This document shows, piece by piece, positions 1-64,000 of a DNA stretch of 64,000 bases. Numbering within the stretch: position 1 is the first letter of the stretch; the number at the start of each line of letters is the position of its first letter. The notes beneath the pieces were generated by a model. That model was given only the letters and a program-made list of their open reading frames with translations, was not told where the DNA came from and did no database searches. A program made the translations under genes and the position numbers. Origin of the DNA: an uncultured Candidatus Saccharibacteria bacterium. Lineage in GTDB: Bacteria; Patescibacteriota; UBA1384; CAILIB01. The stretch lies in NCBI GenBank assembly GCA_964593885.1, contig CAZQKK010000002.1:84363-148362 (forward strand), given 5' to 3'.

Positions 1-227
1 TCCACGATGAGGTTGAGAAGTACGGTGAGGCTGCTCGGATGCTCTTTACCGTGAAGCCTGGTGTTACCGGTTTGTGGCAAGTTTCAGGCAGGAACGATAC
101 CACCTTCGCCGAGAGAATTCAGCTTGATATTAGGTACATCGAGAACTGGAACCTATTCTGGGACCTCCTCATCATGATCAAAACAGTAAGCGTATTCATT
201 CCTAAGCGCGGAAAAGGAGCCTACTAG
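1..227 (+). CDS. Sugar transferase, C-terminal fragment (polyprenyl glycosylphosphotransferase, WbaP/EpsL-like). The 5' end is cut by the window edge.
   Basis: An in-frame read from nt 3 gives ...HDEVEKYGEAARMLFTVKPGVTGLWQVSGRNDTTFAERIQLDIRYIENWNLFWDLLIMIKT. The GLWQVSGR / R-x-D / IENWSL-like C-terminal motifs are those of bacterial sugar transferases. Confidence 0.6.
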   Translation, partial: HDEVEKYGEAARMLFTVKPGVTGLWQVSGRNDTTFAERIQLDIRYIENWNLFWDLLIMIKTVSVFIPKRGKGAY

Positions 228-1336
228 TGTCCAAGGAGCGTCTCAAGGTTGCCCTTGCTCACGACTACCTCAACTCATGGGGTGGAGGCGAAAGAGTTCT
301 CGCCATCTTTAGGGAGCTCTACCCAAAGAGTGACGTCTTTGCCATCACCCACGACCCTGAAAAGGTGTCTGGGCACGTTGATTTTCCAGTCAAAACATCG
401 TTCCTCCAAAAGATGCCGCTTGCGGTGAAGTTCCACAAGTGGTTCTTGGTACTGATGCCGCTAGCGGTGCACAAGCTTGATTTCAGTGGCTACCAGCTCA
501 TTCTCTCAGATAGCTCAGGGTTCATTAAGGGTCTTCGGGCGCCTAAGGGTGCACTCCACGTCTGCTACATCCATACGGCAACCCGCTACCTCACTGTAGA
601 CAAACAGTATTTCAAAGAGAGTGTTCCAAAGGTTGTCCAGTGGGCGGTGCCACCTTTCCTCAAGTGGTTAGCAAGGATTGATAGGAAAGATGCCCAGCTA
701 CCAGATGTCTACATTGCCAACTCAGAAGAAACCTCAAAAAGGGTAGAGACTTACTACGGTAGGAAGGTTGATGCTGTCATTTTCCCACCAGTTGATACCG
801 AGGCTTTCTACCGAAAGCATTCAGACAAGGTGGAGGATTTCTACCTGGTTGCTGGGAGACTCGCTCCCTACAAACGTTTCGATCTCGCCATTACCGCTTG
901 CAACAAACTAAGCAAGAAACTGGTGGTCATTGGAGCTGGCCCAGAAGAAGAGGCCCTCCGGGAAATCTCCGGAGAAACTGTTGAGTTTAGGGGAAAGGTT
1001 TCAGATGAAGAGCTTAGGAAGGCGTACGCTTCGTGCAAGGCAATGATTTTCCCGCCCCTCGAGGATGCTGGTATGACGCCGCTTGAGTGTATGGCGTGTG
1101 GCAGGCCAGTTATCGCCTACGGGAAAGGTGGAGCACTTGAATCCGTGGTTGAAGGGAAGACCGGAACATTCTTTCCGGAGCAGACGGTTGATTCACTCGT
1201 GAGTGCCATTGAAAGGTTTGAATCACGTAGGTGGGACGAACGCGAAATCATCTCCCAAGCGGATAAATTCAGTAAGGCTAGCTTCAAGGAAAAGGTCTCA
1301 GCGGTTATTGAAAACTCACTCGCCCAAAGGTTATAG
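227..1336 (+). CDS. Glycosyltransferase family 4 (GT-B fold).
   Basis: The C-terminal EDAGMTPLECMACGRPVIAYGKGGALESVVEGKTGTFF matches the GT4 E-x7-E signature region. Confidence 0.7.
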   Translation: MSKERLKVALAHDYLNSWGGGERVLAIFRELYPKSDVFAITHDPEKVSGHVDFPVKTSFLQKMPLAVKFHKWFLVLMPLAVHKLDFSGYQLILSDSSGFIKGLRAPKGALHVCYIHTATRYLTVDKQYFKESVPKVVQWAVPPFLKWLARIDRKDAQLPDVYIANSEETSKRVETYYGRKVDAVIFPPVDTEAFYRKHSDKVEDFYLVAGRLAPYKRFDLAITACNKLSKKLVVIGAGPEEEALREISGETVEFRGKVSDEELRKAYASCKAMIFPPLEDAGMTPLECMACGRPVIAYGKGGALESVVEGKTGTFFPEQTVDSLVSAIERFESRRWDEREIISQADKFSKASFKEKVSAVIENSLAQRL

Positions 1337-1384
1337 CCAAGCAGTTCTAATCTGTGGTAGACTACTTTGGTAAGGGGCCCTTAG

Positions 1385-3517
<2,133 letters not shown>

Positions 3518-3525
3518 TTCTTGCT

Positions 3526-6150
3526 ATGGCAACTGAAACCCCCAACCCAGAACTAGACGACGTTTCAAACATCATCCCTGAAGGGTCTGAAGATGCTCCT
3601 GCAGCAGCTGATCTTGAGGTGAACGAAGAGCCAAGCCTAGAGCTTGTCCAGACAGCTCTCAGTACCACAGAGCCAACCCACATTGATGGGGTAGGTTTGG
3701 TGCAGGGACGCGATATCGTGAGGGAAATGCAGAAGTCCTACCTGGACTACGCCATGTCGGTTATCGTTTCACGTGCCCTCCCAGATGCGAGAGATGGCTT
3801 AAAGCCCATTCACCGCCGTATCCTCTTCGCCATGAATGAGATGGGTCTCAGGCACAACGTGAAGTACCAGAAGTCAGCTCAGACGGTTGGACAGGTAATG
3901 GGTTACTACCACCCACACGGAGATGCTGCCATCTACGACTCACTGGTTCGTATGGCACAGCCATTCTCAATGAGTCACACCCTCATTGATGGACAGGGTA
4001 ACTTTGGCTCAATCGACGGTGACTCTGCCGCTGCCATGCGTTACACCGAGTCTCGTATGGCAAAGATTGCCTCAGAGCTCTTGGCTGACATCGATAAAGA
4101 CACCGTTCCCTTTGTAGACACCTACGACGGTTCACGCAAAGAGCCAAACGTCCTGCCTTCAAAGGTACCAAACCTCCTCCTCAACGGTGGCTTGGGAATT
4201 GCAGTAGGAATGGCAACCAACATTCCTCCTCACAACCTCACTGAGGTTTGTAACGGGGTAATTGCTCTCATTGATAAGCCAGACTCCACAGCTGAAGAGC
4301 TGATGGCGTACGTTACGGGGCCTGATTTCCCAACCGGTGCTGAGATCTACGCCGGTACTGGCCTCAAAGATGCATACACCACCGGAAGAGGCAAGTTTAC
4401 CATCAGGTCTATTGCTGAGATTGAGGAGAAGAAGAACGGCTTCAGGATCATCGTCTCCAAGATTCCATACCAGGTGAACAAAGCAGAGATGGTGGCAAAG
4501 ATTGCCGACCTGGTGAAGGACAAGAAGATTGATGGCATCACCGATATTAGGGACGAATCAAACCGTGAGGGTATCCGAGTGGTGATTGAGCTTCGTGCCA
4601 ACAGCTACCCAAAGAAGGTGCTGAACAAGCTCTACGAGATGACTCCTCTCCAGACCACCTACCACATCAATATGCTTGCCCTCGTGAACGAGGTAGAGCC
4701 ACGGGTGCTCAACCTGCAGGAAGTCTTGCAGGAGTTCATTTCACACCGCCAAGTAGTGGTAAGGCGAAGGGCTGAGTACGACCTCCTCAAGGCTAAGGAG
4801 CGCGCCCACATTCTTGAAGGCTTGCTCATTGCCCTCGACAACATTGATGAGGTAGTGAAGGTAATCCGTGCTTCAAAGAACCGTGAAGTTGCTCGTGACC
4901 AGTTGATGCTCAAGTTCAAGCTCTCTGACCTCCAGAGCAATGCTATCCTCGACATGCGTCTCTCAAGCCTCGTTGGCCTTGAGCGTCAGCGCCTCCAGGA
5001 TGAGTACGATGAGAAGATGAAGCTCATTGCCTTCCTAGAAGACCTCCTCGCCCACGAAGAAAAGATTCTCGCTGTTATCCGCAAGGAGACCGAGGAGATT
5101 AGGGATCAGTACGGGGTGGAGCGAAGAACTCGCATCATCAATGCTGATGTTAAGGGCTTCACCGCTGAAGATCTCATTCCAAACGAGGATGTGATCATTT
5201 CGCTCACCAAGACCAACTACATCAAGCGTGTAGCCAAGGACACCTACCGTAGCCAGGGCCGAGGCGGAAAAGGGGTGACTGGCATGAACACAAAGGATGA
5301 AGACGAGGTTGCCTTCCTCTTGGCTGCTAAGACCCACGATGTGGTCTACTTCTTCACCGACAGTGGTAAGCTCTACCGCACCCAGGTGTACGAGATCCCA
5401 CAGGCAAGCAGACAGGCTAAAGGCTCAAGCATTGTTAACGTCATCCAGATTGGCCAGAACGAGAAAGTTACTGCAATGCTCTGTCTACCAAAAGCCAGGG
5501 AAGCAGCTGGCGGCTACTTCATCATGGGTACCACCGATGGAACCGTGAAGAAGACAGAGATTAAGGCTTACGCCAACGTGAGGAAGAACGGTATTATCGC
5601 CATCAACCTTGCTAAGGGCAACCAGCTCCAATGGGTTGAGCCTTCAGATGGTAAGGATAGTGTGCTCATGGTTACTGCCAAAGCCCAGGCAATCCTCTTC
5701 AAGGAAGAGGAAATTAGACCTACAGGAAGATCTGCTTCAGGGGTTAGAGGTATGAAGCTACGACCAGATGACCTAGTGGTCTCTATGGATGTTCTATCAG
5801 ACACAGCATTAAAAGAAGATGAAATGCTTGTGGTCTTTGAGAACGGATTTGGTAAGCGCACCTCACTTACCGAGTTTGACCTCCAGCACCGCGCTGGTAT
5901 GGGAATAAAGGCAGCTGCAGTTACGGCAAAAGTTGGTTCTGTCGTCCACGCTTCAGTAGTGCGTGGAGCTGAAGGTGATCTAGTTCTCATCTCGAGTAAG
6001 GGAACGGTGATTAAGACTCCAATGAAGAGTGTAAAGAAACTTGGAAGGGTAACCCAGGGGGTAACCCTCATGCGTCTCAATGGCACTGAAAAGGTTGCAA
6101 GCGCCACCATCCTTCCTGAAGGTACTGAAGAAGAGGTTGAGGCAAACTAG
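3526..6150 (+). CDS. gyrA: DNA gyrase subunit A.
   Basis: [32 protein letters not shown], an active-site Tyr region, and C-terminal beta-pinwheel repeats. Confidence 0.95.
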
Positions 6151-6159
6151 AAACTTTCT

Positions 6160-6188
6160 AAAACTAGCCGTTCGTGTCGGCTAGTTTT
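6160..6188 (+). terminator. Intrinsic terminator hairpin downstream of gyrA.
   Basis: Perfect 11-bp inverted repeat aaaactagccg / cggctagtttt around loop ttcgtgt, followed by ggtttg. Confidence 0.5.
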
Positions 6189-6202
6189 GGTTTGCCCTCC
6201 AG

Positions 6203-6231
6203 TGGCAAGCTTTCCAGATTTGTGGTATACT
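6203..6231 (+). promoter_or_regulatory. Candidate sigma70-type promoter with extended -10 for infB.
   Basis: tggcaa, a 17-nt spacer, then TGgTATACT, about 20 nt upstream of the infB ATG. Confidence 0.35.
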
Positions 6232-6250
6232 CCCAAAGAAGTAAACAGCT

Positions 6251-8041
6251 ATGGCCGAAAAAACTCCCATCCAAATTCCGTCAGTCCTCACCGTAAAGCA
6301 GCTTGCCGACATCCTCGGCCAGCCGGTTACCAGTGTCATCGCAAAGTTGATGGGCTTTGGCGTACTCGCCACCATTAACGAGGATGTGGATTTTGATACG
6401 GCGGCCATTATCGCCGATGACTTTGGCGTCCAGGTTACTCGCGCAGAAAAGGTAAAGTCAGTTGTTTCAAACAAGCGCGTCCTTGAGACGGTTACCAAAG
6501 ACATCAGGCAACGCCCAGCCATCGTGACCATCATGGGACACGTAGACCACGGTAAAACCAGCCTCCTGGATACCATTAGGAAGACTAACGTTGCTGCGGG
6601 TGAGTCTGGTGGTATTACCCAACACATTAGTTCGTACCAGATTCAAATTCAGCCAAAAGCTGGTGGTGATAAACGTACCATTACGTTCCTTGATACACCT
6701 GGACACTCAGCTTTTGAGGCAATGCGTCGTCACGGTGCCCAGATTACAGACCTTGTAGTACTCGTAGTTGCTGCTGATGACGGCATCAAGCCTCAGACCG
6801 TTGAGGCAATCAACCACGCCAAGCAGATGCAGGTGCCAATCCTTGTTGCCGCCAACAAGATGGATAAGCCTGATGCAGACCTAGATCGGCTCAAAGCCCA
6901 GCTTGCCGAGTACGACCTCACCCCTGAAGATTGGGGAGGAAAGACTACCCTCGTCCCAGTATCAGCCCTCCAGGGAACAGGTGTTGAAGATCTCTTAGAG
7001 ATGATCCTTCTCTCCACAGATATCCGTGAGCTCAAAGCTAACTACGATGTTCCAGCTGTTGGAGTAGTTGTAGAGTCACAGATTAGGCCAGGTATCGGAC
7101 CTACGGCAACCGTTCTCATCCAGAACGGTGTTGCTAAAGTGGGTGACTTTGTCGCTATTGGCAGTGTCTCGGGAAGAATCAGAACCATGACCGATCACAA
7201 GGGAAAGAAAATCCTTGAGGGAACTCCGTCCATGCCAGTGCTCATTAGTGGACTCTCAGGAGTGCCACACTTTGGTGAGCAGTTTGCCATCTTCACCTCA
7301 GAGCGTGAAGCACGTGAGTCAGCACGCCAGTTCTTGCGTGGGCAGGGCGCAAAGCGTGCAGCAAGTGCTGGAAAAGCAGGGCTAAACGTAAAGGCTCAGA
7401 AAGAGGGTGAGAAGAGCATCATGAACGTGGTAGTGAAGGCAGATGCCATTGGTTCACTTGAGGCAATTAGGGCTGGTCTTGATCAGATGAGAAACGATGC
7501 CGTTGAGGTACGAATTGTTGCAGATGGAGTAGGTGACATCAGCGAAGGTGACGTCACCATGGCACGTACTGCCAGTGCACTCGTTCTAGGTTTCCATGTT
7601 CGTATTCCCGCAGCCGTTAAGACCATTTCAGATCGTGAGAAGGTAGATGTTGCACTCTACAGTGTCGTCTACGAGCTTTTTGACGCTATCCGTGAAGCAT
7701 TGGCAGAATTGATGCCGATGGTTGACGTTGAGCACCAAATTGGCCAGCTCAAGATTCTCGCCCGTTTCAGGGATAACCGAAAGAATATCGTTCTCGGTGG
7801 GCGTGTTGAAGAAGGAGTGATGGAGCCTAAGAAACTAGCTAGAGTCCTCAGGGGTGATAAGGTTGTGTCAGAAGGTAAGATTCTCACCCTCCGCCGTGGA
7901 AAAGATGAGGTAAAGAGCATTAGTACCGGTTCTGAGTGTGGCCTCGAGCTCTCTCTTGGCGAAGGTGCTGCTGATGTTGCCGTTGGTGATGTTGTACAGC
8001 TCTACCGCACCGAACAGGTCCGAGCATCGCTTGGTTTGTAA
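6251..8041 (+). CDS. infB: Translation initiation factor IF-2, short form lacking the long N-terminal domains.
   Basis: G-domain [20 protein letters not shown] and NKMD motifs, and a C-terminal beta-barrel. Confidence 0.9.
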
Positions 8042-8074
8042 GTATTCTTGGCTCTGGTTGGGGATTATAGCTAC

Positions 8075-8103
8075 TTGCAAAAGCTCGTCCCTCGTGGTAC
8101 AAT
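8075..8103 (+). promoter_or_regulatory. Candidate sigma70 promoter giving a roughly 130-nt leader for the LysM/M23 gene.
   Basis: TTGCAA, exactly 17 nt, then TACAAT. Confidence 0.45.
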
Positions 8104-8236
8104 TTGGAGGTGCAAATCTGACTTGTAAGGTGTTCTAAGGGCATTAGAGCACAGCACGGAGGAGTTTATTCTCACCACTAAGACGGAACCTCCCAGTCCA
8201 TTTGGACAGAGAGTTACCCGTTACTCCAGACGCGTC

Positions 8237-9223
8237 TTGTGTTCTGGTTACACCACAATCAGTCTTGCTGCAGCGGCTACGTACAGCCGTGTAGCTCGTA
8301 ATAAAGTACGTTTTTTCTCAACTATTACCGTAGCTACTGCACTCGTTGCAAGCCTCGGAGTTTGGGCATTTCATCGCCCAGCTGTACTTGCTAGTGGTGA
8401 TGCTGAGAGAATCAGTTTCGTTATTGGCACCTACCTCTACCCAGATACCCTCACCTCAAACCTAGACTTTGGTCTCCAAGAGGTCGCTTTTGAAGGGCAG
8501 GCCACTGGTGGAAGTAACACTGAGAATGCTCCAAGAACTGAGCCTAAAGAGCACACGGTTCAATCTGGGGAAACCCTCAGTGGGATTGCCTCTCTCTACG
8601 ATCTTTCAAGTGATACCCTCCTGGTAGCTAACCCTGTTCTTGCAAGCAACAAGCACATGATTAAACCAGGTCAGGTGCTGATCATTCCTGTCACTGAGGC
8701 AACTGATGCAGAAGTAGATAAGGTTATTGCTAAGGTTGAGAAAGAGAAGGCTGCCAAGGCAAAGACAGCAGCTGCCACAAAGAGCAAGACAACTGCAGCT
8801 GAGAAGAAGGCTCTAGGTAGCGCCCTCCTTGCAAAGGGAACCGGTGAGACCAGCCAGTCAAACTTTAGGGTGCCTATTACCTACAAGTACATTTCCCAGT
8901 ACTTTGGTGGCCACCACACCGGTGCAGACTACGTCGCTCCAGTTGGTACCCCAATTTATGCTACAGCTGATGGTTGCTTCATTCACGTAGCGCGCGGAGG
9001 TTGGAATGGAGGCTACGGAAATGTCAGTATCCAACAAATTGGCTCTGGGATAAGTGCCCTCTATGCCCACCAGTCTGATCAGTACGTGAAAACTGGTGAG
9101 TGTGTGAGCAAAGGGGATATGATTGGTAGGGTAGGTCTTACAGGAAAGACAACCGGCGCTCACCTCCACTTTGAGATTAGAATTAACGGAACTGCGGTTA
9201 ACCCGCTTAGGTACTTCAAGTAA
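8237..9223 (+). CDS. Cell-wall hydrolase: an N-terminal membrane/signal anchor, a LysM domain and a C-terminal M23 (LytM) metallopeptidase.
   Basis: LysM: TVQSGETLSGIASLYDLSSDTLLVANPVL...IKPGQVLIIP. M23: HHTGADYVAPVGTPIYATADG...GAHLHFEIRINGTAVNP. Confidence 0.8.
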   Translation: MCSGYTTISLAAAATYSRVARNKVRFFSTITVATALVASLGVWAFHRPAVLASGDAERISFVIGTYLYPDTLTSNLDFGLQEVAFEGQATGGSNTENAPRTEPKEHTVQSGETLSGIASLYDLSSDTLLVANPVLASNKHMIKPGQVLIIPVTEATDAEVDKVIAKVEKEKAAKAKTAAATKSKTTAAEKKALGSALLAKGTGETSQSNFRVPITYKYISQYFGGHHTGADYVAPVGTPIYATADGCFIHVARGGWNGGYGNVSIQQIGSGISALYAHQSDQYVKTGECVSKGDMIGRVGLTGKTTGAHLHFEIRINGTAVNPLRYFK

Positions 9224-10242
9224 TGTTTGTAGACGAAAAGCAACTGACGGTAACGGCTGGAAAGGGTGGCGATGGTGCCACCCTCTTTCGACGTGAAAAG
9301 TATGTTGCCTTTGGTGGACCCGATGGTGGGGATGGTGGCAGAGGGGGAAGCATCTACCTTGTAGGTACCGCGAACCTCCACGCCCTCAACCACCTTGCCT
9401 ACACCGATAAAATTGAGGCAGAAGCTGGGCTGATTGGTGGACACCAGAAATCATCAGGCAAATCAGGTGAACACACTAAGGTGCTCCTCCCACTTGGTAC
9501 AGTAGTTTCAGTGCAGCAAGAAGATGGTTCCTACACAGATGTTGTTGAGTTTAAGGAAGAGGGGGAAGAGTTTCTCATCGCTAAAGGTGGAAACGGCGGT
9601 TGGGGAAACTGGCACTTCAAATCTTCAATCCAGCAAACTCCAGATAGGCACAATGATGGCCTGCCTGGAGAAAAGAAGGTGCTCAAGCTTACCCTCAAAC
9701 TCATTGCAGATGTAGGGCTGATTGGTCTTCCAAACGCAGGGAAGTCTACACTTCTTTCAGTTATTTCGGCAGCAAAGCCAAAGATTGCAAACTATCCCTT
9801 CACCACCCTTGAGCCGCAGCTTGGTGTTGCTAACCTCAAACGTGGTACTGAAACTGATCAAGTAGTTGTGGCAGACGTGCCAGGACTCATTGAAGGTGCT
9901 TCAGAAGGAAAAGGACTTGGAACGAAGTTCCTCAAGCACGTGGAGCGAACAAAACTACTCGTCCACTGTATTGATGTCACTACTCCAACCGAGGACCTCA
10001 GTTCAACATACGACACCATCAGGAAAGAACTTGCAGGTTGGAGCGAAGTCCTTGCTGCCAAAGATGAGATAACTGTGCTCACCAAGTCTGAACTAGTACA
10101 TCCTGATGAACTAGAAGAAAAGCGTAAACTTCTCGCCAAGCACACCAAAAAACCGGTACTGAGTATTTCGGCGGTTACCCAGCAAGGCCTCCAAGAGCTT
10201 CTCGCCACGGTTGTAGAGGCAACTAAGAACGTCGCTCAATAG
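9223..10242 (+). CDS. obg: GTPase Obg/CgtA.
   Basis: Gly-rich Obg fold FVDEKQLTVTAGKGGDGATLFRREKYVAFGGPDGGDGGRGGSIYL, then a G domain ADVGLIGLPNAGKST. Confidence 0.9.
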   Translation: MFVDEKQLTVTAGKGGDGATLFRREKYVAFGGPDGGDGGRGGSIYLVGTANLHALNHLAYTDKIEAEAGLIGGHQKSSGKSGEHTKVLLPLGTVVSVQQEDGSYTDVVEFKEEGEEFLIAKGGNGGWGNWHFKSSIQQTPDRHNDGLPGEKKVLKLTLKLIADVGLIGLPNAGKSTLLSVISAAKPKIANYPFTTLEPQLGVANLKRGTETDQVVVADVPGLIEGASEGKGLGTKFLKHVERTKLLVHCIDVTTPTEDLSSTYDTIRKELAGWSEVLAAKDEITVLTKSELVHPDELEEKRKLLAKHTKKPVLSISAVTQQGLQELLATVVEATKNVAQ

Positions 10243-10249
10243 CTATTTG

Positions 10250-10278
10250 TTGACCCAGAGCCCTATATCTGGTAAGGT
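10250..10278 (+). promoter_or_regulatory. Candidate promoter for rpoB-rpoC.
   Basis: TTGACC, a 17-nt spacer, then TAAGGT in the 150-nt obg-rpoB gap. Confidence 0.4.
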
Positions 10279-10392
10279 TAATCTCGCATAGAAGTTCTCT
10301 TTCACAGCCACCCACGAACGCCAGGTCCCCCGGTGAAGGAGAGAATGGACTGCACTATCTAAGCAGCCCTTTTTAACGTTGGAGAAGCAGCT

Positions 10393-13300
10393 ATGGCAGC
10401 ACCTGCAGCGCAGCGTCGGCGTACTATTGGGACGGTAAGTTTTACCTACCCGCTTCCTAACCTCATCGAGGTTCAGACGAAGTCGTATCAGTGGCTTTTG
10501 AATGATGGTGTTCGTGAACTTCTGGATGAGATCTCTCCTATTGAGGACTTTACCGGGAAGAACCTAGTCCTGGAATTTAAAGACTTCACCTTTGAAGCGC
10601 CAAAGTTGAGCGCTGATGAGGCACTTGATAAGAACATGAGCTTTAGGTCACAGCTCAAGGTTCGCGCCGTTCTCACCAACCGTCAAACCGGTGAAGTGAA
10701 AGAGAACGACGTCTTTTTGGGTGAATTCCCAATGATGACCCGTAACGGTACCTTCATCATCAATGGTGTTGAGCGTGCGGTTGTTTCACAGATCGTTCGT
10801 TCGTACGGTGTACTCTTCACCGCAGAGCAAACTGCTGACAAGCAGCTCTTTGGTGCTAAGCTCATCCCATCACGTGGTGCATGGCTTGAGTTTGAAACCA
10901 GCTCACGCAACGTTATCTCAGTTAAGGTAGACCGTAAGCGTCGTATTCCGGTTACCACCCTACTTCGTGCCCTTGGGTACGGCGAGACTGAGGAAATCAG
11001 GAAGCTCTTCACCGATGTAGATGGTGAAGGCGAGAACTCATACATTGACGCAACCCTAGACAAAGACCCAGCTGAGAGCCAGGAAGAGGGTTACGTTGAA
11101 GTGTACAAGCGTATTCGCCCAGGTGACCTCGCTACCCCAGAGAACGCTCAGGCATTCCTAGAAGCCCTCTTCTACAGCCCAAAGCGCTACGACCTCGGTC
11201 ACGTTGGACGTTACAAGATCAACAAGCGTCTCGGTCTCGATGTTCCAAATGACAAGGACAACCGCGTCCTCCGTCCTCAGGACATCGTTGAGATTGTTAA
11301 GGAAATCATTAGGCTCAACACCACCAAGGGTGCTGCAGCTGATGACATGGACAGCCTCTTCAACCGTCGTGTTCGTTCCGTTGGTGAGCTCGTTCAGAAC
11401 CGCATGCGCGTTGGTATGGTTCGCCTAGAGCGAAACATTCGTGACCGTATGTCAGTTTGTGACCTCGACACCGTTACCCCAGCACAGCTGGTGAACAGCC
11501 GACCAATCGTTGCGGCTCTCCAGGAATTCTTCGCTTCGTCCCAGCTCTCACAGTTCATGAACCAGACCAACCCAATTGCCGAGCTTGAGCACAAGCGCTG
11601 TCTGACGGCTACTGGTCAGGGTGGACTCTCACGTGAGCGCGCCGGATTTGAGGTACGTGACGTTCACACCTCACACTACGGACGCATGTGTCCTATTGAG
11701 ACTCCAGAAGGTCCAAACATCGGTCTCGTACAGTACCTCGCTTCATACGCACAGGTTAACGACTACGGCTTCATTGAAACCCCATACCGCAAGGTACTGG
11801 ACAAAGATGGTAAGCGTTTCGTAACCAACGACGTTGTCTACCTAGACGCTGCCGAAGAAGAGAAGTACGTTATCGCTCCTGCATCAATCAAGGTTGATGA
11901 GAAGGGGATGATTACCGACAAGAAGACTGTGGTACGCAAGTTTGGTAAGCCAAGCATTGAGGGTATCGAGAAGATTGACTACGTTGACGTTGCTTCGCAG
12001 CAGGCGTTCTCAATCACCACCAACCTCATTCCAGGTCTTGCTAACGACGATGCAGCCCGTGCCTCCATGGGATCAAACATGCAACGTCAGGCTGTTCCTA
12101 CCATCCGCCCATCAGCTCCAGTAGTTGGTACCGGCCTTGAGGAACAGGCTGCAGCGCAGTCTGGTCACGTTATCCTTTCAGACGTTGATGGTGAGGTTGC
12201 TTCAGTAGCTTCAGACCAGGTGATCGTTAAAGACACCAAGGGTACCGACCACCTCTACAAGTTGGCAAAGTTTGTTAGATCCAACCAGGGAACCCTGATG
12301 AGTCAGCGTCCAGCCGTTGCGGTTGGCGACAAGATCAAGAAGGGTGGATTCCTCGCTGACTCAAGCGCTACCGATAAAGGAGAGCTCGCTCTCGGACAGA
12401 ACGTCCTCGTGGCGTACATGTCGTGGGGTGGCTACAACTTTGAGGACGCCATCATCATCTCTGAGCGTCTTGTACAGCAGGACAACTACACCTCAATTCA
12501 CATTGAGAAGTACACCCTTGATGTTCGTGACACCAAGCTTGGGCCTGAGCAGATTACCCGAGACATTCCAAACGTTGGTGAAGAAGCGCTGAGGAACCTT
12601 GATGCAGAGGGTGTTGTGCTCGTAGGTGCTGAGGTAGAGTCTGGCGACATCCTCGTTGGAAAGATTTCTCCAAAGGGTGAAACTGAGCTTACCGCTGAAG
12701 AGCGTCTCCTTCGTGCCGTATTCGGTGAGAAGGCAAAGGATGTTAGAGATAGCTCACTGAGGCTCCCACACGGAGAGCGTGGTAAGGTTATCGGTATCAA
12801 GATGTTCTCTAAGGAGAACGATGACGAACTCCAGACAGGTGTATTCCAGTCTGTTGAAATCACCGTTGCACAGCTTCGCAAGATCTCAGTTGGAGACAAG
12901 CTTGCTGGACGTCACGGAAACAAGGGAGTTATCTCAATCATCGTACCAGTAGAAGACATGCCGTACCTTGAGGACGGAACCCCTATCGATATGATCCTCA
13001 ACCCACTGGGTGTAGTAGGACGTATGAACCTTGGTCAAATCATGGAAACTACCCTTGGCTGGGCAGCCCAGAAACAGGGTGAGACCTTCGCAACTCCAGT
13101 CTTCGGCCACCTGACCGACGAGATGATTGCAGCAGAGCTCAAGAAAGCCGGCCTTCCTGAGGACGGTAAGGTTCAGCTCTTCGATGGACGTACTGGAAAA
13201 GCCTACGACAACCGCATTACAGTTGGAGTTAACTACATCCTGAAGCTTAGCCACCTGGTTGACGACAAGATGCACGCTCGCTCAGTTGGTCCTTACAGTA

Positions 13301-13806
13301 TGATTACCCAGCAGCCACTCGGTGGTAAGGCTCAGATGGGTGGCCAGAGGTTTGGAGAAATGGAGGTATGGGCACTTGAGGCGTACGGCGCAGCTCACAC
13401 CCTCCAAGAAATGCTGACCATCAAGTCTGATGATACCGTTGGGCGCGCTAAGGCCTACGAAGCGATCATTAGGAACGAAGAAATCCAGAAGCCTTCTATC
13501 CCAGAGTCATTCAACGTACTCGTACGTGAGCTTCAGGGTCTCGGTCTTGAGGTAAAGCTCATCACCGACGAAGGAGAGGTTGAACCTGTAGACAAGCCAA
13601 AAGTTCCTGTAGTACCTACCACATCAACTGCCCACCTCGATGACCTTGAGGATGGCGATGATGACCTCGAAGATGACATGGACGGCGAGACCGACGAGTT
13701 CGCTCCAGCTGAAGATGACATTGAAGATGAGGCACTCACCGAAATTGGCGGCAGCCTGGATGCAGATGAGCCTTCAGCTGATGAAGAAGCTCCAACCAAC
13801 CTCTAA
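10393..13806 (+). CDS. rpoB: DNA-directed RNA polymerase beta subunit, carrying an acidic C-terminal tail.
   Basis: Conserved beta motifs such as GEMEVWALEAYGAAHTLQEML. Confidence 0.97.
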   Translation: MAAPAAQRRRTIGTVSFTYPLPNLIEVQTKSYQWLLNDGVRELLDEISPIEDFTGKNLVLEFKDFTFEAPKLSADEALDKNMSFRSQLKVRAVLTNRQTGEVKENDVFLGEFPMMTRNGTFIINGVERAVVSQIVRSYGVLFTAEQTADKQLFGAKLIPSRGAWLEFETSSRNVISVKVDRKRRIPVTTLLRALGYGETEEIRKLFTDVDGEGENSYIDATLDKDPAESQEEGYVEVYKRIRPGDLATPENAQAFLEALFYSPKRYDLGHVGRYKINKRLGLDVPNDKDNRVLRPQDIVEIVKEIIRLNTTKGAAADDMDSLFNRRVRSVGELVQNRMRVGMVRLERNIRDRMSVCDLDTVTPAQLVNSRPIVAALQEFFASSQLSQFMNQTNPIAELEHKRCLTATGQGGLSRERAGFEVRDVHTSHYGRMCPIETPEGPNIGLVQYLASYAQVNDYGFIETPYRKVLDKDGKRFVTNDVVYLDAAEEEKYVIAPASIKVDEKGMITDKKTVVRKFGKPSIEGIEKIDYVDVASQQAFSITTNLIPGLANDDAARASMGSNMQRQAVPTIRPSAPVVGTGLEEQAAAQSGHVILSDVDGEVASVASDQVIVKDTKGTDHLYKLAKFVRSNQGTLMSQRPAVAVGDKIKKGGFLADSSATDKGELALGQNVLVAYMSWGGYNFEDAIIISERLVQQDNYTSIHIEKYTLDVRDTKLGPEQITRDIPNVGEEALRNLDAEGVVLVGAEVESGDILVGKISPKGETELTAEERLLRAVFGEKAKDVRDSSLRLPHGERGKVIGIKMFSKENDDELQTGVFQSVEITVAQLRKISVGDKLAGRHGNKGVISIIVPVEDMPYLEDGTPIDMILNPLGVVGRMNLGQIMETTLGWAAQKQGETFATPVFGHLTDEMIAAELKKAGLPEDGKVQLFDGRTGKAYDNRITVGVNYILKLSHLVDDKMHARSVGPYSMITQQPLGGKAQMGGQRFGEMEVWALEAYGAAHTLQEMLTIKSDDTVGRAKAYEAIIRNEEIQKPSIPESFNVLVRELQGLGLEVKLITDEGEVEPVDKPKVPVVPTTSTAHLDDLEDGDDDLEDDMDGETDEFAPAEDDIEDEALTEIGGSLDADEPSADEEAPTNL

Positions 13807-13825
13807 GTAAGCGCAAACCCTACTC

Positions 13826-16800
13826 ATGAAAACACAAGAGTACAGCGAGCAGTCTAACGACTTCAATGCCGTGCAGCTGCGGGTAGCAAGCCCAGATACC
13901 ATTCTGAGCTGGTCCCACGGTGAAACGCTGAAGCCAGAGACTATCAACTACCGCACCCAGAAGCCAGAGCGTGATGGCCTCTTCTGTGAGCGAATCTTTG
14001 GTCCTACCCAGGACTACAAGTGTTACTGTGGCAAATACAAGTCCATCCGTTACAAGGGAGTTATCTGTGACAAGTGTGGCGTTGAGGTAACAAAGTCATT
14101 TGTTCGTCGCGTCAGAATGGGTCACATTGACCTAGCCGTTCCAGTTGCTCACATCTGGTACGTCCAGGGTGTGCCTTCAGTGCTCGGTATGCTCCTCGAC
14201 ATGTCAGTTTCAGAGCTTGAGAAGATCATCTACTTCGCCGCTTACGTCATCCTTGATGTAAACGAGGACATCCGCAAGGAAGCCCTCGAGCAGCTTGAAG
14301 GTGAGTTCAAAGAGCTCCGCGCTGCCCTCCTGGACAACAAGTCAGCATCTGAGGTTACTGGCGATGCGCTCATCCGTCTCCAGCAGGTTGAGGCAGACTA
14401 CAAAGAAGCCAAGGGAGAGCTTACAAGCCTCGCAGCTTGCACGGTTATCTCTGAGGCTACCTACCACGATCTCTCACTCCGTTACGGAGCGATTATCAAG
14501 GTTGGAATTGGTGCTGAAGCAATCCGCGACCTCCTGAAGTCTGTAAAGCTTGAAGAGGGGATTGTTAGGCTCAAGGTTGAAGCAGACAACGCAAGCCCAC
14601 TGCAGCGCCGCAAGGCAATCCGTCGCCTGAAGCTCTACAACGACCTTCACAAGGCACAGATTAGTCCAGAGTGGCTGGTACTCTACCGTCTCCCTGTTAT
14701 CCCACCAGACCTTCGTCCGATGGTACAGCTTGATGGTGGTAGGTTTGCCGCTTCAGACCTCAACGACCTCTACCGTCGCGTTCTCAACCGAAACAACCGC
14801 CTCAAGAAGCTCCTCAACAGTGGTGCTCCTGAGGTAATCACCCGCAACGAGAAGCGCATGCTTCAAGAAGCGGTTGATGCCCTCGTGGACAACAACGCTC
14901 GTCGTGGAAAAGCTGCTGCAGCTGCTACTGGCCTCAAGCGAAAGCTCAAGAGCCTTTCTGACATGCTCCGCGGTAAGCAAGGACGTTTCCGTCAGAACCT
15001 CCTCGGAAAGCGCGTAGACTACTCCGGTCGTTCAGTAATTGTGGTTGGTCCTAACCTCAAGCTTCACCAGTGTGGACTTCCTAAGATGATGGCACTTGAG
15101 CTATTCAAGCCATTCCTCATTGGTCGTCTCATCAATGGTGGCTACGTCCACAACGTGAAGAACGCTACCCGTCTCATTGAGCAGGGTGAGAGCTTCATCT
15201 GGGACATCCTTGAGGACATCACCAAAGACCACTTCGTACTCCTCAACCGTGCTCCTACCCTTCACCGTCTCGGTATCCAGGCTTTCCAGCCGGTACTAAT
15301 TGAAGGTAAGTCCATCCAGATTCACCCACTCGTATGTACTGCCTACAACGCAGACTTCGATGGAGACCAGATGGCGGTTCACGTTCCTCTCTCTAAGGCT
15401 GCTCAGAAGGAAGCTGGAAGCATTATGCTTGCAAGCCACAACCTCCTGAAGCCTGCTTCTGGTGAGGTTATCGTTTCACCTACCAAGGACATGATTCTCG
15501 GCTGCTACTACATGACCCAGCTCAACGCTGATCAGAAAGGCGCCGGAAGGAGTTTCTCAAGTCAGGACGAGGCTATCATGGCCTACGACGCTGAAGTTGT
15601 TGAGTTCCTGGCTCCAATCAAGGTGCTCATCAACGGTGAGATGCTCGAGACAACAGTTGGTCGAATTATGTTCAACCAGATTGTCCCTGAAGCACTTGGC
15701 TACCAGAACACCGTTATGGATAAGAAGGGTGTTGCTAAGGTTATCGCCCGAAGCTTTGAAGAGCTTGGTACCGAGGTAACTGCCCAGTTTGTAGACGACC
15801 TCAAGAACATTGGGTTCACCTACGCTGAGCGTTCAGGTATTACCTTTGCCCTTTCAGATATCGTTATCCCAGACTCAAAGGATGCGGTGCTCGACAAGGC
15901 AGACGCTGCTGTTGACGAAATTGACAAGCAGTACCGCCGAGGTCTCATCACCAAGGAAGAGCAGTACGTGAAGACGGTTGAAATCTGGCTTGATGCCTCA
16001 AAGGTACTAGAGACAGATGTTATCAAGGGCTTCACCGAGAAGAACCCTATCATGACCATCTTCAAATCAGGTGCTCGTGGTACGATGACCAACCTCAACC
16101 AGATTGCTGGTATGAAGGGTCTCGTAGCAAACCCATCTGGAGCGATTATTGAGATTCCTCTCAAGAACAACTTCAAAGAAGGTCTCTCAGTGTTTGAGTA
16201 CTTCATTTCAACTCACGGTTCACGTAAGGGACGAGCAGACACTGCACTTCGTACATCTGATGCAGGGTACCTTACCCGTCGTCTCGTAGATGTTGCTCAA
16301 GATGTAGTGGTTGCCGAAACCGACTGTGGAAGCAACGAAGGCGTAACCCTCTACAAGTCTGATGAACTCCAGTTTGTCGACAAGTTTGAGGATTCTCTCC
16401 TCGGCCGCTTCACCGTAGGTGAGCAGGCAGGAGTTAAGGCAAACACCTTTATTGATGAAGAGGTTGCTAGGAAGCTCGCTGTTCAGGATGAGGTTATCGT
16501 AAGGTCTCCTCTCTACTGTCACAGTTCATGGGGAATCTGTCAGCACTGCTACGGAAAGAACCTCGCGAGTGGTCTCCTCGTAGAGCACGGTGAAGCAGTT
16601 GGTATCATCGCCGCGCAAGCAATTGGTGAGCCAGGAACCCAGCTGACCATGAAGACCTTCCACATGGGTGGAGTTGCTCAGACTGGTGGTGACATTACTG
16701 CAGGTCTCCCACGTGTTGAAGAGCTCTTTGAGGCTCGTTCGCCAAAGACACCTGCAATCATGGCTGAGATTGATGGAAAGGTAAGGATTGAGGAACGTCC

Positions 16801-17563
16801 AGAGGATATGCTCGTTACCATCCTTTCAGACAAGTCTGATTCACAGCTGGTGCATGTGCCAAAGGGCTACACCGTTGTGGTACAGGCTAAGGACAAGGTT
16901 GCTCCTAAGGACATCCTTGCTGAGTCAAAAGAGGGACGAAGTCTCCGCGCTACCCTCGCTGGTGTTGTCTCAATTGAAGAAGGCAAGGTAATTGTTACCG
17001 CCCACGAGACAGCCACCCGTGAGTACACCATTAGCAATAGCACCTCACTCAAGGTTGAGAACGGGGACGTTGTTACTAAGGGACAGGCGCTCACCGAAGG
17101 TCACCTTGACCTCCAGCAGCTCCTGTCACTCACCGGAAGAAAGGGTGTTGAGCGTTACATCGTCAACGAGGTACAGAGCATCTACTCTTCACAGGGTCAA
17201 ACCATTCACAACAAGCACATCGAGATTATCATCCGCCAGATGCTGTCAAAGGTGCAGGTTGTGGCTGCAGGTAACAGTGAGTACATTAGCGGTCAGACCA
17301 TCGAGCAAACAGACTTCCGTGCTGCTGACAAAGCAGGCCACACGGTTGAAGCTGACCAGCAGCTCCTCGGTATTACCCGTATCTCACTTCGCACCAAGAG
17401 CTTCCTCTCAGCCGCTTCATTCCAGGAAACTACCAGCGTTCTCATTGACGCTGCCGTCCAAGGAAAGCGTGATGAGCTAAGGGGCTTGAAAGAGAACGTG
17501 ATTATTGGTAAGCTCATTCCTGCTGGAACTGGCTACCAGCAAGAAGAAGCCAGTTCTAACTAA
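13826..17563 (+). CDS. rpoC: DNA-directed RNA polymerase beta' subunit.
   Basis: Zn-finger CYCGKYKSIRYKGVICDKCGVEV, catalytic NADFDGDQMAVH, and a trigger loop. Confidence 0.97.
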   Translation: MKTQEYSEQSNDFNAVQLRVASPDTILSWSHGETLKPETINYRTQKPERDGLFCERIFGPTQDYKCYCGKYKSIRYKGVICDKCGVEVTKSFVRRVRMGHIDLAVPVAHIWYVQGVPSVLGMLLDMSVSELEKIIYFAAYVILDVNEDIRKEALEQLEGEFKELRAALLDNKSASEVTGDALIRLQQVEADYKEAKGELTSLAACTVISEATYHDLSLRYGAIIKVGIGAEAIRDLLKSVKLEEGIVRLKVEADNASPLQRRKAIRRLKLYNDLHKAQISPEWLVLYRLPVIPPDLRPMVQLDGGRFAASDLNDLYRRVLNRNNRLKKLLNSGAPEVITRNEKRMLQEAVDALVDNNARRGKAAAAATGLKRKLKSLSDMLRGKQGRFRQNLLGKRVDYSGRSVIVVGPNLKLHQCGLPKMMALELFKPFLIGRLINGGYVHNVKNATRLIEQGESFIWDILEDITKDHFVLLNRAPTLHRLGIQAFQPVLIEGKSIQIHPLVCTAYNADFDGDQMAVHVPLSKAAQKEAGSIMLASHNLLKPASGEVIVSPTKDMILGCYYMTQLNADQKGAGRSFSSQDEAIMAYDAEVVEFLAPIKVLINGEMLETTVGRIMFNQIVPEALGYQNTVMDKKGVAKVIARSFEELGTEVTAQFVDDLKNIGFTYAERSGITFALSDIVIPDSKDAVLDKADAAVDEIDKQYRRGLITKEEQYVKTVEIWLDASKVLETDVIKGFTEKNPIMTIFKSGARGTMTNLNQIAGMKGLVANPSGAIIEIPLKNNFKEGLSVFEYFISTHGSRKGRADTALRTSDAGYLTRRLVDVAQDVVVAETDCGSNEGVTLYKSDELQFVDKFEDSLLGRFTVGEQAGVKANTFIDEEVARKLAVQDEVIVRSPLYCHSSWGICQHCYGKNLASGLLVEHGEAVGIIAAQAIGEPGTQLTMKTFHMGGVAQTGGDITAGLPRVEELFEARSPKTPAIMAEIDGKVRIEERPEDMLVTILSDKSDSQLVHVPKGYTVVVQAKDKVAPKDILAESKEGRSLRATLAGVVSIEEGKVIVTAHETATREYTISNSTSLKVENGDVVTKGQALTEGHLDLQQLLSLTGRKGVERYIVNEVQSIYSSQGQTIHNKHIEIIIRQMLSKVQVVAAGNSEYISGQTIEQTDFRAADKAGHTVEADQQLLGITRISLRTKSFLSAASFQETTSVLIDAAVQGKRDELRGLKENVIIGKLIPAGTGYQQEEASSN

Positions 17564-17569
17564 GAAACT

Positions 17570-17983
17570 ATGCCAACAATCAACCAGCTCCTCCGCCGCC
17601 CGCGGGTTACCGCTAAGAAGAAGCCTAACGCTCCGGTTTTGAAGTCAACCTTCAACACCTTCAAGAAGCGTCACGTTCCTCTTAACGCACCTCAGAAACG
17701 TGGAGTTTGCATCAAGGTTACTACCACCACACCAAAGAAGCCTAACTCGGCTCAACGTAAAGTAGCGCGCGTGAGGCTCACCAATGGTATGGAAACCTGG
17801 GCCTACATTCCAGGTGAAGGTCACAACCTCCAGGAACACTCAGTGGTTCTGGTGCGTGGCGGCCGGGTAAAGGACCTTCCAGGTGTTAAGTACCACATTG
17901 TGCGTGGCAAACTAGACGCACAAGGGGTAAAGGGCCGAAAGAAGAGCCGCAGCCTCTACGGCGTCAAGAAAGACGCAAAGTAG
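17570..17983 (+). CDS. rpsL: 30S ribosomal protein S12.
   Basis: [12 protein letters not shown]...[18 protein letters not shown]. Confidence 0.95.
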
Positions 17984-17995
17984 AGTGCTCAAAAA

Positions 17996-18024
17996 AAGCC
18001 TCGGAGAGATCCGGGGCTTTTTTG
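17996..18024. terminator. Bidirectional intrinsic terminator between rpsL (+) and the antisense coiled-coil gene (-).
   Basis: aaaaaaa-GCCTCGG-agagat-CCGGGGC-tttttt: a GC-rich stem flanked by an A-run and a T-run. Confidence 0.55.
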
Positions 18025-18375
18025 TTACACCTGAGCCAAGTGGTGAGCTGCTTTGTGGAGAGCTGTAGTGGTCTTTGCGTGCTGGGCGAGGTTCATGCTG
18101 CCTGACAGAGCAACTTGGTTAAGTTGAACCTGCATGCTTTGCACGGTGGTTTCCAAGGTATCTAGTCTGGACTCAATAGCGTCCAATCTAGCTTCCACCC
18201 TATCCAATCTAGCCTCTACTCTGTCCATCCTCGTTTCAAGGGACATCACGACAATTTCCAGGCTATCTACCTTGAGCTCTAGCGTGTCTATTCGCTTAGT
18301 AAGGGTAGCAATTGCCTGAGTGAGCGGCTCAAGAGCCGTCATTAACTCCTGAAGGGTGAGTGGTTTGTCCTGCAT
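18025..18375 (-). CDS. Hypothetical coiled-coil protein built from heptad repeats (x-L/V-E-x-R-L-D).
   Basis: ...DTLELKVDSLEIVVMSLETRMDRVEARLDRVEARLDAIESRLDTLETTVQSMQVQ. It lies on the strand opposite to rpsL and rpsG, inside the str operon. Confidence 0.55.
   Translation of the reverse strand: MQDKPLTLQELMTALEPLTQAIATLTKRIDTLELKVDSLEIVVMSLETRMDRVEARLDRVEARLDAIESRLDTLETTVQSMQVQLNQVALSGSMNLAQHAKTTTALHKAAHHLAQV
18134..18320. repeat. In-gene tandem 21-nt repeats, the DNA image of the heptad repeats.
   Basis: tccaatctagcttccaccctatccaatctagcctctactctgtcca: the unit tccaatctagcYtcYacYctR occurs twice in tandem, with degenerate copies either side. Confidence 0.5.
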
Positions 18376-18454
18376 AACCCAACCCTACAACGGGGGACAC
18401 GTGAGCGCAAGAGAACAAAACCCGGAAAATTCTTGACACCTTGCTCACACCTAA

Positions 18455-18482
18455 GTTACAAAAAACCACCCGAGGGGGGTGG
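18455..18482 (-). terminator. Intrinsic terminator for the minus-strand membrane-protein gene.
   Basis: The minus strand reads ccaccccccctcgggtgg followed by ttttttgtaac. Confidence 0.5.
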
Positions 18483-18495
18483 TAGAAACTAGTTA

Positions 18496-19167
18496 CTATC
18501 CGTATTCGCCACGCTCCTTCTCAATCTTAGCAACCCACGCTGACCATTCTCGCGACGTGGATCTGAAGACCGAAATTGCTGAGTAGGGTGACTGTGACAT
18601 GTAAGCTACGAAACCGGTGGTTGCTACCAGAAGGGGTATGAGAACCACCCACTGGTTTGGATGTTTGAGGCTCCATACCGCTGTAATGAACAGTGGAGTA
18701 AGAATACTGAAGAAAGCCAGCATTCCTACCGGGTTCAATTGTGTTGGCTCTAGTCCAAGCTTCCTCCGGAAAACCTTCTCCAGGAAGTAGCTGTGGATTC
18801 CCATCCCAATGATGTAGAGCATGAGACCAGATACCAATACGAACAGGACTGCCGTTGGCACGTAGAAGTCATGCATCCATACCCTGGAGTAAGACGTCGT
18901 AGATAGGATGTACTGGATTGGCATCCCGACAACGAAAGCTGCAAGTGAAAAGATGATCAAGTAGCAGCAGAGTACTTGGACGTCAGCCACTACCTTAAGT
19001 TGCCTCGCCAGCTGGAGGTTAGTGAAAAGATACTGTTTGCGTAACGGTGGATTGTTAATGTGACACCTTCCTTTGCGGCACATACTAGCAAAAGAGTAGG
19101 GAACCTGGTAGTATACACAGGATTTATCAATCGGTGCGCAGTACCAGACTCCCTGGGAAGTAAGCAC
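18496..19167 (-). CDS. Hypothetical integral membrane protein, about 4-5 TM helices, with a Cys-rich N-terminal segment. The true start may be an internal Met.
   Basis: N-term VWYCAPIDKSCVYY...MCRKGRCH, then hydrophobic helices (LCCYLIIFSLAAFVVG, AVLFVLVSGLMLYIIGMGI, LAFFSILTPLFITAVW, VVLIPLLVATTGFVAY). Its 5' end overlaps the region just upstream of rpsG. Confidence 0.45.
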   Translation of the reverse strand: MLTSQGVWYCAPIDKSCVYYQVPYSFASMCRKGRCHINNPPLRKQYLFTNLQLARQLKVVADVQVLCCYLIIFSLAAFVVGMPIQYILSTTSYSRVWMHDFYVPTAVLFVLVSGLMLYIIGMGIHSYFLEKVFRRKLGLEPTQLNPVGMLAFFSILTPLFITAVWSLKHPNQWVVLIPLLVATTGFVAYMSQSPYSAISVFRSTSREWSAWVAKIEKERGEYG

Positions 19168-19193
19168 ACCAAACCTAATTGTAAGGAGACACT

Positions 19194-19670
19194 ATGTCCC
19201 GAGGTACCCGTAAAATTGATCGCAAGGAGCTTGCGCCTGATCCAGTGTATGGTTCAGTTACCGTGAGCAAGATGATTAACTACATCATGAAGAACGGAAA
19301 GAAGACCGTTGCTACTAAGATTGCCTACGGCGCCATTGAGAAGGCTGCTGCTAAGCTTGAGGTAGAGGCTCTCGATATGCTTGAGACAGCAATCAAGAAC
19401 GTTACCCCAGTAGTTGAGGTACGTGGACGAAGAGTTGGTGGCGCAAACCTGCAGGTACCAGTTGAGGTTCCTCGCTCACGTCGTCTGATGCTTGCACTCC
19501 GTTGGATCCTCGATGCTGCTCGAAACGCTAAAGGTAAGCCAATGGCAGATAAGCTAGCAAACGAGCTCATTGCAGCCTACAACAACGAAGGTTCTGCTAT
19601 CCGAAAAAAGGATGAGACCCACCGTATGGCTGAGGCTAACAGAGCTTTCGCCCACTTCGCCCGTCGTTAA
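19194..19670 (+). CDS. rpsG: 30S ribosomal protein S7.
   Basis: MSRGTRKIDRKELAPDPVYGS...; an AGGAGA RBS lies 8 nt upstream. Confidence 0.95.
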   Translation: MSRGTRKIDRKELAPDPVYGSVTVSKMINYIMKNGKKTVATKIAYGAIEKAAAKLEVEALDMLETAIKNVTPVVEVRGRRVGGANLQVPVEVPRSRRLMLALRWILDAARNAKGKPMADKLANELIAAYNNEGSAIRKKDETHRMAEANRAFAHFARR

Positions 19671-19673
19671 GTT

Positions 19674-19916
19674 ATGAAGAAGGTACTCTACATTTCGTTT
19701 GCTGCCTTCTTGGTTACCCTGGGTTATCAGTTCTATTTCGCGTACGCTCCTATCAGTGGCATCGGCGTTGACCATTACTTTGATCTTCCTGCCTCAATGC
19801 AGCCTGATTCCGTGCTGTACACTCAGCTCATTCTCATTGCTTCAGTTCTGGGAATGATAATCTCATCTATTTCTATCACTATCCAAAAGCGTAAAAAGGA
19901 GAATCATGCCTCGTGA
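19674..19916 (+). CDS. Small hypothetical membrane protein, 2 TM helices, 80 aa.
   Basis: [19 protein letters not shown] and [19 protein letters not shown] followed by KRKKE. It starts 4 nt after rpsG and overlaps the fusA start by 11 nt. Confidence 0.4.
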
Positions 19917-22011
19917 ATATCCTCTAGAAAAAGTTAGGAACATTGGTATCATCGCCCACATTGATGCGGGTAAAACTACCACCACAGAGCGCGTGCTCTA
20001 CTACACCGGAAAGACCCACAAGATTGGTGAGGTGCACGATGGTGCTGCAACCATGGACTGGATGGAGCAGGAGCAGGAGCGAGGTATCACCATTACCTCA
20101 GCTGCTACTACCGCTTTCTGGACCCCTACCACCCGTGAAGGTAAGGACACCCACCGTCTCAATATCATTGATACCCCAGGACACGTAGACTTCACCGTTG
20201 AAGTACAGCGTTCACTTCGCGTACTAGACGGAGGAGTTGTCGTATTTGATGGTGTAGCTGGTGTAGAGCCACAGTCTGAGACTGTTTGGCGCCAAGCTGA
20301 TGAGTACGGAGTACCTCGCGTCTGTTTCATCAACAAGCTCGATCGCATGGGTGCTGACTTCTTCAAGGCGTACAAGTCTATCCTCGATCGCCTCAACCCA
20401 AACGCTATCCCAGTTCAGCTCCCGATTGGTTCAGAAGCTGAATTCAAGGGAATCATTGACCTCCTCACCGGCACAGCCCGCATCTACAAAGATGACATGG
20501 GCAAGGTATTTGAGGACGTTTCAGTACCTGCGGAATACCAGGAAATGTACACCGAGTGGCGCACCAAGCTCCTCGAGAAGATTGCCGAGCAAGATGATGT
20601 ACTCATGGAGAAGTTCTTTGCTGGTGAAGAGATGACCATCGCCGAGATGCGCGCTGGTATCCGTAAGGGAACCCTCGCTCGCACCCTCATCCCAGTTCTC
20701 TGTGGTTCAGCCCTCAAGAACAAGGGCGTTCAGTCAATGCTTGACGCCGTAGTTGAGTACCTCCCAAGTCCACTGGATATCCCAGCAATTAAAGGTACCA
20801 ACCCAAAAAACCCTGATGAGCAACTTGAGCGACACGCCGATGACTCAGAGCCTTTCTCAGCCCTCGCCTTCAAGATTGCTTCAGACCCATTCGTGGGGAA
20901 GCTTACCTTCTTCCGTGTTTACTCAGGCATGCTGAAAGCTGGTTCGTACGTCTACAACTCAAGTAAGGGTGAACAGGAACGAATTGGTCGTATTGTTCGT
21001 CTCCACGCAAACAGCCGTGAAGATGTGAACGAAGTGTACTCGGGTGAAATCGCAGCCGCTATCGGCCTCAAGAACACCACAACAGGGGACACCCTCACCG
21101 ACCAGAGTAAGCAGATTCTCCTCGAAACCATCAACTTTGCCGATCCTGTTATCCAACAGTCTATCGAGCCTAAGACTAAGGCTGACCAAGAGAAGATGGG
21201 TATTGCCCTCTCACGTCTCTCAGAAGAAGACCCAACCTTCAGAATCACCACCAACCACGAGACGGGTCAGACCCTTATCGCTGGAATGGGTGAGCTCCAC
21301 CTCGAGATCATCGTTGATCGTATGAAGCGCGAGTTCAAGGTTGAGGCAAACGTTGGTCAGCCACAGGTAGCTTTCAAAGAGGCTATTCGTATGGCTGTTA
21401 AGGACATTGATGGTAAGTTCGTTCGTCAGTCTGGTGGACGCGGACAGTTTGGCCACGTTGTGATCGACATGGAACCAGCAGAGCGCGGCTCCGGATTTGT
21501 CTTCGAGAACAAGATTGTGGGTGGTGCTATTCCTAAGGAGTTTATCAAGCCTGCAGAAGAAGGAATGCGTGAAGCCCTCGAGCGAGGTGTACTCGCTGGC
21601 TACCCAGTTCTCGACGTTAAGGTTACCCTCAAAGATGGTTCGTACCACGATGTAGACTCCTCAGAAATGGCATTCAAAATTGCCGGATCTATGGCAGTCC
21701 AGGTAGCGGTTAAAGCTGCAAACCCTGCCATCCTTGAGCCAATCATGAAGGTGGAGGTCCTCGTACCTGAAGATTACTTCGGTGAGGTAATGGGCGATAT
21801 CAACAGCCGTCGTGGTCAGATTCTCGGTACCACCGAGCGCGTTGGCCTCAAGGTTATCGACGCCGAGGTTCCTCTTGCAAGCATGTTTGGCTACACCACC
21901 ACCCTGCGCTCGATGAGTCAGGGACGTGGTACCTCCACCATGGAGTTTGCCCACTACGCTGAAGTTCCAAACAATGTTCAGCAACAAATTATTGACGGCA
22001 AGGTAAAGTAG
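19906..22011 (+). CDS. fusA: Elongation factor G.
   Basis: [29 protein letters not shown]. Confidence 0.97.
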
Positions 22012-22032
22012 TTGCCTACTTGCCACCAGAAG

Positions 22033-22064
22033 CAGCCACTCGAAAGGGTGGCTGTTTTCTTTTC
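22033..22064 (+). terminator. Intrinsic terminator after fusA.
   Basis: cagccac-tcgaaagg-gtggctg followed by ttttcttttc. Confidence 0.55.
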
Positions 22065-22090
22065 TCGAGTATTTGAGGTACACTCATCCC

Positions 22091-22807
22091 ATGCGACAGT
22101 ACGTCATTCCAAACCTCCAAAACTACACACTCAGAGATGCAACCTCTGACTACAATGCCTCAGACCTGCAGGTAAAGCGCGATGCTTTGGCATCAAAAGT
22201 TATTGAAGAGCTTACCTACTTCTTTGGCGAAGGTTGTCCAGCAATTGCGGTAATTAAGGAGAAAGGTCTTCTACCCTTCATGTGGGTTATGGGAGCAGAT
22301 GACAACCAGGAAGATATTAAGCGAATTTTCCACGTTGATGACCACACCGCGCAGGGGATTCGCCACATTCTCAACCTTGCAGACATTCTTGCTCCAAAGA
22401 AGGTGGGATCCCAGTACCTCCTCCGTACCGCCAGAGATGTGGTACTTGCGGTAGATGACCTCCCATACAAGGAAAGAGAGGAGGTTGTCGTGCTCCTCGT
22501 TGACGCATCACAGCTCATCATTCATAGGGAACTCATCAGTGTGGGTGGAATTGATGGTGCTACACTCAACCCTTCAGATGTTCTCGTACCGGTAATTCAA
22601 CGTGGTGCTCCTGCTTTTGTCCTCGTTCACAACCACCCATCTGGTGATCCAACTCCAAGCCAGGTTGACCTAGACTTCACTGCCAGGGTAAAAGAAGCTT
22701 CGGTACTGATGAAGAAAGCTTTTTTAGACCACGTCATTGTTAGTTCACATGGGATGAGAAGCTGCCTGGATGTCTTGGAGAGTAAATCTGTTGACAAGCA
22801 GGAGTAG
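22091..22807 (+). CDS. radC: RadC-like JAB/MPN-domain protein (UPF0758 family). The ATG is at 22091; the track's TTG start at 22073 is less likely.
   Basis: JAB signature VLVHNHPSGDPTPSQVDLDFTARVKEASVLMKKAFLDHVIVSS. Confidence 0.8.
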   Translation: MRQYVIPNLQNYTLRDATSDYNASDLQVKRDALASKVIEELTYFFGEGCPAIAVIKEKGLLPFMWVMGADDNQEDIKRIFHVDDHTAQGIRHILNLADILAPKKVGSQYLLRTARDVVLAVDDLPYKEREEVVVLLVDASQLIIHRELISVGGIDGATLNPSDVLVPVIQRGAPAFVLVHNHPSGDPTPSQVDLDFTARVKEASVLMKKAFLDHVIVSSHGMRSCLDVLESKSVDKQE

Positions 22808-22820
22808 TTTCGTCTATAAT
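22791..22820 (+). promoter_or_regulatory. Near-consensus sigma70 promoter for tuf, lying within the 3' end of the radC-like gene.
   Basis: TTGACA, an 18-nt spacer, then TATAAT. An AAAGGAG RBS sits 6 nt before the tuf ATG at 22908. Confidence 0.6.
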
Positions 22821-22907
22821 CACCTCTGATACGGTTACTGCCGCTTTTCTGTGGTTGTAGCATCAAATTACAAAATTACGTTCACGTAACAGTTGAAAGG
22901 AGTTTGC

Positions 22908-24086
22908 ATGGCAGAGATGTTCCAACGTACAAAGCCTCACGTAAATGTAGGTACCATTGGTCACGTTGACCACGGTAAGACTACCCTTACGGCAGCTATT
23001 TGTACCATTCTTGCAAAGAAGGGTCTTTCACAGGCTCGTAGCTATGCAGATATCGACAATGCCCCAGAAGAGAAGGCACGTGGTATTACCATCGCCACCT
23101 CTCACCAGGAGTACGAGTCAGCAGTTCGTCACTACGCACACGTTGACTGTCCAGGTCACGCAGACTACGTAAAGAACATGATTACGGGTGCTGCTCAGAT
23201 GGATGCTGCAATTCTTGTAGTATCTGCTGCTGACGGTCCAATGCCACAGACTCGTGAGCACATCCTGCTCGCTTCTCAGGTAGGTGTTAAGAACATTGTC
23301 GTCTTCCTGAACAAGGTAGATATGGCAGATGAAGACCTCCTTGAGCTAGTAGAGGTTGAGGTTCGTGACCTCCTTTCTAAGTACGGCTTCCCAGGAGATG
23401 ACGTTCCAGTTATCAAGGGATCAGCTCTCAAGGCTCTTGAGGGTGACGCTAAGTACGAAGAGGCTATCATGGAGCTCGTAAGCGCCCTTGATACCTACGT
23501 TCCAGATCCAGTTCGTGAAACCGACAAGCCACTCCTTATGCCTGTTGAGGATGTATTCTCAATCAAAGGCCGCGGAACAGTTGCTACCGGTCGTATCGAG
23601 CGCGGTACTGTTAAGGTAGGTGAAGAGGTAGAGATCGTTGGTATCAAGCCAACCAAGAAGGTTATTGTTACCGGAGTAGAAATGTTCCGCAAACAGCTTG
23701 AGCGCGGTGAAGCTGGTGACAACGTTGGTCTCCTCATGCGTGGTATTGAGCGCGAAGACATTGAGCGTGGTCAGGTTATCGCTAAGTCAGGTTCAATTAC
23801 TCCTCACACAGACTTTGACTCAGAAGTATACGTACTCTCTAAGGAAGAAGGCGGACGCCACACTCCATTCTCAAAGGGCTACAAACCACAGTTCTACGTT
23901 CGTACAACAGACGTAACTGGTGAGGTTGTTCTCCCAGATGGTGTAGAAATGGTTATGCCAGGAGACACCGTTAAGATGAAGGTTTCCCTTATCGTACCGG
24001 TAGCTATGGAAGATGGTATGCGTTTCGCTATCCGCGAAGGTGGACGTACCGTAGGTTCTGGTGTAGTAACCAAGATCCTCAAATAA
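22908..24086 (+). CDS. tuf: Elongation factor Tu.
   Basis: [43 protein letters not shown]. Confidence 0.97.
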
Positions 24087-24104
24087 GTTTTCAGTACACG
24101 TAGT

Positions 24105-24120
24105 CCCGCCCTTGGGCGGG
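24105..24120 (+). terminator. GC hairpin after tuf, a weak terminator or attenuator.
   Basis: cccgccc-ttg-ggcggg followed by attcgtgtgtt. Confidence 0.4.
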
Positions 24121-24171
24121 ATTCGTGTGTTGAGAACCAAACATCAACTCAACAAGTAGTAATTTCACGGA

Positions 24172-24489
24172 ATGGCCGAAGCAGCAAAGCAGAAAATTCG
24201 CATCAGACTCAAAGCTTACGATTACCGTATCATTGATAAGTCTGCAAAGCACATCATTGATACCGCCGTACGTACTGGCGCAAGCGTTGTTGGACCTATC
24301 CCACTTCCTACAGACCGCAAGATTACTACCGTTCTCAGAAGTCCTCACGTTGATAAGGACTCCCGTGAACAGTTTGAGATGCGCATCCACAAGCGCTTGA
24401 TTGACGTTCTTGACCCAACATCCTCTACAATTGACTCTCTGATGAACCTAGACCTGCCTGCAGGTGTAGACATCGAGATCAAGATGTAG
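24172..24489 (+). CDS. rpsJ: 30S ribosomal protein S10.
   Basis: [24 protein letters not shown]. Confidence 0.95.
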
Positions 24490-24551
24490 TCAACCCTATC
24501 CACCCCTAGAAAGCAGAACCTCTGGTACACCGTGCCACGTTCGGAGACACC

Positions 24552-25157
24552 ATGACACCGCTCCTCGGCTACAAACTGGGAATGACCCGCGTCTTTGATG
24601 CGAACGGTCGTGCAGTGCCTGTTACCGCCATCCAGGTACAGGATTGCTTTGTTACCCAGGTAAAAACACAAGAGAAGGATGGTTACACAGCCATTCAGGT
24701 TGGTACTGGCACCAAACGCCACCCAAACAAGCCACTGGCTGGACACACCAAGAACCTAGAGGCAACCCCTCAGTTCCTTGTAGAGTTTAGACTCGACGAT
24801 GTTGCTGATTTTGCCGTAGGTCAGAAACTTGACCTCTCATCAGTAGAAACGGGAAACCGCCTCAAGCTGGTTGGGATGAGTAAAGGTAAGGGATTTGCCG
24901 GAGTTATCAAGCGCCACAACTTTAGTCGTGGTCCAGAAACTCACGGTTCAGACCACCACCGAGCTCCGGGTTCTATTGGTTCAATGTTCCCTCAGCACGT
25001 TATGAAGGGTAAGGGAATGCCAGGACGTATGGGTTACGATCAGCAAACCCTCCGTAAAGTTGAAGTCATTGACGTGCTACCAGGGGAGCAGCTGCTCCTC
25101 GTAAAGGGACCTGTACCAGGCATCCGTGGTGCTCTCGTCCAGATTTCCCCAATGTAA
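24552..25157 (+). CDS. rplC: 50S ribosomal protein L3.
   Basis: [24 protein letters not shown]...[13 protein letters not shown]. Confidence 0.95.
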
Positions 25158-25167
25158 GGGCCTCCAT

Positions 25168-25794
25168 ATGTCTACATTCAAACTCTACACACTCGAAGGA
25201 AAGTCTGCCGGAACGGTTGCAAAACCCTCTCTCTTTGAGACTCCGGTAAATGAATCCCTCATTCACCGTTACTACATCTGGGTACGCACCATGCTGCGTA
25301 ACAACCTCGCCCACACCAAAACCCGTGGTGAGGTATCTGGAGGCGGAAAGAAGCCTTGGAAGCAAAAGGGAACCGGTCGCGCTCGAAGCGGATCAACCCG
25401 AAACCCAATCTGGCGTCACGGTGGTACCATCTTTGGACCACGTACCAGCCAAACCTTTGCAACCCGTATGCCACGTGGCGAACGTCGTAAGGCGCTCTTC
25501 TCAGCTCTCGCTAGCAAAGCTAACAGCGTTATTGTTCTTGAAACACCTCGCACAGGTGCTAAGACCAAAGAGAGTGTTGCACTCTTCAAAGCTCTCAACA
25601 TCAGTGGCAAAAAGGTTCTTGAGATCCACTCTGAGTACGAAGCTGCAGCATTCGCTGCCAGCAAGAACATCCCAGGTGTTGTTTCAAAGACTGTTTCACA
25701 CGCAAACATTATCGACATCCTCCACGCTGATGTTCTCTTGTTCACCAAGGACTCACTTGAGGCATTCGACAAGCACTTCAACCCTGCCGTATGA
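25168..25794 (+). CDS. rplD: 50S ribosomal protein L4. The ATG at 25168 was chosen; the track ORF begins earlier and overlaps rplC.
   Basis: KPWKQKGTGRARSGSTRNPIWRHGG. Confidence 0.9.
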   Translation: MSTFKLYTLEGKSAGTVAKPSLFETPVNESLIHRYYIWVRTMLRNNLAHTKTRGEVSGGGKKPWKQKGTGRARSGSTRNPIWRHGGTIFGPRTSQTFATRMPRGERRKALFSALASKANSVIVLETPRTGAKTKESVALFKALNISGKKVLEIHSEYEAAAFAASKNIPGVVSKTVSHANIIDILHADVLLFTKDSLEAFDKHFNPAV

Positions 25795-26099
25795 AGACTC
25801 CACTAGCCCCACACATCACCGAGAAGGCATACTCACTCATTTCTGAGGAAAAGGGTATCGCTAATCACTACACCTTCAAGGTTGCTAAGACCCTCCGTAA
25901 GGAGCACATCAAGGCAATGATTGAACGTGAGTTCAAGGTGCACATCACCAACATTCGTACTATCAACCTCCCAGGTAAAGTTAGGGTTTTCAAGGGTAAG
26001 GCTGGCCACACTCAGGCAACCAAGAAGGCAATTGTTCGCCTGAAGGTTGGTGAGAAGATTGCTGCCTTTGATCTGAAATCCAACGAGGAGACTAAGTAA
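25791..26099 (+). CDS. rplW: 50S ribosomal protein L23.
   Basis: Position in the operon and the [21 protein letters not shown] pattern. Confidence 0.85.
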
Positions 26100-26104
26100 G
26101 TCCT

Positions 26105-26941
26105 ATGGCACTCAAACGCTACAAACCAACTTCCGACGGTCGTCGGAACATGACCTCCCAGGACTTTGCTGGCCTCACCAAGGTTGAGCCTCAGAAGTCA
26201 CTCCTCGTGCCTCTCAAGAAGCGCGGCGGACGCAACAACGCTGGTAGAATTACCGTTCGTCACCAAGGCGGAGGTGCTGCTCGTATGTACCGTCTCATCG
26301 ACTTCAAGCGTAACAAAGATGGCATGAAGGCCACCGTTACCTCCGTTGAGTACGATCCAAACCGCTCTTCAAACATCGCCCTCCTTACCTACACTGACGG
26401 TGAGAAGCGCTACGTCCTCTCTCCAATGGAAGTTACCGTTGGTGACACCATTGAGAATGGTTCAGAGGCTCCAATTCGTCCAGGAAACTCACTTCCAATC
26501 AAGGACATTCCTATTGGTATCCAGATTCACAACATCGAGCTTCAGCCAGGCAAAGGCGGACAGCTTGCTCGTTCTGCTGGTGTATCTGTTACGCTCTTGG
26601 CGAAAGAGGGGAAATATGCTACCATCAAGCTCGCAAGTGGTGAGCTCCGCAAGGTTCTCGTAACCTGCCGGGCAACCATCGGTCAGATTGGTAACAACCT
26701 CCACTCTTCCGTGATTATCGGAAAAGCAGGTCGCCAACGCCACCTCGGTATTCGCCCAACTGTTAAGGGTAAAGGCATGAGTCCTCGCTCCCACCCACAC
26801 GGTGGTGGTGAAGGTCACAGCCCTATCGGTCTCAAGAAAGGTCCTAAGACTCCTTGGGGTGCCCTTGCACTAGGTGTGAAGACACGTCACCGAAAGAACC
26901 CAACCAACGTCTTTATCCTCGCACGTCGTAAGAAACGTTAA
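26105..26941 (+). CDS. rplB: 50S ribosomal protein L2.
   Basis: [16 protein letters not shown]...[12 protein letters not shown]. Confidence 0.95.
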
Positions 26942-26946
26942 CCGCC

Positions 26947-27222
26947 ATGTCACGATCACTCAAAAAAGGACCGTTTATTGACGCCAAGCTCGTAAAAAAG
27001 CTTGCAGACGTTAAAATTGGTGACAAAACTGTCGTAAAGACATGGAGTCGTTCTTCTACCATCTCACCAGATATGGTTGGAAAGACCATTGGTGTGCACA
27101 ACGGACGTATCCACGTTCCAGTACACGTCATTGAAGACATGGTTGGACACAAGCTTGGTGAGTTTGCGCTAACCCGCAAGTTCCTCCGTCACGGCGGCAA
27201 GAAAGCAAAGATGGGAGCCTAA
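26947..27222 (+). CDS. rpsS: 30S ribosomal protein S19.
   Basis: [12 protein letters not shown]...[24 protein letters not shown]. Confidence 0.95.
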
Positions 27223-27641
27223 TGACTACAGAAGTTACTCACCACACATACTCTATTAGAATCGCTCCTCGCAAGCTGAGGCTTGTTATTGATAAGGTTC
27301 GTCACATGAAGGCTTCACACGCCCTCCAGGTGCTTCCTCTCGTCAATAAGCGTGGTGCTCTAGATATCAAGAATGCCGTTAAGGCTGCTATGCACGCTGC
27401 TGAAGACCTCAACCTCGATCCTGCATCACTTGTTATTCAGCAGGCTTGGATTGATGAGGCTAAAGCACTCAAGCGTTCAATTCCACAGTCACGTGGTCGT
27501 TCAGCAATGATTATGAAGAAGTACAGCCACATTGGTCTCGTCCTCAAGGGTGAGCCAAAGGCAAAAGTCTCTAAGAAAGCTAAAGCTGTAAAAGCTGAAG
27601 CCCCAGAGCAGACAGAATCAGCAGCAAAGGAACAGGAGTAG
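27222..27641 (+). CDS. rplV: 50S ribosomal protein L22.
   Basis: [27 protein letters not shown]. Confidence 0.9.
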
Positions 27642-27642
27642 T

Positions 27643-28341
27643 ATGGGACAGAAAGTTAATCCTGTAGGCGTCCGTATCGGTTTCAACAAGGGTTGGGTAA
27701 GCCATTGGTTTGCTGGCAAAAACTTTGCAAGCGCACTCCAAGAAGATGCTGCCATCCGTCAGGTAATCGAGAAGCGCTACCACCACTCTGGTGTGTCAGC
27801 TGTTGAGATCTACCGCAACCGCGGCGACATCGTTATTTCAATCTACTCAAGCAAGCCTGGTATCATCATCGGCCGCAGCGGAGTAGGTGCCCAGGAGCTT
27901 CGCGCCAAGCTTGAGAAGGCTATCCAGGTTATCCGCAAGTCAACCGACAAGGTTACCATGCGTGTTAACATTGTTGAGGCCAGAACTCCAGAGCTCAACG
28001 CAAAGCTCGTAGCTGAAACCATCGCCAACCAGATTGAGCGTCGTATCTCAGTGAAACGCGCCATGAAGCAAGCTATCGAGAGAACCATGGAGAAGCGTGC
28101 TAAGGGTATCAAGATCAAGATCTCAGGTCGTCTCAACGGGGCAGAAATTGCCCGCAACGAGGCAGCTGCCGCTGGTTCAATCCCTCTCCAGACACTCCGT
28201 AGCGATATTAGCTACGCTCTTGCTCAGGCAAACACCACCTACGGTGTTATCGGAGTGAAGGTTTGGATCTACCTCGGTGACTCAGACCAGATGCCAATCG
28301 CTGGAAGCCCAGAGCAACAGCGTTCAAGTAGTAAGCGATAG
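27643..28341 (+). CDS. rpsC: 30S ribosomal protein S3.
   Basis: [13 protein letters not shown]...KH domain. Confidence 0.95.
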
Positions 28342-28343
28342 TC

Positions 28344-28760
28344 ATGCTCTCACCAAAGAAACTCAAGTATCGAAAGCCACAACGTGGCACCATGGGTGGT
28401 CCTGCTACCCGCGGTATTACCGTTGCATTTGGCGAATTCGGTCTCAAATCAATGGGTAGGGGATGGGTATCTGCTCGCGAAATCGAAGCTGCTCGTCGTG
28501 CCATGACCCGTCACATTAAGCGTGGTGGTCAGGTATGGATCCGCGTCTTCCCACAGAAACCAGTTACCAATCACGGAAGTGAAGCAGTAATGGGATCAGG
28601 TAAGGGTGCAGTAGACTTCTTCGTTGCAGTTATTAGGCCAGGACAGGTTCTCTTCGAGATGGCAGGGGTCACGGAAGAGCTCGCACGTGAGGCTATGCGC
28701 CTTGCATCACACAAGCTTTCAGTTCCCACCAAGTTCGTTGTAAAGGAGAAGAGTCTCTAG
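28344..28760 (+). CDS. rplP: 50S ribosomal protein L16.
   Basis: [15 protein letters not shown]...[24 protein letters not shown]. Confidence 0.95.
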
Positions 28761-28761
28761 T

Positions 28762-28995
28762 ATGAATACCCCAAAAACCCCAACCATGAAGGTTACCGTG
28801 GTGAAGAAGAGCAGCGCTCAGACCATCCGCGTTTCCCTAAAGATTGCAAAGGTTCACCCTATCTACAAGAAGCGATACACCATCACCCGTCACTACCTCG
28901 TGCACGATGAGGCTGGTACCGCCGAAGTAGGCCAGGAGATCACCATTGTTTCTTGCCGACCAATCAGTAAGCTCAAGCACTGGAAGGTCGCCTAA
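28762..28995 (+). CDS. rpsQ: 30S ribosomal protein S17. It follows L16 directly, with no rpmC between them.
   Basis: VHPIYKKRYTITRHYLVHDE...SCRPISKLKHWKV. Confidence 0.9.
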   Translation: MNTPKTPTMKVTVVKKSSAQTIRVSLKIAKVHPIYKKRYTITRHYLVHDEAGTAEVGQEITIVSCRPISKLKHWKVA

Positions 28996-28999
28996 CAGA

Positions 29000-29028
29000 T
29001 TGACCAATCAGGTAGCTTCAGCTACTAT
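29000..29028 (+). promoter_or_regulatory. Candidate spc-operon promoter.
   Basis: TTGACC, a 17-nt spacer, then TACTAT in the 54-nt S17-L14 gap. Confidence 0.45.
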
Positions 29029-29049
29029 AGCCAGGTACATTTTCGTCAT

Positions 29050-29421
29050 ATGATCCAACCATACTCACGCCTCAAAGTGGCAGACAATACGGGAGCCAAA
29101 GAGCTCCAAGTCATCACCGTTCTCGGTGGTGCTAAGCGCGATGGTGCTCAAATTGGAGACATCGTCTCTGCTTCTGTTAAGAGTGCGTCACCAGATGGCA
29201 CGGTTAAGAAGAAGGAAGTGGTTAAGGCAGTGATTGCTCGTACCGTCCAAATCTACCAGCGTGCCGACGGTTCAACTGTCAGATTTGACGATAATGCCGC
29301 TATCATCATCAACCCAGCTGATAAGACTCCTCGCGGAACCCGTGTCTTCGGACCAATTCCTCGTGAGCTTCGTGACCGCGGGTACATGAAGATTATTTCT
29401 CTCGCACCCGAAGTTGTCTAA
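29050..29421 (+). CDS. rplN: 50S ribosomal protein L14.
   Basis: [22 protein letters not shown]. Confidence 0.95.
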
Positions 29422-29746
29422 CATGCCACGTACCACCATCAAAAAGGGCGATAACGTCCAAATCATTTCAGGTAAAGAGCGCGGCAAGCGCGGCACCATT
29501 GAGAGGGTAATCCCTGCAACAAATCGTGTTGTGGTTGCTGGTTTGAACATGGTTAAGCGTCACCTCAAGCCAACCAGGAGCAATCCTAGGGGCGGAATTG
29601 TCGATAAGCCAGGTTCACTCCACCGTTCAAACGTTATGGTTATCTGCCCACAAACAGACAAGCCAACACGTGTGTCACACCAAACTGGCGCAAATGGCGC
29701 TAAGAACCGCACATCAAAAGCAGGTGTAAACCTGGACAGCAAGTAG
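29414..29746 (+). CDS. rplX: 50S ribosomal protein L24.
   Basis: [23 protein letters not shown] (KOW). Confidence 0.9.
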
Positions 29747-29752
29747 TACTAT

Positions 29753-30292
29753 ATGCACCCATTCGTTAAACTCTACCAAGACGTGGCAGTACCAAAGCTC
29801 AAGGAGAATTTCTCCTACGCTTCGGTGTACACCATCCCGAAAATCGAGAAGGTAGTGGTAAACGTTGGCCTCGGTGATGTCCTGACAAACTCAGGTACCG
29901 TAGATCAAGTTGCCGCTCTCATCACCAAAATCACTGGTCAGAAGCCAGTACCTACCAAAGCTCGCAAGGCTGTGGCAGGATTTAAGATTCGCCAAGGTAT
30001 GGTTGTTGGCCTCAAAACCACCCTTAGGGGCGAGAGAATGAACGACTTCCTCCAGAAGCTTTCAGTTATTGCGCTCCCTCGATCACGAGACTTCCGTGGT
30101 CTCAATCCAGGCGCAATTACCCCTAATGGCAGCTTGCACATCGGGATCAAAGATAGTATGATCTTCCCTGAAGTCGCCCAAGAGAATCTCTCTCACCCAC
30201 TTCAAGTTACTCTTGTGGCATCAACCAGCTCTCTTGCAGAAGCTCAGTCACTCTACGAGTCTCTTGGATTCGTATTTCAAGGTAAGAATTAA
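29753..30292 (+). CDS. rplE: 50S ribosomal protein L5.
   Basis: Operon position and the [16 protein letters not shown] motifs. Confidence 0.9.
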
Positions 30293-30294
30293 CC

Positions 30295-30480
30295 ATGGCA
30301 CGTACAGCACTCAAACTTAAGGCTGCCCGCACTCCAAAGTTTTCTACGCGTATTCAGCGTCGTTGCTGGAGGTGTGGCCGCATCCACAGCGTGTACCGCC
30401 ACACTGGTCTCTGCCGTCTCTGTCTGCGTGAAGCAGTACACCGCGGTGAGATTCCAGGTATGAAGAAAGCATCTTGGTAG
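30295..30480 (+). CDS. rpsZ: 30S ribosomal protein S14 type Z (zinc-binding, 61 aa).
   Basis: [20 protein letters not shown]: all four Cys retained. Confidence 0.9.
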
Positions 30481-30860
30481 CCATGGATCACATCAGCAAC
30501 CTCATCACCTCAATTAGAAACGCCGAGCTCGTAGGGCACGCGTCTCTTTCAGCTCCTTACTCAAACCTCAGTGCTTCAGTACTCAAGGTTCTCAAGGAGA
30601 ACGGCTACATTAAAGACTTCGCTACCAAGAAGGTAGAAGGCTTTGACAGACTCTCAATTACTCTTCCAGAACCAGTAACACGCCACACCTACAAGCGGAT
30701 TAGTACCCCAGGACGCAGGCTCTACACTCCAGTAGACAAGATTCCTACAGTACTTCGTGGACTTGGTATCGTTGTTATCTCAACACCTAAGGGTGTAATG
30801 ACTGGTAAGCAAGCTCGTAAAGAGAACGTGGGCGGAGAGCTCATGTTCCAAGCTTACTAG
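30474..30860 (+). CDS. rpsH: 30S ribosomal protein S8.
   Basis: [15 protein letters not shown]...GGELMFQAY. Confidence 0.9.
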
Positions 30861-30867
30861 GAGGCAC

Positions 30868-31404
30868 ATGTCTAGAATCGGAAAACAGCCAATCACCCTC
30901 CCAGCCGGCACCCAGTTTGTCGCAACAGATGCTCTCTACCAAATCACCGGTAGCAAGGGCACCCTTACTGTTCCTGCATTTGAAGGTGTAGCCGTTGCCC
31001 AAGAAGGGGATACCCTCGTGGTCACCGCTACCTCTGATGAATCAAGAAACTTCCAGGGCCTCGCTCGCACCCTCCTCGCTAATGCCGTTACTGGTGTAAG
31101 TACAGGATGGAGCCGCGTACTCGAGCTTCACGGAGTAGGTATGCGTGCCGCAATGGCAGGAAGCAGCCTCAACCTCAGCCTTGGTTTCTCACACCCAGTT
31201 GTTGTAGAACCACTTGAAGGCATTACCTTTACCATCCAGAAAAACGTCATCACCATTTCCGGAATTGATAAGCAGCTCGTAGGCGAGACTGCTGCCAAGA
31301 TCCGCAGTCTGCGTAAACCTGAGCCTTACAAGGGCAAAGGTATTCGCTACTCTGACGAACATGTTCGTCGCAAGGCTGGTAAGACTGGTAAGGCAGCTAA
31401 GTAG
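30868..31404 (+). CDS. rplF: 50S ribosomal protein L6.
   Basis: MSRIGKQPITLPAG...KGKGIRYSDEHVRRKAGK. Confidence 0.9.
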   Translation: MSRIGKQPITLPAGTQFVATDALYQITGSKGTLTVPAFEGVAVAQEGDTLVVTATSDESRNFQGLARTLLANAVTGVSTGWSRVLELHGVGMRAAMAGSSLNLSLGFSHPVVVEPLEGITFTIQKNVITISGIDKQLVGETAAKIRSLRKPEPYKGKGIRYSDEHVRRKAGKTGKAAK

Positions 31405-31409
31405 TCCAT

Positions 31410-31763
31410 ATGCCACGCACATCAAAAGAAGCCACACAGCTGATCCGTCGTCAGCTTCGCACCAGAGCTAAGCTTGCAGAGAATACCTCAACGCCTCGTT
31501 TGAGTGTCCACAGAAGCCTACGCGGAATGTACGCTCAGATTATCGATGACGTAGCTGGAAAGACCCTCGTTGCCACCTCAGACAAGACCCTCAAGCTCAC
31601 CGGAACCAAAACCTCTAGAGCTGAGTCTGTTGGTACCGAGATTGCAAAACTTGCAACCGCCAAGAAAATTACTGCCGTCCGTTTTGACCGAGGTGCCAGA
31701 AAGTACCACGGCCGAATTGCTGCGCTTGCTGAAGCTGCACGTAAAGGTGGCCTGAAGTTTTAA
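31410..31763 (+). CDS. rplR: 50S ribosomal protein L18.
   Basis: RPRLSVHRSLRGMYAQIIDD...AVRFDRGARKYHGRIAALAEAAR. Confidence 0.9.
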   Translation: MPRTSKEATQLIRRQLRTRAKLAENTSTPRLSVHRSLRGMYAQIIDDVAGKTLVATSDKTLKLTGTKTSRAESVGTEIAKLATAKKITAVRFDRGARKYHGRIAALAEAARKGGLKF

Positions 31764-31766
31764 CCT

Positions 31767-32273
31767 ATGACAGCAATGCAACAGCCACGATCAAACAGTC
31801 GCCGCCGCGACAATACCCCTCAGCAACCTAAGGAGCGTCCTGAGTTTGAGGAGGTAGTAGTTCAGATTGACCGCGTTACCCGTGTGGTAAAGGGTGGTCG
31901 TCGTCTCCGTTTCAGAGCACTTGTTGTTGTGGGCGATAAAAAAGGCCGCGTTGGTGCAGGTGTCGCTAAGGGACAAGAGGTGCAAACCGCTGTCCAGAAA
32001 GCTACCCTCGCTGCCAAGAAGAACCTTATCAAGGTTCCAGTTACCGAGAATGGTTCAATTCCTCACGAGGTTTCATTCCGTTACGGTGCCAGCCAAGTAC
32101 TCCTCATGCCAGCAGCCCAAGGTACCTCAGTTATTGCAGGTGGAGCTGTTAGGTCAGTAGTATCACTTGCCGGTATTGAAAACGTTCTTTCAAAGAGCCT
32201 TGGTTCAAACAACAAGATGAACGTAGTGCGCGCAACACTTGCAGCACTCAAGAGCTTTAAAGAGGTTAAGTAG
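31767..32273 (+). CDS. rpsE: 30S ribosomal protein S5. rplO follows directly, with no rpmD.
   Basis: [38 protein letters not shown]. Confidence 0.95.
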
Positions 32274-32278
32274 GTCAC

Positions 32279-32713
32279 ATGCAACTCCACACACTCAAAA
32301 GTACCAACCCTCGCCCAACCTCTAAACGGGTAGGTAGAGGTAATGGTTCAGGAAAAGGGAATACCTCAGGCCGAGGTAACAAGGGACAGAAGGCTAGGAC
32401 TGGTGCTAACAGCAACATTCCTCGTACCTTCATCGGTGGAAGCACCTCCCTCGTTCAGCGTCTCCCAAAGCTCAAGGGCTTTAAGTCAGCTGCGGTTAAG
32501 CCAGTATCAGTGAGCATGCGCCGCGTTGCTGCAGCTTTCACTGATGGCGAACAGGTAACTCTCCTAGCTCTCATTGAGAAAGGGATTATCTCTCCTCGTG
32601 AGGCGGTTCAGGGAGTAAAAGTTGTTGGCGGCCACGCTGCTACACCTCACACCATCACGTTTGAGGAAAACAACCCAAAGCTTACAGTTTCCAAGCAGCT
32701 TGCCTCCAAGTAG
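32279..32713 (+). CDS. rplO: 50S ribosomal protein L15.
   Basis: KRVGRGNGSGKGNTSGRGNKGQKAR. Confidence 0.9.
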   Translation: MQLHTLKSTNPRPTSKRVGRGNGSGKGNTSGRGNKGQKARTGANSNIPRTFIGGSTSLVQRLPKLKGFKSAAVKPVSVSMRRVAAAFTDGEQVTLLALIEKGIISPREAVQGVKVVGGHAATPHTITFEENNPKLTVSKQLASK

Positions 32714-32755
32714 CAATCCGCTACAATGGTTGGGAAGTAGCAGTAAAGACTCGTA

Positions 32756-34051
32756 ATGCCCTCCATTTTCAATTCAATCGCAAAGTTCTTCCGTCTTCCA
32801 GATCTTAGACGGAAGTTTTTTGTTGTACTTGCCCTCCTTGGCGCTACCAGAATTATCGCCACCATCCCAATTCCTGGGGTAGATAAGGCTCAGCTCGCTA
32901 GTTTCCTCTCAACAAACTCGGTTTTCTCACTCCTCAATGTCTTTACAGGTGGGGGATTAACCAACTTCTCCATCGCCATGATGGGTGTAGGACCTTACAT
33001 TACGTCTTCAATTATCTTCCAGCTCCTCACCATTGTGGTTCCTTCACTTGAGCAGCTCAGTAAAGACGGCGAGTTTGGCCGGAGAAAGATCACCCAGTAT
33101 ACCAGGCTTGCCACCATCCCAATGGGTTTCATCCAGGGATACGGAACCATTACCTTCCTCAAGAACCAGGGCATCATTGACCAGCTCACCCCATGGTTCT
33201 TCATCTTCATGCTCATTGTTGCAGTAGCTGGAACCATGCTCATGGTTTGGATTGGTGAGCTCATCTCAGAGCAAGGTCTCGGAAACGGTCTCTCCATGAT
33301 TATTACCGCAGGTATCGTTTCTCACTTCCCAGCTACCGTAAAGAACCTCTACGACAAGTACAACGGTGCTCCAACTGCTGAACTCCTCCAGGTAGGTGCA
33401 TTTGTTCTCGTGGGCGCCCTCGCTCTCGCCTTCATCATCTTCATGAACGAAGGACAGCGTAACCTCCCGGTTACCTATGCCAGAAGGGTACGGGGGAGTA
33501 AGGTGTATGGCGGTGTAGATACCCACCTTCCTATTAAGGTAAACGCCTCAGGTGTGGTTCCTATCATCTTTGCCATCAGTATGGTGATCTTCCCATCAAT
33601 TATCGCCCAGTTCCTCAAGCAGGCTGACAACGCTTCGGTGGTGAACTTTGCTACAGCAGTTGAGAACTTCTTCAAAAACCAGTGGTACTACTCGGCAATT
33701 TACTTCGTCCTCGTACTCTTCTTCACCTACTTCTACACCTTCATTATCTTCCAGCCTAAGCAAATTGCTGAGAACCTTCAGAAGCAGGGCGGCTACATTC
33801 CGGGTATTAGGCCAGGGGAAGACACAGAGCTCTACCTCACCAAGATCATCCAACGCCTTACCTTTGCCGGAGCCCTCTTCCTCGGTATTGTTGCGGTACT
33901 CCCAAACCTCACCCAAGCTATCACCGGTGTGTCTACCCAGACCCTCAACCTCGGTGGAACCAGCCTCCTGATCGTAGTTGCAGTTGTCCTTGAGAGCATG
34001 CGACAGATCAAGGCTCAGCTCATCACCAGAACCTACGACACCTACCTGTAA
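32756..34051 (+). CDS. secY: Preprotein translocase SecY.
   Basis: 10-TM protein in the canonical post-L15 position; MMGVGPYITSSIIFQLL. Confidence 0.95.
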   Translation: MPSIFNSIAKFFRLPDLRRKFFVVLALLGATRIIATIPIPGVDKAQLASFLSTNSVFSLLNVFTGGGLTNFSIAMMGVGPYITSSIIFQLLTIVVPSLEQLSKDGEFGRRKITQYTRLATIPMGFIQGYGTITFLKNQGIIDQLTPWFFIFMLIVAVAGTMLMVWIGELISEQGLGNGLSMIITAGIVSHFPATVKNLYDKYNGAPTAELLQVGAFVLVGALALAFIIFMNEGQRNLPVTYARRVRGSKVYGGVDTHLPIKVNASGVVPIIFAISMVIFPSIIAQFLKQADNASVVNFATAVENFFKNQWYYSAIYFVLVLFFTYFYTFIIFQPKQIAENLQKQGGYIPGIRPGEDTELYLTKIIQRLTFAGALFLGIVAVLPNLTQAITGVSTQTLNLGGTSLLIVVAVVLESMRQIKAQLITRTYDTYL

Positions 34052-34647
34052 TGCTGCTACCAAACCTACACATCCTCGGTATTCAGGGAAGTGGTAAGGG
34101 GACTCAGGTTGCAGAGTTGGTAAAGCAGTACGGATTCACCCCAATATCTACAGGGGAACTGTTCCGCCAGAGAGCAAAGGTTGAAGACGCTTATGGTGAG
34201 TACGTCAAACGTCACCTTGAAGAAGGAGAGCTTCTCACCGCAGAAGACCTCGTTCAAATCCTTGAGAACTACCTCCAGACCACCCCAATCGCTACAGGTA
34301 TTTTGGGCGATGGGGTACTGAGAACCGTAGAACAGTGGGAGAAGCTGGCAACACTCTGGCCTCAGTACAAGCTAGGTGAGCCCATGCTCATTTTCCTCAG
34401 CCTCTCAGAGGTAACTGCACGAGAGCGAATTGCCAAGCGTCACGGCCTGGAGGGACGCACCGATGACCTCCCAAAAGCAACCGAAAGGCGCCTCCAGCTC
34501 TTCCACGAGAAAACTATGCCAGTAGTTGAGCTCTTTCAGTCACACAACCGCTGCGTCACCATTGATGCTTCACAAGAAGTTGCCAAAGTTACGTCAGAAA
34601 TTACCAACGCCATTCACACCTTTTTCCCAGAGTTTGCTGCCAAATGA
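34051..34647 (+). CDS. adk: Adenylate kinase (divergent P-loop).
   Basis: ILGIQGSGKGTQ P-loop, a short LID, and the post-secY position. Confidence 0.7.
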   Translation: MLLPNLHILGIQGSGKGTQVAELVKQYGFTPISTGELFRQRAKVEDAYGEYVKRHLEEGELLTAEDLVQILENYLQTTPIATGILGDGVLRTVEQWEKLATLWPQYKLGEPMLIFLSLSEVTARERIAKRHGLEGRTDDLPKATERRLQLFHEKTMPVVELFQSHNRCVTIDASQEVAKVTSEITNAIHTFFPEFAAK

Positions 34648-35408
34648 GTTTGATCAAAACCCCCAAAGAAATCTCCAGCCTCCGAAAAGGTGGCAAGCTT
34701 CTCGGCGAAGTCCTCGCTGAAGCTGCTGCTGTGGCGAAACCTGGGGCAACCCTGCTTGAGATCGAAGCTGTCATTGCTGCGTCCATCAAAGCAAAAGGGG
34801 CTAAGCCATCTTTCCTTGGCTTTGATGACTACCCAATGACCTCATGCCTCTCGGTTAACGATGAGCTTGTGCACGGTCTTCCTCGCCCCATCGCATTGAA
34901 AGAAGGGGATATCCTCGGAATTGACGTAGGACTCTGGTACGAAGGCCTCTGCGTAGACTCTGCCATAACCGTTGCAGTAGGAAATATCGCTCCAGAGACC
35001 CAGAGGCTCCTCGATGTTACCCAGGCTGCTCTCGTAGCTGGAATTAAGGCCATCAAACCCTTCCGCAAGGTTGGTGCAATTGGCGCTGCGGTTCAGGCAG
35101 TAGGGGAGGCGGCGAACCTGGGTATTGTCAGGGTACTCACTGGTCACGGGGTAGGGCACGCGGTACATGAAGAGCCGAGCATCCCAAACCTGGCAAAACC
35201 AACCGACGGCATCCTCCTTCGTCCAGGTATGGTACTGGCAATTGAACCTATGTTTACCCTGGGTGGACCTGATGTGGTAACTGATGTAGATGGGTGGACA
35301 ATTCGTACCCGCGATGGGTCACTTTCGGCCCAATTTGAGCACACCATTGTGGTCACGAGTAGGGGTGCAGAGATTCTGACTAGCAGACCCTTGCACCAGA
35401 TAACGTAA
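34644..35408 (+). CDS. map: Methionine aminopeptidase type I.
   Basis: Pita-bread fold with metal ligands in [30 protein letters not shown] and EPMFT. Confidence 0.9.
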
Positions 35409-35472
35409 TGTGGTACTGTTGTTAGGAACCTTCTTGGCAAGGCATTTTTCTTCTGATTTACGTAAGTTTTCA

Positions 35473-35769
35473 ATGGCAAAAGACGTCATACGGCTAAACG
35501 GTGAAGTTACTGAAGCTTTGCCAAACACACTATTTCGTGTGGAGCTAGAAAACGGCCATCAGGTTCTCGCTCATCTGTCAGGTAAGATGCGCCTTCACTA
35601 CATCAAAGTTCTCCCTGGAGACTGGGTTACCGTGGAGCTCACACCTTATGACCTTGAGAAGGGTCGTATCGCTACGCGTTTGTCACCAGATGAGTCACGT
35701 GCCTTAAGTAAAGCTAAAGAAGAGCGCCTTGCAGCTGCAGCCGCCGCTAACGAAGATAGTATCCAATGA
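35473..35769 (+). CDS. infA: Translation initiation factor IF-1 with an Ala/Lys-rich C-terminal extension of about 25 aa.
   Basis: [40 protein letters not shown] (S1-like OB fold); the ATG at 35473 was confirmed by reading the sequence. Confidence 0.85.
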
Positions 35770-35879
35770 AAGTATCAGCTTCCGTCAAAAAACGCTGCCT
35801 GAAGTGCCGCATCATCAAACGCAAAGGTATCGTGCGTGTTCTCTGTGAGAACCCACGTCACAAGCAGCGTCAAGGTTAA
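35766..35879 (+). CDS. rpmJ: 50S ribosomal protein L36 (37 aa). It is absent from the ORF track and was found by reading the sequence.
   Basis: [37 protein letters not shown], a C-x2-C...C-x4-H zinc ribbon. Its ATG overlaps the infA stop, giving ATGA. Confidence 0.9.
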
Positions 35880-35888
35880 TCATCCACT

Positions 35889-36275
35889 ATGCCACGTATC
35901 GCTGGAGTCACTATTCCTTCTGAAAAGCGCATTGAGGTAAGCCTCACCTACATTTATGGTGTTGGACCAACTCGTAGTCGCAAGATGCTTGCTGATCTCA
36001 AGATCGACCCTAACACCAGGGCTCACGCTCTCACTGAAGCTCAGCTAGACGCCATCCGTGGCGCTATTGAGAAGTCAGGTACCGTTGAGGGTGATCTCCG
36101 TCGTGAGATTCAGGGTAACATCAAGCGCCTCCGTGATATCAACAGCTACGTTGGTACCCGTCACGCCAAGCGTCTCCCAGTTCACGGACAACGCACCAAA
36201 ACAAACGCCCGCACCCGTAGGGGTAAGCGCGTTACCGTTGGAAGCGGACGCAAACCTACTGCAACTAAGACATAA
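35889..36275 (+). CDS. rpsM: 30S ribosomal protein S13.
   Basis: MPRIAGVTIPSEKRIEVSLTYIYGVG. Confidence 0.95.
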   Translation: MPRIAGVTIPSEKRIEVSLTYIYGVGPTRSRKMLADLKIDPNTRAHALTEAQLDAIRGAIEKSGTVEGDLRREIQGNIKRLRDINSYVGTRHAKRLPVHGQRTKTNARTRRGKRVTVGSGRKPTATKT

Positions 36276-36283
36276 GCATTCCT

Positions 36284-36688
36284 ATGGCTGAACCGAAAGC
36301 AAAGAGTACAGCGACGCGTAAGCGTAAGGCCGTTCGCAAGAACGTTGGTCTTGGAGTGGTCTACGTACTCTCCAGCTTCAACAATACCCAGGTTTCAATG
36401 ACCGATAGTACCGGTAACGTCCTCGCATGGGGAACTGCAGGTTCTAACGGATTCAAAGGAGCTCGCAAGTCTACTCCTTACGCTGCAACCCAGGTTGCTA
36501 CCAACGTACTTGAGAAGATCAAGCCAATGGGCATTACCCACGTCGAGATTAGGGTGTCAGGTATTGGCGCCGGTCGTGATGCAGCACTCCGTGCCTTCGC
36601 AACCAGCGGACTCACCGTTCACACTGTCAGAGACATTACCCCACTACCACACAACGGCTGCAGGCCTCGTAAGGCTCGTCGCGTCTAA
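36284..36688 (+). CDS. rpsK: 30S ribosomal protein S11.
   Basis: GVVYVLSSFNNTQVSMTD...PHNGCRPRKARRV. Confidence 0.95.
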   Translation: MAEPKAKSTATRKRKAVRKNVGLGVVYVLSSFNNTQVSMTDSTGNVLAWGTAGSNGFKGARKSTPYAATQVATNVLEKIKPMGITHVEIRVSGIGAGRDAALRAFATSGLTVHTVRDITPLPHNGCRPRKARRV

Positions 36689-36696
36689 CCTCTACC

Positions 36697-37293
36697 ATGG
36701 CACGATACACCGGACCAAAAATCAAGATTTCACGACGCTTCGGCGTTAAGCTCGGTCTTCGCACAAACGAAGAGGCTTTCACACGTCGCCCCTACAAACC
36801 AGGTCAGCACGGCCCATCTGGTCGTCGCCCACGTGTCACAGAGTACGGCACCCAGCTCCAAGAGAAGCAGAAGGCTAAGTACATCTACGGCATCCTTGAG
36901 CGTCAGTTCCACAAGTACTACGTAGCTGCTGCTAAAGAGCAGAACGTTGGACTTGCCCTCATGCAGCTCCTTGAGACTCGCCTAGACACCGTTGTCTACC
37001 GCGCAGGTTACGCCCTTACCCAAAACCAGGCACGTCAGTTCGTTACTCACGGACACGTTCAGGTTGACGGCAAGAAGGTGAGCATTCCTTCATTCAAGGT
37101 TCTTCCAGGAATGAAAGTATCTCTCGATAAAGACCTCCTTGAGCTTGTTGTTTCACAGCGTGGTACTGACGCTGTCATCCCTTCATGGATCACCGTTGGC
37201 TCAAAAGCCGCCGAGGTAGCTTCGCTCCCGGTTCGTGAAGACATTACCCCCCTTATTAATGAGCAGCTAATTGTTGAGTACTACTCACGGTAG
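36697..37293 (+). CDS. rpsD: 30S ribosomal protein S4.
   Basis: MARYTGPKIKISRRFG..., S4 domain. Confidence 0.95.
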   Translation: MARYTGPKIKISRRFGVKLGLRTNEEAFTRRPYKPGQHGPSGRRPRVTEYGTQLQEKQKAKYIYGILERQFHKYYVAAAKEQNVGLALMQLLETRLDTVVYRAGYALTQNQARQFVTHGHVQVDGKKVSIPSFKVLPGMKVSLDKDLLELVVSQRGTDAVIPSWITVGSKAAEVASLPVREDITPLINEQLIVEYYSR

Positions 37294-37328
37294 TACCAAC
37301 ACAGCATAACGAAGGAGAATCTCCCCAA

Positions 37329-38264
37329 ATGGAACAGATTATCCAGCCAGCTACATCCACCATCCAAGAAACCGATGCTCGGGGCAGTTTTGCCATTGAG
37401 CCTATGTTTCCAGGGTACGGATCAACGCTCGGAAACGCACTGCGCCGTGTTCTTCTCTCATCTCTAGAAGGTGCAGCCGTTGATCACGTTGTTATCGAAG
37501 GTGTACAGCACGAGTTCAGCAACCTCCCAAACGTTACTGAAGACGTTGTACAGATTCTCCTCAACCTCAAGGGTCTCAGGTTCAAACTGAGCACCGATAC
37601 CGCCGAGCTTTCACTCAATGTTTCAGGACCTGCTACCGTTACCGGTAAGGACTTCGCAGCAAATGGTGACTGTTCTGTTGTTAACACAGACCACGTTATT
37701 GCAACCCTCGGAAAGGGTGGCAAGCTCTCAATGCGCATTGGAGTTAAGCGAGGTCAGGGTTACGAGCCTGTAGAGAAGAAGGTAGACCGCGAGAAGGTTG
37801 TTGGTGTTATCACCACAGACAGCATATTCTCACCAGTTGTTGCCGTTTCCTACAAGGTTGAGAACACCCGCGTTGGTCAGATGACCAACTTCGACAAGCT
37901 CGTTCTGGACATCCAGACCGACGGAAGCATCCTCCCAAGCGATGCTCTCAAGCAGGCTGCTGCCATCCTCACCAACCAGTACCAGGCCATCAGCGGCATG
38001 GATATTGCCCCTGTTGAAGCTGCAGTTGCTACTGAAGAGCTCACTGTTACCGATGATGCCATCCTGATCCTCCAGAACCTCGATCCAAAAACCAAGGTTG
38101 AAGATGCAGGCTTCACTGGGCGAACCGCTCACGCGCTCACCTCAGCTGGCTACAAGACCCTTTCCGGTCTCAAGCGCCTCTCAGACATCAAGCTCCAGGG
38201 CATCAAAGGCCTCGGCGCTAAGGGTGTAGAAGAGGTAAAGACCATTCTTTCCCGCGTACCGTAA
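37329..38264 (+). CDS. rpoA: RNA polymerase alpha subunit.
   Basis: FAIEPMFPGYGSTLGNALRRVLLSSLEGAAV; alpha-CTD. Confidence 0.95.
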   Translation: MEQIIQPATSTIQETDARGSFAIEPMFPGYGSTLGNALRRVLLSSLEGAAVDHVVIEGVQHEFSNLPNVTEDVVQILLNLKGLRFKLSTDTAELSLNVSGPATVTGKDFAANGDCSVVNTDHVIATLGKGGKLSMRIGVKRGQGYEPVEKKVDREKVVGVITTDSIFSPVVAVSYKVENTRVGQMTNFDKLVLDIQTDGSILPSDALKQAAAILTNQYQAISGMDIAPVEAAVATEELTVTDDAILILQNLDPKTKVEDAGFTGRTAHALTSAGYKTLSGLKRLSDIKLQGIKGLGAKGVEEVKTILSRVP

Positions 38265-38273
38265 CCAAGACCC

Positions 38274-38726
38274 ATGTCTGTCATTAAGCTTGGCCGAAAA
38301 ACTGGCCCACGAAACCGAATGCTCCGAAACTTGGCCACAAGCCTCGTTCTCTACGAGCGTGTCCTGACCACTGAGGCCAAGGCTAAGGCTGCTGCACCAA
38401 AAGTAGAGCGCCTGATCACCCATGCCCGTAAGAACACCATTGCTGGCATGCGCGAGCTGAAAGCAGTTCTCTTCGATATGAACGCTGTAAGGAAGCTCAC
38501 CGAAGACGTAGCCACTCGTCTCGGTAACCGCACCTCTGGCTTCGTAAGAATCACCAAGGCTATGCCACGAAAAGGTGATGGTTCATCTATGGCGTACATG
38601 GAACTCGCCTTCACTCCTCTTGAAGAGGTTGTTGCTGCTGAGACAGGAACTAAAACAAAGGTTCGCAAGGCATCAGCTACCAAATCAACTCCCGAAGAAA
38701 CTCCTGCCGTAGTAGCGGAAGCGTAA
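38274..38726 (+). CDS. rplQ: 50S ribosomal protein L17.
   Basis: GRKTGPRNRMLRNLATSLVLYERVLTTEAKAK. Confidence 0.9.
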   Translation: MSVIKLGRKTGPRNRMLRNLATSLVLYERVLTTEAKAKAAAPKVERLITHARKNTIAGMRELKAVLFDMNAVRKLTEDVATRLGNRTSGFVRITKAMPRKGDGSSMAYMELAFTPLEEVVAAETGTKTKVRKASATKSTPEETPAVVAEA

Positions 38727-38731
38727 ATCAT

Positions 38732-39154
38732 ATGAAGACATCAGCCATCCGAAAACACGAACCACAGTGGTTCATCCTAGATGCAGACAATGCAGTACTA
38801 GGGCGTCTCTCTACTAAGGCAGCAGGAATGCTCCGTGGTAAGCAGAAGCCAGAGTTTGTAAACCACATGGATTGTGGCGACCACGTCGTCATCATCAATG
38901 CTGGCAAAGTAGTACTTACTGGCAACAAGCTTGACCAGAAGAACTACTACCACCACTCTTGGCACCCAGGTGGGCTCAAGACTGTTGCAGCAAAAGACCT
39001 CATGGAAACCGACCCTTCAAAGATTGTTGAGTTTGCCGTGAAGGGAATGCTCCCAAAGAACAAGCTCCAGAATGAGTGGCTCAAGCGCCTCCACGTCTAC
39101 GCGGACGCCAACCACCCTCACCAGGCAAACCTGGTTAACAAGGAATCTAAGTAG
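38732..39154 (+). CDS. rplM: 50S ribosomal protein L13.
   Basis: [25 protein letters not shown]. Confidence 0.95.
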
Positions 39155-39155
39155 T

Positions 39156-39536
39156 ATGTCAGAAACAAAAACCTACCACTACGGAACTGGCCGTCGTAAG
39201 ACTGCAGTTGCGCAAGTTCGTCTCTACCCTAAGGGTAACGGTAAGGTAACCGTAAACGAGAAGGTTGTCGCCAAGGCTTCCCCTGAGTACCTTGAGCCTT
39301 TGAAGCTCGTAGGCCAGGCTGACCTTGATATTTCTGCCCACGTATCTGGTGGAGGAACTAAGGGTCAGATTGAGGCAATTCGCCACGGTGTAGCCCGTGC
39401 CCTCGTTGCCATGGACGAAGCTTACCGTACCACCCTCAAAGGTGCTGGTTTCCTCACCCGAGACCCACGTGCCAAGGAGCGAAAGAAGCCAGGTCTCCGC
39501 AGCGCTCGTCGCTCTCCTCAGTGGTCTAAGCGCTAA
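39156..39536 (+). CDS. rpsI: 30S ribosomal protein S9. The ATG at 39156 was chosen; the track ORF starts earlier, inside rplM.
   Basis: [17 protein letters not shown]...[25 protein letters not shown]. Confidence 0.95.
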
Positions 39537-39547
39537 CGCGCCAACCC

Positions 39548-39904
39548 ATGGCAGGTACCGACTACGCCCGAGCTTCTAGAGATCGAGCCGTCGGAATCAA
39601 GGCAGCTCAGCTTGCCGATGCAATCCGGGATTCCCTTGCTGGTCCAATCCAGCAGCGGTGTCCCGGTTTTATTGTATCTGTGACTGGCGTAACCCTCTCA
39701 GAAGACAAGCAGCGAGCCAATGTTTGGGTGAGAACCTACCCGGTAGAGAAGAGTACCGAGGCGCTCCAGGTACTGAAGAAAGCCCAAGGAGCATTGCAGC
39801 GAGAGCTTATCAGGAGCCTCCCCCGTAGAGCTGTGCCTCACATCGAGCTTCGGCAAGACACATCTGTGGAAGCCGAGGAAGAGCTCTCGTCACTCCTACG
39901 CTAA
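39548..39904 (+). CDS. rbfA: Ribosome-binding factor A-like.
   Basis: KH-like RbfA pattern ...FIVSVTGVTLSEDKQRANVWVRTYP...LRSLPRRAVPHIELRQDTS. Confidence 0.55.
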   Translation: MAGTDYARASRDRAVGIKAAQLADAIRDSLAGPIQQRCPGFIVSVTGVTLSEDKQRANVWVRTYPVEKSTEALQVLKKAQGALQRELIRSLPRRAVPHIELRQDTSVEAEEELSSLLR

Positions 39905-39921
39905 TCTGCTAGTGTAGAGAG

Positions 39922-40353
39922 GTGCAACGGCTGGAAACATCAGCTTCGCCTCTCATGCTCTTTACGGTTATCGCCGTAGGTATTGTTGCAGGCGCTGAGC
40001 TTGTCACCACGGTTGCCGCCGTCACACCAGCTGAAGCAAGTCAGGCAGATCTCTGGGTATTCTTCCTCAGTCTCTACGCCCTCTTATCAGCTGCCTCAAC
40101 CCTCATCTGGTACACCATACAGCGGGTGCTCTCAAAGCGCCGGGTAACCACCCCAAGTTTCTTCAGGTGTTTACGACAGGCCATGCTCTTTACGGGGCTT
40201 GCAACTTTCACCCTCTTCCTCAACAGCATCAACGTTTTTCAGGTTTGGGATATCTTTCCTCTCATAGTTGCCGGAATACTAATAGAATTCTTCTTCCAAG
40301 CCGAAAAACGTCCCCACGCACACCTCAGAAATGTCCCTCAAGAACCTCAGTGA
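39922..40353 (+). CDS. Hypothetical membrane protein, about 4 TM helices.
   Basis: Hydrophobic segments VIAVGIVAGA, WVFFLSLYALLSAASTLIWY, MLFTGLATFTLFL and IFPLIVAGILIEFFF. Overlaps the pheS start. Confidence 0.35.
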   Translation: MQRLETSASPLMLFTVIAVGIVAGAELVTTVAAVTPAEASQADLWVFFLSLYALLSAASTLIWYTIQRVLSKRRVTTPSFFRCLRQAMLFTGLATFTLFLNSINVFQVWDIFPLIVAGILIEFFFQAEKRPHAHLRNVPQEPQ

Positions 40354-41329
40354 AATTCGCCAGTACGTAGCAACATCTCTCGATAAGGGAGATAGTGCTA
40401 GCGATGTGTACGAGGCTGTTCTTGGGCGCAAGGGAATGCTCAGAGAGTTCCTCCAGAGCCTCAAAGAGCTAGACGGCAAAGAGCGCGCAGCAGCAGGGGC
40501 TTCGGCCCAGGCACTCAGGGAAGAGCTTGAAAACAAGCTTCGCCCCACAGCAACTGAAACACACCACGAAACCAAGACAAACCTAGATTGGAGCATCCCA
40601 TTCTCACCAGTTGAGCAGGGGAGCATTCACCCCGTCTCTGCCATGATCGAGGAAATGGTTGGAATCTTTTCAGAGCTCTCATTTGAGGTTGCCGAAGGCC
40701 ATGAGCTCGTCTCTGACATTGAGAACTTCCAGTACCTCAACATGGGCACCGACCACCCAGCAAGAGATGGACACGACTCTTTCTACGTCACCGATTCGCT
40801 CCTCATGCGCACCCACACCACTGCGGTACAGGTGCTTGAGATGCAGAAGCGCCACAAGCTGCAACAACTGCCAATTAGGGTAGTAGTACCTGGGAAAACC
40901 TACCGTAGAGAGTCAGACCAGACCCACTCTGCCATGTTCCACCAGTTTGACGCAGTAGTTGTGGACACCCAGACCACTTTCGCAGACCTCAAAGGTTGCT
41001 TGGACTACTTCGCCAAGCGTCTCTTTGGCGATACCGTTGAAACCAGGTTCAGACCACACCACTTCCCATTCACTGAGCCAAGCGCCGAGATGGACATCAA
41101 GCTCAAGCACGCTACAGGCGAAGGTAAGCACACCAACTGGCTGGAGTTTGGCGGCTGTGGCATGATCCACCCCGAAGTCCTCAAGCAGGCCGGCCTCAAC
41201 CCAAAGATCTACCGTGGGTGGGCTTTTGGCATGTCAGTAGAACGCCCAGTAATGCTCAGGTACCAAATCCCAGATCTCAGGCTGTTGTTTAGTAACAACC
41301 CAGAGTTCCTCAATCAGTTCAAAGCCTAA
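40331..41329 (+). CDS. pheS: Phenylalanine--tRNA ligase alpha subunit.
   Basis: Class II motifs; FPFTEPSAEMDI and GCGMIHPEVL. Confidence 0.95.
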   Translation: MSLKNLSEIRQYVATSLDKGDSASDVYEAVLGRKGMLREFLQSLKELDGKERAAAGASAQALREELENKLRPTATETHHETKTNLDWSIPFSPVEQGSIHPVSAMIEEMVGIFSELSFEVAEGHELVSDIENFQYLNMGTDHPARDGHDSFYVTDSLLMRTHTTAVQVLEMQKRHKLQQLPIRVVVPGKTYRRESDQTHSAMFHQFDAVVVDTQTTFADLKGCLDYFAKRLFGDTVETRFRPHHFPFTEPSAEMDIKLKHATGEGKHTNWLEFGGCGMIHPEVLKQAGLNPKIYRGWAFGMSVERPVMLRYQIPDLRLLFSNNPEFLNQFKA

Positions 41330-41330
41330 G

Positions 41331-43715
41331 ATGAAAGTTAGCTACGAGTGGCTCCTAGACTACGTTGACACCCACACCCCAGCGCTTGAGCTTGGGGAGA
41401 AGTTCCTCATGACCTCATCTGAGCTTGAGGGTGTCGATGCGTGGACTGAGAAGCTCTCCCAGATTGTTGTTGGCGAAGTGCTCACCTGTGAACCACACCC
41501 AAATGCCAGCAAGCTTAAACTCACCACCGTAAGCGTAGGTGGGCGAAAGAAACTCAAGATTGTTTGTGGAGCACCTAACGTAGCCGCAGGATGCAAGGTA
41601 CTGGTAGCCCTTCCAGGAGCAACCGTTACCTCTCGTGACGGCAAGACAAGCTTTACCATCGCTCCAACAACACTGAGGGGCGAAGTTTCAGAGGGGATGC
41701 TCTGCGCCGCTGAAGAACTTGGATTGCCAGCTCAGGGCGATGGGCTCCTGCTCCTCCCAAAAACCGCCAAGGTAGGCATACCTGCTGCAAAGTTCTTGAA
41801 CAGAGAAACCACCGTTCTTGACCTGGAGATCACCCCAAACAGACCTGACCTCCTGAGCTACGTTGGTCTCGCCCGTGAAGTGGCAACCTTTGATAGGAGA
41901 ACTCTCAGAGAGCCAAACCTTTTACCTCTGGAAAACCTCCAGCACCTCCCAGCAAACCAGACAGTCACCTCAAGTAATACCCATCTCTCAAGTAGGCTGA
42001 GTGTGATTCAATTTGAGGTTACTGGCAGTGGTGAAACTCCAGCTTGGATGTCCTCACGCCTCGAACTCTCTGGAATTCGCCCCATCAGCCCCGTAGTAGA
42101 CGTAGCCAACTACGTGATGCTGGAGCTAGGGCAACCACTCCACACCTACGACGCCTCAAAACTCCCGGGCACCGCCCAGGGAAAGCAAGACTTTACCGCT
42201 GGCACTCCAGCAAAACCCCTCAAGCTCAAGGTTCTGGATGGTAGCACCCGCGAGGTTACCACAGATGATATCGTCATCAGCGTCCACGGTGAGGTAGTTG
42301 GTATTGCAGGCATCATTGGGGGCGAAGCAACAGCCATCACATCAGAGAGTACCGGATTTATCCTAGAAGCAGCTTCGTTCCACGGACCAGCCATTAGGCG
42401 AACTTCCCGTAGGCTTGGCCTCCGTACAGAAGCAAGCAGCAGGTTTGAGAAGGGAGTAGACCCAGAGCTCACCATCACCGCCATCAAACGCGCCGCCTAC
42501 CTCTACCAACAGCTTGGCATTGCTAAGCCAAGCAGCCGCCTCGTTGATTTCGCCCACCATAAACGGGGGAGCGAAAGACCGCGCATCCACGTCACCTCTG
42601 AGCAAATCCAGGGAATCCTTGGTGTCCACATTTCCCTCGGCGAAGCAAAGCAAATCCTCCAGAAGCTCGGCTTCACCCTCCTCCACGTCACCAAAGCCTC
42701 TCTAGACTGCATCCCACCTAGCTGGCGCGCCGATGTGACCAGGGAAGAGGACGTCCTTGAGGAGCTGGTGCGAATTTGGGGGTACGATAGGGTCCCAAGC
42801 ACCCTCCCAAGCTCTAGTGTTAAGCCCCCACAAGAAAACCTCGAGTTCTCGAGGTTAATGAGTATGCGCCACGCTTCAGCTTCGCTTGGCTTCAGAGAAA
42901 CCATCCACCTCTCATTCTCAAACGAGAGAGAAATCACAGCCTCAGGCCTCACCATCGCTGATGCAGTACCACTCCAAAACCCTCTCTCACTAGAGCAGAG
43001 CCACCTCCTGCCATCACACCTCATCTCGTTCCTGAGAACCACATCTGAGCACCAGGTTAACCCAGAAACCCGTCTCTTTGAGATTGGCTCAATCTTTTCA
43101 CGCCCTACCACCGAAACCAGAAAGTTTAGCGCCTGCGTAAGGACAGCCTCACCTGCAGAGGAAGCGCTCCAAGAGCTCAAGCAGCTGGTAGCATCACTCA
43201 CCACAGCTTGCAGAATCACCACACCAGTCTCGTACCAGGGGAGTGGTAGTACCTGCAGTATCACCCTAGGTGACACAGTAGTTGGCATGATCCAGATTGT
43301 TCCACTTGCTACTCTAGAGAAGTACAAGATTAGGCGCTCAAAGACCTTCCTCTTCCTAGAGCTAGACCTCGCTTCGCTCTTTACCGCTCCAGCAAACTTT
43401 GTCACGTACAGAGCACTTCCTGTTTTCCCAAGTATCCAGCGAGATATTTCGCTCCAGGTAGCTGAGACCACCCAATGGGAGGCAATTGAGAAGTCCCTCA
43501 AAACCCACCTCACCCAGGTTCCAAACAGCATGCATCTGACCTACACCTTCCTTGGAGTGTACAGAGGGAAACCACTGCCTCCGGATACCAAGTCTGTCAC
43601 GGTAAGGCTTACCTACCAGGGACAGGAGCGCACCCTCACCGACCAAGAAGTGGATACCGACCTCAAGAATCTCACCAAGCGACTCACCAACCTACCAGCA
43701 ACCATCGTCACATAA
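41331..43715 (+). CDS. pheT: Phenylalanine--tRNA ligase beta subunit.
   Basis: N-terminal tRNA-binding OB fold (CEPHPNASKLKLTTV), B3/4 and B5 domains, C-terminal FDX-ACB-like domain. Confidence 0.95.
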   Translation: MKVSYEWLLDYVDTHTPALELGEKFLMTSSELEGVDAWTEKLSQIVVGEVLTCEPHPNASKLKLTTVSVGGRKKLKIVCGAPNVAAGCKVLVALPGATVTSRDGKTSFTIAPTTLRGEVSEGMLCAAEELGLPAQGDGLLLLPKTAKVGIPAAKFLNRETTVLDLEITPNRPDLLSYVGLAREVATFDRRTLREPNLLPLENLQHLPANQTVTSSNTHLSSRLSVIQFEVTGSGETPAWMSSRLELSGIRPISPVVDVANYVMLELGQPLHTYDASKLPGTAQGKQDFTAGTPAKPLKLKVLDGSTREVTTDDIVISVHGEVVGIAGIIGGEATAITSESTGFILEAASFHGPAIRRTSRRLGLRTEASSRFEKGVDPELTITAIKRAAYLYQQLGIAKPSSRLVDFAHHKRGSERPRIHVTSEQIQGILGVHISLGEAKQILQKLGFTLLHVTKASLDCIPPSWRADVTREEDVLEELVRIWGYDRVPSTLPSSSVKPPQENLEFSRLMSMRHASASLGFRETIHLSFSNEREITASGLTIADAVPLQNPLSLEQSHLLPSHLISFLRTTSEHQVNPETRLFEIGSIFSRPTTETRKFSACVRTASPAEEALQELKQLVASLTTACRITTPVSYQGSGSTCSITLGDTVVGMIQIVPLATLEKYKIRRSKTFLFLELDLASLFTAPANFVTYRALPVFPSIQRDISLQVAETTQWEAIEKSLKTHLTQVPNSMHLTYTFLGVYRGKPLPPDTKSVTVRLTYQGQERTLTDQEVDTDLKNLTKRLTNLPATIVT

Positions 43716-43718
43716 GCC

Positions 43719-45116
43719 ATGAACCAGCGAATTCCCATCAGCGAGACCCAGAACAAAGTAGGCGAGAGAGTCGTTGTTTCAGGCTGGGTGCACCGTATCC
43801 GCGACCACAGTAAGGTTCTCTTCGTAGATCTCAGAGACCGCACAGGCCTCTTGCAGGTTGTCACCGGTGGCTGGGAGCCAGAGTCTTACGAGGTCATGAA
43901 AACCCTCAGCCTAGAAGACGTCATCACCATTGAGGGAGAAGTTGTGGCAAGGCCTGAAAAGCTTATCAACCCGGAGATGATCACTGGCAAGGTTGAGCTG
44001 CAGGCAAAGACTGTCGCCATCCTTGGCAAGAGCCAGACACCTCCATTCTCAGTGAACGAGGATACCAAAGAGGTTGAGGAAGAGCTCAGGCTCAAGCACC
44101 GCTACCTAGACCTCAGGTCTACCCGGATGGCAAAAAACATCCTCAACCGATCCAAGACTATTTCTTTCCTCAGGAAGCACCTTGAGGCAAACGGCTTCAT
44201 TGAGGTTGAAACACCAATCCTCACCGCCAGCACCCCAGAGGGCGCACGCGACTACGTGGTGCCAACCAGGAGCAAGGGCAACTTCTACGCCCTCCCACAG
44301 AGCCCACAGCAGTACAAGCAGCTCCTCATGGTAGGAGGTATTGAGAGGTACTACCAGATTGCCAAGTGCATGCGGGACGAAGACAGCCGGGGAGACCGTC
44401 AGCCAGAGTTCACCCAGCTGGATATGGAGCTCTCGTTCATGAAACAGGAGGACATCCTCCAGTTCACCGAGGACATGTACACCAAGCTGGTTACCGAGCT
44501 CTACCCCGAGAAGCACATCACCCAGTCTCCGTGGCCACGTCTCTCGTACAAAGAGACCATGGATACCTATGGAAACGACAAGCCAGACCTCAGGAAAGAC
44601 AAGAACGATCCAAATGAGCTAGCTTTTGCATGGATTGTAGACTTCCCACTCTTTGAATGGGACGAAGACAACAAGCGTGTCAGCCCAATGCACCACATGT
44701 TCACCATGCCACGCGAAGAAGACCTCCCACTCCTGGATAGCGAGCCGCTCAAGGTGATTGGTCAGCTCTACGACTTCGTCTGTAACGGCTACGAGATCGC
44801 CTCTGGAAGCATCAGGATCACCAACCAAGAGATTCAGAGTAAGATCTTTGAGCTCATCGGCATGCCAAAAGAAGAAGCTGAGGCTAAGTTTGGCCACATG
44901 CTCGAGGCATTCAAGTACGGTGCTCCACCCCACGGTGGCATCGCCCCTGGTATTGATAGGTTCCAGATGATTCTAGAGAACGAGCCAAACATCAGAGAGG
45001 TTATCGCCTTCCCAAAGACAGGTGAGGGGAGAGACCCAATGATGAAGGCTCCTTCGCCAATTTCTGATGCCCAACTCAAAGACCTTGGCATTACGGTAAC
45101 CCCTGAAAAGAAGTAA
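43719..45116 (+). CDS. aspS: Aspartate--tRNA ligase, short form lacking the bacterial GAD insertion domain.
   Basis: FYALPQSPQQYKQLLMVGGIERYYQIAKCMRDEDSRGDRQPEFTQLDMELSF; YGNDKPDLR followed directly by AFAWIVDFPLFEW; GAPPHGGIAPGIDRFQMIL. Confidence 0.8.
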   Translation: MNQRIPISETQNKVGERVVVSGWVHRIRDHSKVLFVDLRDRTGLLQVVTGGWEPESYEVMKTLSLEDVITIEGEVVARPEKLINPEMITGKVELQAKTVAILGKSQTPPFSVNEDTKEVEEELRLKHRYLDLRSTRMAKNILNRSKTISFLRKHLEANGFIEVETPILTASTPEGARDYVVPTRSKGNFYALPQSPQQYKQLLMVGGIERYYQIAKCMRDEDSRGDRQPEFTQLDMELSFMKQEDILQFTEDMYTKLVTELYPEKHITQSPWPRLSYKETMDTYGNDKPDLRKDKNDPNELAFAWIVDFPLFEWDEDNKRVSPMHHMFTMPREEDLPLLDSEPLKVIGQLYDFVCNGYEIASGSIRITNQEIQSKIFELIGMPKEEAEAKFGHMLEAFKYGAPPHGGIAPGIDRFQMILENEPNIREVIAFPKTGEGRDPMMKAPSPISDAQLKDLGITVTPEKK

Positions 45117-45117
45117 C

Positions 45118-45846
45118 GTGGAAAGACTCCAAAAGATTATTGCCGAGTCTGGCATCTGCTCAAGGCGAGCGGCCGAGACGTTGATTACCTCAGGTAAGGT
45201 GAGGGTGAACGGAAAGACCATCATGGAGCTTGGGGCGAAGGCAGATAGTGCCGTTGATACCATCCTCGTAAACAATCGCCCCCTCCCAAAGCCCGAGAAG
45301 GTGATGTACCTGGTGTACAAGCCAAAGGGCTACATCTGCAGTAAAATCGCCCAGGACAATTCGCCCATTGTAACCAGCCTCGTTCCCAACTACCCGGCTG
45401 TATACCCAGTAGGAAGGCTCGATAAAGAGAGTGAAGGACTGATCCTCCTCACCAATGACGGCGAGCTCACCCAGAAGCTCACCCATCCTTCGTACAAGAG
45501 TAGTAAAACCTACCTTCTCACCCTCAGGCAGAAGCTGGGGAGCAAACCCCACACTGCCGCCGAAATTCAGGCAAAGTTTGAGAAGGGAGTGAAGCTCTCA
45601 GACGGCAAACTAGAGACTACCAATGTCTCAGTTGAACCCCTCCCAAACAAGGAGTTTAAGGTGAGGGTTACCATCCACGAGGGCCGCAACCATGTTCTCA
45701 GACGTGCTAGTTCTGTGCTAGGATTACAGGTAAAGAAACTCGTGAGAACTGAGATTTCTAACCTTACTAACACAAGGCTTAAAATTGGTGGGTTCAGAAA
45801 GCTTGCACCTCTAGAGGTGCAACAACTCTCCCAAGCAAACTCATGA
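45118..45846 (+). CDS. Pseudouridine synthase, RsuA/RluB family.
   Basis: S4 domain RLQKIIAESGICSRRAAETLITSGKVRVNGK; catalytic GRLDKESEGLILLTNDGEL. Confidence 0.85.
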   Translation: MERLQKIIAESGICSRRAAETLITSGKVRVNGKTIMELGAKADSAVDTILVNNRPLPKPEKVMYLVYKPKGYICSKIAQDNSPIVTSLVPNYPAVYPVGRLDKESEGLILLTNDGELTQKLTHPSYKSSKTYLLTLRQKLGSKPHTAAEIQAKFEKGVKLSDGKLETTNVSVEPLPNKEFKVRVTIHEGRNHVLRRASSVLGLQVKKLVRTEISNLTNTRLKIGGFRKLAPLEVQQLSQANS

Positions 45847-46907
45847 CCAGAAAAGCAGTCATTACCATCCTTGCATCGCTCTACCTCGTAGGGTTTGCTG
45901 GGTATGGCTACTGGGCTGGCAATCTCTGGGTAGCAACCCAGCCTGGACAGGCTGAGGCTGCGGCAAATCAGCAGGGCGAAGTACTGGGTGCAAGCACTAC
46001 CGTGGCATCCGAAGTGCTCCTTGGAAGTCTCCCAGTATCTACTGAAACACCTGTAGCCACGCCGGCACCTACCCCAACTCCTATCCCATACCCGGTACTC
46101 TTGCCTGAGGCAAAGAAGCCGGTTATCAACTCACGTCGCTACGTCCTCTACCATGCTGAGAGCGGTAAGGTACTCCTGGAAAAGGACGCTGATGTTGCAG
46201 TGCCTATTGCCAGTACCACCAAGCTGATGACTTCGTACATTGTTGATGAGATTGGCAACCTTACTGAGAAAGTTACCGTTTCAAAGGAAGCCGCCAGCCT
46301 TACTGGTTCGCTCATGGGACTGCGTGCAGGTGAGGTTATCACCACTGAAGCTCTCATGTACGGTATGCTCTTAAACTCAGGTAACGATGCTGCCCACGCC
46401 CTAGCTGAACACTACGGCAAGCAGCTCTTGGGAAACCAAAATTCCAGCTTTGAGCAGGCAATCACTCGCTTTGTAGAGGAAATGAATCGCTACGCAAGTA
46501 ACCTCAACCTCAATAGAACCGCTTACAAAGACCCTGCAGGTCTCAATGATGACGGTAGGAGCAGTGCACTAGATCTCGCTAAGCTCACCACAGCGGTGAA
46601 CCAGCGTGCGGACCTTAGGAAAATTACCACCACAGCTCAAATTACCGTCACCGGTAACCAACCACGGGATAAACACGAGCTACGCAACTCAAACAGGCTC
46701 GTAGCAGACTACTTCTACGATGGTGTAATTTCAGGAAAAACTGGGTACACCGAAGGAGCAGGACACTGCCTGGTTACCTCAGTAACAAGAAATGGAACTA
46801 CCCTCATTGCAGTAGTTCTCTCAACCTACCAAGAATCAAAAGAGGCTTCTGCTCAGGAAAACCGAAAGCTCCTAGACTGGGGCTTCGCTTCCTTCAGCTT
46901 TCTGTAG
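45843..46907 (+). CDS. D-alanyl-D-alanine carboxypeptidase (peptidase S11, PBP5/6-like) with an N-terminal membrane anchor.
   Basis: SxxK as ASTTKLMTSY, SGN as LNSGNDAAHALA, KTG as SGKTGYTEGAGH. Confidence 0.8.
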   Translation: MTRKAVITILASLYLVGFAGYGYWAGNLWVATQPGQAEAAANQQGEVLGASTTVASEVLLGSLPVSTETPVATPAPTPTPIPYPVLLPEAKKPVINSRRYVLYHAESGKVLLEKDADVAVPIASTTKLMTSYIVDEIGNLTEKVTVSKEAASLTGSLMGLRAGEVITTEALMYGMLLNSGNDAAHALAEHYGKQLLGNQNSSFEQAITRFVEEMNRYASNLNLNRTAYKDPAGLNDDGRSSALDLAKLTTAVNQRADLRKITTTAQITVTGNQPRDKHELRNSNRLVADYFYDGVISGKTGYTEGAGHCLVTSVTRNGTTLIAVVLSTYQESKEASAQENRKLLDWGFASFSFL

Positions 46908-47585
46908 GGCAATCTCGGCAGCGTTCACCTGAGCTGCTTGCTTGCTGCCGCCAACTCCCTGCGCCAGCTCTTCTTCGCCAACCGTAACTGCTACGGTGAA
47001 GGTTTTTTCGTGGTCTGGGCCTGTCTCGGAGACTACGGTGTAGGTAGGGGTAATGCTGTACTTCTCCTGGGTGTACTCCTGCAATCTACTCTTGGGATCG
47101 ATGAAGGTTTTGTTCTCAATAATGTTTGCCAGGTGGACGATGACATGAGCGTGGATGAGCGTCTCACAGGCTGAGTAGCCCTTATCCAGGTAGAGTGCCC
47201 CAAGGAAGGCCTCAAAGGCATTGGCCAGCAGGTAACCTTTGTCTCGGCCACCACTCTTAGCTTCGCCCCGTGAGAGGAGGAGGAGATCTGAGAAACCGAG
47301 GTTTCGCGCCACTTCTGCAAGCATTTCACCCTTCACGATGCTGCTTCTGAGGGCTGTGAGCTCACCTTCAGGGTTTGGGTAGGTCCTGTAGAGGTGATCG
47401 GTTACCACAAGCTCTAGTACTGCATCACCAAGAAACTCCAGTCTCTCATTGTGAGGGAGGGGGAATGACTTGTGCTCGTTGAGGTAGGAACGGTGGACGA
47501 AAACCTGGGTGAGGAGATCCTGGCTGGTGAAATCAACCTGTAGCCTTTTCTGGAACTCGCTGAGGGCTTCTGGGTTTGGGTGCAT
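46872..47585 (-). CDS. rnc: Ribonuclease III.
   Basis: ERLEFLGDAVLELVV and a C-terminal dsRBD. Its 3' end overlaps the convergent carboxypeptidase gene by 36 nt. Confidence 0.9.
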   Translation of the reverse strand: MHPNPEALSEFQKRLQVDFTSQDLLTQVFVHRSYLNEHKSFPLPHNERLEFLGDAVLELVVTDHLYRTYPNPEGELTALRSSIVKGEMLAEVARNLGFSDLLLLSRGEAKSGGRDKGYLLANAFEAFLGALYLDKGYSACETLIHAHVIVHLANIIENKTFIDPKSRLQEYTQEKYSITPTYTVVSETGPDHEKTFTVAVTVGEEELAQGVGGSKQAAQVNAAEIALQKAEGSEAPV

Positions 47586-47591
47586 AGTACT

Positions 47592-48035
47592 TTAGCGAGC
47601 GTCGCGTGGGGCGAGTTTACTCTCAAACTTACGGTAGACGGAACCGAGGACACCATTGATGAACTTTGGCGAACTCTCGCTTCCAAACGTTTTACCAATT
47701 TCAATGGCCTCATTTATTGAAACGCGTGGTGGCACATCCTCTTCAGCGTCGTAGAGCATTTCGTAGAGGGCAACTCTGAGGATTCCCTTATCAACCTTTG
47801 CAACCTGTTCAATTGGCCACTCTGGAGCAGCCTCAATGATGAGGGCGTTGATTTCGTCTAGGTGCTCAATGGCTCCATTAACAACTTTCCAGACGTAGGT
47901 TTCATCTACATCTTTACGAAACTCGTTAATATTCCTTTCAGTGACTTCTTTGTAATCTACTCCGTCTCCACGAAAATCTAACTCGTAGAGTGACTGCATG
48001 CACAACGTGCGTGATAGGTGGCGATTTTGTGCCAC
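47592..48035 (-). CDS. nusB: Transcription antitermination factor NusB.
   Basis: SRTLCMQSLYELDF...DRVALYEMLY...VPPRVSINEAIEIGKTFG. Confidence 0.75.
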   Translation of the reverse strand: MAQNRHLSRTLCMQSLYELDFRGDGVDYKEVTERNINEFRKDVDETYVWKVVNGAIEHLDEINALIIEAAPEWPIEQVAKVDKGILRVALYEMLYDAEEDVPPRVSINEAIEIGKTFGSESSPKFINGVLGSVYRKFESKLAPRDAR

Positions 48036-48042
48036 GAAGGAG

Positions 48043-48243
48043 CTACTTAGTAAGTTTCTTGGCTACCTTGCCAACTGCTTTGAGCAGGCGACCACGGTAG
48101 AAACCAGAAGTCTTTGACACGCGGTGGCGAATCATGAGATCTCCTGAAGCAGGATCAACGGTGACAGCAGGAAGATCGAGGCCGAGATTGCGGCGACGGT
48201 TACCTGACCTAGGGGGACTGGTGCGTTTTTTGGGAGTTGCCAT
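48043..48243 (-). CDS. rpmF: 50S ribosomal protein L32, the Cys-less (C-) form.
   Basis: MATPKKRTSPPRSGNRRRN...HRVSKTSGFYRGR aligns to L32 MAVPKKRTSK...HRVC..CGYYKGR with every Cys replaced. Confidence 0.7.
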   Translation of the reverse strand: MATPKKRTSPPRSGNRRRNLGLDLPAVTVDPASGDLMIRHRVSKTSGFYRGRLLKAVGKVAKKLTK

Positions 48244-48285
48244 AGCGTGTACTTGTGAATCTTATGTAGATTACCAGATTTGGCG

Positions 48286-51126
48286 CTACTCTGCAACCAC
48301 AAAGGAGACGAGCTTGCCTATTACCACAATGGTACGGGTAACCTGCTTGCCGGTAAGCTGCTGCTGGACTGCAGGATCAGCCTTCACAATGGCTTCAATC
48401 TTGGCTTGGTCTGTGATGCGAGCATCAACTTGTAGCTTTGCACGTACCTTGCCGTTAACCTGCACCACGTAAGTTGCCACGTCCTGCTGGAGGTAGTCCT
48501 CAACGTAGGTAGGCCACGTCTGTAGTGAGATGAGGCCGCTGCCGCCGGTGATCTGCCAGAGCTCTTCGGTAATGTGTGGGGCAAGGGGCGAAAGGAGCTT
48601 GAGGATGTTCTGGTACCCAGTGATGCTCATTGAGCTCAACTCCATCAGGGCGTTAACGCTCTCCATGAGGGTAGAAACCGCAGTATTGAAAGAGCACGCT
48701 TGGATATCTTCGCCCACCTTCTTGATGGCAGCGTGGACAACCCGGTTCTCATCAGCTGAAGCGTTTGGATCAGTTGCCTTTTCTTGGAGACGCCACACCT
48801 TTTCAAGGAACCTGCGCGATCCAATGATACCCTTGGTGTCCCATGGCTTTTCAAGCTCAAAAGGTGCCATGAAGAGCTCGTAGAGCCTTAGGGTGTCTGC
48901 GCCAAACTCAGTAATCACATCGTCTGGGTTAATCACGTTACCCTTAGACTTGGACATCTTCTGGTGGTCTGGACCCAGGATCATACCCTGGTTACGCAAC
49001 TGGGTGAAAGGCTCATCAAAGCAAATCATGCCCTCGTCAAAGAGTACCTTGGTGAAGAACCTGGCGTAGAGGAGGTGGAGAACCGCGTGCTCAGCGCCAC
49101 CAACGTAGGTATCAACCGGCAGCCAGCGCTGCACCGCTTCTCTGTTAAAAGGACCATCAGTGTACGAAGGGTCCGGGAACCTGAGGTAGTACCAGCTTGA
49201 ACAGACAAAGGTGTCCAGGGTATCAACCTCACGGGTGAGCTGCTGCTTGGTAGTTGGGTCTGTGTAACGTTGCCACTCGTGGGCTTCGGCGAGGGGAGAT
49301 GTACCCGTTGGCTTGAAGTCTACGTTCATGGGAAGCTCTACCGGCAAGTCTGCATCGTCAACCAGAACTTCGCTCCCATCCTCAGTGTAGGCAACGGGAA
49401 TTGGAGCGCCCCAAAATCTCTGGCGCGAAACCAGCCAGTCGCGGAGACGGTAGGTGGTAACCATTTCGCCTCCAGCAAGCTTGGCAATATCGCCCGCTGC
49501 TTCCATAGAAAGCTTGCCATCAAAGTCTCCTGAGTTGGTGAGAGGTCCATGCTCTGAGTACGGCTGGAAGCCGTCTTTCAACCAGGCGAGGGCAAACTTG
49601 TGGGTTTCTGGTGTAAGGAAGCTTGGTAGCTCTGCGGCACTAAGCCAGCACAAGTTGTGACGTGATGCCTCGTGATCCTCAATGGCGTCTTTTTCTTCAT
49701 CCTTAAGCTGCACCAGGTAGACGTGGCCACGTACCAGCTTGTTTGTCTGCTTTGGGAGGTGGTAGAAGAGACCATCAATCACTCCAAGCTTCTGGGAGAT
49801 CTCGGCGTTGCGGTAGCCGGTTTCCTCGTGAATTTCCTTGAGTACCGTTTCCTCTGGGGTAACTCCTGGGTCAATGGTTCCGGTTAGCAAGGTTTTTGCT
49901 CCCCAGGCACTCTCTTTCCAGTCTAGGCCGAGGTACTTCTCCTCAGTTGGGTGTTTAACAAAGACAATGACACTCTCCCCAGTAACCACTGGTTGATCGG
50001 GGCGATACTTAGCAGGCTCAGTTTCTTGAACCAAGCGAGGAGCGACAACCTGCACAACGGGCAGTGAAAACACTTTGGCAAAAGCAAAGTCTCGCTCATC
50101 GTGGGCAGGGACCGCCATGATGGCGCCGGTTCCGTAGGTTGCGATGACGTAATCTGCCGTCCAAATAGGAATCTGTTGCTTGGAGAGGGGATGCACAGCG
50201 TATGAACCAGTGAAAACGCCAGACTTTTCCTTGCTGAGGAACTGCCGCTCAAGCTCTGACTTCTTTGAGGTCTGCTCTCGGTACTGCTTCACCGCAGCAA
50301 CTTGCTCAGGAGTAGTGAGCGAATCTACCAGCGAGTGTTCTGGGGCGATCACTAGGTACGTGGCGCCGTAGAGGGTATCAGGACGGGTGGTAAAGACTTC
50401 AATCTTTTCAGAAGATCCTGCTACCTCAAACCAAATCTTTGCCCCTTCAGATTTGCCAATCCAGTTTCGCTGCATGGTCTTGATCTTCTCTGGCCAATCA
50501 ACCCTATCAAGTCCTTCAAGGAGGCGCTCTGAGTAATCGGTAATCTTGAAGTACCACTGCTTAAGTTGGCGCTGGATGACTTCAGTGCCGCATCGCTCAC
50601 ACTTCCCGGATACTACCTGCTCGTTAGCAAGCACGGTTTGGCAGCTTGGACACCAGTTCACCATACCGTCTTTGCGGTAGGCCAGGCCCTTCTTGTAGAG
50701 CAGCTTGAAGAGCCACTGGGTCCAGCGGTAGTAGCTTGGGTCTGACGACGCTAGCTCGTGCTCCCAGGCGAGGCCAATACCCGCCTGCCTAAACTGACGC
50801 TTGAACTCTTGAATGTTCTGTTTGGTGGTGATGGAAGGATGAACACCTGTTTTGATGGCATAGTTTTCCGCTGGCAAGCCAAAAGAGTCCCAACCCATGG
50901 GGTGGAGAACATTCTTGCCATCCATTCTGGCTTTACGCGATAGGACGTCGGTACCGGTGTAACCAAGGATGTGCCCCACGTGGAGACCACTACCGGAAGG
51001 GTAGGGGAACATGTCCAGAATGTAGGCCTTTTCGGCATGAGTATCGGCTGATGGCTCAAAGACACGGGAATCTTCCCATACCTGCTGCCATTTCGGCTCT
51101 ACCTCGAGGTGATCGTAGCGTTTCAT
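48286..51126 (-). CDS. leuS: Leucine--tRNA ligase carrying an internal Nudix-like domain insertion. The ATG at 51126 was chosen; the track ORF extends 63 codons upstream.
   Basis: HIGH as HVGHILGY, editing TTRPDT, AVPAHDERDFAFAK, YRLRDWLVSRQRFWG, KMSKSKGN. Confidence 0.95.
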   Translation of the reverse strand: MKRYDHLEVEPKWQQVWEDSRVFEPSADTHAEKAYILDMFPYPSGSGLHVGHILGYTGTDVLSRKARMDGKNVLHPMGWDSFGLPAENYAIKTGVHPSITTKQNIQEFKRQFRQAGIGLAWEHELASSDPSYYRWTQWLFKLLYKKGLAYRKDGMVNWCPSCQTVLANEQVVSGKCERCGTEVIQRQLKQWYFKITDYSERLLEGLDRVDWPEKIKTMQRNWIGKSEGAKIWFEVAGSSEKIEVFTTRPDTLYGATYLVIAPEHSLVDSLTTPEQVAAVKQYREQTSKKSELERQFLSKEKSGVFTGSYAVHPLSKQQIPIWTADYVIATYGTGAIMAVPAHDERDFAFAKVFSLPVVQVVAPRLVQETEPAKYRPDQPVVTGESVIVFVKHPTEEKYLGLDWKESAWGAKTLLTGTIDPGVTPEETVLKEIHEETGYRNAEISQKLGVIDGLFYHLPKQTNKLVRGHVYLVQLKDEEKDAIEDHEASRHNLCWLSAAELPSFLTPETHKFALAWLKDGFQPYSEHGPLTNSGDFDGKLSMEAAGDIAKLAGGEMVTTYRLRDWLVSRQRFWGAPIPVAYTEDGSEVLVDDADLPVELPMNVDFKPTGTSPLAEAHEWQRYTDPTTKQQLTREVDTLDTFVCSSWYYLRFPDPSYTDGPFNREAVQRWLPVDTYVGGAEHAVLHLLYARFFTKVLFDEGMICFDEPFTQLRNQGMILGPDHQKMSKSKGNVINPDDVITEFGADTLRLYELFMAPFELEKPWDTKGIIGSRRFLEKVWRLQEKATDPNASADENRVVHAAIKKVGEDIQACSFNTAVSTLMESVNALMELSSMSITGYQNILKLLSPLAPHITEELWQITGGSGLISLQTWPTYVEDYLQQDVATYVVQVNGKVRAKLQVDARITDQAKIEAIVKADPAVQQQLTGKQVTRTIVVIGKLVSFVVAE
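49543..50043 (-). other. Nudix-hydrolase-like domain, about 135 aa, inserted in LeuRS between the AVPAHDERDFAFAKV and NSGDFDGK/YRLRDW segments.
   Basis: TGTIDPGVTPEETVLKEIHEETG aligns to the MutT Nudix box GGKIEMGETPEQAVVRELQEEVG (G-x5-E-x7-REUxEE-x-GU, with R to K and the first E to V), flanked by beta-strand-like segments VIVFVKH and HVYLVQL. Verified by reverse-complementing 49813..49881. Confidence 0.6.
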
Positions 51127-51166
51127 GCTGTTAACTATAGCAGAACTCACGTATACTGACAGGCAC

Positions 51167-51445
51167 ATGAAACCGCTCAGCCACCTCCAGCACACCCTGT
51201 TAGTTGCGATATTCCGGCACCCACACGTGCACGGGTATGTGCTGCTGGAATACGGTGCGCAGAGTAGCGTGTACGATGCCCTAAGGGCGCTTGCCGCGAG
51301 GGGTCTCGTAGACACCGTTGTCGCAGGTTCAAGTAACGCACCTCAGCGTAAAACCTACCAGATCACTAAATCTGGGCGAAGCTACCTAGGTGACGGGAGT
51401 GCCCCAACGGAAGCCAGACTCACTCACTACGGAACACCTACCTGA
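51167..51445 (+). CDS. Small winged-helix transcriptional regulator, PadR-like.
   Basis: LLVAIFRHPHVHGYVLLE...YDALRALAARGLVD...QRKTYQITKSGRSYL. Divergent from leuS. Confidence 0.35.
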   Translation: MKPLSHLQHTLLVAIFRHPHVHGYVLLEYGAQSSVYDALRALAARGLVDTVVAGSSNAPQRKTYQITKSGRSYLGDGSAPTEARLTHYGTPT

Positions 51446-51486
51446 GAGCACTCCGGTTGCGTTAATAAAAAAATCCTAGAACTGGT

Positions 51487-51744
51487 CTAGGATTGAGAAT
51501 TGGATGCCGACTTTCTTGCCATCACCATTACCCTGAGTAAGGTGTAAACCAGCCAACAGAGGAAGTAGGCGAGTACCAGCGGCCAGACGAAGCAAGCAAC
51601 GACGAACACTACCCAATCAAACCGACCCAAGAGGAAGAGATAGTGATCATCGCATACGGCCGGTAAAAACAGCCAGATAAGGAAGAACACGACGGCGGCC
51701 GGAAACAGACCAACCAGGTAGATAGTTTCTTGCGCACTAGACAT
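51487..51744 (-). CDS. Small hypothetical membrane protein, 2-3 TM helices.
   Basis: Hydrophobic LVGLFPAAVVFFLIWLFL and VVFVVACFVWPLVLAYFLCWLVY. Confidence 0.3.
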   Translation of the reverse strand: MSSAQETIYLVGLFPAAVVFFLIWLFLPAVCDDHYLFLLGRFDWVVFVVACFVWPLVLAYFLCWLVYTLLRVMVMARKSASNSQS

Positions 51745-51796
51745 AAAACACCCTGAGCATTGCTCACCTCGTTTCTACGCGTTTACCCTAGAGTAG

Positions 51797-52450
51797 TCAA
51801 TTCCTAGGGAGTACCACACAGTAGCCAATGCCGTAGAGCGGCTTAATGCAGCCGCGTAGCTCAACGGGGAGACGCTGCCTAATTCTTGCGATGGCGGTAT
51901 CTATGGCTCCAAGCTGGGGAAGCTGGGCGATGGTCCAGGCAGCCTCCCAGATTTGCAGTCTACTCACCGGTGCACCATGAGCACGCAGCAGACGGTGAAA
52001 TATGTGAAACTGCCGTTTTGTGAGCAGAATACCGTTGGAGCGATAGGTAATCACCTGAGCTGCGGTATCTACGTAGAGTGGACCGTAGCGTTGCTGCACT
52101 GGCTGCTTGGGCGAGTAGTGGGAAGCGCCCAGATCATAGACTAGACGGGTGAGAGGAAAGGGTTCAATGTAGTACTCCTTTACCCCACTTTTAAGGGCAT
52201 TCACCCTATCCAGCGCTTGCTGGTGGGTAGTCACTACGTATACCGGCTTATCTGTTTTGATGAAGGAACGAATGGACGCATCTAGCTTGCTGGTGAGAAT
52301 GAGGATGGCATCCGGCTTGTCCCTGAGCACCTGGTTCTGGAGTGTATCAAGTGCCGCACAGGGAATGAGCGAAATGCCGCACGAGAGTAACGCATCCTGG
52401 ATTGGTTTAGGAGCGTGGTGGTTGGAGGTGTAGAAGAGGATACGCTGCAC
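51797..52450 (-). CDS. Atypical OmpR/PhoB-family response regulator with a degenerate receiver domain.
   Basis: C-terminal winged helix LLTKRQFHIFHRLLRAHGAPVSRLQIWEAAW...IDTAIARIRQRL...LYGIGYCV. The receiver lacks the acidic pair (ILFYTSNHH), the phospho-Asp (PDAILILTSK) and the Lys (YYIEPFP). Confidence 0.65.
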   Translation of the reverse strand: MQRILFYTSNHHAPKPIQDALLSCGISLIPCAALDTLQNQVLRDKPDAILILTSKLDASIRSFIKTDKPVYVVTTHQQALDRVNALKSGVKEYYIEPFPLTRLVYDLGASHYSPKQPVQQRYGPLYVDTAAQVITYRSNGILLTKRQFHIFHRLLRAHGAPVSRLQIWEAAWTIAQLPQLGAIDTAIARIRQRLPVELRGCIKPLYGIGYCVVLPRN

Positions 52451-52611
52451 GAGATACCTTACGGGTTAGTGAGACCATACTGGCAGGACGATGGTTAAAT
52501 GAAGGTTAAATGTTCAATGCGCGTTTGACACCACTACCACTTCCTGGAAGTCTGGGGTGGTAAGAGGGTCTCGTCACGATATGGCGCTGATCTTTGACAA
52601 CGGGACATACG

Positions 52612-53583
52612 ATGAACAAAGTAAAAACTGTTGTGATGAGCCTCCCAGGCTCGCGTCACATCGCAAAAGGAATCATGTCGGAGCTTGCGCTGCCGCCAGA
52701 GTGCTTCAAGGAAGTTGACTTCACCACCTTTAGAGGGGGTGAGCTCTACGTTCGTGCCATTCACGAAGACAAGGGCTTCCTCTGGGGAAAGGATGTGATC
52801 ATCGCCGCGAGCATCCACGACCACACAGACCTCATTTGGCTCTGTGCACTCCAAGATCTCGTAGTGAACAAGCAGGCAAAGCGACTTTTCATTGCAATGC
52901 CCTACCTGGCCTACCAAACCCAAGAGCGTGAGGTTCACCCCAACGACGCCGTAATGGCTCGGGTAGTTGCTACCATTCTCTGTGCAGGAGCCGGTGCAGC
53001 GTGGAACATTTCACGCCTCATCATGGACCCTCACACCGAAGGAGCGCCAAACTACTTCCCATCTGGTCTCGTTCCCGATGTGGTGCAGGGGCGAACGGTA
53101 CTCACTCCCATCATCAGAGAGCTCGAGGAAGACCTTGAGATGCTCGTGATGGCTTCAGCAGACCTCGGTAGGCCAAAGTGGATTGAGAACTACGCACGCG
53201 ACCTTGGTATTGGCTTTGCCCTTGCCAACAAGCACCGGACGGGTGAGCACACCGAAACCACCCACTTCGTTGGTGGTGAGTTCATGGGGAAACGAGTGGT
53301 CCTCTACGACGACCTTACCCGGAGTGGCTCTAGCGCCATCAAAGCGCTCCAGCTTTACGTTGATCACGGCGCCAGCGGCGGGTACCTCGTACTCAGCCAC
53401 CTAGCGGCTAACAGTGAAGATGCACTGAGGCTCCTTGCCGATTCGCCCTTCATCAAGATCATCGTTACTGACTCGCACCGCTGGAGTCAGCACCCAATTG
53501 TCACGGACTCCGAAAAGTTTGTGGTCGTACCACTTGCTGAAAGGATTGCCTGCAGAATTCGGGAGCAGTTCGCAACCAACTGA
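52612..53583 (+). CDS. prs: Ribose-phosphate pyrophosphokinase-like (divergent PRPP synthetase / PRTase fold). An alternative TTG start lies at 52594.
   Basis: GGELYVRAIHEDKGFLWGKDVIIAAS...LFIAMPYLAYQTQERE...MDPHTEGAPNYF...VVLYDDLTRSGSSAI. Confidence 0.55.
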   Translation: MNKVKTVVMSLPGSRHIAKGIMSELALPPECFKEVDFTTFRGGELYVRAIHEDKGFLWGKDVIIAASIHDHTDLIWLCALQDLVVNKQAKRLFIAMPYLAYQTQEREVHPNDAVMARVVATILCAGAGAAWNISRLIMDPHTEGAPNYFPSGLVPDVVQGRTVLTPIIRELEEDLEMLVMASADLGRPKWIENYARDLGIGFALANKHRTGEHTETTHFVGGEFMGKRVVLYDDLTRSGSSAIKALQLYVDHGASGGYLVLSHLAANSEDALRLLADSPFIKIIVTDSHRWSQHPIVTDSEKFVVVPLAERIACRIREQFATN

Positions 53584-53690
53584 GGCCACATTCCAAATCA
53601 CCCAACCGGGTGATTTTTTGCTGCAATCTTTACCCGGAACCAACTTTTTGCAAATATGTGCGAAACAGGAAGACCTGTTTCGGGAAACGT

Positions 53691-54035
53691 ATGGAAGAAC
53701 TGATTGGCAAAAGCCTCGAAGAGTACAGAATAGAAACCTGGTTCGAGCTCAGGCTTGCAACAGGTGAAACCGGTCACAGGGTTGCCGGCTACTTCACCGA
53801 TAGCCACCTGGCTGCGGCCTCTGGGAAAGGAAAGGGCTGGTACGGCAGCAGTGGCTCTGTTGAGAAAGCGCTCGTGCTCACCAAGGATGGGAAGACGGGA
53901 TTCCTCGTCGGTCACTCGCCTGTAGCTGGCATCAAGCTCTCTGACGAAGCCTCCCTACGTGATGCCGCAACCGCTCACGCACGTAGCAAGCTCAGTGAAC
54001 ACGAACTCGTGCTCCTCGGCCTCACCCAACCATGA
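53691..54035 (+). CDS. Hypothetical protein.
   Basis: ORF only; Gly-rich GKGKGWYGSSGSVEKALVLTKDGKTGFLVGHSPVAG. No family recognised. Confidence 0.25.
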   Translation: MEELIGKSLEEYRIETWFELRLATGETGHRVAGYFTDSHLAAASGKGKGWYGSSGSVEKALVLTKDGKTGFLVGHSPVAGIKLSDEASLRDAATAHARSKLSEHELVLLGLTQP

Positions 54036-54107
54036 AGAAGGTTTCATCTCAACTACCACGCATGTGGTAGTTTTTTCTTTCTGAACAACTGTACGAAAAA
54101 TCGCCAC

Positions 54108-54500
54108 CTAGGTAGGTAGCGATTTGAGAATCTCAGGGACGATTACCCTGAACAAGGTGATTGTCACCATCACGCACGGGATGATGGTCCCGAGGAGGAC
54201 AAATGCCTTAGCCTTGCCAGTGCTCAGGTGGTACCCGTGTTTCCAGGAGAAGAAGACGAATACATTGATGGCAATCTGGATGAGGCCAGCCAGGAGGTTT
54301 AGTCCTGTAAATAGGTGGATGACGTTTGCCAGGATGAAGAAGGTAAACCCCATCACTCCAGAGACAACCATCAAGAGACGCACAGTTTGCAGTTCTTTTT
54401 TCATGGTTTTCTGGAGCGAAGCAACCCTCACTCCCTCAAAATCGGGGGAATTGTACCACAAAAGTGCCAAAATGTCAATCTGGTACAATCCTGATGCCAT
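54108..54500 (-). CDS. Hypothetical membrane protein, 4 TM helices.
   Basis: Four hydrophobic helices. Confidence 0.35.
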   Translation of the reverse strand: MASGLYQIDILALLWYNSPDFEGVRVASLQKTMKKELQTVRLLMVVSGVMGFTFFILANVIHLFTGLNLLAGLIQIAINVFVFFSWKHGYHLSTGKAKAFVLLGTIIPCVMVTITLFRVIVPEILKSLPT

Positions 54501-54607
54501 GAAAAACCCAGAGTCATGCTCTGGTTAGGAAAGGGAAGGCAAGTAGTTCTATAGTTACCCGTTAACGTTCATTTGACATATCCCCTATGGGGGGATATTA
54601 TTTGAGC

Positions 54608-54874
54608 ATGCCATACACACCAAAAGACACCAAGGAACGCATTACCCACCGCTACAAAATCGTACGCGGGCACCTTAATAAGATTATTGAGATGCTTGAT
54701 AACGACGTTTACTGCATGGACATCCTGCACCAATCAAAGGCTGTACAGAAAGCTCTCCAGCAGGTAGATGCCCTCCTCTTGGAGCAACACCTGAAGACAT
54801 GTGTGCTCGATGCCGCAAAGGCAGGAAATGCTGAGGATTCACTGGCTGAGATACTAGAAATCTTTAAAAAGTAA
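54608..54874 (+). CDS. csoR: CsoR/RcnR-family metal-sensing repressor, copper-type ligands.
   Basis: RGHLNKIIEMLDNDVYCMDILHQSKAVQKAL...EQHLKTCV gives the C-H-C ligand pattern of CsoR. It is the first gene of the copper cluster. Confidence 0.75.
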   Translation: MPYTPKDTKERITHRYKIVRGHLNKIIEMLDNDVYCMDILHQSKAVQKALQQVDALLLEQHLKTCVLDAAKAGNAEDSLAEILEIFKK

Positions 54875-54884
54875 GGGAAGCACC

Positions 54885-55928
54885 ATGCCTACCATTTGGC
54901 TTGCGTTTATCACTGGCCTAACAACGGGTGGACTTTCTTGCCTCGCAGTCCAAGGTGGCTTACTTGCTAGCACCTTAGCTCAGGAAGTAGAGCAGCAAGT
55001 TTCACAGAAGAAAATTGTTTCCAGCCTCATTGTCTTTCTTACTAGTAAGCTAGCTGCGTACACGCTTCTTGGCTTTTTTCTCGGGTGGCTTGGGACGATG
55101 ATCCAAATTACGCCATACATGCGCGCCGGCCTCCAAATAGCAATTGGAGTATTCATGATTGGGATGGCACTACGGATGCTGAATATTCACCCAATATTCC
55201 GTTATTTCATCATCGAACCACCAAAATCTGTCACAAGATTCATCAGAAAGTTTGCAAAAAAGAGTGATGGTAATTTAGTGAGTGCAGGATTTCTCGGGGT
55301 CCTCACGGTACTCATTCCGTGTGGCATCACCCAGGCTGTAATGGTCACTGCTCTAGGTACTGGCAGTCCAATGCAGGGTGCGGCCATCCTCTTTGCCTTT
55401 GTACTGGGAACTAGTCCCATATTCTTTATTCTCGCGTACCTTGCAACACGATTGGGCGAAAAGCGTAATAGTCAGTTTACGAAAGTCGCCGCAGTGTTCG
55501 TACTCCTCTTGGGACTAGTCTCACTAGAAGGAGGTCTCAATCTTGCAGGCTCACCAGTCTCGTATGCTCAGTTTAAGAGCTCCATAGTTTCGTACAAGCC
55601 TGATATCAGACCACAGCAAAGTGAGAACGTTACAACAACTCCTACCGCAACACCAGCAGAAGGTAATACCGTAACAATTACTGCTGATGGCTACAACGGC
55701 TACCAGCCCACAAAAACGGTCGCCAAAGCAGGAGAACCCATCAAACTAATTATCACCAGTAAGGACCTCTATAGCTGTGCCTCAGCATTTGTTATCCCCA
55801 AATTGAAGATCCAAAGGAGCCTACCCCCAGACGGAACAACCACAATAGATATCCCTGCCCAACTTGCAGGCACCATTTCGTACAGCTGCACCATGGGCAT
55901 GTACCGAGGAAGTATTACCGTTCAATAG
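54885..55928 (+). CDS. Membrane protein with an N-terminal DsbD/CcdA/MerT-like permease region fused to a C-terminal cupredoxin-like domain.
   Basis: TM1 AFITGLTTGGLSCLAVQGGLLAS, compare CcdA AFLAGLLSFLSPCVLPLLP. C-term TITADGYNGYQPTKTVAKAGEPIKLIITSKDLYSCASAFVIPKL...GTISYSCTMGMYRGSITVQ is a cupredoxin-like beta-sandwich with Cys/Met ligand candidates. Confidence 0.5.
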   Translation: MPTIWLAFITGLTTGGLSCLAVQGGLLASTLAQEVEQQVSQKKIVSSLIVFLTSKLAAYTLLGFFLGWLGTMIQITPYMRAGLQIAIGVFMIGMALRMLNIHPIFRYFIIEPPKSVTRFIRKFAKKSDGNLVSAGFLGVLTVLIPCGITQAVMVTALGTGSPMQGAAILFAFVLGTSPIFFILAYLATRLGEKRNSQFTKVAAVFVLLLGLVSLEGGLNLAGSPVSYAQFKSSIVSYKPDIRPQQSENVTTTPTATPAEGNTVTITADGYNGYQPTKTVAKAGEPIKLIITSKDLYSCASAFVIPKLKIQRSLPPDGTTTIDIPAQLAGTISYSCTMGMYRGSITVQ

Positions 55929-55935
55929 CAACGCT

Positions 55936-56157
55936 ATGACTACAAAAACCTACAGAGCACCCACGATGCACTGCACCGCTTGTGTGATGGTCATCGAAGG
56001 ACTTGAAGATGACGTGCCTGGCATAGAACACGTTGAAGCAAGCTTGAAGCGACTTGAGGTGAGGGTAACTTTTGATGAATCAAAACTGCAAGAAACAGCA
56101 GTTATCGAAGCAGCCTACAGAGAAGGCTATGTACTCATCCCAATAACCAGCAACTAA
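55936..56157 (+). CDS. copZ: Copper chaperone CopZ-like (HMA domain).
   Basis: TMHCTACVMVIE carries the MxCxxC motif. The ATG at 55936 was confirmed, just after the stop of the preceding gene. Confidence 0.8.
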   Translation: MTTKTYRAPTMHCTACVMVIEGLEDDVPGIEHVEASLKRLEVRVTFDESKLQETAVIEAAYREGYVLIPITSN

Positions 56158-56169
56158 CTAGGAAACACA

Positions 56170-56544
56170 ATGAAGAGCAACCAAAGCATACTGTACGGAA
56201 TCATTGGCCTACTTGCAGGCGTAATTCTAACCGGTGCCATCATGAGCTTCAGTGGCAACACAACAAGGCATGGTTCAGGAAGCATGATGGATGAGAGTAG
56301 TGATCACATGGATATGTCGATGAATGATATGGCAAAGGAACTAAAAAATAGGACAGGCGATAACTTCGACAAGGCGTTTCTTGAAATGATGATTGACCAC
56401 CACCAAGGTGCTGTTGATATGGCCAAGGAGGCACAGAAGAACGCCAAGCACCAGGAATTGAAAGCAATGTCGAACGAAATTATTTCTGCCCAGGAAAAAG
56501 AGATTGCCCAAATGAAAGCTTGGCAAAAAGAGTGGGGATACTAA
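56170..56544 (+). CDS. DUF305-family protein (copper-resistance associated), anchored by an N-terminal TM helix.
   Basis: FDKAFLEMMIDHHQGAVDMAKEA...ELKAMSNEIISAQEKEIAQMKAW, the DUF305 HH-containing helical repeat. Confidence 0.7.
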   Translation: MKSNQSILYGIIGLLAGVILTGAIMSFSGNTTRHGSGSMMDESSDHMDMSMNDMAKELKNRTGDNFDKAFLEMMIDHHQGAVDMAKEAQKNAKHQELKAMSNEIISAQEKEIAQMKAWQKEWGY

Positions 56545-58905
56545 ATGGATACTCTACTCGTAACACTTACTGGACTTGCGAGTATCGGCTTTGTCTACTG
56601 GTTTTTCTTGATGCGCAGAGATACTACAACAACTACACATACTCATGGGGAAACCATCCCACAAGAGGGTAACGTAGCAAGCCTGCAAAAAGAGGTACTA
56701 CTCCTAAACGGAATGCACTGTGCCAGCTGCGTTAGGTTGATTGAAAAGTCACTGAGTAAACTTCCTGGAGTTACCGGGGCGACCGTTAACCTTGCAACTG
56801 AAAAGGCAATGGTGAACTACGACAGTACTACATGTTCAGTGTCAGACATGAAACGCGCCGTAGAAAGCATTGGGTATGGGGTAAGAGAAGAAGCTTCAGA
56901 GGAGAAGGAACAGGCGAAACGTACCGCCGAGCTTTCTGACTTGAGAAGTAAAGTTATTATCAGTGCAATTTCTGGGGCTCTACTACTCTGGGGAACGTTT
57001 CCAGGCCTCATGGAAACTGCACCAGCTTTCTTACGCAACTTTTACATCCAACTTCTCCTAGCTACACCTGTCCAAATCTGGGCGGGCTGGGGATTCTACC
57101 GTAGTGCCTGGATATCACTGAAGCACCGTACCGCCAATATGGACACGCTCATTGGCATTGGCACGACGGTTGCTTATGTTTACTCAGCTACGTTAACGTT
57201 TTTCCCAGGTATCGTTGAAGGCACGGGTATCAGTATGATGCCGTACTTTGATGTTGGGGTGATTGTGATCGCACTCATTTTGCTCGGACAACTCTTTGAA
57301 AAACAGGCACGTAGCCGCACCTCTGACGCAATCAAGAAACTGATTGGATTACAGGCGAAAACAGCGCGTGTGGTACGAGATGGGAGAGAAATCAATTTAC
57401 CAATTGAACAGGTAGTGATTGGTGACATTATCGTTGTACGGCCTGGTGAAAAGATTCCAGTTGATGGAGTTCTCATTGAAGGCTCCTCAAGTATTGATGA
57501 GTCTATGCTCACCGGCGAAAGCCTTCCGGTGGACAAAAAAACCGGAGACGCCGTTGTCGGAGCAACACTGAATAGAACTGGAAGTTTTCAGATGCGAGCT
57601 GAGAAAATTGGTAGCGATACCATGCTCTCGCAAATCATCTCACTGGTTGAAGCAGCACAGGGATCAAAAGCGCCAATCCAGCGCCTTGCAGACACCATTT
57701 CCTCGTACTTCGTCCCAGTAGTTATCATGGTGTCAATTGCTACGTTTGTACTCTGGTTTGACCTTGGACCAAGTCCAGTACTAACTTTTGCAATTCTGAA
57801 CATGATTGCCGTGCTCATCGTTGCCTGTCCCTGTGCAATGGGCTTGGCCACCCCAACAGCAATTATGGTAGGTACCGGAAAGGGAGCAGAGCGGGGAATC
57901 CTGATAAAAAGTGCCGAGGCCCTGGAAATTGCCCACAAAGTTACCACAATCATTTTTGACAAGACGGGCACCCTCACCCATGGTAAGCCAGTGGTCACAG
58001 ATATCCACGTAGAGGATGGTTTTAGCGAAAACGACGTACTAGGCGCAGCAACATCCATTGAGAAAGGCTCTGAACACTCTCTAGCTGAGGCAATCGTAAA
58101 GTATGGTGAGGAGAAGTATGTTGAAGCTAAGAAAGTTGAACACTTTGCCGCAATTCCAGGACACGGCGTTGAGGGGACCATTGATGGGATTCAGGTACTC
58201 CTTGGTAATCGTAAGCTTATGACGAAACGTGATATCCAAGGATTTGATACTGTAGATACCATGGCTCGAGTTGAAAAACTAGAGACTAGTGGAAAGACAG
58301 TTATGTTTGTCAGTATGGGCTCAACGTACGCAGGACTCATCGCCGTGGCAGATACGGTCAAAGAGTCCGCCGCCCTTGCCGTTGAGAAGCTACAGTCCAT
58401 GGGAATTGAAACTTACATGCTTACCGGCGACAACGAGCGCACCGCTAGAGCTATCGCCTCGCAAGTGGGAATCACACACGTCCTAGCTGAAGTACTCCCT
58501 CAGGATAAAGAACGTGAGGTGCGAAAGCTCCAAGCGAAGGGGTGCACGGTGGCAATGGTGGGCGACGGTATTAACGACGCACCCGCCTTAGCAGCAGCCG
58601 ACGTTGGGATTGCGATGGGCACTGGCACTGACGTTGCGATAGAAGCTGCTGACATCACCCTAATCTCAAAGGACATGCAGGCAGTTGCTTCAGCAATTAC
58701 GCTGAGTAAAAAGACAATGAAGACAATTAAAATGAACCTCTTCTGGGCATTTGCCTACAATGTTATTCTCATACCCGTTGCAGCAGGACTACTCTACCCA
58801 TTTCTTGGCCTACTCATGAACCCAATCTACGCCTCGGCAGCCATGGCCCTAAGCTCTCTATCAGTAGTAACCAACTCACTCCTCCTGAAACGTGCTGCGA
58901 TCTAG
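56545..58905 (+). CDS. copA: Copper-translocating P1B-type ATPase.
   Basis: HMA domain [12 protein letters not shown]; TGES; CPC as [11 protein letters not shown]; DKTGTLT; [10 protein letters not shown]. Confidence 0.95.
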
Positions 58906-59597
58906 TTTGATGCCTTACCAAACACTTCCCAGGTTGTGAGGGTTGTGGCGGGCAGCTCGGGAACTTTTTTGAGTAACTCTGCTTTCGTGAGTGCGTTATC
59001 TTCGCTCAGTGAAATAGCCTGCCTGCCGTTTGAGAGCATAGGATCCTTTGGGAAGTACGTAACCCCAGCTGTATACTTTGGTGAACCGTACCTCACGTCT
59101 TGGTCTTCAACCTTTGGCCAGTAGTTTGCGATATCTCCCTCAGCACTCTTCACCCTTACTAGAGCTGTCTCAGGTATTGCTTCGAGGTGGTACGTCACCT
59201 CTCTACCAGCTTGAGAAATCACAACGGTAGGGTACAGCTTACCATCTACCACGAGCGGTTGTGAGAAGGTAAACATCTCCCTGTATGGCATGCCGCTCAC
59301 AGCACCATGCAGATCGAATCGCTTTTTTACAACCTGAACAGGAAGAAGCTCAATAGAGAGGACATCACCCCGCACGGTAACAGTTGCCTTGTCAGCATCT
59401 GGCTGTGCTGCAGGAGGGAAGTATGTAGATTCAAGGAATAGGGTGACTTCCATTGCTGCACTACCTTCACGGTAGACGTGGCGCAGGTCAAATTTTGTTC
59501 TACCCCACTGAACCACTAGCTTTGCAGGCGGCACAAAAGAAATAACGACAAGTATGCCAACAAATAATCCTGCAATAAGTACTAATTTACTGATCAT
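58902..59597 (-). CDS. Hypothetical secreted or membrane-anchored protein.
   Basis: N-terminal signal anchor [21 protein letters not shown]. Convergent with copA, overlapping it by 4 nt. Confidence 0.4.
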
Positions 59598-59735
59598 TGG
59601 GGTGGTTATTCACTGTTAGTTACAGTATATCCGATATTGTGAGAAGTCTTGCGTTTTAGTGTCAGAATGAACTTCAACTATTTCTTTTGTTAATTTGACA
59701 GGTATACTTGCAGTATCGTAACTATAAATGTACGC

Positions 59736-60377
59736 ATGTCACACAACTTCTACCAGCGGTTTCTTGATGCTTGGCAGTCGCTCGATGCAATCCCAAACAT
59801 TGTTATCGTAAAACGTGAAATACAGCCTGGTGCAAGCGAAGAAGTGATCTCTAAAGCACTACAAGAACATCCGGAGATTAATCTCCCAGGATTAGTTGAT
59901 TTTTACCGCGAAGTTAACGGAGTTCACCTTGAGTGGTACATTCCGGGCGAAAATCCAAATGTCAGAGCATTTGAGGGCATGATCGATATTCAACCAATTG
60001 AAGACTTGGGCTACGGCGGAGAGTATGACAAAGATGAGTATATTTCCGAACTTTTTGGTGTAGAAAATCCTGTAGCATTTGAAAGGTTTGATATTTTTGG
60101 GTACGAAAACGAAACCGCATTTAATATCCGGCAGGGCGATGAGGCGGTAAGTCTGTTCATCCATCCTTCGGGCGATGATACAGTACTGTTGCCAGTGTCA
60201 GTACTCCAGTACGTTGATGCAGCTATTGAATCTAGAGGATACGGCTGGTGGCCATATAATCTACTTTCTACCTCAGAAGATAGCGAAAGCAGAAAAGAGT
60301 TTCTTGATTTTGCAGGAAAGTACTTTCCAGATTTTAACGCAAAATTATTTACTCCTGCGAAGAATCAGGTGAGTTAA
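59736..60377 (+). CDS. Hypothetical protein, possibly SMI1/KNR4 (SUKH)-like; AT-rich gene.
   Basis: W...SEEVISKALQEHPEINLPGLVDFYREVNGVHLEW resembles the SUKH alpha/beta N-terminal region. Local GC is about 38%, against about 52% elsewhere in the window. Confidence 0.3.
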   Translation: MSHNFYQRFLDAWQSLDAIPNIVIVKREIQPGASEEVISKALQEHPEINLPGLVDFYREVNGVHLEWYIPGENPNVRAFEGMIDIQPIEDLGYGGEYDKDEYISELFGVENPVAFERFDIFGYENETAFNIRQGDEAVSLFIHPSGDDTVLLPVSVLQYVDAAIESRGYGWWPYNLLSTSEDSESRKEFLDFAGKYFPDFNAKLFTPAKNQVS

Positions 60378-60511
60378 GATCTCAGAGTAAAGTTCTCAGA
60401 GAATCCTCGTCCTTTCCATACTTGCTTCATCTTCCCTTAAGCTACACTGAATGAAAAACCACCTGCGTACTTGCAAGTGGTTGGTAATTGTTGGAGTAGC
60501 GCTGGAAGGCC

Positions 60512-60778
60512 TTACTCAACGTACTCATCGAAGTTTTCCCGGTTCAGCTCTAGGAACTCGGCAGGAGCATTCTGAATGAAGTAGAGCATCTGCTCAAGAA
60601 CCCAACGCTTCGAACGGTTCTCGCTGTAGCATGGCGCTTCCCACAAAATGGTCTTCCGCCAACTGACCTCTTCCTCCTCAAGTACGGAAATGTCACTCTG
60701 GATAAGAGTCGCAACCTTCTCCCGCTCCTCCACTGTCCATTCAGGACTGACCTGTAGCTTTTCAACCTTAGCCATATC
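60512..60778 (-). CDS. Hypothetical protein. The MAKVEK start was chosen; the track extends upstream to 60871.
   Basis: ORF only; acidic. Confidence 0.3.
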   Translation of the reverse strand, partial: DMAKVEKLQVSPEWTVEEREKVATLIQSDISVLEEEEVSWRKTILWEAPCYSENRSKRWVLEQMLYFIQNAPAEFLELNRENFDEYVE

Positions 60779-60880
60779 GTTGTTTCGAATCCTCGAAGAC
60801 GCGGACACAATACACGTACATGCACAGAAAGTCAATGTGTTTACCCCTCGCGTTGCACCAATGCACACCAATTCGCACGC

Positions 60881-61207
60881 TCACTCGTGATCACGTAGGC
60901 TACGCCATGGCAGGTCATCGTCTGGTGGGAGACCCTTGGACTCGCGGTAGGCGCGGTAGATGAGCTCAGCGAGGAACTCAGTCCCTCCAGGCGCACTCAT
61001 GCGATCATGCAGGTAGCGCATCTTGATGAACGGTTCCATGAGGGAGAGGAAGCGACAGCGGAGTACGAGGAGGTCGCGATCAGCCTTGGGTGCACCCCTC
61101 GGGTACAGGATGGGTGGGTAGGGGTTTGGAGGGAGCTTCACCGCCTTGCCCTCCACCATGAGACAAAAAGCACCCTGCCAGTGGGGTTGCACTCTACGTC
61201 TAGGCAT
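60881..61207 (-). CDS. Hypothetical protein. The MPRRRV start was chosen; the track extends upstream to 61237.
   Basis: ORF only. Confidence 0.3.
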   Translation of the reverse strand: MPRRRVQPHWQGAFCLMVEGKAVKLPPNPYPPILYPRGAPKADRDLLVLRCRFLSLMEPFIKMRYLHDRMSAPGGTEFLAELIYRAYRESKGLPPDDDLPWRSLRDHE

Positions 61208-61253
61208 ACACACCTCCCGTTTGAACTTACCAACCACTAAGTAGCATCACTAT

Positions 61254-61583
61254 ATGCCAACACGTGAGGAACTCAAGGTAGGGCAGGAAGAGCGTATCCG
61301 CTCCTACTACCAAGCTATCTCAGCCAAGGGGAAAGAGGTGATGAGAGAGAAGCGAGCAAGGGGAGAGATCATGCACAAGGCTCCCTTGGGATACAAGAAT
61401 GCCCGTGACGAGCACGGACGGTCTATCCTCATTCCAGATCCTGAGACGTATCCTTTGGTGCAGAAGGCGAAGGAGCTGAGGGCTCAAGGGATGTCGATAC
61501 GGAAGATTTGTGTGGAGATGGAAAGACTTGGATTACGATCTCGGGAAGGCAGAGCTGTCGGCATAGGATCAATGCACAACTAA
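61254..61583 (+). pseudogene. Large serine recombinase fragment: only the 'recombinase' domain survives, with no catalytic resolvase domain.
   Basis: KAPLGYKNARDEHGRSILIPDPETYPLVQKAKELRAQGMSIRKICVEMERLGLRSREGRAVGIGSMHN matches the PfGY...EA.vVr.iF...G.s...ia..LN..G.....G..W....v..iL.N recombinase-domain pattern. The ORF is only 109 aa. Confidence 0.55.
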
Positions 61584-62296
61584 CTGATCTAAGGGGAGAG
61601 TTCCTGATCTAGCGAGCTTTACTCCATCAATAATGAAATCAAGAATACTTGTCATTTCCGCATGAGCCGCAAGCAAGTCGTTAAGTACATCCGTCGATAC
61701 AGACTTAATTTCTCTTAAAGGATTCTTGCCCTGCCTTACAGAAAGGGTAAACGAGCCATCAGCAGACTCCTTAACATCAAAGCCAGGTGAGGCGGAGTGA
61801 ACAAACTCATTTCTCATATTCCTCAATCTGGAAAGTGAAGAGCTCTGGCTGGATAGGCCATCCAGTGCTTTCACAAAGGCTTCGTTCTGGCGAACACGAA
61901 AAGAACCTCGAATAACCTGAATTTTTACATCGCTCTCTTTGAGATGAACGCCAGCAACAGCGTTAATAAGCTTGAGTAATTTATCCGAGAATGTAGCTGT
62001 CCTGAGCAGGGCGTTTTCTAAAGAGCGTCTAAGTTCATCTTCACCATCTTTAATTACGTAAAAACGCTCACTATCATCATAATCGTTTACCCACTCGTTC
62101 CCTTCTCTGCTCTTTAAATCCTTGGCAGTAAAATAGTGCAGCTGATTCCTCTTGAGATCTTTTCAGCCTCAGTCGCAAATTGACGCACATAGTATTCGTA
62201 ATCGTCGCAAGTTTTTTCTACCCCACCTAAGAGTGATGGGTATATAAAGAGAGATAGAAGTTCTTGGACCTTCTTTTGAAGAGTATTATTGTTCAT
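61569..62296 (-). pseudogene. Frameshifted hypothetical gene: a 60-aa ORF (62114..62296) continues in another reading frame as the ORF ending at 61569.
   Basis: Reading the minus strand, the MNNNTLQKK...EAEKISRG frame stops, and a different frame continues ...DLKRNQLHYFTAKDLKSREGNEWVNDYDDSERFYVIKDGE... into the 61569..61874 ORF. The gene is AT-rich. Confidence 0.35.
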
Positions 62297-62309
62297 TACT
62301 TAATAAAAA

Positions 62310-62340
62310 CAGAAACATTGGCAAACTGCCAATGTTTCTG
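62310..62340. terminator. Strong bidirectional intrinsic terminator.
   Basis: Perfect 14-bp inverted repeat cagaaacattggca / tgccaatgtttctg around loop aac, flanked by aaaaa and tttgtt. It lies 16 nt past the tRNA 3' end. Confidence 0.6.
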
Positions 62341-62356
62341 TTTGTTGCGTTCAAGT

Positions 62357-62432
62357 TGGTGGACCTTAGGGGACTCGAACCCCTTACCTCTTCCATGCCA
62401 TGGAAGCGCTCTACCAGATGAGCTAAAGGCCC
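62357..62432 (-). tRNA. tRNA-Ala, anticodon GGC, 76 nt with CCA encoded.
   Basis: Minus strand reads GGGCCTTTAGCTCATCTGGTAGAGCGCTTCCATGGCATGGAAGAGGTAAGGGGTTCGAGTCCCCTAAGGTCCACCA. The cloverleaf folds cleanly, with the G3:U70 Ala identity pair, a T-loop TTCGAGT and an anticodon loop AT-GGC-AT. Confidence 0.9.
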
Positions 62433-62486
62433 TCACGGATTACACAAACTCACAACACACACACGCAAGTGAGGAACGTCAGTACT

Positions 62487-63512
62487 CTACCTAAAATCCA
62501 TGGAATCGTCCAGCCGTAAACCAGGACGCCTATCAACCACCTCCAGACTAACCGGCTCCAAGCCATCGCGCACCAAAAGTTCTGCCGCCAAGCCTATCAT
62601 CGCTCCATTGTCAGTGCAGAGTTCAAGCTTTGGCGGAACCAGGAGAGGGATACCGTACTCTGAGGCCAATTGACGCATCAGCCTCCGTAGCCTGGTGTTT
62701 GCGGCAACTCCTCCTACAAGAGAAACAGCAGCAACCTCACCGTGCTTCTCCAGTGCCATCTTCACCTTCCTGAGCAGCGAAGCCTGAGCGGCCTGCTCAA
62801 AGGCGGCACAGATGTCGCGCACGTCATCTCCTGAGAGTGGTTCCTGCTCCTTAATGAGTAACCTCACCGCATTCTTGAGGCCTGAGTAGCTGAGGTTTGG
62901 CGTATCACCCCGCATCATCGGGATGGGGAGGTGGAAGCGTGAGGTATCACCGGTAGACGCCAGTTTTGAGACAACCTGACCTCCTGGGTAGCCAAGGCCG
63001 AGCATCTTTGCCACCTTGTCGTAGGCTTCACCCAGAGCATCGTCTAGGGTTTCGCCCAGCATGTTCACGTCAGTCATGCTCCTGACTAACGCAATGTCTG
63101 AGTGCCCACCTGAAACAACCACTGCCAGGAGCGGGAATACCGGTTCTCGCCCCACAAAGACGCTGGCAACGTGCCCCAACATGTGGTTGATGGCGTAGAG
63201 AGGAACATCAAACCCCTCGGCAAGCTCCTTCGCCTTGGTGATCCCAACCTGGAGGGCTGGAGCAAGCCCAGGTCCGTAGGTGACGGCAATGGCATCAATA
63301 TCCTCAGGTGAGAGTTTTGAGCGTTTGAGGGCAAGCTGCACCACCGCGTCAATTCGCTCCGTGTGGAGACGCGCTGCCAGCATGGGCACCACACCGCCAT
63401 AGGCCTTATGGTACTTCACCTGGGACGAAATGACGTTTGAGAGAACGCTCAGACCCTCGGTAACCGCTACAGAGGTCTCATCGCAGCTGGTGTCTATCGC
63501 CAGAAACCTCAC
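62487..63512 (-). CDS. tsaD: tRNA N6-adenosine threonylcarbamoyltransferase TsaD (Kae1/Gcp family).
   Basis: MRFLAIDTSCDETSVAV...INHMLGHV...SGGVAAN. Confidence 0.9.
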   Translation of the reverse strand: MRFLAIDTSCDETSVAVTEGLSVLSNVISSQVKYHKAYGGVVPMLAARLHTERIDAVVQLALKRSKLSPEDIDAIAVTYGPGLAPALQVGITKAKELAEGFDVPLYAINHMLGHVASVFVGREPVFPLLAVVVSGGHSDIALVRSMTDVNMLGETLDDALGEAYDKVAKMLGLGYPGGQVVSKLASTGDTSRFHLPIPMMRGDTPNLSYSGLKNAVRLLIKEQEPLSGDDVRDICAAFEQAAQASLLRKVKMALEKHGEVAAVSLVGGVAANTRLRRLMRQLASEYGIPLLVPPKLELCTDNGAMIGLAAELLVRDGLEPVSLEVVDRRPGLRLDDSMDFR

Positions 63513-63994
63513 AGTGAGAGGGTACGAATGGTGCGCTGATCGTGGCTACCAGAGAGGTGAACACGCACAATAACCGCCGTATCGCCGAGCGTCCTGAAGT
63601 AGGGGAGGAGCGGCTCAGGCCACTCTACCGCCGTAACTACGCGTGGCTGAATGCGGGACCGCATGCCAACCTCGTCTGCCGTTACCTGTCCGGCGCGCCA
63701 GAGATCCATATGGACGAAGAGGCCACCGTCAAAACGGTACTCTTTCGCCAAGTTGTAGGTAGGCGAACTTACCACACTGGCGATACCCAGACCCTTGGCA
63801 ATTCCCTTGGCAAATTGGGTTTTCCCGGCTCCCATATCTCCTTCTAGCAGGAAGATGAGCGGTTTCTCAGCCAGGACGTGGTGGTACTGGGCGGCAAGCT
63901 TGCCAGCAAACTGGAGGGTTTCTTCCTCGGATGCACTTGGCACAGGTGGAGCAACCTCAGCTGAAAGCTCACCAGACCTTACAATTTCCTGCAC
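63509..63994 (-). CDS. tsaE: tRNA threonylcarbamoyladenosine biosynthesis ATPase TsaE (YjeE).
   Basis: P-loop LEGDMGAGKTQFAKGIAKGLGI followed by SPTYNLAKEY; overlaps the tsaD start by 4 nt. Confidence 0.8.
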   Translation of the reverse strand: MQEIVRSGELSAEVAPPVPSASEEETLQFAGKLAAQYHHVLAEKPLIFLLEGDMGAGKTQFAKGIAKGLGIASVVSSPTYNLAKEYRFDGGLFVHMDLWRAGQVTADEVGMRSRIQPRVVTAVEWPEPLLPYFRTLGDTAVIVRVHLSGSHDQRTIRTLSL

Positions 63995-64000
63995 CGGGCC

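Follow-up and report, generated by a model that had tools for sequence, protein, structure and literature searches.

The window (here, the whole 64,000-nt stretch of DNA that was analysed) carries rpsL, rpsG, fusA and tuf in that order on one strand, which is the canonical order of the str operon. rpsL is the final gene of a co-directional rpoB-rpoC-rpsL unit. Few bacterial gene pairs are as stable as rpsL-rpsG; in E. coli, translational coupling to rpsL is the means by which S7 regulates its own production. In the window the canonical adjacency is lost: the interval between the two genes, defined by the ORF list and by flanking genes confirmed with Pfam, is 1,210 bp long (17984-19193) and contains a strong terminator after rpsL and, as the earlier note had described, two ORFs on the opposite strand. 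A hairpin and a run of Ts follow each of these ORFs, which together occupy 85% of the 1.2-kb spacer. An identical rpsL-ORF-ORF-rpsG order is found on a Logan contig of 1,792 bp (L001). The features of the junction and its immediate surroundings are the following:

17570-17983, plus strand: rpsL (S12), an ORF matching Pfam Ribosom_S12_S23 (120 bits)
17991..18023, both strands: two-way intrinsic terminator, made of A7, stem GCCTCGGA, loop GAGA, stem TCCGGGGC and T6
18025-18375, minus strand: coiled-coil ORF of 116 aa, from the ORF list, heptad register and codon score
18465..18483, minus strand: weak terminator, ACCACCC/GGGTGGT followed by T5, 12 nt past the stop codon of the membrane ORF
18496-19167, minus strand: orphan membrane-protein ORF, maximal length 223 aa from a GTG, with 3-4 TM helices predicted from hydropathy
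19086..19114, plus strand: candidate rpsG promoter, TAGCAA-17-TG-n-TAGTAT (extended -10), predicted from a scan and from alignment with the related split loci L002 and L003
19110..19140, minus strand: candidate promoter, predicted -10 TATACT (19115-19110) and -35 TGCGCA (19140-19135) with a 19-nt spacer
19133..19170, plus strand: conserved rpsG leader RNA, with helix P1 (GGUGCGC/GCACACC), internal loop (AGUA // GAAGUAA) and helix P2 (CCAG-ACUCC-CUGG)
19194-19670, plus strand: rpsG (S7), an ORF matching Pfam Ribosomal_S7 (190 bits)
19674..19916, plus strand: small membrane ORF of 80 aa between rpsG and fusA, present in the NCBI-derived protein set

Terminators, promoter and leader RNA

The stem arms of the two-way terminator (17998-18005 and 18010-18017) are preceded by A7 and followed by T6, and the element was also recovered in a repeat scan as inverted repeat I5. 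Folding is strong on either strand (-23.1 kcal/mol, z -4.8, on the plus strand; -20.4 kcal/mol, z -5.3, on the minus strand), so that the element would be expected to end the rpoC-rpsL transcript on the plus strand as well as that of the coiled-coil gene on the minus strand. Each minus-strand gene had been credited with an intrinsic terminator of its own. A hairpin and T-run do follow both, at 1 nt from the stop codon of the coiled-coil ORF and 12 nt from that of the membrane ORF, but the second hairpin is weak (-13.1 kcal/mol, z -1.4), with its T-run on the minus strand only. Terminator-like hairpins follow rpsL in each split relative, and no terminator was found in the rpsL-rpsG spacers of the unsplit outgroups.

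The candidate rpsG promoter lies 23 nt upstream of the leader motif. It is weak (seven of 12 matches plus the TG, under the threshold of a standard scan) and aligns with the promoter-like hexamers of L002 and L003. Every split lineage has hexamers of this kind 16-24 nt before the conserved leader (TTGCAA-17-TATACT in L082, TTTACA-17-TACACT in L002 and L003, and TAGCAA-17-TGgTAGTAT in the window). Because a strong terminator follows rpsL and promoter-like sites recur at equivalent positions, rpsG is most likely served by a new promoter of its own, one of the two possibilities that had been raised from the window sequence.

The leader RNA is followed by the Shine-Dalgarno sequence of rpsG (AGGAG, 19184-19188). 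All seven distinct sequences from split and unsplit members of the wider clade share its fold as their minimum-energy structure, with P1 and P2 sequences that differ; the support from covariation comes from these folds of single sequences, MAFFT having misaligned the 3' arms. The motif is found only upstream of rpsG and only in loci of the wider clade. A covariance model built from L002 and L003 retrieves L082, the window and L084, and misses L004. No Rfam family gave a match at E up to 1 across positions 17000-24500, or at gathering score window-wide, and none of the known ribosomal-protein leader families of Rfam was detected in the window. The element nevertheless has the general properties of a ribosomal-protein leader, namely a conserved fold, compensatory changes and a position immediately upstream of the gene. 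This position suggests that it is probably an S7 autoregulatory site. Since the leader also occurs in the unsplit outgroups, this regulatory element is older than the insertion, which lies upstream of it.

In E. coli the str operon is subject to translational feedback by S7, exerted on the RNA between rpsL and rpsG (Fu et al., 2013, PMC3616713). The window resembles that operon in gene order and in having a structured RNA directly upstream of rpsG, the place at which S7 acts in E. coli (PMC3616713). It differs in the terminator and opposite-strand genes that stand between rpsL and rpsG, which make translational coupling of S12 and S7 impossible, and in the leader itself, which is different from the E. 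coli S7-site RNA, much smaller and without an Rfam match. Extended rpsL-rpsG distances have been reported in many bacteria (PMC3616713). The extended spacers reported there are regulatory RNA, whereas those of the window's clade carry genes.

The two opposite-strand ORFs

The membrane ORF has a charged C-terminal tail, and its regularly spaced hydrophobic segments can be read as a four-TM topology with the charged loops on one side. Its length is uncertain. The 223-aa product is absent as a gene record from the contig index (exact-sequence look-up), and the single database entry is a 126-aa call that starts at M98 (18876). Further candidate starts are at 19083 (M29) and 18990 (V60), and no good Shine-Dalgarno sequence precedes any candidate start. 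In the maximal frame, codons 1-12 are antisense to the conserved leader hairpin and codons 18-28 are antisense to the promoter-like site, which bears out the reported overlap of the 5' end with the region upstream of rpsG. Because of this arrangement the 5' extension is probably untranslated and the gene probably starts at or after 19083. The earlier description of a 223-aa, Cys-rich TM protein thus holds in part: the TM helices are predicted, and the Cys-rich N-terminus is present in the translation of the maximal ORF (C10, C17, C30, C35 and H36), but 223 aa is the length of that maximal ORF, and the Cys-rich part is probably an over-extension of the reading.

An ORF of 223 codons arises in only 0.1% of Markov shuffles of the spacer (P=0.001). 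Its codon score (-0.04 to 0.03) is by far the best of the six frames and below that of normal genes. The coiled-coil ORF scores 0.12, also by far the best of six. The scores of both ORFs (0.12 and about 0) thus lie at or under the minimum for real genes (range 0.12-0.65) and inside the upper tail of spurious ORFs.

The family searches that had been proposed for both proteins were run. For the membrane ORF they returned no family in Pfam, NCBIfam, PHROG or PADLOC, and no relative among viral contigs. A word-indexed search of 5.8 billion proteins and an exhaustive phmmer search of 1.84 billion representatives found only the protein itself. A single-sequence AlphaFold (AF2) model of the 223-aa ORF is all-helical, with a pLDDT of 58 and a pTM of 0.35, too poor for a fold search. 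A type I toxin or other small hydrophobic toxic peptide (less than about 60 aa, single TM, with an overlapping antisense RNA) was considered and rejected, the ORF being 126-223 aa long with 3-4 TM helices.

The coiled-coil ORF encodes about nine uninterrupted heptads of the (V/I)ExRLD type and contains an in-frame tandem duplication of 21 bp (7 aa) at 18182-18227 that appears recent; the 116-aa heptad protein of the earlier note is therefore a sound description. An alternative start at M12 (18342), with an AGGAG Shine-Dalgarno sequence, would give 105 aa. The 116-aa translation shows no hydrophobic segment that could serve as a membrane anchor, and this product is absent as an exact sequence from the deposited annotation. 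Comparison with Pfam, NCBIfam, PHROGs and PADLOC gave generic matches only. Pfam DUF7310 scores 45.2 bits (cut-off 40) amid 116 coiled-coil families that match at E up to 1, and XhlA scores 26.3, under its cut-off of 34.7. Matches among 5.8 billion proteins are of the repeat type only (30-48%), and the one match among viral contigs, a 106-aa protein on an IMG/VR contig, shares only the RLDxxEA repeat. By sequence, the similarity to DUF7310 and XhlA is one of heptad composition, without demonstrable homology. No related locus gave a tblastn match, and the gene is present in the window's lineage alone among the four split lineages. The membrane and coiled-coil products most likely serve as envelope or accessory proteins that are specific to the lineage and that the cell can do without.

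The junction in related genomes

Among 154 related loci with both genes, the median rpsL-rpsG gap is 17 bp, and no gap outside the window's clade exceeds 200 bp. The enlarged gaps measure 504 bp in L002, 585 bp in L082 and L083, 812 bp in L003 and 1,210 bp in the window. The loci that have them are exactly those with an S7 at least 82% identical, so that the synteny comparison suggested earlier confines the split to this clade; the 150 other loci examined all keep the junction unbroken. Outgroups with about 68% S7 identity have spacers of 72-79 bp that include the leader motif. The hosts belong to one small clade of ultra-small, Berkelbacteria-like Patescibacteria, sampled as four lineages, all metagenomic. 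Since the relatives are already split at the same site, the break predates the window genome. One ancestral insertion or repeated insertions at one site may have produced it, both being compatible with the four sampled lineages.

The four lineages share an enlarged spacer with an antisense ORF, the long ORF always on the minus strand and its start always adjoining the rpsG promoter region. In three of the four the ORF is longer than expected by chance (P=0.001, 0.0045 and 0.01 in shuffles). The exception is L002, with an ORF of 54 aa and one TM; this is also the only ORF that fits the size of a type I toxin. Every one of these cargo ORFs has TM segments, and no two of them are alike in sequence (Smith-Waterman z below 2.3). 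Outside the flanks, no similarity was found by BLASTP, Smith-Waterman with shuffles, blastn at word size 7 or tblastx. This is so even between L002 and L003, in which EF-G is 93.8% identical and the spacer flanks are 72% and 83% identical in DNA while the middles are unrelated. In a global MAFFT alignment of these two, roughly the first 20 ORF codons appeared to be about 55% identical, a level indistinguishable from chance. The L003 cargo has only itself as a match in the large protein databases; those of L082 and L002 match neither another cargo nor a family library; and the cargo ORFs of all three relatives find nothing in PHROGs, PADLOC or Pfam. The membrane ORF of the window and the L003 cargo are thus orphans, with no homologue in other lineages. 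A de novo origin would be marked by homologous non-coding sequence in an outgroup; here the outgroups are without the segment and the sisters carry unrelated sequence.

The insertion had been suggested to be old and fixed. It is old at the level of the clade, being common to four lineages, but there is no fixed two-gene unit, as the cargo differs entirely. In the same way, the relatives do show the arrangement of enlarged spacer and antisense ORF, but not conserved genes with conserved functions.

Gene-turnover hotspots are fixed chromosomal sites between core genes at which variable accessory genes are exchanged via homologous flanks. The rpsL-rpsG slot is similar in having conserved flanks, namely rpsL with its terminator and, across the slot, the promoter, leader and rpsG, around a middle that is unrelated even in close relatives. 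It is unlike such hotspots in its tiny size (0.15-1 kb of cargo), its place inside a core ribosomal operon, and its content of orphan ORFs only, without integrases or recognisable accessory functions.

Origin and significance of the split

The explanation we favour, and hold to be fairly likely, is a clade-specific break of the str operon that has turned into a slot for gene turnover, with no regulatory antisense device. Ancestrally, rpsL and rpsG would have been co-transcribed across a spacer of about 75 bp, most of it the small structured leader RNA, a state that the relatives with about 68% S7 identity retain. In the common ancestor of the clade with S7 identity of at least 82%, DNA would have been inserted between the rpsL stop codon and the leader. 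The rpoBC-rpsL transcript would now halt at the strong two-way terminator, and rpsG, the 80-aa ORF and fusA would be transcribed from a sigma-70-type promoter of their own, situated about 25 nt before the leader, whose retention could allow S7 feedback to persist. The minus-strand units of the spacer would point away from the rpsG promoter region and towards rpsL, with a content that is replaced quickly; the four lineages carry four unrelated small membrane ORFs. In the window the units would be a 3-4-TM protein of 126-195 aa and a coiled-coil protein of about 105-116 aa. The rpsG promoter may, from its back side, also drive the membrane gene; transcription of the coiled-coil gene probably comes from a weak promoter or from read-through, the terminator upstream of it being leaky.

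A more speculative extension, to which we assign a low probability, is that the slot beside the rpsG promoter is a cradle of new genes: divergent transcription from a symmetric promoter would keep inserted DNA expressed, and T-rich open frames, bounded by ready-made terminators, would repeatedly yield new small membrane proteins, through independent births or very rapid replacements. If true, four unrelated orphan ORFs were born or replaced at one site within a core ribosomal operon.

The minus-strand ORFs might instead not be genes at all, the spacer being expanded non-coding DNA and the open frames its by-products. The window ORFs are unconserved in any relative or database, have low codon scores and poor Shine-Dalgarno sites, and are poorly represented in the deposited annotation (126 of 223 codons called in one, no exact 116-aa product for the other), and the L002 ORF is of chance length. 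Against this stand the improbable ORF lengths in the other three lineages, the constant strand and best-scoring frame, the terminators just past two stop codons, the spacing of the hydrophobic segments, the clean nine-heptad register with its recent in-frame duplication, and the dense coverage of the spacer. We regard the non-coding explanation as unlikely.

Another possibility is that antisense or divergent transcription tunes rpsG-fusA-tuf, either through transcriptional interference or because the two strands compete for a shared symmetric promoter. The candidate -10 elements of the two strands overlap: TAGTAT (19109-19114) on the plus strand and TATACT (19115-19110) on the minus strand are offset by 1 bp, with hexamer positions 2 and 6 paired. 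Overlapping -10s with this pairing are the geometry of bidirectional promoters, whose divergent starts are 18 bp apart (bioRxiv 10.1101/2020.01.31.928960), and at which one RNA polymerase binding event excludes the other (bioRxiv 10.1101/2020.01.31.928960; NAR 2026 PMC12825309). The window shares the offset and pairing with those promoters (Warman et al., bioRxiv 10.1101/2020.01.31.928960; NAR 2026 PMC12825309) as a pattern of sequence; it is unlike those of Warman et al. in its poor -35s, in the weak symmetry of the -10 in L002, L003 and L082, and in being known from sequence alone. The placing of an antisense ORF start beside the rpsG promoter region in all four lineages would also suit this proposal. 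The minus units, however, diverge from rpsG, converge on rpsL and stop at terminators before reaching it, so their transcripts need not overlap rpsG mRNA or any ribosomal gene; the cargo lacks the conservation expected of a tuned regulator; and the older cis-regulatory leader kept by rpsG can account for its control. Tuning therefore seems improbable, and the modulation of S7, EF-G and EF-Tu by antisense transcription, raised in the earlier note, is unsupported. At most, regulation may consist of competition confined to the shared promoter region.

That a mobile element or a phage fragment was inserted recently in the window genome alone is very improbable. The coiled-coil protein has sub-threshold matches to phage XhlA/hemolysin-type families and a repeat in common with the protein on the IMG/VR contig, but such matches reflect repeat composition and involve dozens of families unrelated to one another. 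No viral relative of the membrane ORF was found, the relatives are split at the same site, and the spacer has no transposase or integrase, no tRNA nearby and no step in GC (0.47-0.50, like the flanks) or skew. The search for insertion scars proposed earlier gave only short chance repeats, with neither direct nor inverted repeats at the borders.

On the turnover-slot explanation, the junction is one of several at which this operon has come apart. The 80-aa ORF, whose product is absent as a gene record from the contig index (exact-sequence look-up), has a homologue (49% identical) at the same place in L002 only, and is a second lineage-restricted addition to the str operon. In the window fusA and tuf are likewise separated, with a terminator, a RadC-like gene and a perfect promoter lying between them, and a RadC-like gene occupies this junction in the relatives too. 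Interruptions between rpsG and fusA occur in 33 distinct related loci. Piecemeal fragmentation of the str operon is therefore usual in the phylum. The rpsL-rpsG split resembles these other Patescibacteria junctions in placing extra genes, on either strand, between str-operon genes; it is unlike them in its distribution, the rpsG-fusA and fusA-tuf breaks occurring in many lineages. A literature search returned no paper that combines rpsL, rpsG and the Candidate Phyla Radiation.

The split is a genuine but modest curiosity, and represents no new regulatory system or mechanism. A by-product of the analysis is a candidate S7 leader RNA for a Patescibacteria lineage. The clade shows that rpsL and rpsG can be uncoupled, with a terminator, a new promoter and the retained leader appearing to replace co-transcription. 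The space so freed acts as a site at which orphan membrane ORFs turn over rapidly, and provides a compact and well-bounded natural case for the fragmentation of core operons in reduced genomes and for the origin of orphan genes.

The rpsL-rpsG break and its cargo

The window derives from a Patescibacteria genome, and its nearest public loci are L002, from a 'Patescibacteria group' MAG (S7 85% identical), and L003, from a 'Candidatus Berkelbacteria' MAG (S7 83% identical). The ORF layout confirms the 1,210-bp rpsL-rpsG gap with two minus-strand ORFs described in the earlier note:

13826-17563, rpoC
17570-17983, rpsL
18025-18375, minus, coiled-coil ORF, 116 aa
18496-19167, minus, membrane ORF
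19133-19170, plus, candidate leader RNA
19194-19670, rpsG
19674-19916, plus, 80-aa membrane ORF with two TM segments
19906-22011, fusA
22073-22807, RadC-like JAB gene (Pfam, 94 bits)
22893-24086, tuf

Within the first 46.8 kb, all other minus-strand ORFs that reach 110 aa or more overlap a longer plus-strand ORF, and the spacer pair are thus the only two in a long co-directional block to stand free on the opposite strand.

We compared 160 loci surrounding S7 relatives, taken from metagenomes and species-representative genomes; 154 contain both rpsL and rpsG. Among these the median distance between the two genes is 17 bp, and only L002, L003 and L082/L083 (one identical sequence from two metagenomes) exceed 200 bp. 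These loci and the window are exactly those with S7 at least 82% identical, and the next relatives (L004/L085, L084 and L086; S7 ~68%) have gaps of 72-79 bp that lack a terminator. The coincidence of the large gaps with this set, together with the unsplit state of the ~68% relatives, indicates from sequence comparison that the break is a derived trait common to a single small clade.

Features of the split loci (rpsL-rpsG gap; leader position; promoter-like site; longest spacer ORF)
Window: 1,210 bp; 19133-19170; TAGCAA-17-TG-n-TAGTAT (19086-19114, weaker); 126-223 aa, 4 TM segments
L002: 504 bp; 4437-4473; TTTACA-17-TACACT; 54 aa, 1 TM segment
L003: 812 bp; 4130-4166; TTTACA-17-TACACT; 183 aa, 2 TM segments
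L082: 585 bp; 3943-3977; TTGCAA-17-TATACT; 121 aa, 3-4 TM segments

In each split lineage the longest spacer ORF is on the minus strand, starts beside the rpsG promoter region and encodes TM segments; its length exceeds that in shuffles in the window, L003 and L082. No similarity was detected among these ORFs by BLASTP, nor by Smith-Waterman alignment (z <2.3), and that of L003 is also an orphan. L002 and L003 are close kin (EF-G 93.8%, S7 91.7% identical), and their spacers have similar ends (72% DNA identity in the rpsL-side terminators, 83% in promoter plus leader) around an unrelated middle, which points to replacement of the cargo rather than divergence. The window spacer has the leader alone in common with either. 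The earlier note's old, fixed insertion thus holds for the break, which is clade-wide, and not for the genes, which turn over; the insertion scars it envisaged were not seen, and neither repeats nor an integrase, a tRNA or a step in composition mark the spacer borders. The slot is best described as a clade-specific operon break in which orphan membrane ORFs are replaced over time. A further reading, in which divergent transcription from the rpsG promoter makes the slot a source of new genes, we consider improbable.

Coding status and relationships of the two ORFs

Markov shuffling of the window spacer yields a 223-codon ORF in 0.1% of cases, the codon score of each ORF is clearly highest in its own frame among the six, and a terminator follows each stop codon, within 1 and 12 nt. 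The membrane product has four evenly spaced hydrophobic segments, and the 116-aa product has ~9 unbroken heptads that include an in-frame 21-bp duplication. Against coding, the codon scores (0.12 and about 0) are at or below the lower end of the range for real genes (0.12-0.65), the membrane ORF has no start with a good Shine-Dalgarno, and the public annotation has its last 126 codons only. Both ORFs are probably genes, but young or atypical. The 21-bp duplication is in tandem (18182-18227; 2.2 copies, 84% matches), repeats the heptad RLDRVEA and arose recently by expansion in frame.

Of the 223-aa Cys-rich protein in the earlier note, the ORF stands and the length appears over-extended. Its first 12 codons are antisense to the conserved hairpin of the rpsG leader and codons 18-28 to the promoter-like site. 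A start at 19083 (M29), 18990 or 18876 is more likely, which would place the CxxxxxxC...CxxxxC-H motif mostly outside the protein. The coiled-coil gene has an AGGAG Shine-Dalgarno ahead of M12 (18342).

HMM searches left the membrane ORF without a family and gave the coiled-coil ORF only compositional matches. The former had no match in Pfam, NCBIfam, PHROGs or PADLOC, and neither 5.8 billion clustered proteins nor 1.84 billion representatives searched exhaustively with HMMER yielded anything beyond its own 126-aa entry; a search for a viral relative found none. Its single-sequence AlphaFold model is helical, with low confidence. The coiled-coil ORF scores 45 bits against DUF7310 (cut-off 40), over 100 further coiled-coil families match it too, its identity to database proteins (30-48%) is confined to the repeat, and a phage protein has only the RLDxxEARLD repeat in common with it. 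Such similarity is compositional and assigns the ORF to no family.

Candidate leader RNA, promoters and terminators

Directly 5' of rpsG, each of the seven distinct sequences from the wider clade has a 38-nt structure, whether its junction is split or unsplit (L004, L084 and L086 are among the unsplit). It comprises a stem (P1), an internal loop in which AGUA and GAAG/GAAC are invariant, and a hairpin (P2, CC..GG), and this fold is the minimum-energy structure of each sequence. Pairing is maintained while the sequences vary, both in P1 (GAGUGC/GCGCUC in L002, GGUUUGC/GCAGACC in L082, GGUGCGC/GCACACC in the window) and in P2 (CCUCG/CGAGG in L002, CCAG/CUGG in the window). A pattern search confined the motif 5' of rpsG to these loci, with none in ~150 others examined, and a covariance model built from L002 and L003 had L082, the window and L084 as its next-best matches in 0.95 Mb. 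No Rfam family matches. The structure is therefore put forward as a candidate new rpsG (S7) leader RNA with a covarying P1. In E. coli, S7 repression acts at the rpsL-rpsG intercistronic RNA (PMC3616713); by its equivalent placement, the leader is a candidate S7 feedback site.

The insertion lies upstream of the leader, and promoter-like hexamers are found 16-24 nt ahead of the leader in the split lineages, in support of the new rpsG promoter proposed earlier. The window also has a putative -10 on the minus strand (TATACT, 19115-19110), which overlaps that of the plus strand at an offset of 1 bp. A geometry of this kind has been reported for bidirectional promoters whose start sites are 18 bp apart, and the two elements fit it on sequence alone; if it holds, minus-strand transcription would start ~20 nt ahead of the ATG at 19083. 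Antisense modulation of S7/EF-G/EF-Tu, also raised earlier, is unsupported, since the minus-strand units can be transcribed without overlapping a ribosomal gene. On the preferred reading, an older leader RNA was kept for rpsG control after the operon break.

The rpsL-adjacent hairpin is flanked by A7 and T6 and folds strongly on both strands (-23 kcal/mol on plus, -20 kcal/mol on minus; equalled by 0 shuffles), so it should end both the rpoBC-rpsL transcript and that of the coiled-coil gene. The other hairpin, at 18465-18483, carries a T-run in the minus-strand orientation only; its weakness (z -1.4) makes read-through into the coiled-coil gene plausible. In L002, three or four terminator-like hairpins lie in series between rpsL and the 54-aa ORF (4000-4230), including GAGGC-GAAA-GCCTC-T5 and GGGAGAG-TTTA-CTCTCCC-AT5; the spacer hairpin ACGACCACT...AGTGGTCGT is common to L002 and L003.

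Other str-operon junctions

In 33 distinct Patescibacteria loci rpsG and fusA are more than 300 bp apart (0.3-4 kb), and the ORFs between them, 50-650 aa long, lie on either strand. Such loci include L005, L007, L016, L031, L034, L035 (an ORF with a prepilin-type N-terminus), L039, L041 (a 650-aa multi-TM protein), L066 and L089. In the window the rpsG-fusA junction holds the 80-aa ORF, which overlaps the fusA start by 11 nt and has a homologue in the same position in L002 only (49% identical); in L003 and L082 the junction is 18-21 bp. The 80-aa ORF gives this operon a second small membrane ORF that is lineage-restricted. The fusA-tuf junction of the window is also broken, by a terminator (22029-22058), the RadC-like gene and then a perfect TTGACA-18-TATAAT promoter ahead of tuf (22791-22820). 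The syntenic RadC genes of L002, L004 and L082 are just 31-34% identical, as against 81-89% for EF-G.

A fragmented str operon is nothing out of the ordinary in Patescibacteria; the rpsL-rpsG junction alone is unusual. The case adds a variant to known phenomena, namely operon fragmentation, hotspots flanked by core genes and ribosomal-protein leaders.

Follow-up and report, generated by a model that had tools for sequence, protein, structure and literature searches.

A RadC-like gene between fusA and tuf in a lineage of Patescibacteria

Genes and signals at the locus

In the window (the whole stretch of 64,000 nucleotides that we analyzed), the list of open reading frames (ORFs) gives the gene order rpsL, two minus-strand ORFs, rpsG, fusA, radC, tuf, rpsJ and the S10 genes. 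The str/S10 cluster of this lineage of Patescibacteria is split into the units rpsL, rpsG-fusA, radC and tuf-S10. Pfam's EF-G domains are found on the equivalent fusA gene in all related loci, and the tuf product (EF-Tu) has homologs of 392 amino acids at 97-100% identity. An Rfam scan of the whole window found one tRNA only (62360..62432), with no match in the fusA-radC and radC-tuf spacers. The neighbors, with coordinates from the ORF list, are:

13826..17563: rpoC
17570..17983: rpsL
18025..18375 and 18496..19167, minus strand: two ORFs
19194..19670: rpsG
19906..22011, plus strand: fusA (EF-G, 701 amino acids), the upstream neighbor of radC and the last gene of the rpsG-fusA unit
22908..24086, plus strand: tuf (EF-Tu, 392 amino acids), the downstream neighbor, followed by rpsJ and the S10 genes
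24172: start of rpsJ

Between fusA and tuf lie the following features, all on the plus strand:

22029..22064, plus strand: predicted intrinsic terminator of fusA, a hairpin of 13 pairs (terminator scan) and a T-rich tail
22056..22084, plus strand: candidate weak promoter of radC, proposed from the conservation of a TAnnnT box
22091..22807, plus strand: radC, encoding a RadC-like JAB protein of 238 amino acids, the length of all close homologs
22091..22420, plus strand: N-terminal helical domain (amino acids 1-110)
22113..22768, plus strand: putative recombinant tract, the interior of radC, whose phylogeny conflicts with that of its flanks
22421..22765, plus strand: JAB domain (amino acids 111-225)
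22478..22480, plus strand: codon for E130
22628..22669, plus strand: HNH…S…D motif
22769..22807, plus strand: last 12 codons of radC (…LESKSVDKQE) and the stop codon, in near-invariant DNA that overprints the tuf promoter
22791..22820, plus strand: predicted tuf/S10 promoter, TTGACA-18-TATAAT, matching 12 of 12 consensus positions
22805..22807, plus strand: radC stop codon, between the two hexamers of the tuf promoter
22821..22907, plus strand: 5' leader of tuf
22897..22902, plus strand: Shine-Dalgarno sequence of tuf, AAGGAG

The ORF list gives radC as 22073..22807, from a TTG start. We instead place the start at the ATG at 22091, because the close homologs are all 238 amino acids long and align without gaps from that ATG.

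The stem of the hairpin behind fusA occupies 22029..22058, with a GAAA loop, and the T-rich run extends to about 22064. The region 22012..22110 folds at -33.2 kcal/mol (z = -4.15), and none of 200 shuffled sequences was as stable. In the related locus L091, the hairpin has one compensatory change (A-T to G-C), and G+C-rich hairpins with other stem sequences are found in the same place after fusA in L092, L095, L096, L097 and L098. Overall, 9 of the 10 loci with DNA downstream of fusA have a terminator-like hairpin; for the remaining locus, L093, the sequence is ambiguous. Because it is G+C-rich, has a T-tract, and is conserved as a structure, we predict that the hairpin is an intrinsic terminator. 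An earlier note on this DNA had already described it, and it is real and conserved, but the coordinates given there (22033..22064) need correction to a stem at 22029..22058.

The same note had proposed the TTGACA-18-TATAAT promoter at 22791..22820, and this proposal held up. Besides matching the consensus at 12 of 12 positions, it is the sole perfect match that the promoter scan found in 17000..27000, and the pattern TTGACA-N17/18-(T/C)AnnnT is present 104-117 nt upstream of tuf in 10 of the 10 loci that have that DNA, including L096, which lacks radC. Its hexamers, its spacing, and its conserved position are those of a sigma-70-type promoter, and we predict that it functions as one. tuf and the S10 genes very probably begin a transcription unit of their own, as had been presumed. 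The first ~45 nt of the tuf leader are nearly invariant in six lineages (…TGATACGGTTACTGCCGC…). An exact-pattern scan of metagenome contigs for the invariant tuf promoter and leader gave no match. We dropped the idea of a structured tuf leader, as its fold is no better than those of shuffled sequences (z = -0.06).

The 3' end of radC runs across this promoter: the V-D-K codons of the tail are GTTGACAAG, which contains the -35 box. The DNA of the tail is nearly invariant, while the remainder of RadC is only 53-56% identical. The ORF is about ten codons longer, and crosses the -35 box, in the window's group and in L092 and L093. In L095, L097, L098 and P0006 the tail is missing and RadC stops upstream of the promoter, which is 82 nt past the radC stop in L095 and 16 nt past it in L098. 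The tail (…LESKSVDK) would be invariant because the ORF overprints the -35 box, and the simplest reading is that its conservation reflects constraint on the promoter and not on the protein. The overlap is a caution against taking C-terminal conservation as a sign of protein function.

For comparison, in E. coli the str operon has secondary tufA promoters inside fusA. There too, a tuf promoter is located within the 3' part of the upstream gene's coding sequence, and tuf does not strictly depend on the first promoter. In the window, however, the preceding gene is radC and not fusA, and there is a strong predicted terminator after fusA; tuf and the S10 genes appear to be fully uncoupled from rpsG-fusA.

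The view of radC as a "stand-alone unit" gains support from a conserved -10-like box just before the gene. The candidate promoter has a -35-like TTTCTT (22056..22061), a 17-nt spacer, and a -10-like TACACT (22079..22084), which is followed by 6 nt and then the ATG; the distance from the terminator stem to TACACT is 24 nt. A TAnnnT box is found 6-7 nt before the radC ATG in 10 of 10 lineages, despite diverged surroundings (TACACT in the window's group and L092, TAGCAT in L093, TAAAAT in L095, TAAAGT in L097, and TACATT in L098). The background rate for TAnnnT at that distance, taken over all ATGs of the window, is 2.0%. In L095, the promoter scan calls TTGCGA-17-TAAAAT with its -10 element at this very box, and a TTGCGT is correspondingly placed in L097 and L098. 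The window has only TTTCTT there, which is a poor -35-like hexamer, and the scan for consensus promoters makes no call. No Shine-Dalgarno sequence before radC is conserved across the aligned lineages; the window has GAGG 12 nt from the ATG, and this is lost in L085, L089, L091 and L092. Many genes of the window's genome lack a Shine-Dalgarno sequence, and with such patchy use its absence before radC is not diagnostic. Because the spacing between the TAnnnT box and the ATG is preserved in all ten lineages, we infer that radC probably has its own weak promoter that gives a leaderless mRNA, perhaps together with read-through of the fusA terminator. Since there is no terminator between radC and tuf, radC transcripts should extend into tuf.

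The RadC-like protein

PF04002, the RadC-like JAB family of Pfam, matches residues 127-230 of the 244-amino-acid ORF (score 94.2 bits, gathering cut-off 22.1, E = 7.2e-27). The JAMM metal site (E…HxH…S/T…D) is intact: in alignments of 11 to 35 sequences, E130, H180, H182 and D193 do not vary, and residue 190 (S in the window) is S or T. The JAB/deaminase-like fold of the protein is closest to that of a solved RadC. The earlier identification of a RadC/JAB gene with an intact metalloprotease-type site is borne out by the PF04002 match and by these invariant residues.

As judged by whole-protein models, the protein is more distant. The RadC models of NCBIfam score below their cut-offs (97.1 bits against 180 for NF000642 and 95.3 against 133.85 for TIGR00608), and the alignment spans residues 79-230 only. 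By these cut-offs, the window's RadC does not belong to the canonical RadC/YicR equivalog. Pfam did not detect PF20582 (UPF0758_N, the canonical N-terminal HhH domain) in it, and a phmmer search with the N-terminal domain alone against 1.84 billion representatives returned its own cluster only. The AlphaFold model (mean pLDDT 81) opens with a short hairpin at the N terminus, followed by five helices (residues 23-100) and the JAB domain. A profile of the N-terminal domain aligns colinearly but weakly with the N terminus of canonical RadC (hhalign probability 35%, E = 4e-4), and the usual HhH hairpin GIG is replaced by VDD or VDE in this group of proteins. Judging from the model, the N-terminal 110 amino acids would be a very divergent five-helix SAM/HhH-like bundle, as in ordinary RadC; the extra sensor domain that had been raised for this region is not there.

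Compared to the canonical proteins (YicR of E. coli, YsxA of B. subtilis, and RadC of S. pneumoniae and H. influenzae), the window's RadC is of similar size (they have about 220-240 amino acids) and shares with them a helical, apparently SAM/HhH-type N-terminal domain, a JAB domain at the C terminus that has E…HNHPSG…S…D, and the match to PF04002. It differs in the sub-threshold NCBIfam scores, the undetected PF20582 and the altered GIG, and in that its gene lies between fusA and tuf instead of beside mreB or in a competence operon. The solved chain of RadC from Chlorobium tepidum (PDB 2QLC) comprises the JAB domain only and says nothing about the N-terminal domain or the substrate.

Age of the slot and a probable exchange of radC alleles

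Our synteny set comprised ten lineages of Patescibacteria: the window, L081, L085, L089, L091, L092, L093, L095, L097 and L098. All but L091 have radC directly 3' of fusA; L091 has radC-tuf, and the fusA side is beyond its contig. Among the lineages with fusA-radC, the next gene is tuf in all but L097, whose contig is too short. The five close RadC homologs (89, 56, 55 and 53% identity, and the window's own) are all encoded just upstream of tuf and rpsJ, and fusA adjoins radC upstream wherever the contig extends that far. (One close homolog is from a soil-metagenome bin labelled BH11PAT4, and the named relatives of EF-Tu are from "Patescibacteria group", CPR2 and Berkelbacteria; on these grounds, we take the window to come from an ultra-small soil member of the Patescibacteria (CPR).) At greater distance, fusA-radC-tuf is found in L092 (EF-Tu 97% and RadC 45% identical), L093 (92% and 37%), L095 (91% and 32%) and L098 (91% and 33%). 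The gene for P0007, a RadC of 31% identity, directly follows fusA on a short contig. The earlier note had left the arrangement in relatives to a synteny check; it is conserved, in ten lineages and at RadC identities down to 31%.

Two related loci lack radC at the site: the contig that carries P0127, with fusA, 173 nt, and then tuf, and L096, with a gap of 285 nt between fusA and tuf. In L096, the fusA terminator and the TTGACA promoter before tuf are both present. Because a locus without radC keeps both signals, the break in the operon seems to be independent of radC, which runs against the earlier idea that radC had broken the str operon a second time. The simplest reading is that radC occupies a gap between terminator and promoter that was already there.

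The deep topology of the RadC tree is the same as that of the fusA+tuf tree, and RadC and PheT identities to the window fall in step (37/50% in L093, 32/44% in L095, and 33/40% in L098). We considered and rejected exceptionally fast evolution of RadC: its deep divergence is ordinary relative to PheT and is extreme only beside EF-G and EF-Tu. Going by the shared gene order and these trees, the fusA-radC-tuf arrangement is old and specific to this lineage, and not a recent insertion. Among the matches listed, 0 of 80 RadC loci from other phyla have EF-G, EF-Tu, S12, S7, S10, L28 or L33 within about 6 kb. (Those 80 loci, L001-L080, are distant genes from Verrucomicrobiota, Myxococcota and others.)

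Among the closest lineages, RadC is unusually different between the window and L081, which are sisters (EF-G is 98.4% identical), and unusually similar between the window and L085. Identities to the window are:

L081 genome: PheT 90%, RadC 56%
Soil bin, probably the L089 assembly: PheT 76%, RadC 55%
L100: PheT 71%, RadC 89% (the L085/L086 allele; L100 is tied to L085 only by a JGI sample shared with L086)
L093 genome: PheT 50%, RadC 37%
L095 genome: PheT 44%, RadC 32%
L098 genome: PheT 40%, RadC 33%

We compared site patterns among the four closest lineages, with fusA, both spacers, tuf, rpsJ, and the S10 genes as flanks. Outside the tract (9.5 kb), 516 sites group the window with L081 and L085 with L089, versus 37 and 39 for the alternatives. 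Inside the tract, 98 quartet-informative sites group the window with L085 and L081 with L089, versus 13 and 15. Each of the conflicting pairings has neighbor-joining bootstrap values of 98-100%, and at deeper nodes RadC branches as the flanks do. One breakpoint lies in 22077..22112 and the other in 22769..22773, which places both at the borders of the near-invariant flanks. Based on the ribosomal region and PheT, the tree of the flanks is most likely the species tree. Both anomalies would be explained by an exchange of the coding interior via homologous recombination through the conserved flanks, so these results point to an exchange of the radC coding interior between sister species. Accelerated independent evolution was rejected as the cause of the conflict between the trees, as it cannot yield 98 sites with shared states.

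RadC falls into allele types, with 53-57% identity between types versus 74-89% within them; for the N-terminal domain, identity between types is 35-41%. Synonymous sites in radC are saturated between types (pS of 0.68-0.84). Within types, dN/dS is 0.03-0.06, which indicates purifying selection and suggests that radC is a functional gene. Elsewhere in the genome, PheT is nearly identical over a run of ~70 residues within sequence at roughly 65% identity, and aspS, the neighbor of pheT, is 95% identical. This mosaicism of pheT and aspS suggests that recombination may be common, so the swap of radC need not reflect special selection.

We searched the literature on RadC together with Patescibacteria or with fusA and tuf, and on leaderless translation in Patescibacteria, and found nothing relevant. 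In the papers searched, we did not find a description of a lineage-wide fusA-radC-tuf slot, of a predicted leaderless start behind a terminator, of an ORF that apparently extends over the tuf promoter, or of what looks like a cleanly bounded allele exchange.

Possible role of RadC and alternative explanations

To our knowledge, RadC is among the most widespread bacterial proteins still without a known function, and the fusA-radC-tuf arrangement does not by itself reveal its role. The account that we consider rather likely is that radC is a resident chromosomal gene. It would have been fixed, in the ancestor of the lineage, in the gap between the fusA terminator and the tuf/S10 promoter, a gap that the evidence suggests is older than the arrival of radC, and would have been inherited vertically since then. 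Low-level transcription would come from a weak promoter in the 24 nt behind the terminator stem and would begin with the A of the ATG at 22091, which would give a leaderless mRNA; some read-through of the fusA terminator into radC is possible. With no terminator behind radC, the transcript would continue into tuf. In the window's subclade, the ORF would have grown over the -35 box of tuf, so that promoter constraint fixes the last codons, and sister species would have traded the coding interior through homologous recombination in the almost invariant flanks. By analogy with the competence-associated type of RadC in the literature, the protein may be a metal hydrolase that processes DNA or nucleoprotein, and we have low confidence in this assignment. 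Competence induces RadC in several phyla other than Patescibacteria, yet a number of species can be transformed without it (PMC4630621, PMC6237807), and published analyses of its genomic context point to DNA rather than to translation (PMC3239186).

A fixed and apparently insulated slot for radC in the most conserved gene cluster would be a natural experiment, in which alleles can be compared on a near-constant background. With its probable leaderless start, the slot would also be a convenient system for studying the expression and evolution of RadC. The cut points of the str/S10 cluster seem to act as slots for extra genes.

As to expression, radC could have no promoter of its own and depend solely on the fraction of transcription that passes the fusA terminator, as the attenuated distal gene of the rpsG-fusA unit. 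We consider this possible but doubtful. The short distance of 24 nt from the terminator stem to the -10-like box and the poor -35-like hexamer without a scan call would fit read-through, and the five closest lineages hardly vary in sequence from the terminator to the ATG, which could mean control at the RNA level. But the TAnnnT box keeps its distance of 6-7 nt even where the surroundings have changed, L095 has the scan-called TTGCGA-17-TAAAAT, and read-through transcripts would have no usable ribosome-binding site, as the GAGG is 12 nt away and is lost in four relatives. A different proposal is that RadC is tied to the translation apparatus, perhaps through JAB peptidase or hydrolase activity toward a substrate associated with the ribosome or with elongation factors, and that this tie keeps the slot. 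This would account for a position that is kept down to 31% RadC identity. Also, in E. coli K-12, the RadC homolog gene yicR immediately precedes rpmB-rpmG in the same orientation. That locus (yicR-rpmB-rpmG-mutM) resembles ours in that a RadC-like gene directly precedes a highly expressed translation operon, but its partners are L28 and L33 and not EF-Tu and S10, it is from another phylum, and the resemblance may be coincidental. Furthermore, radC seems to be insulated by the upstream terminator and has its own predicted start signals, the two related lineages described above lack it at the site, none of the 80 loci from other phyla among the matches listed is near these translation genes (within about 6 kb), and the published context points to DNA (PMC3239186). 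We think that a tie to translation is quite improbable.

The earlier note hinted at a link to mobile DNA or to defense, and our results speak against it. One version of this idea is that radC is a conflict gene (for defense, for anti-defense, or for discriminating self from non-self in incoming DNA) whose allele types are under balancing or diversifying selection and are transferred as a cassette between species. Put more fully, the coding sequence would be a selected cassette of discrete alleles, the near-invariant flanks would serve as homology arms for RadC swaps in naturally transformable Patescibacteria, and RadC, especially its fast-changing N-terminal domain, would take part in conflict or recognition (of incoming DNA or mobile elements). 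If true, this would give a testable role to the long-enigmatic RadC family. The discrete allele types (53-57% identity between and 74-89% within), their conflict with the species tree, the breakpoints exactly at the gene ends, and the N-terminal domain with just 35-41% identity between types are what it would lead us to expect. However, a single swap pattern among four taxa is documented, selection within types is strongly purifying (dN/dS of 0.03-0.06), the deep RadC tree agrees with the flanks, the divergence of RadC is similar to that of PheT, and the mosaicism of pheT and aspS suggests recombination in general. At the locus there is no defense partner gene, and the sole PADLOC match is to a generic JAB model (E = 0.002). 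Of the marks of anti-phage JAB proteins such as Cap3 of CBASS or the Bil DUB, we found neither a match to a specific profile nor an adjacent CD-NTase, E1/E2 or Ubl. We view the conflict-gene proposal as unlikely, and the fuller form with homology arms and a recognition domain merits no more credence.

Another version is that mobile or foreign DNA has recently been inserted into the str operon. Prophages and conjugative elements often carry RadC-like genes (PMC5512222), and the RadC domains of mobile elements are found in polyvalent proteins and in fusions with ArdC and DinG (PMC5512222, PMC3239186). The window's JAB domain is of the same clade and matches a phage family (PHROG 10276, "DNA repair protein", E = 1.7e-23). 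An insertion of this kind is nevertheless very hard to credit, given an arrangement common to ten lineages, with PheT identity down to 40%, and a deep phylogeny that is congruent with the flanks. The ORF list of the window has no integrase, transposase or other mobility gene beside radC, and the G+C content of radC (48.1%) is close to that of fusA (51.6%) and tuf (49.1%), so in gene neighborhood and composition radC lacks the marks of mobile-element cargo. Unlike the RadC domains of mobile elements, the window's RadC stands alone, neither fused to mobility, anti-restriction or helicase proteins nor encoded beside genes for them, and it appears to be vertically inherited within a core operon.

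A second cargo slot in the str region

In addition to the fusA-tuf gap that holds the radC gene (a RadC-like JAB gene), the gap between rpsL and rpsG (17984..19193) is a cargo slot, and its content differs from lineage to lineage. In the window, it contains two minus-strand genes:

18025..18375, minus strand: 116-aa coiled-coil protein with RLDRVEARLD-type repeats
18496..19167, minus strand: 223-aa membrane protein

Two related loci (L081 and L092) have cobW and nicotianamine-synthase-like genes at this position; three others (L095, L096, and L098) have one or two small minus-strand ORFs without annotation; and in L089 the gap is empty (164 nt).

The 235-nt spacer between rpsG and fusA is occupied in the window by another ORF, which overlaps the start of fusA:

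19674..19916, plus strand: hydrophobic 80-aa ORF

This spacer is just 22 nt in L081 and 159 nt in L087, so the ORF is not a conserved feature and may be either an insertion or a spurious call.

Gene starts and the tuf leader

Two gene calls in related loci have unexpected extents:

L098, 5095..5877: radC, 260 aa, beginning directly after the fusA stop codon
L085, 5724..6050; L086, 4033..4359; L087, 6386..6712: rplD (L4), 108 aa

The radC call in L098 reads through the terminator hairpin. Alignment with other RadC proteins indicates that the true start is likely at nucleotide 5173 (M27), which is 6 nt downstream of a TACATT box. The short rplD call follows a gap of about 300 nt and was seen in three samples, all from the lineage whose RadC is 89% identical to that of the window; in other relatives, rplD encodes 208 amino acids. 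A frameshift, an error in assembly, or another start site may account for the short call.

In the tuf leader, the first ~45 nt (22821..22865, containing CACCTCTGATACGGTTACTGCCGCTTTTCTGTGG) are almost invariant across six lineages. Over the same span, tuf's own synonymous sites have changed. TGATACGG is still present in L093 and L095. For this segment, an Rfam scan found no family and folding found no significant structure.

Aminoacyl-tRNA synthetase genes

We also compared 41331..45116 with L100, from a related genome, and found mosaic similarity. PheT is 71% identical overall but contains a nearly identical segment of about 70 residues, and the adjoining aspS-type synthetase is 95% identical. 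This pattern suggests that recombination between these species is frequent.

Another synthetase in the window matches a NUDIX domain (PF00293, E = 1e-10) at residues 468-569, between the editing domain and the catalytic domain's second half:

48286..51315, minus strand: leucyl-tRNA synthetase, 1009 aa

This predicted NUDIX-domain insertion is unusual.

Follow-up and report, generated by a model that had tools for sequence, protein, structure and literature searches.

A Nudix hydrolase module inserted in the CP1 editing domain of a Patescibacteria leucyl-tRNA synthetase

Introduction

[quoted passage not shown] In a 64,000-nucleotide stretch of a Candidatus Saccharibacteria contig (hereafter the window), an initial annotation made from the sequence alone placed a complete Nudix-hydrolase-like domain inside LeuRS and took this architecture to be undescribed for the enzyme. 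Full-text literature searches are consistent with the latter claim, since we found no description of it. The locus raises the questions of where exactly the domain sits, whether it has kept the residues needed for catalysis, how widely it is shared, and what it may act on. A second hydrolase in CP1, apparently active and conserved in a large part of a major bacterial radiation, would amount to a new kind of accessory activity for synthetases.

The leuS gene and the position of the insert

The product of leuS is an orthodox bacterial LeuRS, which scored 989.5 bits against TIGR00396 leuS_bact (cut-off 548.4) and aligned collinearly with 1H3N and 4AQ7. The gene begins with an ATG at 51126 (MKRYDHL, aligned with the first residue of LeuRS from Thermus thermophilus, Tt) and ends with the stop codon at 48286–48288 (Table 1). 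All LeuRS motifs quoted initially (HIGH, TTRPDT, AHD and KMSKS) were found in the translation, and among 84 LeuRS the residues G51 and H52 of the HIGH signature, T246, T247, R248, D250, T251 and D343 of CP1, and M724, S725 and K726 of KMSKS are invariant. The limits of CP1 were mapped from Tt 224–417, which we take to be its extent in that enzyme.

Table 1. Features of leuS and its product in the window
Feature	Residues	Window positions	Strand	Basis
leuS, LeuRS with internal Nudix domain	946 aa + stop codon	48286..51126	minus	one ORF
HIGH signature (HVGH)	49–52	50971..50982	minus	translation
CP1 editing domain including the insert	~223–563	49438..50460	minus	Tt 224–417 mapping by alignment
TTRPDT, in CP1	246–251	50374–50391	minus	translation
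AHD, in CP1	341–343	50098–50106	minus	translation
N-terminal linker PRLVQETEPAKYRPDQP	363–379	49990..50040	minus	alignment and translation
Nudix fold proper	380–518	49573..49989	minus	
Nudix box GTIDPGVTPEETVLKEIHEETGY, catalytic E431/E434/E435	416–438	49813–49881	minus	translation
E486-x3-H490-x3-W494, downstream of the box	486–494	49645..49671	minus	conservation
C-terminal linker GFQPYSEH to CP1	519–526	49549..49572	minus	alignment and translation
KMSKS	723–727	48946..48960	minus	translation

In the alignment with 1H3N, residues 1–362 pair with Tt 1–363 and residues 522–731 with Tt 376–592; residues 363–521 (159 residues, window 49564–50040) therefore replace a 12-residue CP1 loop, Tt 364–375. 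The span first assigned to the insert, 49543–50043, corresponds to residues 362–528. The spacing from FAFAK to NSGxF is 191 residues in this LeuRS versus 29–48 in insert-free close relatives, and the Pfam PF13603 match (residues 220–367) covers only profile positions 1–146 of 185 because the insert interrupts the profile. The insert is a complete single-domain Nudix module, carried by two short linkers on a CP1 surface loop 20 residues past the editing-site Asp343. Its N-terminal linker is also kept in P0012, a relative that lost the Nudix fold, and its C-terminal linker is followed by the conserved GxLxNSG strand, in which G527 and S532 are invariant among insert-bearing LeuRS.

Several other accounts of the extra segment were tried and rejected. 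The initial annotation had allowed that it could be a known leucyl-specific insertion lacking Nudix homology, which is not the case: the segment matches PF00293 and lies at Tt 364–375 within CP1, a different site from that of the leucine-specific domain, which we presume to lie between the second Rossmann half and KMSKS (approximately Tt 577–634, or 593–637). The leucine-specific domain is in fact missing from this LeuRS, with only GPDHQ between QGMIL and KMSKS. An intein-like element was rejected as the domain is predicted to be folded in the mature protein and has simple linkers, and a compositional anomaly was rejected as the GC content is 0.52–0.54 over the insert, as in the flanks. In a search for direct or inverted repeats flanking the insert as a trace of the insertion mechanism, only short matches at chance level were found. 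That a chimeric contig or a frame error fused a Nudix gene to leuS has practically no probability: the reading frame is unbroken on both sides, GC is constant across the insert, a 100% identical protein stands in an independent NCBI record (P0001), 76 orthologues share the architecture, and 74 independent genome loci have the Nudix domain in leuS. We rejected the artefact on the strength of the independent record and loci.

The Nudix box, the fold and their nearest relatives

That the inserted domain is a complete Nudix domain was confirmed by profile match, fold prediction and relatives. In the PF00293 search proposed at the outset, the insert alone scored 47.1 bits (E 3.1e-12), above the gathering cut-off of 21.1, and the full protein scored 42.4 bits (E 8.9e-11). 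Structure prediction, also proposed, gave an independent alpha/beta/alpha Nudix sandwich for the insert alone (pLDDT 93.8), and residues 380–518 were well ordered in the full-protein model (overall pLDDT 92.1, pTM 0.82); in the predicted structure the Nudix box lies on a loop-helix-loop within the sandwich, as defines a member of the family. The strands VIVFVKH and HVYLVQL are present in the translation as quoted.

The box had been described as aligning with that of MutT with all three catalytic glutamates, and this part of the claim stands, the REUXEE region reading K430-E431-I-H-E434-E435-T-G437-Y438. The box is not fully canonical, however, since the 23-residue consensus GX5EX7REUXEEXGU is broken by Val422 at the Glu of GX5E and by Lys430 for Arg. 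Among 76 insert-bearing LeuRS, G416, E431 and E435 are present in all, E434 in 72 and G437 in 75. The two deviating positions have the canonical E and R in 32/76 relatives and covary: E occurs with R in these 32 sequences, while 25 pair K with a non-acidic residue, which fits a structural salt-bridge pair with the catalytic glutamates fixed. The deviations V422 and K430 touch structural positions, not metal ligands. Downstream of the box, E486 (71/76), H490 (64/76) and W494 (76/76) form a further motif, and E486 is probably an additional metal ligand or base. Across Patescibacteria, strict purifying selection acts on the metal-binding/catalytic glutamates, and the module is predicted to be a working Mg2+-dependent pyrophosphohydrolase acting in cis with the synthetase.

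Alternatively, the domain could be a non-catalytic ligand-binding sensor or a structural prop that has retained the fold and would tune the movement of CP1 between aminoacylation and editing states according to a nucleotide. This would agree with the two off-consensus positions of the window box, and with the non-catalytic Nudix folds among the structural matches (NrtR, AraR, the MutY C-terminal domain and mitoribosomal L46). Loss of catalysis normally erodes catalytic residues, however, whereas E431 and E435 are invariant, E434 is kept as counted above, G416, G437 and E486 are nearly invariant, the motif is kept even in second and third copies, and the two box deviations covary as a pair; we therefore give the sensor or prop only a slim chance.

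The structural neighbours listed are all Nudix-fold proteins and nearly all Nudix enzymes. The top structural/profile match is the uncharacterised 2azw, and the best matches after it include 3i7u (Aquifex Ap4A hydrolase), 9cxx (Mycobacterium tuberculosis Rv2985 diadenosine polyphosphatase), 1vc8 (Thermus Ap6A hydrolase) and 1f3y (lupin Ap4A hydrolase); RppH, NudI, MutT1 and diphosphoinositol polyphosphatases (DIPP) lie within 1–2 Z units of these ApnA hydrolases. No NCBIfam equivalog model reached its cut-off for the insert. The weak best matches there were RppH models (PRK00714 best, 22.5 bits versus a cut-off of 116), RppH and BdRppH being structural neighbours as well, and the MutT 8-oxo-dGTPase model TIGR00586 gave 18.5 bits versus 97.9. 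At +16/+17 after the box stand F454-Y455, and among the 76 sequences position 454 is F in 62 and Y in 14, and position 455 Y in 49 and F in 23. A Tyr 16–18 residues past the box, which Dunn et al. reportedly described in 1999, is said to mark ApnA hydrolases; F454-Y455 carries this aromatic marker, which we treat as a lead only. Neither the NADH-type SQPWPFPxS nor CoA-type motifs were seen in a direct reading of the sequence.

Distribution and exchange of the module among leuS genes

An exhaustive phmmer search with the insert over 1.84 billion representatives returned 220 relatives at E<=1e-3. Among the best 150 of these, all long proteins are LeuRS; the others comprise fragments, Nudix proteins of ~160 aa that stand alone, and a few proteins with two domains. 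Relatives of the domain occur in at least 168 species-level Patescibacteria genomes, and in 74 of the 80 loci fetched, by a locus search with an 8-sequence alignment of close inserts, the domain lies inside leuS. The proposed survey of orthologues thus turned up the same insertion in related Patescibacteria, and databases already annotate PF00293 on hundreds of CPR LeuRS; the architecture is common in CPR/Patescibacteria, neither rare nor unique. Phage carriage was rejected, as only three viral contigs have Nudix domains, which are generic ones at 30% identity.

The module occupies three different insertion sites in leuS genes, all of them surface loops of insertion domains, and up to three intact copies occur in one LeuRS, every extra copy with an intact REx2EExG box. 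Syntenic orthologous leuS genes carry any of three different cassette types, or none, and at the same site a type-3 cassette stands in place of a different type. In P0012 only linker remnants are left, and the P0009 genome, with a NusB 86% identical to that of the window, nevertheless has a LeuRS of 794 aa without Nudix. By synteny, the source of the window falls near Berkelbacteria/Saccharimonadia-like CPR. Moreover, Nudix identity and LeuRS-core identity are uncorrelated. Among leuS genes the Nudix domain behaves as a cassette that is acquired, lost and exchanged, and its deletion, or replacement by a different cassette type, is shown in syntenic orthologues.

Members of the insert family also occur outside LeuRS. 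A 188-aa Nudix gene lies 106 nt upstream of an insert-free leuS (L079), and five free-standing members have unrelated neighbours (L028, L034, L042, L043 and L046). In three complete genes of ~250 aa on probable archaeal contigs (P0168, P0221 and P0276) the domain follows a ProRS-like anticodon-binding domain, a similarity that is sub-threshold in Pfam (18.9 versus 21). An alpha/beta serine hydrolase is found in CP1 of many CPR LeuRS, among them P0098, P0115 and P0117, which have the Nudix insert as well; P0239 is a stand-alone Ser_hydrolase-Nudix protein. Large inserts of other kinds are present at several loops of CPR LeuRS.

This distribution bears on whether the domain has anything to do with leucylation. 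It could be an ordinary housekeeping hydrolase (nucleotide sanitation of any specificity) that is simply carried along by an essential, constitutively expressed gene with a loop that tolerates it; such domain accretion is said to be common in reduced CPR genomes. The free-standing members with unrelated neighbours and the tolerance of CPR LeuRS for other large inserts would fit this, as would the window, in which no further Nudix gene was found; the loss in close relatives such as P0012, with linker remnants only, indicates that the domain is dispensable for LeuRS function. Chance, however, would spread the domain across many host genes, whereas LeuRS is the only large host among the best 150 of the 220 matches, and beyond it the domain was seen joined only to the serine-hydrolase domain and the weakly supported anticodon-binding-like domain. 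Moreover, leuS has received the domain at three distinct sites and in more than one copy, a split-off Nudix can still adjoin leuS (L079), and in orthologues a cassette of type 3 has taken the place of a different type at the exact same site. We therefore find hitch-hiking without any link to leucylation doubtful.

Possible substrates and roles

As far as is known, cells of the CPR group rely on nucleotide salvage. Our working proposal, tentative and somewhat short of an even chance, is that the substrates of the module are adenine dinucleoside polyphosphates (Ap4A, Ap3A and Ap4N) arising from adenylate chemistry. aaRS form Ap4N via the aminoacyl-adenylate, and Nudix enzymes split Ap4N asymmetrically to AMP and ATP (PMC7705103). 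In the window LeuRS, the attack on enzyme-bound leucyl-adenylate would come from ATP, ADP or another NTP and not from tRNA, yielding Ap4A, Ap3A or Ap4N; the Nudix module would cleave these products, returning AMP and ATP/ADP to an extremely small cell, and a hydrolase sitting on the producer could keep the alarmone/cap-precursor pool low without a separate gene. Such control of Ap4A by the insert is plausible. In its favour are the ApnA hydrolases high among the structural and profile matches, the aromatic residues past the box and the absence of NADH- and CoA-type motifs; the near-equal scores of RppH, MutT1, NudI and the diphosphoinositol polyphosphatases, and the unassigned function of 2azw, count against it. 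A simple by-product scavenger leaves unexplained, however, the three copies in one LeuRS and the Nudix-free LeuRS of very close relatives (P0009), and LeuRS has, to our knowledge, no reputation as a major Ap4A producer. If Ap4A is the substrate, this LeuRS would be a natural producer–degrader fusion, in which the debate on whether aaRS-made Ap4A is signal or waste could be tested directly. Pre-transfer editing, that is, hydrolysis of the aminoacyl-adenylate by the Nudix site, is unlikely on chemical grounds because an acyl-phosphate is no nucleoside diphosphate-X linkage.

The main rival to the dinucleotide proposal is that the Nudix domain acts on tRNA or RNA and not on free nucleotides, from which it would take off a group that contains a pyrophosphate, with LeuRS as a repair or decapping platform; candidate groups are a 5' triphosphate, an NAD/Np4N cap (RppH-like), and a toxin-installed ADP-ribose or 3' pyrophosphate on tRNA-Leu. 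The insert lies in CP1, all three sites are surface loops of insertion domains, and the insertion domains of LeuRS presumably surround the path of the acceptor end. The RppH models and structures among the nearest matches are in line with such a role, as is the family's position behind a ProRS-like anticodon-binding domain; the second hydrolase (the CP1 serine hydrolase, and P0239) fits an expanded editing/repair centre, and rapid gain, loss and swapping resemble conflict-related more than housekeeping genes. On the other hand, the RppH equivalog score is far under its cut-off, the anticodon-binding-domain similarity is sub-threshold, and RNase P leaves tRNA 5' ends as monophosphates, so that we hold action on tRNA or RNA to be unlikely. 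If the substrate is a tRNA/RNA adduct, 'editing' would be widened beyond mischarged amino acids.

More specifically, and with a lower probability still, the Nudix cassette and the CP1 serine hydrolase may form a mobile tRNA-end repair/decapping module swapped between leuS genes under conflict-type selection, which would free tRNA-Leu or other RNAs of a block that contains a pyrophosphate (an Np4/NAD cap, ADP-ribose or a 3' pyrophosphate). Were this true, ultra-small episymbionts would have a synthetase that defends its own substrate. The way the cassette behaves also offers a clean system for studying the entry of domains into essential genes: it uses three sites, reaches up to three copies, is replaced or cleanly deleted in syntenic orthologues, and can split off into an adjacent gene.

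Comparison with known systems

The NCBIfam collection holds no dedicated model of LeuRS with Nudix. Free-standing Nudix hydrolases (3i7u, Thermus Ndx1 1vc8, Rv2985/MutT1 9cxx and RppH/NudH) are only 14–24% identical to the insert and, unlike them, the domain of the window LeuRS is embedded within an aaRS; 2azw, a structural-genomics entry for an Enterococcus faecalis MutT/nudix protein, is a free-standing Firmicute protein at 23% identity with no assigned function to transfer. NadM-Nudix (NMN adenylyltransferase/ADP-ribose pyrophosphatase) likewise couples a Nudix domain covalently to an HxGH nucleotidyltransferase that uses ATP and shares a Rossmann-like superclass with class I aaRS, but it is an end-to-end fusion, its Nudix is of the ADP-ribose subfamily and its host is no aaRS; a match of the insert to NF003791 was faint (E 0.025). 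The isoleucine--tRNA ligase model NF040702 (N-acetyltransferase domain-containing) and the CPR LeuRS with a CP1 serine hydrolase are similar in that an Ile/Leu/Val-type synthetase carries an accessory enzyme domain, but the accessory fold and chemistry are other than those of Nudix. In the LysRS-Ap4A-HINT1 axis, and with ApaH and YqeK, a dedicated hydrolase controls a dinucleotide made by an aaRS (PMC7705103). HINT1, ApaH and YqeK, which have HIT, ApaH or HD folds, are proteins apart from the synthetase, whereas in the window LeuRS the producer and the putative hydrolase are on one polypeptide.

Position and fold of the Nudix insert in LeuRS

Alignment to the solved LeuRS of Thermus thermophilus (Tt; 1H3N) supports the ATG at 51126 as the probable start of leuS, and from this start the protein has 946 aa and ends at the stop codon 48286-48288. 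The identical NCBI entry (P0001) has 960 aa and starts 14 codons further upstream. The mechanical ORF holds 63 extra codons 5′ of the likely start, with a GTG at 51315 (window 51127-51315, minus strand), and this extension runs into the PadR-like gene of the opposite strand. The protein scores 989.5 bits against the bacterial LeuRS equivalog TIGR00396 (cut-off 548.4), and the LeuRS signatures read from it by the initial annotation are all present: HVGH (residues 49–52), TTRPDT (246–251), AHD (341–343) and KMSKS (723–727). It retains the first zinc knuckle (CPSC...CERC). The leucine-specific domain is absent (48946-48990, residues ∼713–727), just GPDHQ separating QGMIL from KMSKS, and so are the four cysteines of the second zinc module (49240-49440, residues ∼563–630), where the CxxC...CxxC of Tt reads YTEDGSE and YTDPTTKQ.

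Features of the window and of the loci of relatives (window positions unless a locus or protein is named)
Feature	Position	Strand	Description
leuS ORF	51315-48286	minus	
leuS start (ATG)	51126	minus	MKRYDHLEVEPKWQ, aligned with residue 1 of Tt LeuRS
Nudix insert	49564-50040 (residues 363-521)	minus	from alignment to Tt LeuRS
Nudix box	residues 416-438		GTIDPGVTPEETVLKEIHEETGY
rpmF (ribosomal protein L32)	48043-48243	minus	66-aa ORF between leuS and nusB
PadR-like gene	51125-51445	plus	divergent from leuS
tRNA-Ala(GGC)	62357-62432	minus	
Free-standing Nudix gene	L079:3881-4447		188 aa, same family; 106 nt upstream of an insert-less leuS
Serine hydrolase–Nudix protein	P0239 (393 aa)		Ser_hydrolase-like 7-196 (just under Pfam cut-off); same-family Nudix 249-359
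Anticodon-binding-like + Nudix genes	L089:5001-5741, L090:3225-3965, L091:197-952		complete, ∼250 aa; P0168, P0221, P0276

Because both flanks align to Tt LeuRS (residues 1–362 with Tt 1–363, residues 522–731 with Tt 376–592), the insert takes the place of a 12-residue loop of the CP1 editing domain. It begins 20 residues past the editing-site Asp, and its interruption of CP1 accounts for the Pfam editing-domain profile breaking off at position 146 of 185. There is no shift in GC content across the insert, and a search for flanking repeats found none that stand out. The suggestion that this segment is Nudix-like was borne out by profile and by fold: the translated span 49543-50043 alone matched Pfam NUDIX with E 3.1e-12 and 47.1 bits (gathering score 21.1), and AlphaFold2 with a 30-sequence alignment gave an insert model (pLDDT 93.8, pTM 0.87) whose strands and helices follow one another as in the Nudix sandwich. 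The same compact domain forms residues 380–518 of the full-length model (pLDDT 92.1, pTM 0.82). The three helix glutamates claimed for the Nudix box are present, but the box departs from GX5EX7REUXEEXGU at two positions, the first Glu being Val422 and the Arg being Lys430. Profile, fold and catalytic residues place the insert in the Nudix superfamily. None of the NCBIfam Nudix equivalogs RppH, MutT, NudC, NudE and NudI came near its cut-off, and assignment of the insert to any curated equivalog, RppH and MutT included, is not possible.

Conservation and distribution

The best 120 matches of a whole-LeuRS search comprised 77 proteins of 920–1150 aa with a PF00293 tag and 43 of 635–817 aa without it. 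Among 76 non-identical insert-bearing LeuRS (core identity to the window 44–79%), G416, E431, E435 and W494 are invariant, followed by G437, K459 and L474 (75 sequences each), E434 (72), N462 and E486 (71 each), W403 (68), Y398 (67) and H490 (64). The two non-canonical box positions covary: E is paired with R in 32 of the 76 sequences, and K with a non-acidic partner in 25. This fits a swapped structural pair with the catalytic residues unchanged. Such a pattern speaks for an active hydrolase and against a domain in decay.

Searched exhaustively with phmmer, 1.84 billion cluster representatives yielded 220 relatives of the insert at E ≤ 1e-3. Within the best 150, every long protein has LeuRS sequence on either side of the matching segment; the remainder consists of fragments, a few two-domain proteins and free-standing Nudix proteins (∼160 aa). 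A one-genome-per-species scan found a relative in at least 168 genomes. The proposed survey of related Patescibacteria (CPR) placed a Nudix domain inside leuS in 74 of 80 loci fetched from these genomes, which cover Paceibacterota/Parcubacteria lineages, Saccharibacteria, Berkelbacteria, Moranbacteria, Uhrbacteria, Levyibacteriota and Gracilibacteria. Three of the fetched loci, with leuS-Nudix of the CPR type, belong to one bin labelled Woesearchaeota archaeon and two labelled Gammaproteobacteria (L060, L061, L066), which are probably mislabelled or contaminated.

Nudix domains are also inserted at a second site at the entry to CP1 (query residues ∼207–241) and a third in the region of Tt ZN2 (∼residue 620). 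Tandem copies reach three per LeuRS (P0121, P0123; L023, L025, L036), each copy keeping an intact REx2EExG motif; P0124, P0137, P0140, P0148 and P0244 likewise have two or three Nudix domains over up to three sites. The free-standing Nudix gene of L079 is very like the insert of P0117 and, lying beside an insert-less leuS, is a fission or Rosetta-stone case; five further free-standing copies of the family have unrelated neighbours.

A further enzyme is inserted in many CPR LeuRS: a ∼190-aa alpha/beta serine hydrolase with a GHSFGG nucleophile elbow (Pfam Ser_hydrolase PF06821, Abhydrolase_1/6). It lies in the first CP1 hairpin (window-protein residues ∼236–242), is carried by leuS at L079:4553-7576, by P0098, P0115 and P0117 and by ∼19 of the 80 fetched loci, often together with the Nudix insert, and is absent from the window LeuRS.

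Loss and replacement of the insert

A neighbour-joining tree built on the LeuRS core puts the window in a clade that mixes insert-bearing and insert-less forms: (window, (P0002 with, P0006 without)), P0009 without, P0012 without. The Nudix fold is missing from P0012 but both of its linkers remain (VPRLTQDAEPDKYHPDQP / FTQHGTLINSG), which indicates a clean deletion. The leuS genes compared are orthologues, not paralogues, by their shared neighbourhood. The window has leuS-rpmF-nusB-rnc downstream, its rpmF being very like a PF01783-called gene at the equivalent position in the genome of P0009, and the divergent PadR-like gene and a Trans_reg_C regulator upstream. The four related genomes that were examined all have the leuS-nusB-rnc backbone and have most of the wider surroundings (peptidase S11, aspS, pheT) in common; genes upstream of leuS differ in the genome of P0058. 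NusB and RNase III identities to the window are 86 and 82% in the P0009 genome (no Nudix), 73 and 65% in P0020 (type 3 cassette), 69 and 62% in P0003 (type 1), and 52 and 58% in P0058 (type 1, labelled Berkelbacteria). Since syntenic orthologues differ in this way, the Nudix segment has been deleted and replaced in place.

Nudix identity does not correlate with core identity (r 0.05, 2850 pairs). Against the window, core and Nudix values are 79 and 59% for P0002, 64 and 24% for P0020, 44 and 74% for P0086, and 47 and 71% for P0058; in a sliding window, P0086 reaches ∼82% over residues 361–460 and 40–60% elsewhere. P0016 and P0020 share the third cassette type, whose nearest relatives are in LeuRS with distant cores. 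Either lineages have exchanged the segment, or constraint on the type-1 form is tighter than on the synthetase core.

Possible function of the insert

CP1 thus physically includes a folded Nudix domain that has kept its catalytic residues and is specifically associated with leuS; it would act as a pyrophosphohydrolase working in cis. We judge adenine dinucleoside polyphosphates the single most likely substrate class, because aminoacyl-tRNA synthetases produce them from aminoacyl-adenylate and Nudix enzymes cut them to AMP and ATP (PMC7705103). ApnA hydrolases rank high among the characterised structural relatives, and the insert, a minimal Nudix domain, has none of the additional motifs that mark the NADH, CoA and ADP-ribose subfamilies; both points favour this class. 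So does a conserved F/Y pair at the position of the ApnA hydrolase marker Tyr. Against it, RppH-like and NTPase structural neighbours score almost equally, and the multiple copies and frequent loss are left unexplained; to our knowledge, LeuRS is also no noted source of Ap4A.

The main rival, that the insert acts on an RNA or tRNA end, draws some support from its location in CP1, from the serine hydrolase that co-occurs there and from P0239, which pairs the same two accessory domains in a stand-alone protein. It is also favoured by the genes in which a ProRS-like anticodon-binding domain precedes a same-family Nudix, but this similarity is weak (Pfam HGTP_anticodon 18.9 bits, under the cut-off of 21; TIGR00408 E 3e-6). 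One of their contigs is probably archaeal (DPANN-like), because a prefoldin gene adjoins.

The nearest architectural precedents are NadM-Nudix and those class Ia synthetases that bear an additional enzyme domain, for example IleRS with GNAT (NF040702); unlike the window LeuRS, neither has a Nudix domain in an editing domain. Insert-bearing LeuRS have no source name beyond ‘leucine--tRNA ligase’ or ‘class I tRNA ligase family protein’, and a full-text literature search found no paper on LeuRS with Nudix, consistent with the initial annotation's view that the architecture is undescribed; it is visible in databases but, as far as can be told, has no published description. It should surprise synthetase specialists and is directly testable. 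Elsewhere in the 64-kb window, the tRNA-Ala(GGC) gene is the sole RNA gene by Rfam and ARAGORN.

Follow-up and report, generated by a model that had tools for sequence, protein, structure and literature searches.

How copper crosses the bacterial cytoplasmic membrane other than by P-type ATPases is poorly understood, especially in Chloroflexota, Patescibacteria, Actinomycetota and Deinococcota. A Candidatus Saccharibacteria locus raises this question in compact form: what does a polytopic membrane protein with a fused cupredoxin domain do, when it is encoded between a copper-sensing repressor and a small HMA protein? We analysed the window (the whole 64,000-nucleotide stretch of DNA that holds this locus) and the wider family of the fusion protein, computing its architecture, ligand conservation, topology, operon structure and its pairing or fusion with HMA domains. 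Three well-studied copper and thiol modules prove to be joined here in an arrangement for which a full-text literature search found no functional description.

A probable copper-responsive operon

The genes run in the order csoR, fusion gene, HMA gene, DUF305/CopM-like gene and copA, with gaps of 10, 7, 12 and 0 nt, and form a tightly packed operon (Table 1) in which the copA ATG abuts the preceding stop codon (TAAATG). AAGGGA, 8–13 nt 5′ of the fusion-gene ATG, is a plausible ribosome-binding site. The promoter-like site ahead of csoR holds in its spacer a perfect inverted repeat, which we take to resemble C/G-tract CsoR operators. An ATG at 54587 falls within this palindrome, so the true csoR start is probably the ATG at 54609; the top NCBIfam match of the csoR product is RicR, under the cut-off of that model. 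Given a CsoR-type palindrome in the promoter and csoR in the operon, the fusion gene is very probably induced by excess cytoplasmic Cu(I).

Downstream, the HMA protein has no signal peptide and scores under the cut-offs of all NCBIfam CopZ and MerP models. The DUF305/CopM-like protein (NCBIfam CopM, 66.9 bits against a cut-off of 90) is presumably an extracytoplasmic copper binder. CopA bears one HMA domain and an additional N-terminal hydrophobic helix, and its motifs CPC (428), DKTGT (472), YN (738) and MALSS (767) include the Cu(I)-exporter signatures CPC, YN and MxxSS. Rfam and tRNA scans of the whole window return one tRNA-Ala only, unrelated to the fusion gene.

Table 1. Positions of the operon, its control elements and the parts of the fusion protein within the window
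Feature	Position	Strand	Basis or detail
Promoter-like site TTGACA-17 nt-TATTAT, 5′ of csoR	54573..54601	+	Consensus match only, 11/12 positions
Candidate CsoR operator, perfect inverted repeat ATATCCCC-N5-GGGGATAT, in promoter spacer	54578..54598	.	Repeat search
csoR, CsoR/RcnR-family copper-sensing repressor	54587..54874	+	Pfam Trns_repr_metal (PF02583), E 1.2e-21
Fusion gene ORF	54885..55928	+	ATG start, 347 aa
Six-helix DsbD_2 membrane core, residues 1–222	54885..55550	+	Pfam, AlphaFold2 model
C19 codon	54939–54941	+	Membrane core
K55 codon	55047–55049	+	Membrane core
M91 codon	55155–55157	+	Membrane core
H102 codon	55188–55190	+	Membrane core
P145–C146 codons	55317–55322	+	Membrane core
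Short amphipathic helix, then disordered Thr/Pro/Ala-rich linker, residues 223–254	55551..55646	+	AlphaFold2 model
CupA-type cupredoxin, residues 255–347 and stop codon	55647..55928	+	Pfam Cupredoxin_1, CupA alignment
C298 ligand codon	55776–55778	+	Cupredoxin
C335 ligand codon	55887–55889	+	Cupredoxin
M337 ligand codon	55893–55895	+	Cupredoxin
M339 ligand codon	55899–55901	+	Cupredoxin
HMA (CopZ-like) partner, 73 aa, MHCTAC motif	55936..56157	+	Pfam HMA, E 1.7e-8
DUF305/CopM-like protein, N-terminal membrane anchor and Met/His-rich stretch	56170..56544	+	Pfam DUF305, E 6.5e-23
CopA, P1B-1 Cu(I)-exporting ATPase	56545..58905	+	Pfam and signature motifs

A DsbD-superfamily core with two mid-membrane cysteines

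Residues 7–211 of the fusion protein match Pfam DsbD_2 (PF13386, E 8e-32, 111.2 bits against a cut-off of 24.9) over model positions 2–198 of 199, essentially the full model, and residues 6–209 match DsbD_TM (PF02683, E 2e-8, 34.3 bits against 27.1). The UreH-type nickel uptake proteins presumably belong to DsbD_2 as well. DsbD_2, DsbD_TM and Cupredoxin_1 are the only Pfam matches of the fusion protein at E ≤ 0.01, with TauE, MerT and CopD absent, and they are far past chance. An AlphaFold2 model built on an alignment of 114 homologues (pLDDT 86.4, pTM 0.74) comprises six long membrane helices, two short helices within the long loop 3, a disordered linker (240–255, pLDDT < 50) and a β-sandwich (262–346); the linker varies in sequence and length between homologues.

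TM1 carries the motif GGLSCLAVQGG, with C19 kept in 113/114 homologues, and TM4 the motif IPCGxTQ, with C146 kept in all 114. Both C19 and P145–C146 lie near the centres of their helices in the model (2–36 and 130–159) and are (near-)invariant, Actinomycetota and Deinococcota included. The TM1 cysteine is preceded by serine (S18–C19, in L-S-C-L) between Gly-rich flanks; that of TM4 sits in I-P-C-G. K55 (TM2) and M91 (TM3) are found at a depth similar to C19 and C146 and are conserved among close relatives. H102–P103, at the start of cytoplasmic loop 3, does not vary among the 114 close homologues, yet it does in Actinomycetota; H102, Q150 and M152/M153 all vary in actinobacterial homologues, so no complete metal path is conserved.

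Aligning TM1–3 to TM4–6 with hhalign detects no internal repeat, and a structure search with a TM-only model yields no convincing solved relative. Against a Streptomyces CcdA, hhalign reports 5% probability and sets LIPCG on WTPCIG, so that the TM4 Pro-Cys pairs up with the second catalytic Pro-Cys of CcdA; with NCBIfam, the DsbD model PRK00293 reaches 20.3 bits, where its cut-off is 330, and no CcdA model matches. Since the CcdA profile match is weak and the TM region has no convincing solved relative, it is the Pfam models that place the core in the DsbD/CcdA superfamily.

A predicted extracytoplasmic CupA-type copper site

The C-terminal domain (255–346) matches Pfam Cupredoxin_1 (PF13473, E 3.9e-13). 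Its sole sequence-detectable solved relative is CupA of Streptococcus pneumoniae (E 1.4e-6, ungapped over residues 266–346), which two methods of structural comparison also rank first (with Foldseek, E 7.6e-6 and 1.3 Å RMSD), ahead of the CupA-like metal-binding domain of pneumococcal CopA. Of the two Cu(I) ions that CupA binds, one is held at site 1 by C74 and C111 and the other at site 2 by C74, M113 and M115. The ungapped alignment places these four residues at C298, C335, M337 and M339, which are kept in 113–114 of the 114 homologues and recur in Deinococcus, Tsukamurella and Streptomyces homologues of only 35–49% identity. We therefore assign the outer domain as a putative CupA-type binuclear Cu(I) chaperone site (Cys2 and Met2). 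Two reviews restrict CupA-type chaperones to a few streptococci, whereas the same ligand set is found here in thousands of proteins, and on the predicted opposite side of the membrane. A classical type-1 (blue) copper cupredoxin (His2-Cys-Met) was considered and rejected: no histidine is found among the (near-)invariant positions of residues 255–347 in the homologue alignment, and the domain is thus not a type-1 electron-transfer site.

The side on which this domain lies is indicated by the distribution of positive charge. Across 114 sequences, the mean number of Lys and Arg residues is 6.25 in loop 1, 6.45 in loop 3 and 2.30 in loop 5, against 0.03 at the N terminus, 1.0 in loop 2 and 0.04 in loop 4, and many homologues have long Lys/Arg-rich insertions in loop 1. 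By the positive-inside rule, loops 1, 3 and 5 are predicted to be cytoplasmic, both termini to lie outside and the cupredoxin to be extracytoplasmic; the accepted topology of CcdA likewise places both termini outside.

These results bear out the initial annotation in its main lines, namely a DsbD/CcdA-like core of about six TM helices with a Cys-containing TM1 motif, followed by a C-terminal cupredoxin β-sandwich. Two details required revision. The proposed C..C.M ligand set correctly held C298, C335 and M337 and was incomplete, the actual set being C298 ... C335-x-M337-x-M339. The cupredoxin, described as periplasmic, is indeed predicted to lie outside; ‘extracytoplasmic’ is the better word because the main phyla of the family are monoderm or atypical-envelope lineages.

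A widespread and misnamed family

A word-indexed search returns over 5000 relatives, and each of the best 120 has both domains. When 1.84 billion representatives of 50% identity clusters were scanned exhaustively with HMMER, 5306 clusters matched at E ≤ 1e-3 and 281 of them still did so at E ≤ 1e-30; among the best 150 most cover both domains. The fusion protein is encoded in at least 588 GTDB species representatives, from Chloroflexota, Patescibacteria, Actinomycetota and Deinococcota. The best 80 species are mainly Anaerolineae and other Chloroflexota, joined by Saccharimonadales, other Patescibacteria and Dormiibacterota; among the cultured ones are Longilinea arvoryzae, Leptolinea sp. HRD-7 and Levilinea saccharolytica. 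Plasmids of Deinococcus, Tsukamurella, Mycolicibacterium, Streptomyces and ‘Candidatus Chlorohelix’ also carry the gene, and Streptomyces lividans MerT may be a further member.

The plasmid copies are invariably annotated ‘sulfite exporter TauE/SafE family protein’. This label is unsupported, Pfam TauE (PF01925) giving no match at E ≤ 0.01; the public name misleads and warrants correction. A full-text literature search found no functional study of the family, although the appendix table of one paper lists such a gene, without comment, beside CopZ, CsoR and a P-type ATPase. The family brings together three modules of known kinds, namely an HMA chaperone, a DsbD-superfamily membrane protein and a site of CupA type; we found no published functional description of this arrangement.

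A near-obligate HMA partner

Inspecting the best 80 loci, we find a leaderless HMA gene of ~70 codons (MxCxxC) directly 3′ and on the same strand in 72, at a median distance of 31 nt; of the eight exceptions, three are loci that break off within 300 nt 3′ of the fusion gene. The pair is present in every plasmid context with an intact fusion gene, and in the Streptomyces plasmid the two genes share a 4-nt overlap. Other recurrent neighbours are copA within 5 kb (58/80), a DUF7482 lipoprotein (33/80) and csoR (28/80), with SCO1 and PCuAC as occasional neighbours. The HMA gene is mostly kept where copA is absent or divergent: of the 45 loci flanked by 5 kb on either side, 12 have no copA within that distance, nine of which retain the HMA gene, and 11 have copA on the opposite strand, all of which retain it.

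In rare relatives an HMA domain is part of the fusion protein itself. An HMA domain and one extra hydrophobic helix precede the core in three cluster representatives (P0256, P0259 and P0263), and proteins of this type still have a separate HMA gene adjacent. Because the core is N-out and a single helix has been added, the fused HMA domain would be cytoplasmic. P1B ATPases likewise combine an N-terminal metal-binding domain with soluble CopZ. This pairing, with its occasional fusion, is the strongest functional clue that we have, and one that the initial annotation lacks: on its cytoplasmic side the core evidently cooperates with a metal-binding domain.

The wider neighbourhoods are consistently metal-related. 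Regulators near the fusion gene are CsoR, MerR-type or two-component systems, all associated with the sensing of metal excess. Two loci (L008 and L070) have cupA–copA pairs, with a cupredoxin metal-binding domain in CopA, beside the fusion gene. In Tsukamurella the fusion/HMA pair is followed by a merA of 473 codons, whose product, judged by its length, probably lacks an N-terminal HMA domain; merB and merR lie near the gene in Deinococcus sp. QL22. The placement of the gene between csoR and copZ (csoR upstream, an HMA/CopZ-like gene downstream) agrees with what was initially annotated, the fusion is conserved in thousands of homologues, and the copper uptake or hand-off proposed in that annotation is compatible with all findings here.

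A proposed Cu(I) relay and its alternatives

A cytoplasmic metal-binding partner combined with an outer Cu(I) site makes a Cu(I) ligand-exchange relay the simplest mechanism. We propose, tentatively and at a little under an even chance, that the fusion protein is the membrane part of a two-protein thiolate ligand-exchange relay for Cu(I), possibly also for other soft metals. The extracytoplasmic CupA-type domain, tethered above the CcdA-like six-helix core by its flexible linker, would take Cu(I) at Cys2 (C298, C335) and the adjacent Cys/Met2 site (M337, M339). C19 of TM1 and C146 of TM4 would bind Cu(I) mid-membrane as a bis-thiolate and present it to either side in turn, much as CcdA does its disulfide, and the dedicated leaderless HMA protein (MxCxxC) would swap metal with the core by ligand exchange at the cytoplasmic face. 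Copper excess would switch the system on through CsoR, together with CopA and the CopM-like protein. Metal binding, passage through C19/C146, HMA exchange and direction are what we infer. As to direction, we lean slightly towards outward movement, from cytoplasmic Cu(I) to the outside: the nearby regulators are of the metal-excess type, and a chaperone plus a fused HMA domain recalls the way in which CopA is arranged. Inward, Mer-like capture is nearly as likely, by analogy of the tethered outer binder to MerTP and CopC–CopD and from the single merA-linked example.

Several points count against a relay. C19 and C146 are the hallmark of CcdA/DsbD electron transfer, and serve equally well a model in which reductant crosses the membrane; such a model would also supply the reductant that the outside-exposed CupA-type cysteines need. 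The HMA gene could be present merely to serve CopA. An importer and a passive exporter, if part of a copper-excess regulon, each need a rationale of their own.

Electron transfer is the best of the alternatives, albeit rather unlikely in our estimate. Here the core would be a CcdA-like conduit, passing electrons from cytoplasmic thioredoxin through C19/C146 to the outer domain and no metal across the membrane; C298 and C335 would be kept reduced and the tethered domain would sequester or chaperone CopA-released Cu(I) at the surface, as a fused counterpart of Salmonella ScsB/ScsC–CueP or DsbD–DsbC. DsbD-family proteins do have a role in copper tolerance. DsbD_TM scores above its cut-off across all six helices, the TM1 Cys and TM4 Pro-Cys are invariant, the latter aligned by hhalign with that of CcdA, and copA is frequently close by. 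The site-1 cysteines of CupA are oxidised on reducing Cu(II), and so need a reductant. Such a conduit leaves unexplained why an HMA gene should be near-obligate, even with copA absent or divergent, and why HMA and an extra helix are at times fused to the core. Moreover, TM1 lacks Pro-Cys, the NCBIfam DsbD score is far below its cut-off, and the hhalign probability to a real CcdA is as low as given above. No recurrent thioredoxin-fold partner was found among the 80 loci: SCO1/SenC (5 loci) is the only thioredoxin-fold protein among the annotated recurrent neighbour clusters, with the proviso that partners can be encoded elsewhere. Actinobacterial islands, finally, hold bona fide CcdA and TlpA pairs alongside the fusion module.

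Dedicated import, the inward form of the relay, would have a phenotype opposite to that of outward movement, and we consider it unlikely. The outer domain would scavenge Cu(I), or Hg(II)/Ag(I), at the surface and send it through C19/C146 to the HMA protein, and thence to CopA, CsoR or, on some plasmids, MerA. Permeases with tethered outer binding domains (MerTP, CopC–CopD/YcnJ) are importers and occur in resistance operons, and the fusion protein has such a domain. The Tsukamurella pair preceding merA, and merB and merR near the Deinococcus sp. QL22 gene, fit this scheme, as does the fact that UreH-type nickel uptake proteins are secondary transporters. Set against it, copper import alongside export by CopA would be futile and a cytoplasmic sink is not evident; every nearby regulator is of the metal-excess type, and merA linkage is seen in just one of about ten annotated contexts.

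A hybrid of the two mechanisms is also conceivable, if improbable: a bifunctional protein, descended from CcdA, would use its two membrane cysteines for electrons and Cu(I) alike. Outward electrons would let the CupA-type site reduce surface Cu(II), and the resulting Cu(I) would travel by way of the Cys pair, towards the HMA protein or away from it. If true, this would be a copper transporter/reductase of a new class that is widespread in Chloroflexota, Patescibacteria, Actinomycetota and Deinococcota, and the first case of the CupA binuclear site at work outside the cytoplasm. That the core is a mere anchor or an unrelated transporter (of sulfite, for example, as the public records read), with the cupredoxin an independent surface copper buffer, is very improbable: TauE is without a match, an anchor would not hold C19, K55, P145–C146 and many intramembrane residues invariant across phyla, and the gene contexts are consistently metal-related.

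The function of the protein is directly testable, the gene pair being small and present in cultured strains and on plasmids of Deinococcus, Streptomyces and Tsukamurella.

Comparison with known systems

CopC–CopD and YcnJ, sometimes found in copper-resistance operons, also have an extracytoplasmic β-sandwich copper domain fused to or paired with a polytopic membrane protein. They are unrelated to the fusion protein: in CopC the ligands of Cu(II) are His and the N-terminal amine, and CopD has no intramembrane Cys pair and no known HMA partner. In the enterobacterial systems ScsB/ScsC–CueP and DsbD/DsbC, a DsbD-family protein maintains reduced cysteines outside the cytoplasm, some of them in a copper-binding protein, and thereby aids copper tolerance; these are multi-protein thioredoxin-fold relays, none of them cupredoxin-fused or HMA-paired.

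The outer domain is closest in fold to CupA (PDB codes 4F2E and 2MRY), then to the cupredoxin metal-binding domain of pneumococcal CopA (4F2F), and shares the Cu(I) ligand set of CupA, at an identity of only ~25%. CupA is a protein of 123 residues with one N-terminal helix that faces the cytoplasm and feeds CopA, whereas in the fusion protein the domain comes after six helices and its predicted place is outside. Unlike pneumococcal CopA with its cupredoxin domain, the CopA of the window bears an HMA domain.

In overall logic the module resembles MerT–MerP and MerTP, with an outer soft-metal binder, intramembrane cysteines, a cytoplasmic HMA acceptor and a metal-resistance operon. There is no sequence relationship to MerT, whose models (Pfam and NCBIfam) give no match at E ≤ 0.01; MerT has three helices and a vicinal Cys pair, and works with an outer binder of the HMA type where the fusion protein has a cupredoxin.

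The core itself is closest to CcdA and DsbD-β (DsbD_TM, PF02683, with DsbD_2, PF13386, as its sister family), sharing six helices, the TM1 Cys, the TM4 Pro-Cys and outside termini, and passing both Pfam models. It differs from CcdA (SPCC and TPCIGP in the Streptomyces CcdA compared here) in placing Ser-Cys within a Gly-rich TM1 motif in place of Pro-Cys. It differs from CcdA and DsbD, too, in its company: in place of a nearby thioredoxin-fold substrate, its partners are a fused outer cupredoxin and an inner HMA protein.

Genes in and around the window operon

The strong promoter-like site of csoR carries a perfect 8+8 palindrome (ATATCCCC/GGGGATAT) within its spacer, which is likely to be a CsoR operator. 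Because the listed csoR start (ATG 54587) falls inside this palindrome, we regard ATG 54609 as the more plausible start. The 130-aa hydrophobic ORF has its own strong promoter-like site at 54478-54450, and at the other end of the operon the copA stop codon is overlapped by the 231-aa ORF; neither of these flanking window ORFs has a Pfam family. Used as a tblastn query, the window DUF305/CopM-like protein matched in only one of the 80 related loci. In the window CopA, a hydrophobic helix followed by a Thr/His-rich stretch precedes the HMA domain, and this N-terminus gives the impression of an anchored chaperone that has become joined to the pump.

Coordinates of the features discussed (L-numbers denote loci with relatives of the fusion gene)
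Feature	Location	Strand	Remarks
Hydrophobic protein, 130 aa	window 54108-54500	-	Divergent from csoR
Promoter-like site, strong	window 54573-54609		Palindrome in spacer
DUF305/CopM-like protein	window 56170-56544		N-terminal anchor and Met/His-rich stretch MMDESSDHMDMSMNDM
CopA residues 1-50	window 56545-56700		Hydrophobic helix and Thr/His-rich stretch
231-aa protein	window 58902-59597	-	Convergent with copA
DUF7482 lipoprotein, example	L079:4226-4750
Secreted or anchored protein	L008:4072-4989		Directly 5' of fusion gene
Secreted or anchored protein	L070:403-1356		Directly 5' of fusion gene
CupA-like ORF	L008:6684-7061		Saccharimonadales MAG
CupA-like ORF	L070:3073-3444		Saccharimonadales MAG

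Variation in the fusion protein and its neighbours

In a divergent subfamily of the fusion protein (homologues P0256 and P0259; locus L092), TM1 has the motif HCxxMC and TM4 the motif ACGP, the cupredoxin carries CWMGM, and a Cys/Gly-rich tail forms the C-terminus. There are two cupredoxin domains in P0256, and in L092 the gene for an FtrD-like membrane protein sits between the P0256 gene and copA. Tandem (two) CupA-like domains are found in some homologues and multi-Cys core–cupredoxin linkers in others (P0019, P0129, P0218, P0253; P0078, P0091, P0112). Of the 80 related loci, 33 have a gene for a DUF7482-family lipoprotein of ~175 aa close to the module, and many of these 33 have it between the fusion gene and copA; the 64,000-nt window lacks this lipoprotein.

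CupA-like proteins beside the fusion-HMA pair

The CupA-like ORFs of L008 and L070 (123-125 aa) have a single N-terminal helix and then a cupredoxin with C...CGMHM; pneumococcal CupA matches that of L008 with a phmmer E value of 5.5e-26. By eye, their anchor resembles the N-terminal helix of the window CopA. The secreted or anchored protein of both loci is conserved (~305-317 aa), with a repeat-rich look on visual inspection.

In each locus the CupA-like ORF overlaps the start of the called copA ORF (631-645 aa), whose first residues are hydrophobic and which, judged from its sequence, appears to lack an HMA domain. Patescibacteria therefore seem to have cupA-copA-like pairs, which in L008 and L070 adjoin the fusion-HMA pair; such pairs conflict with the stated confinement of CupA to streptococci.
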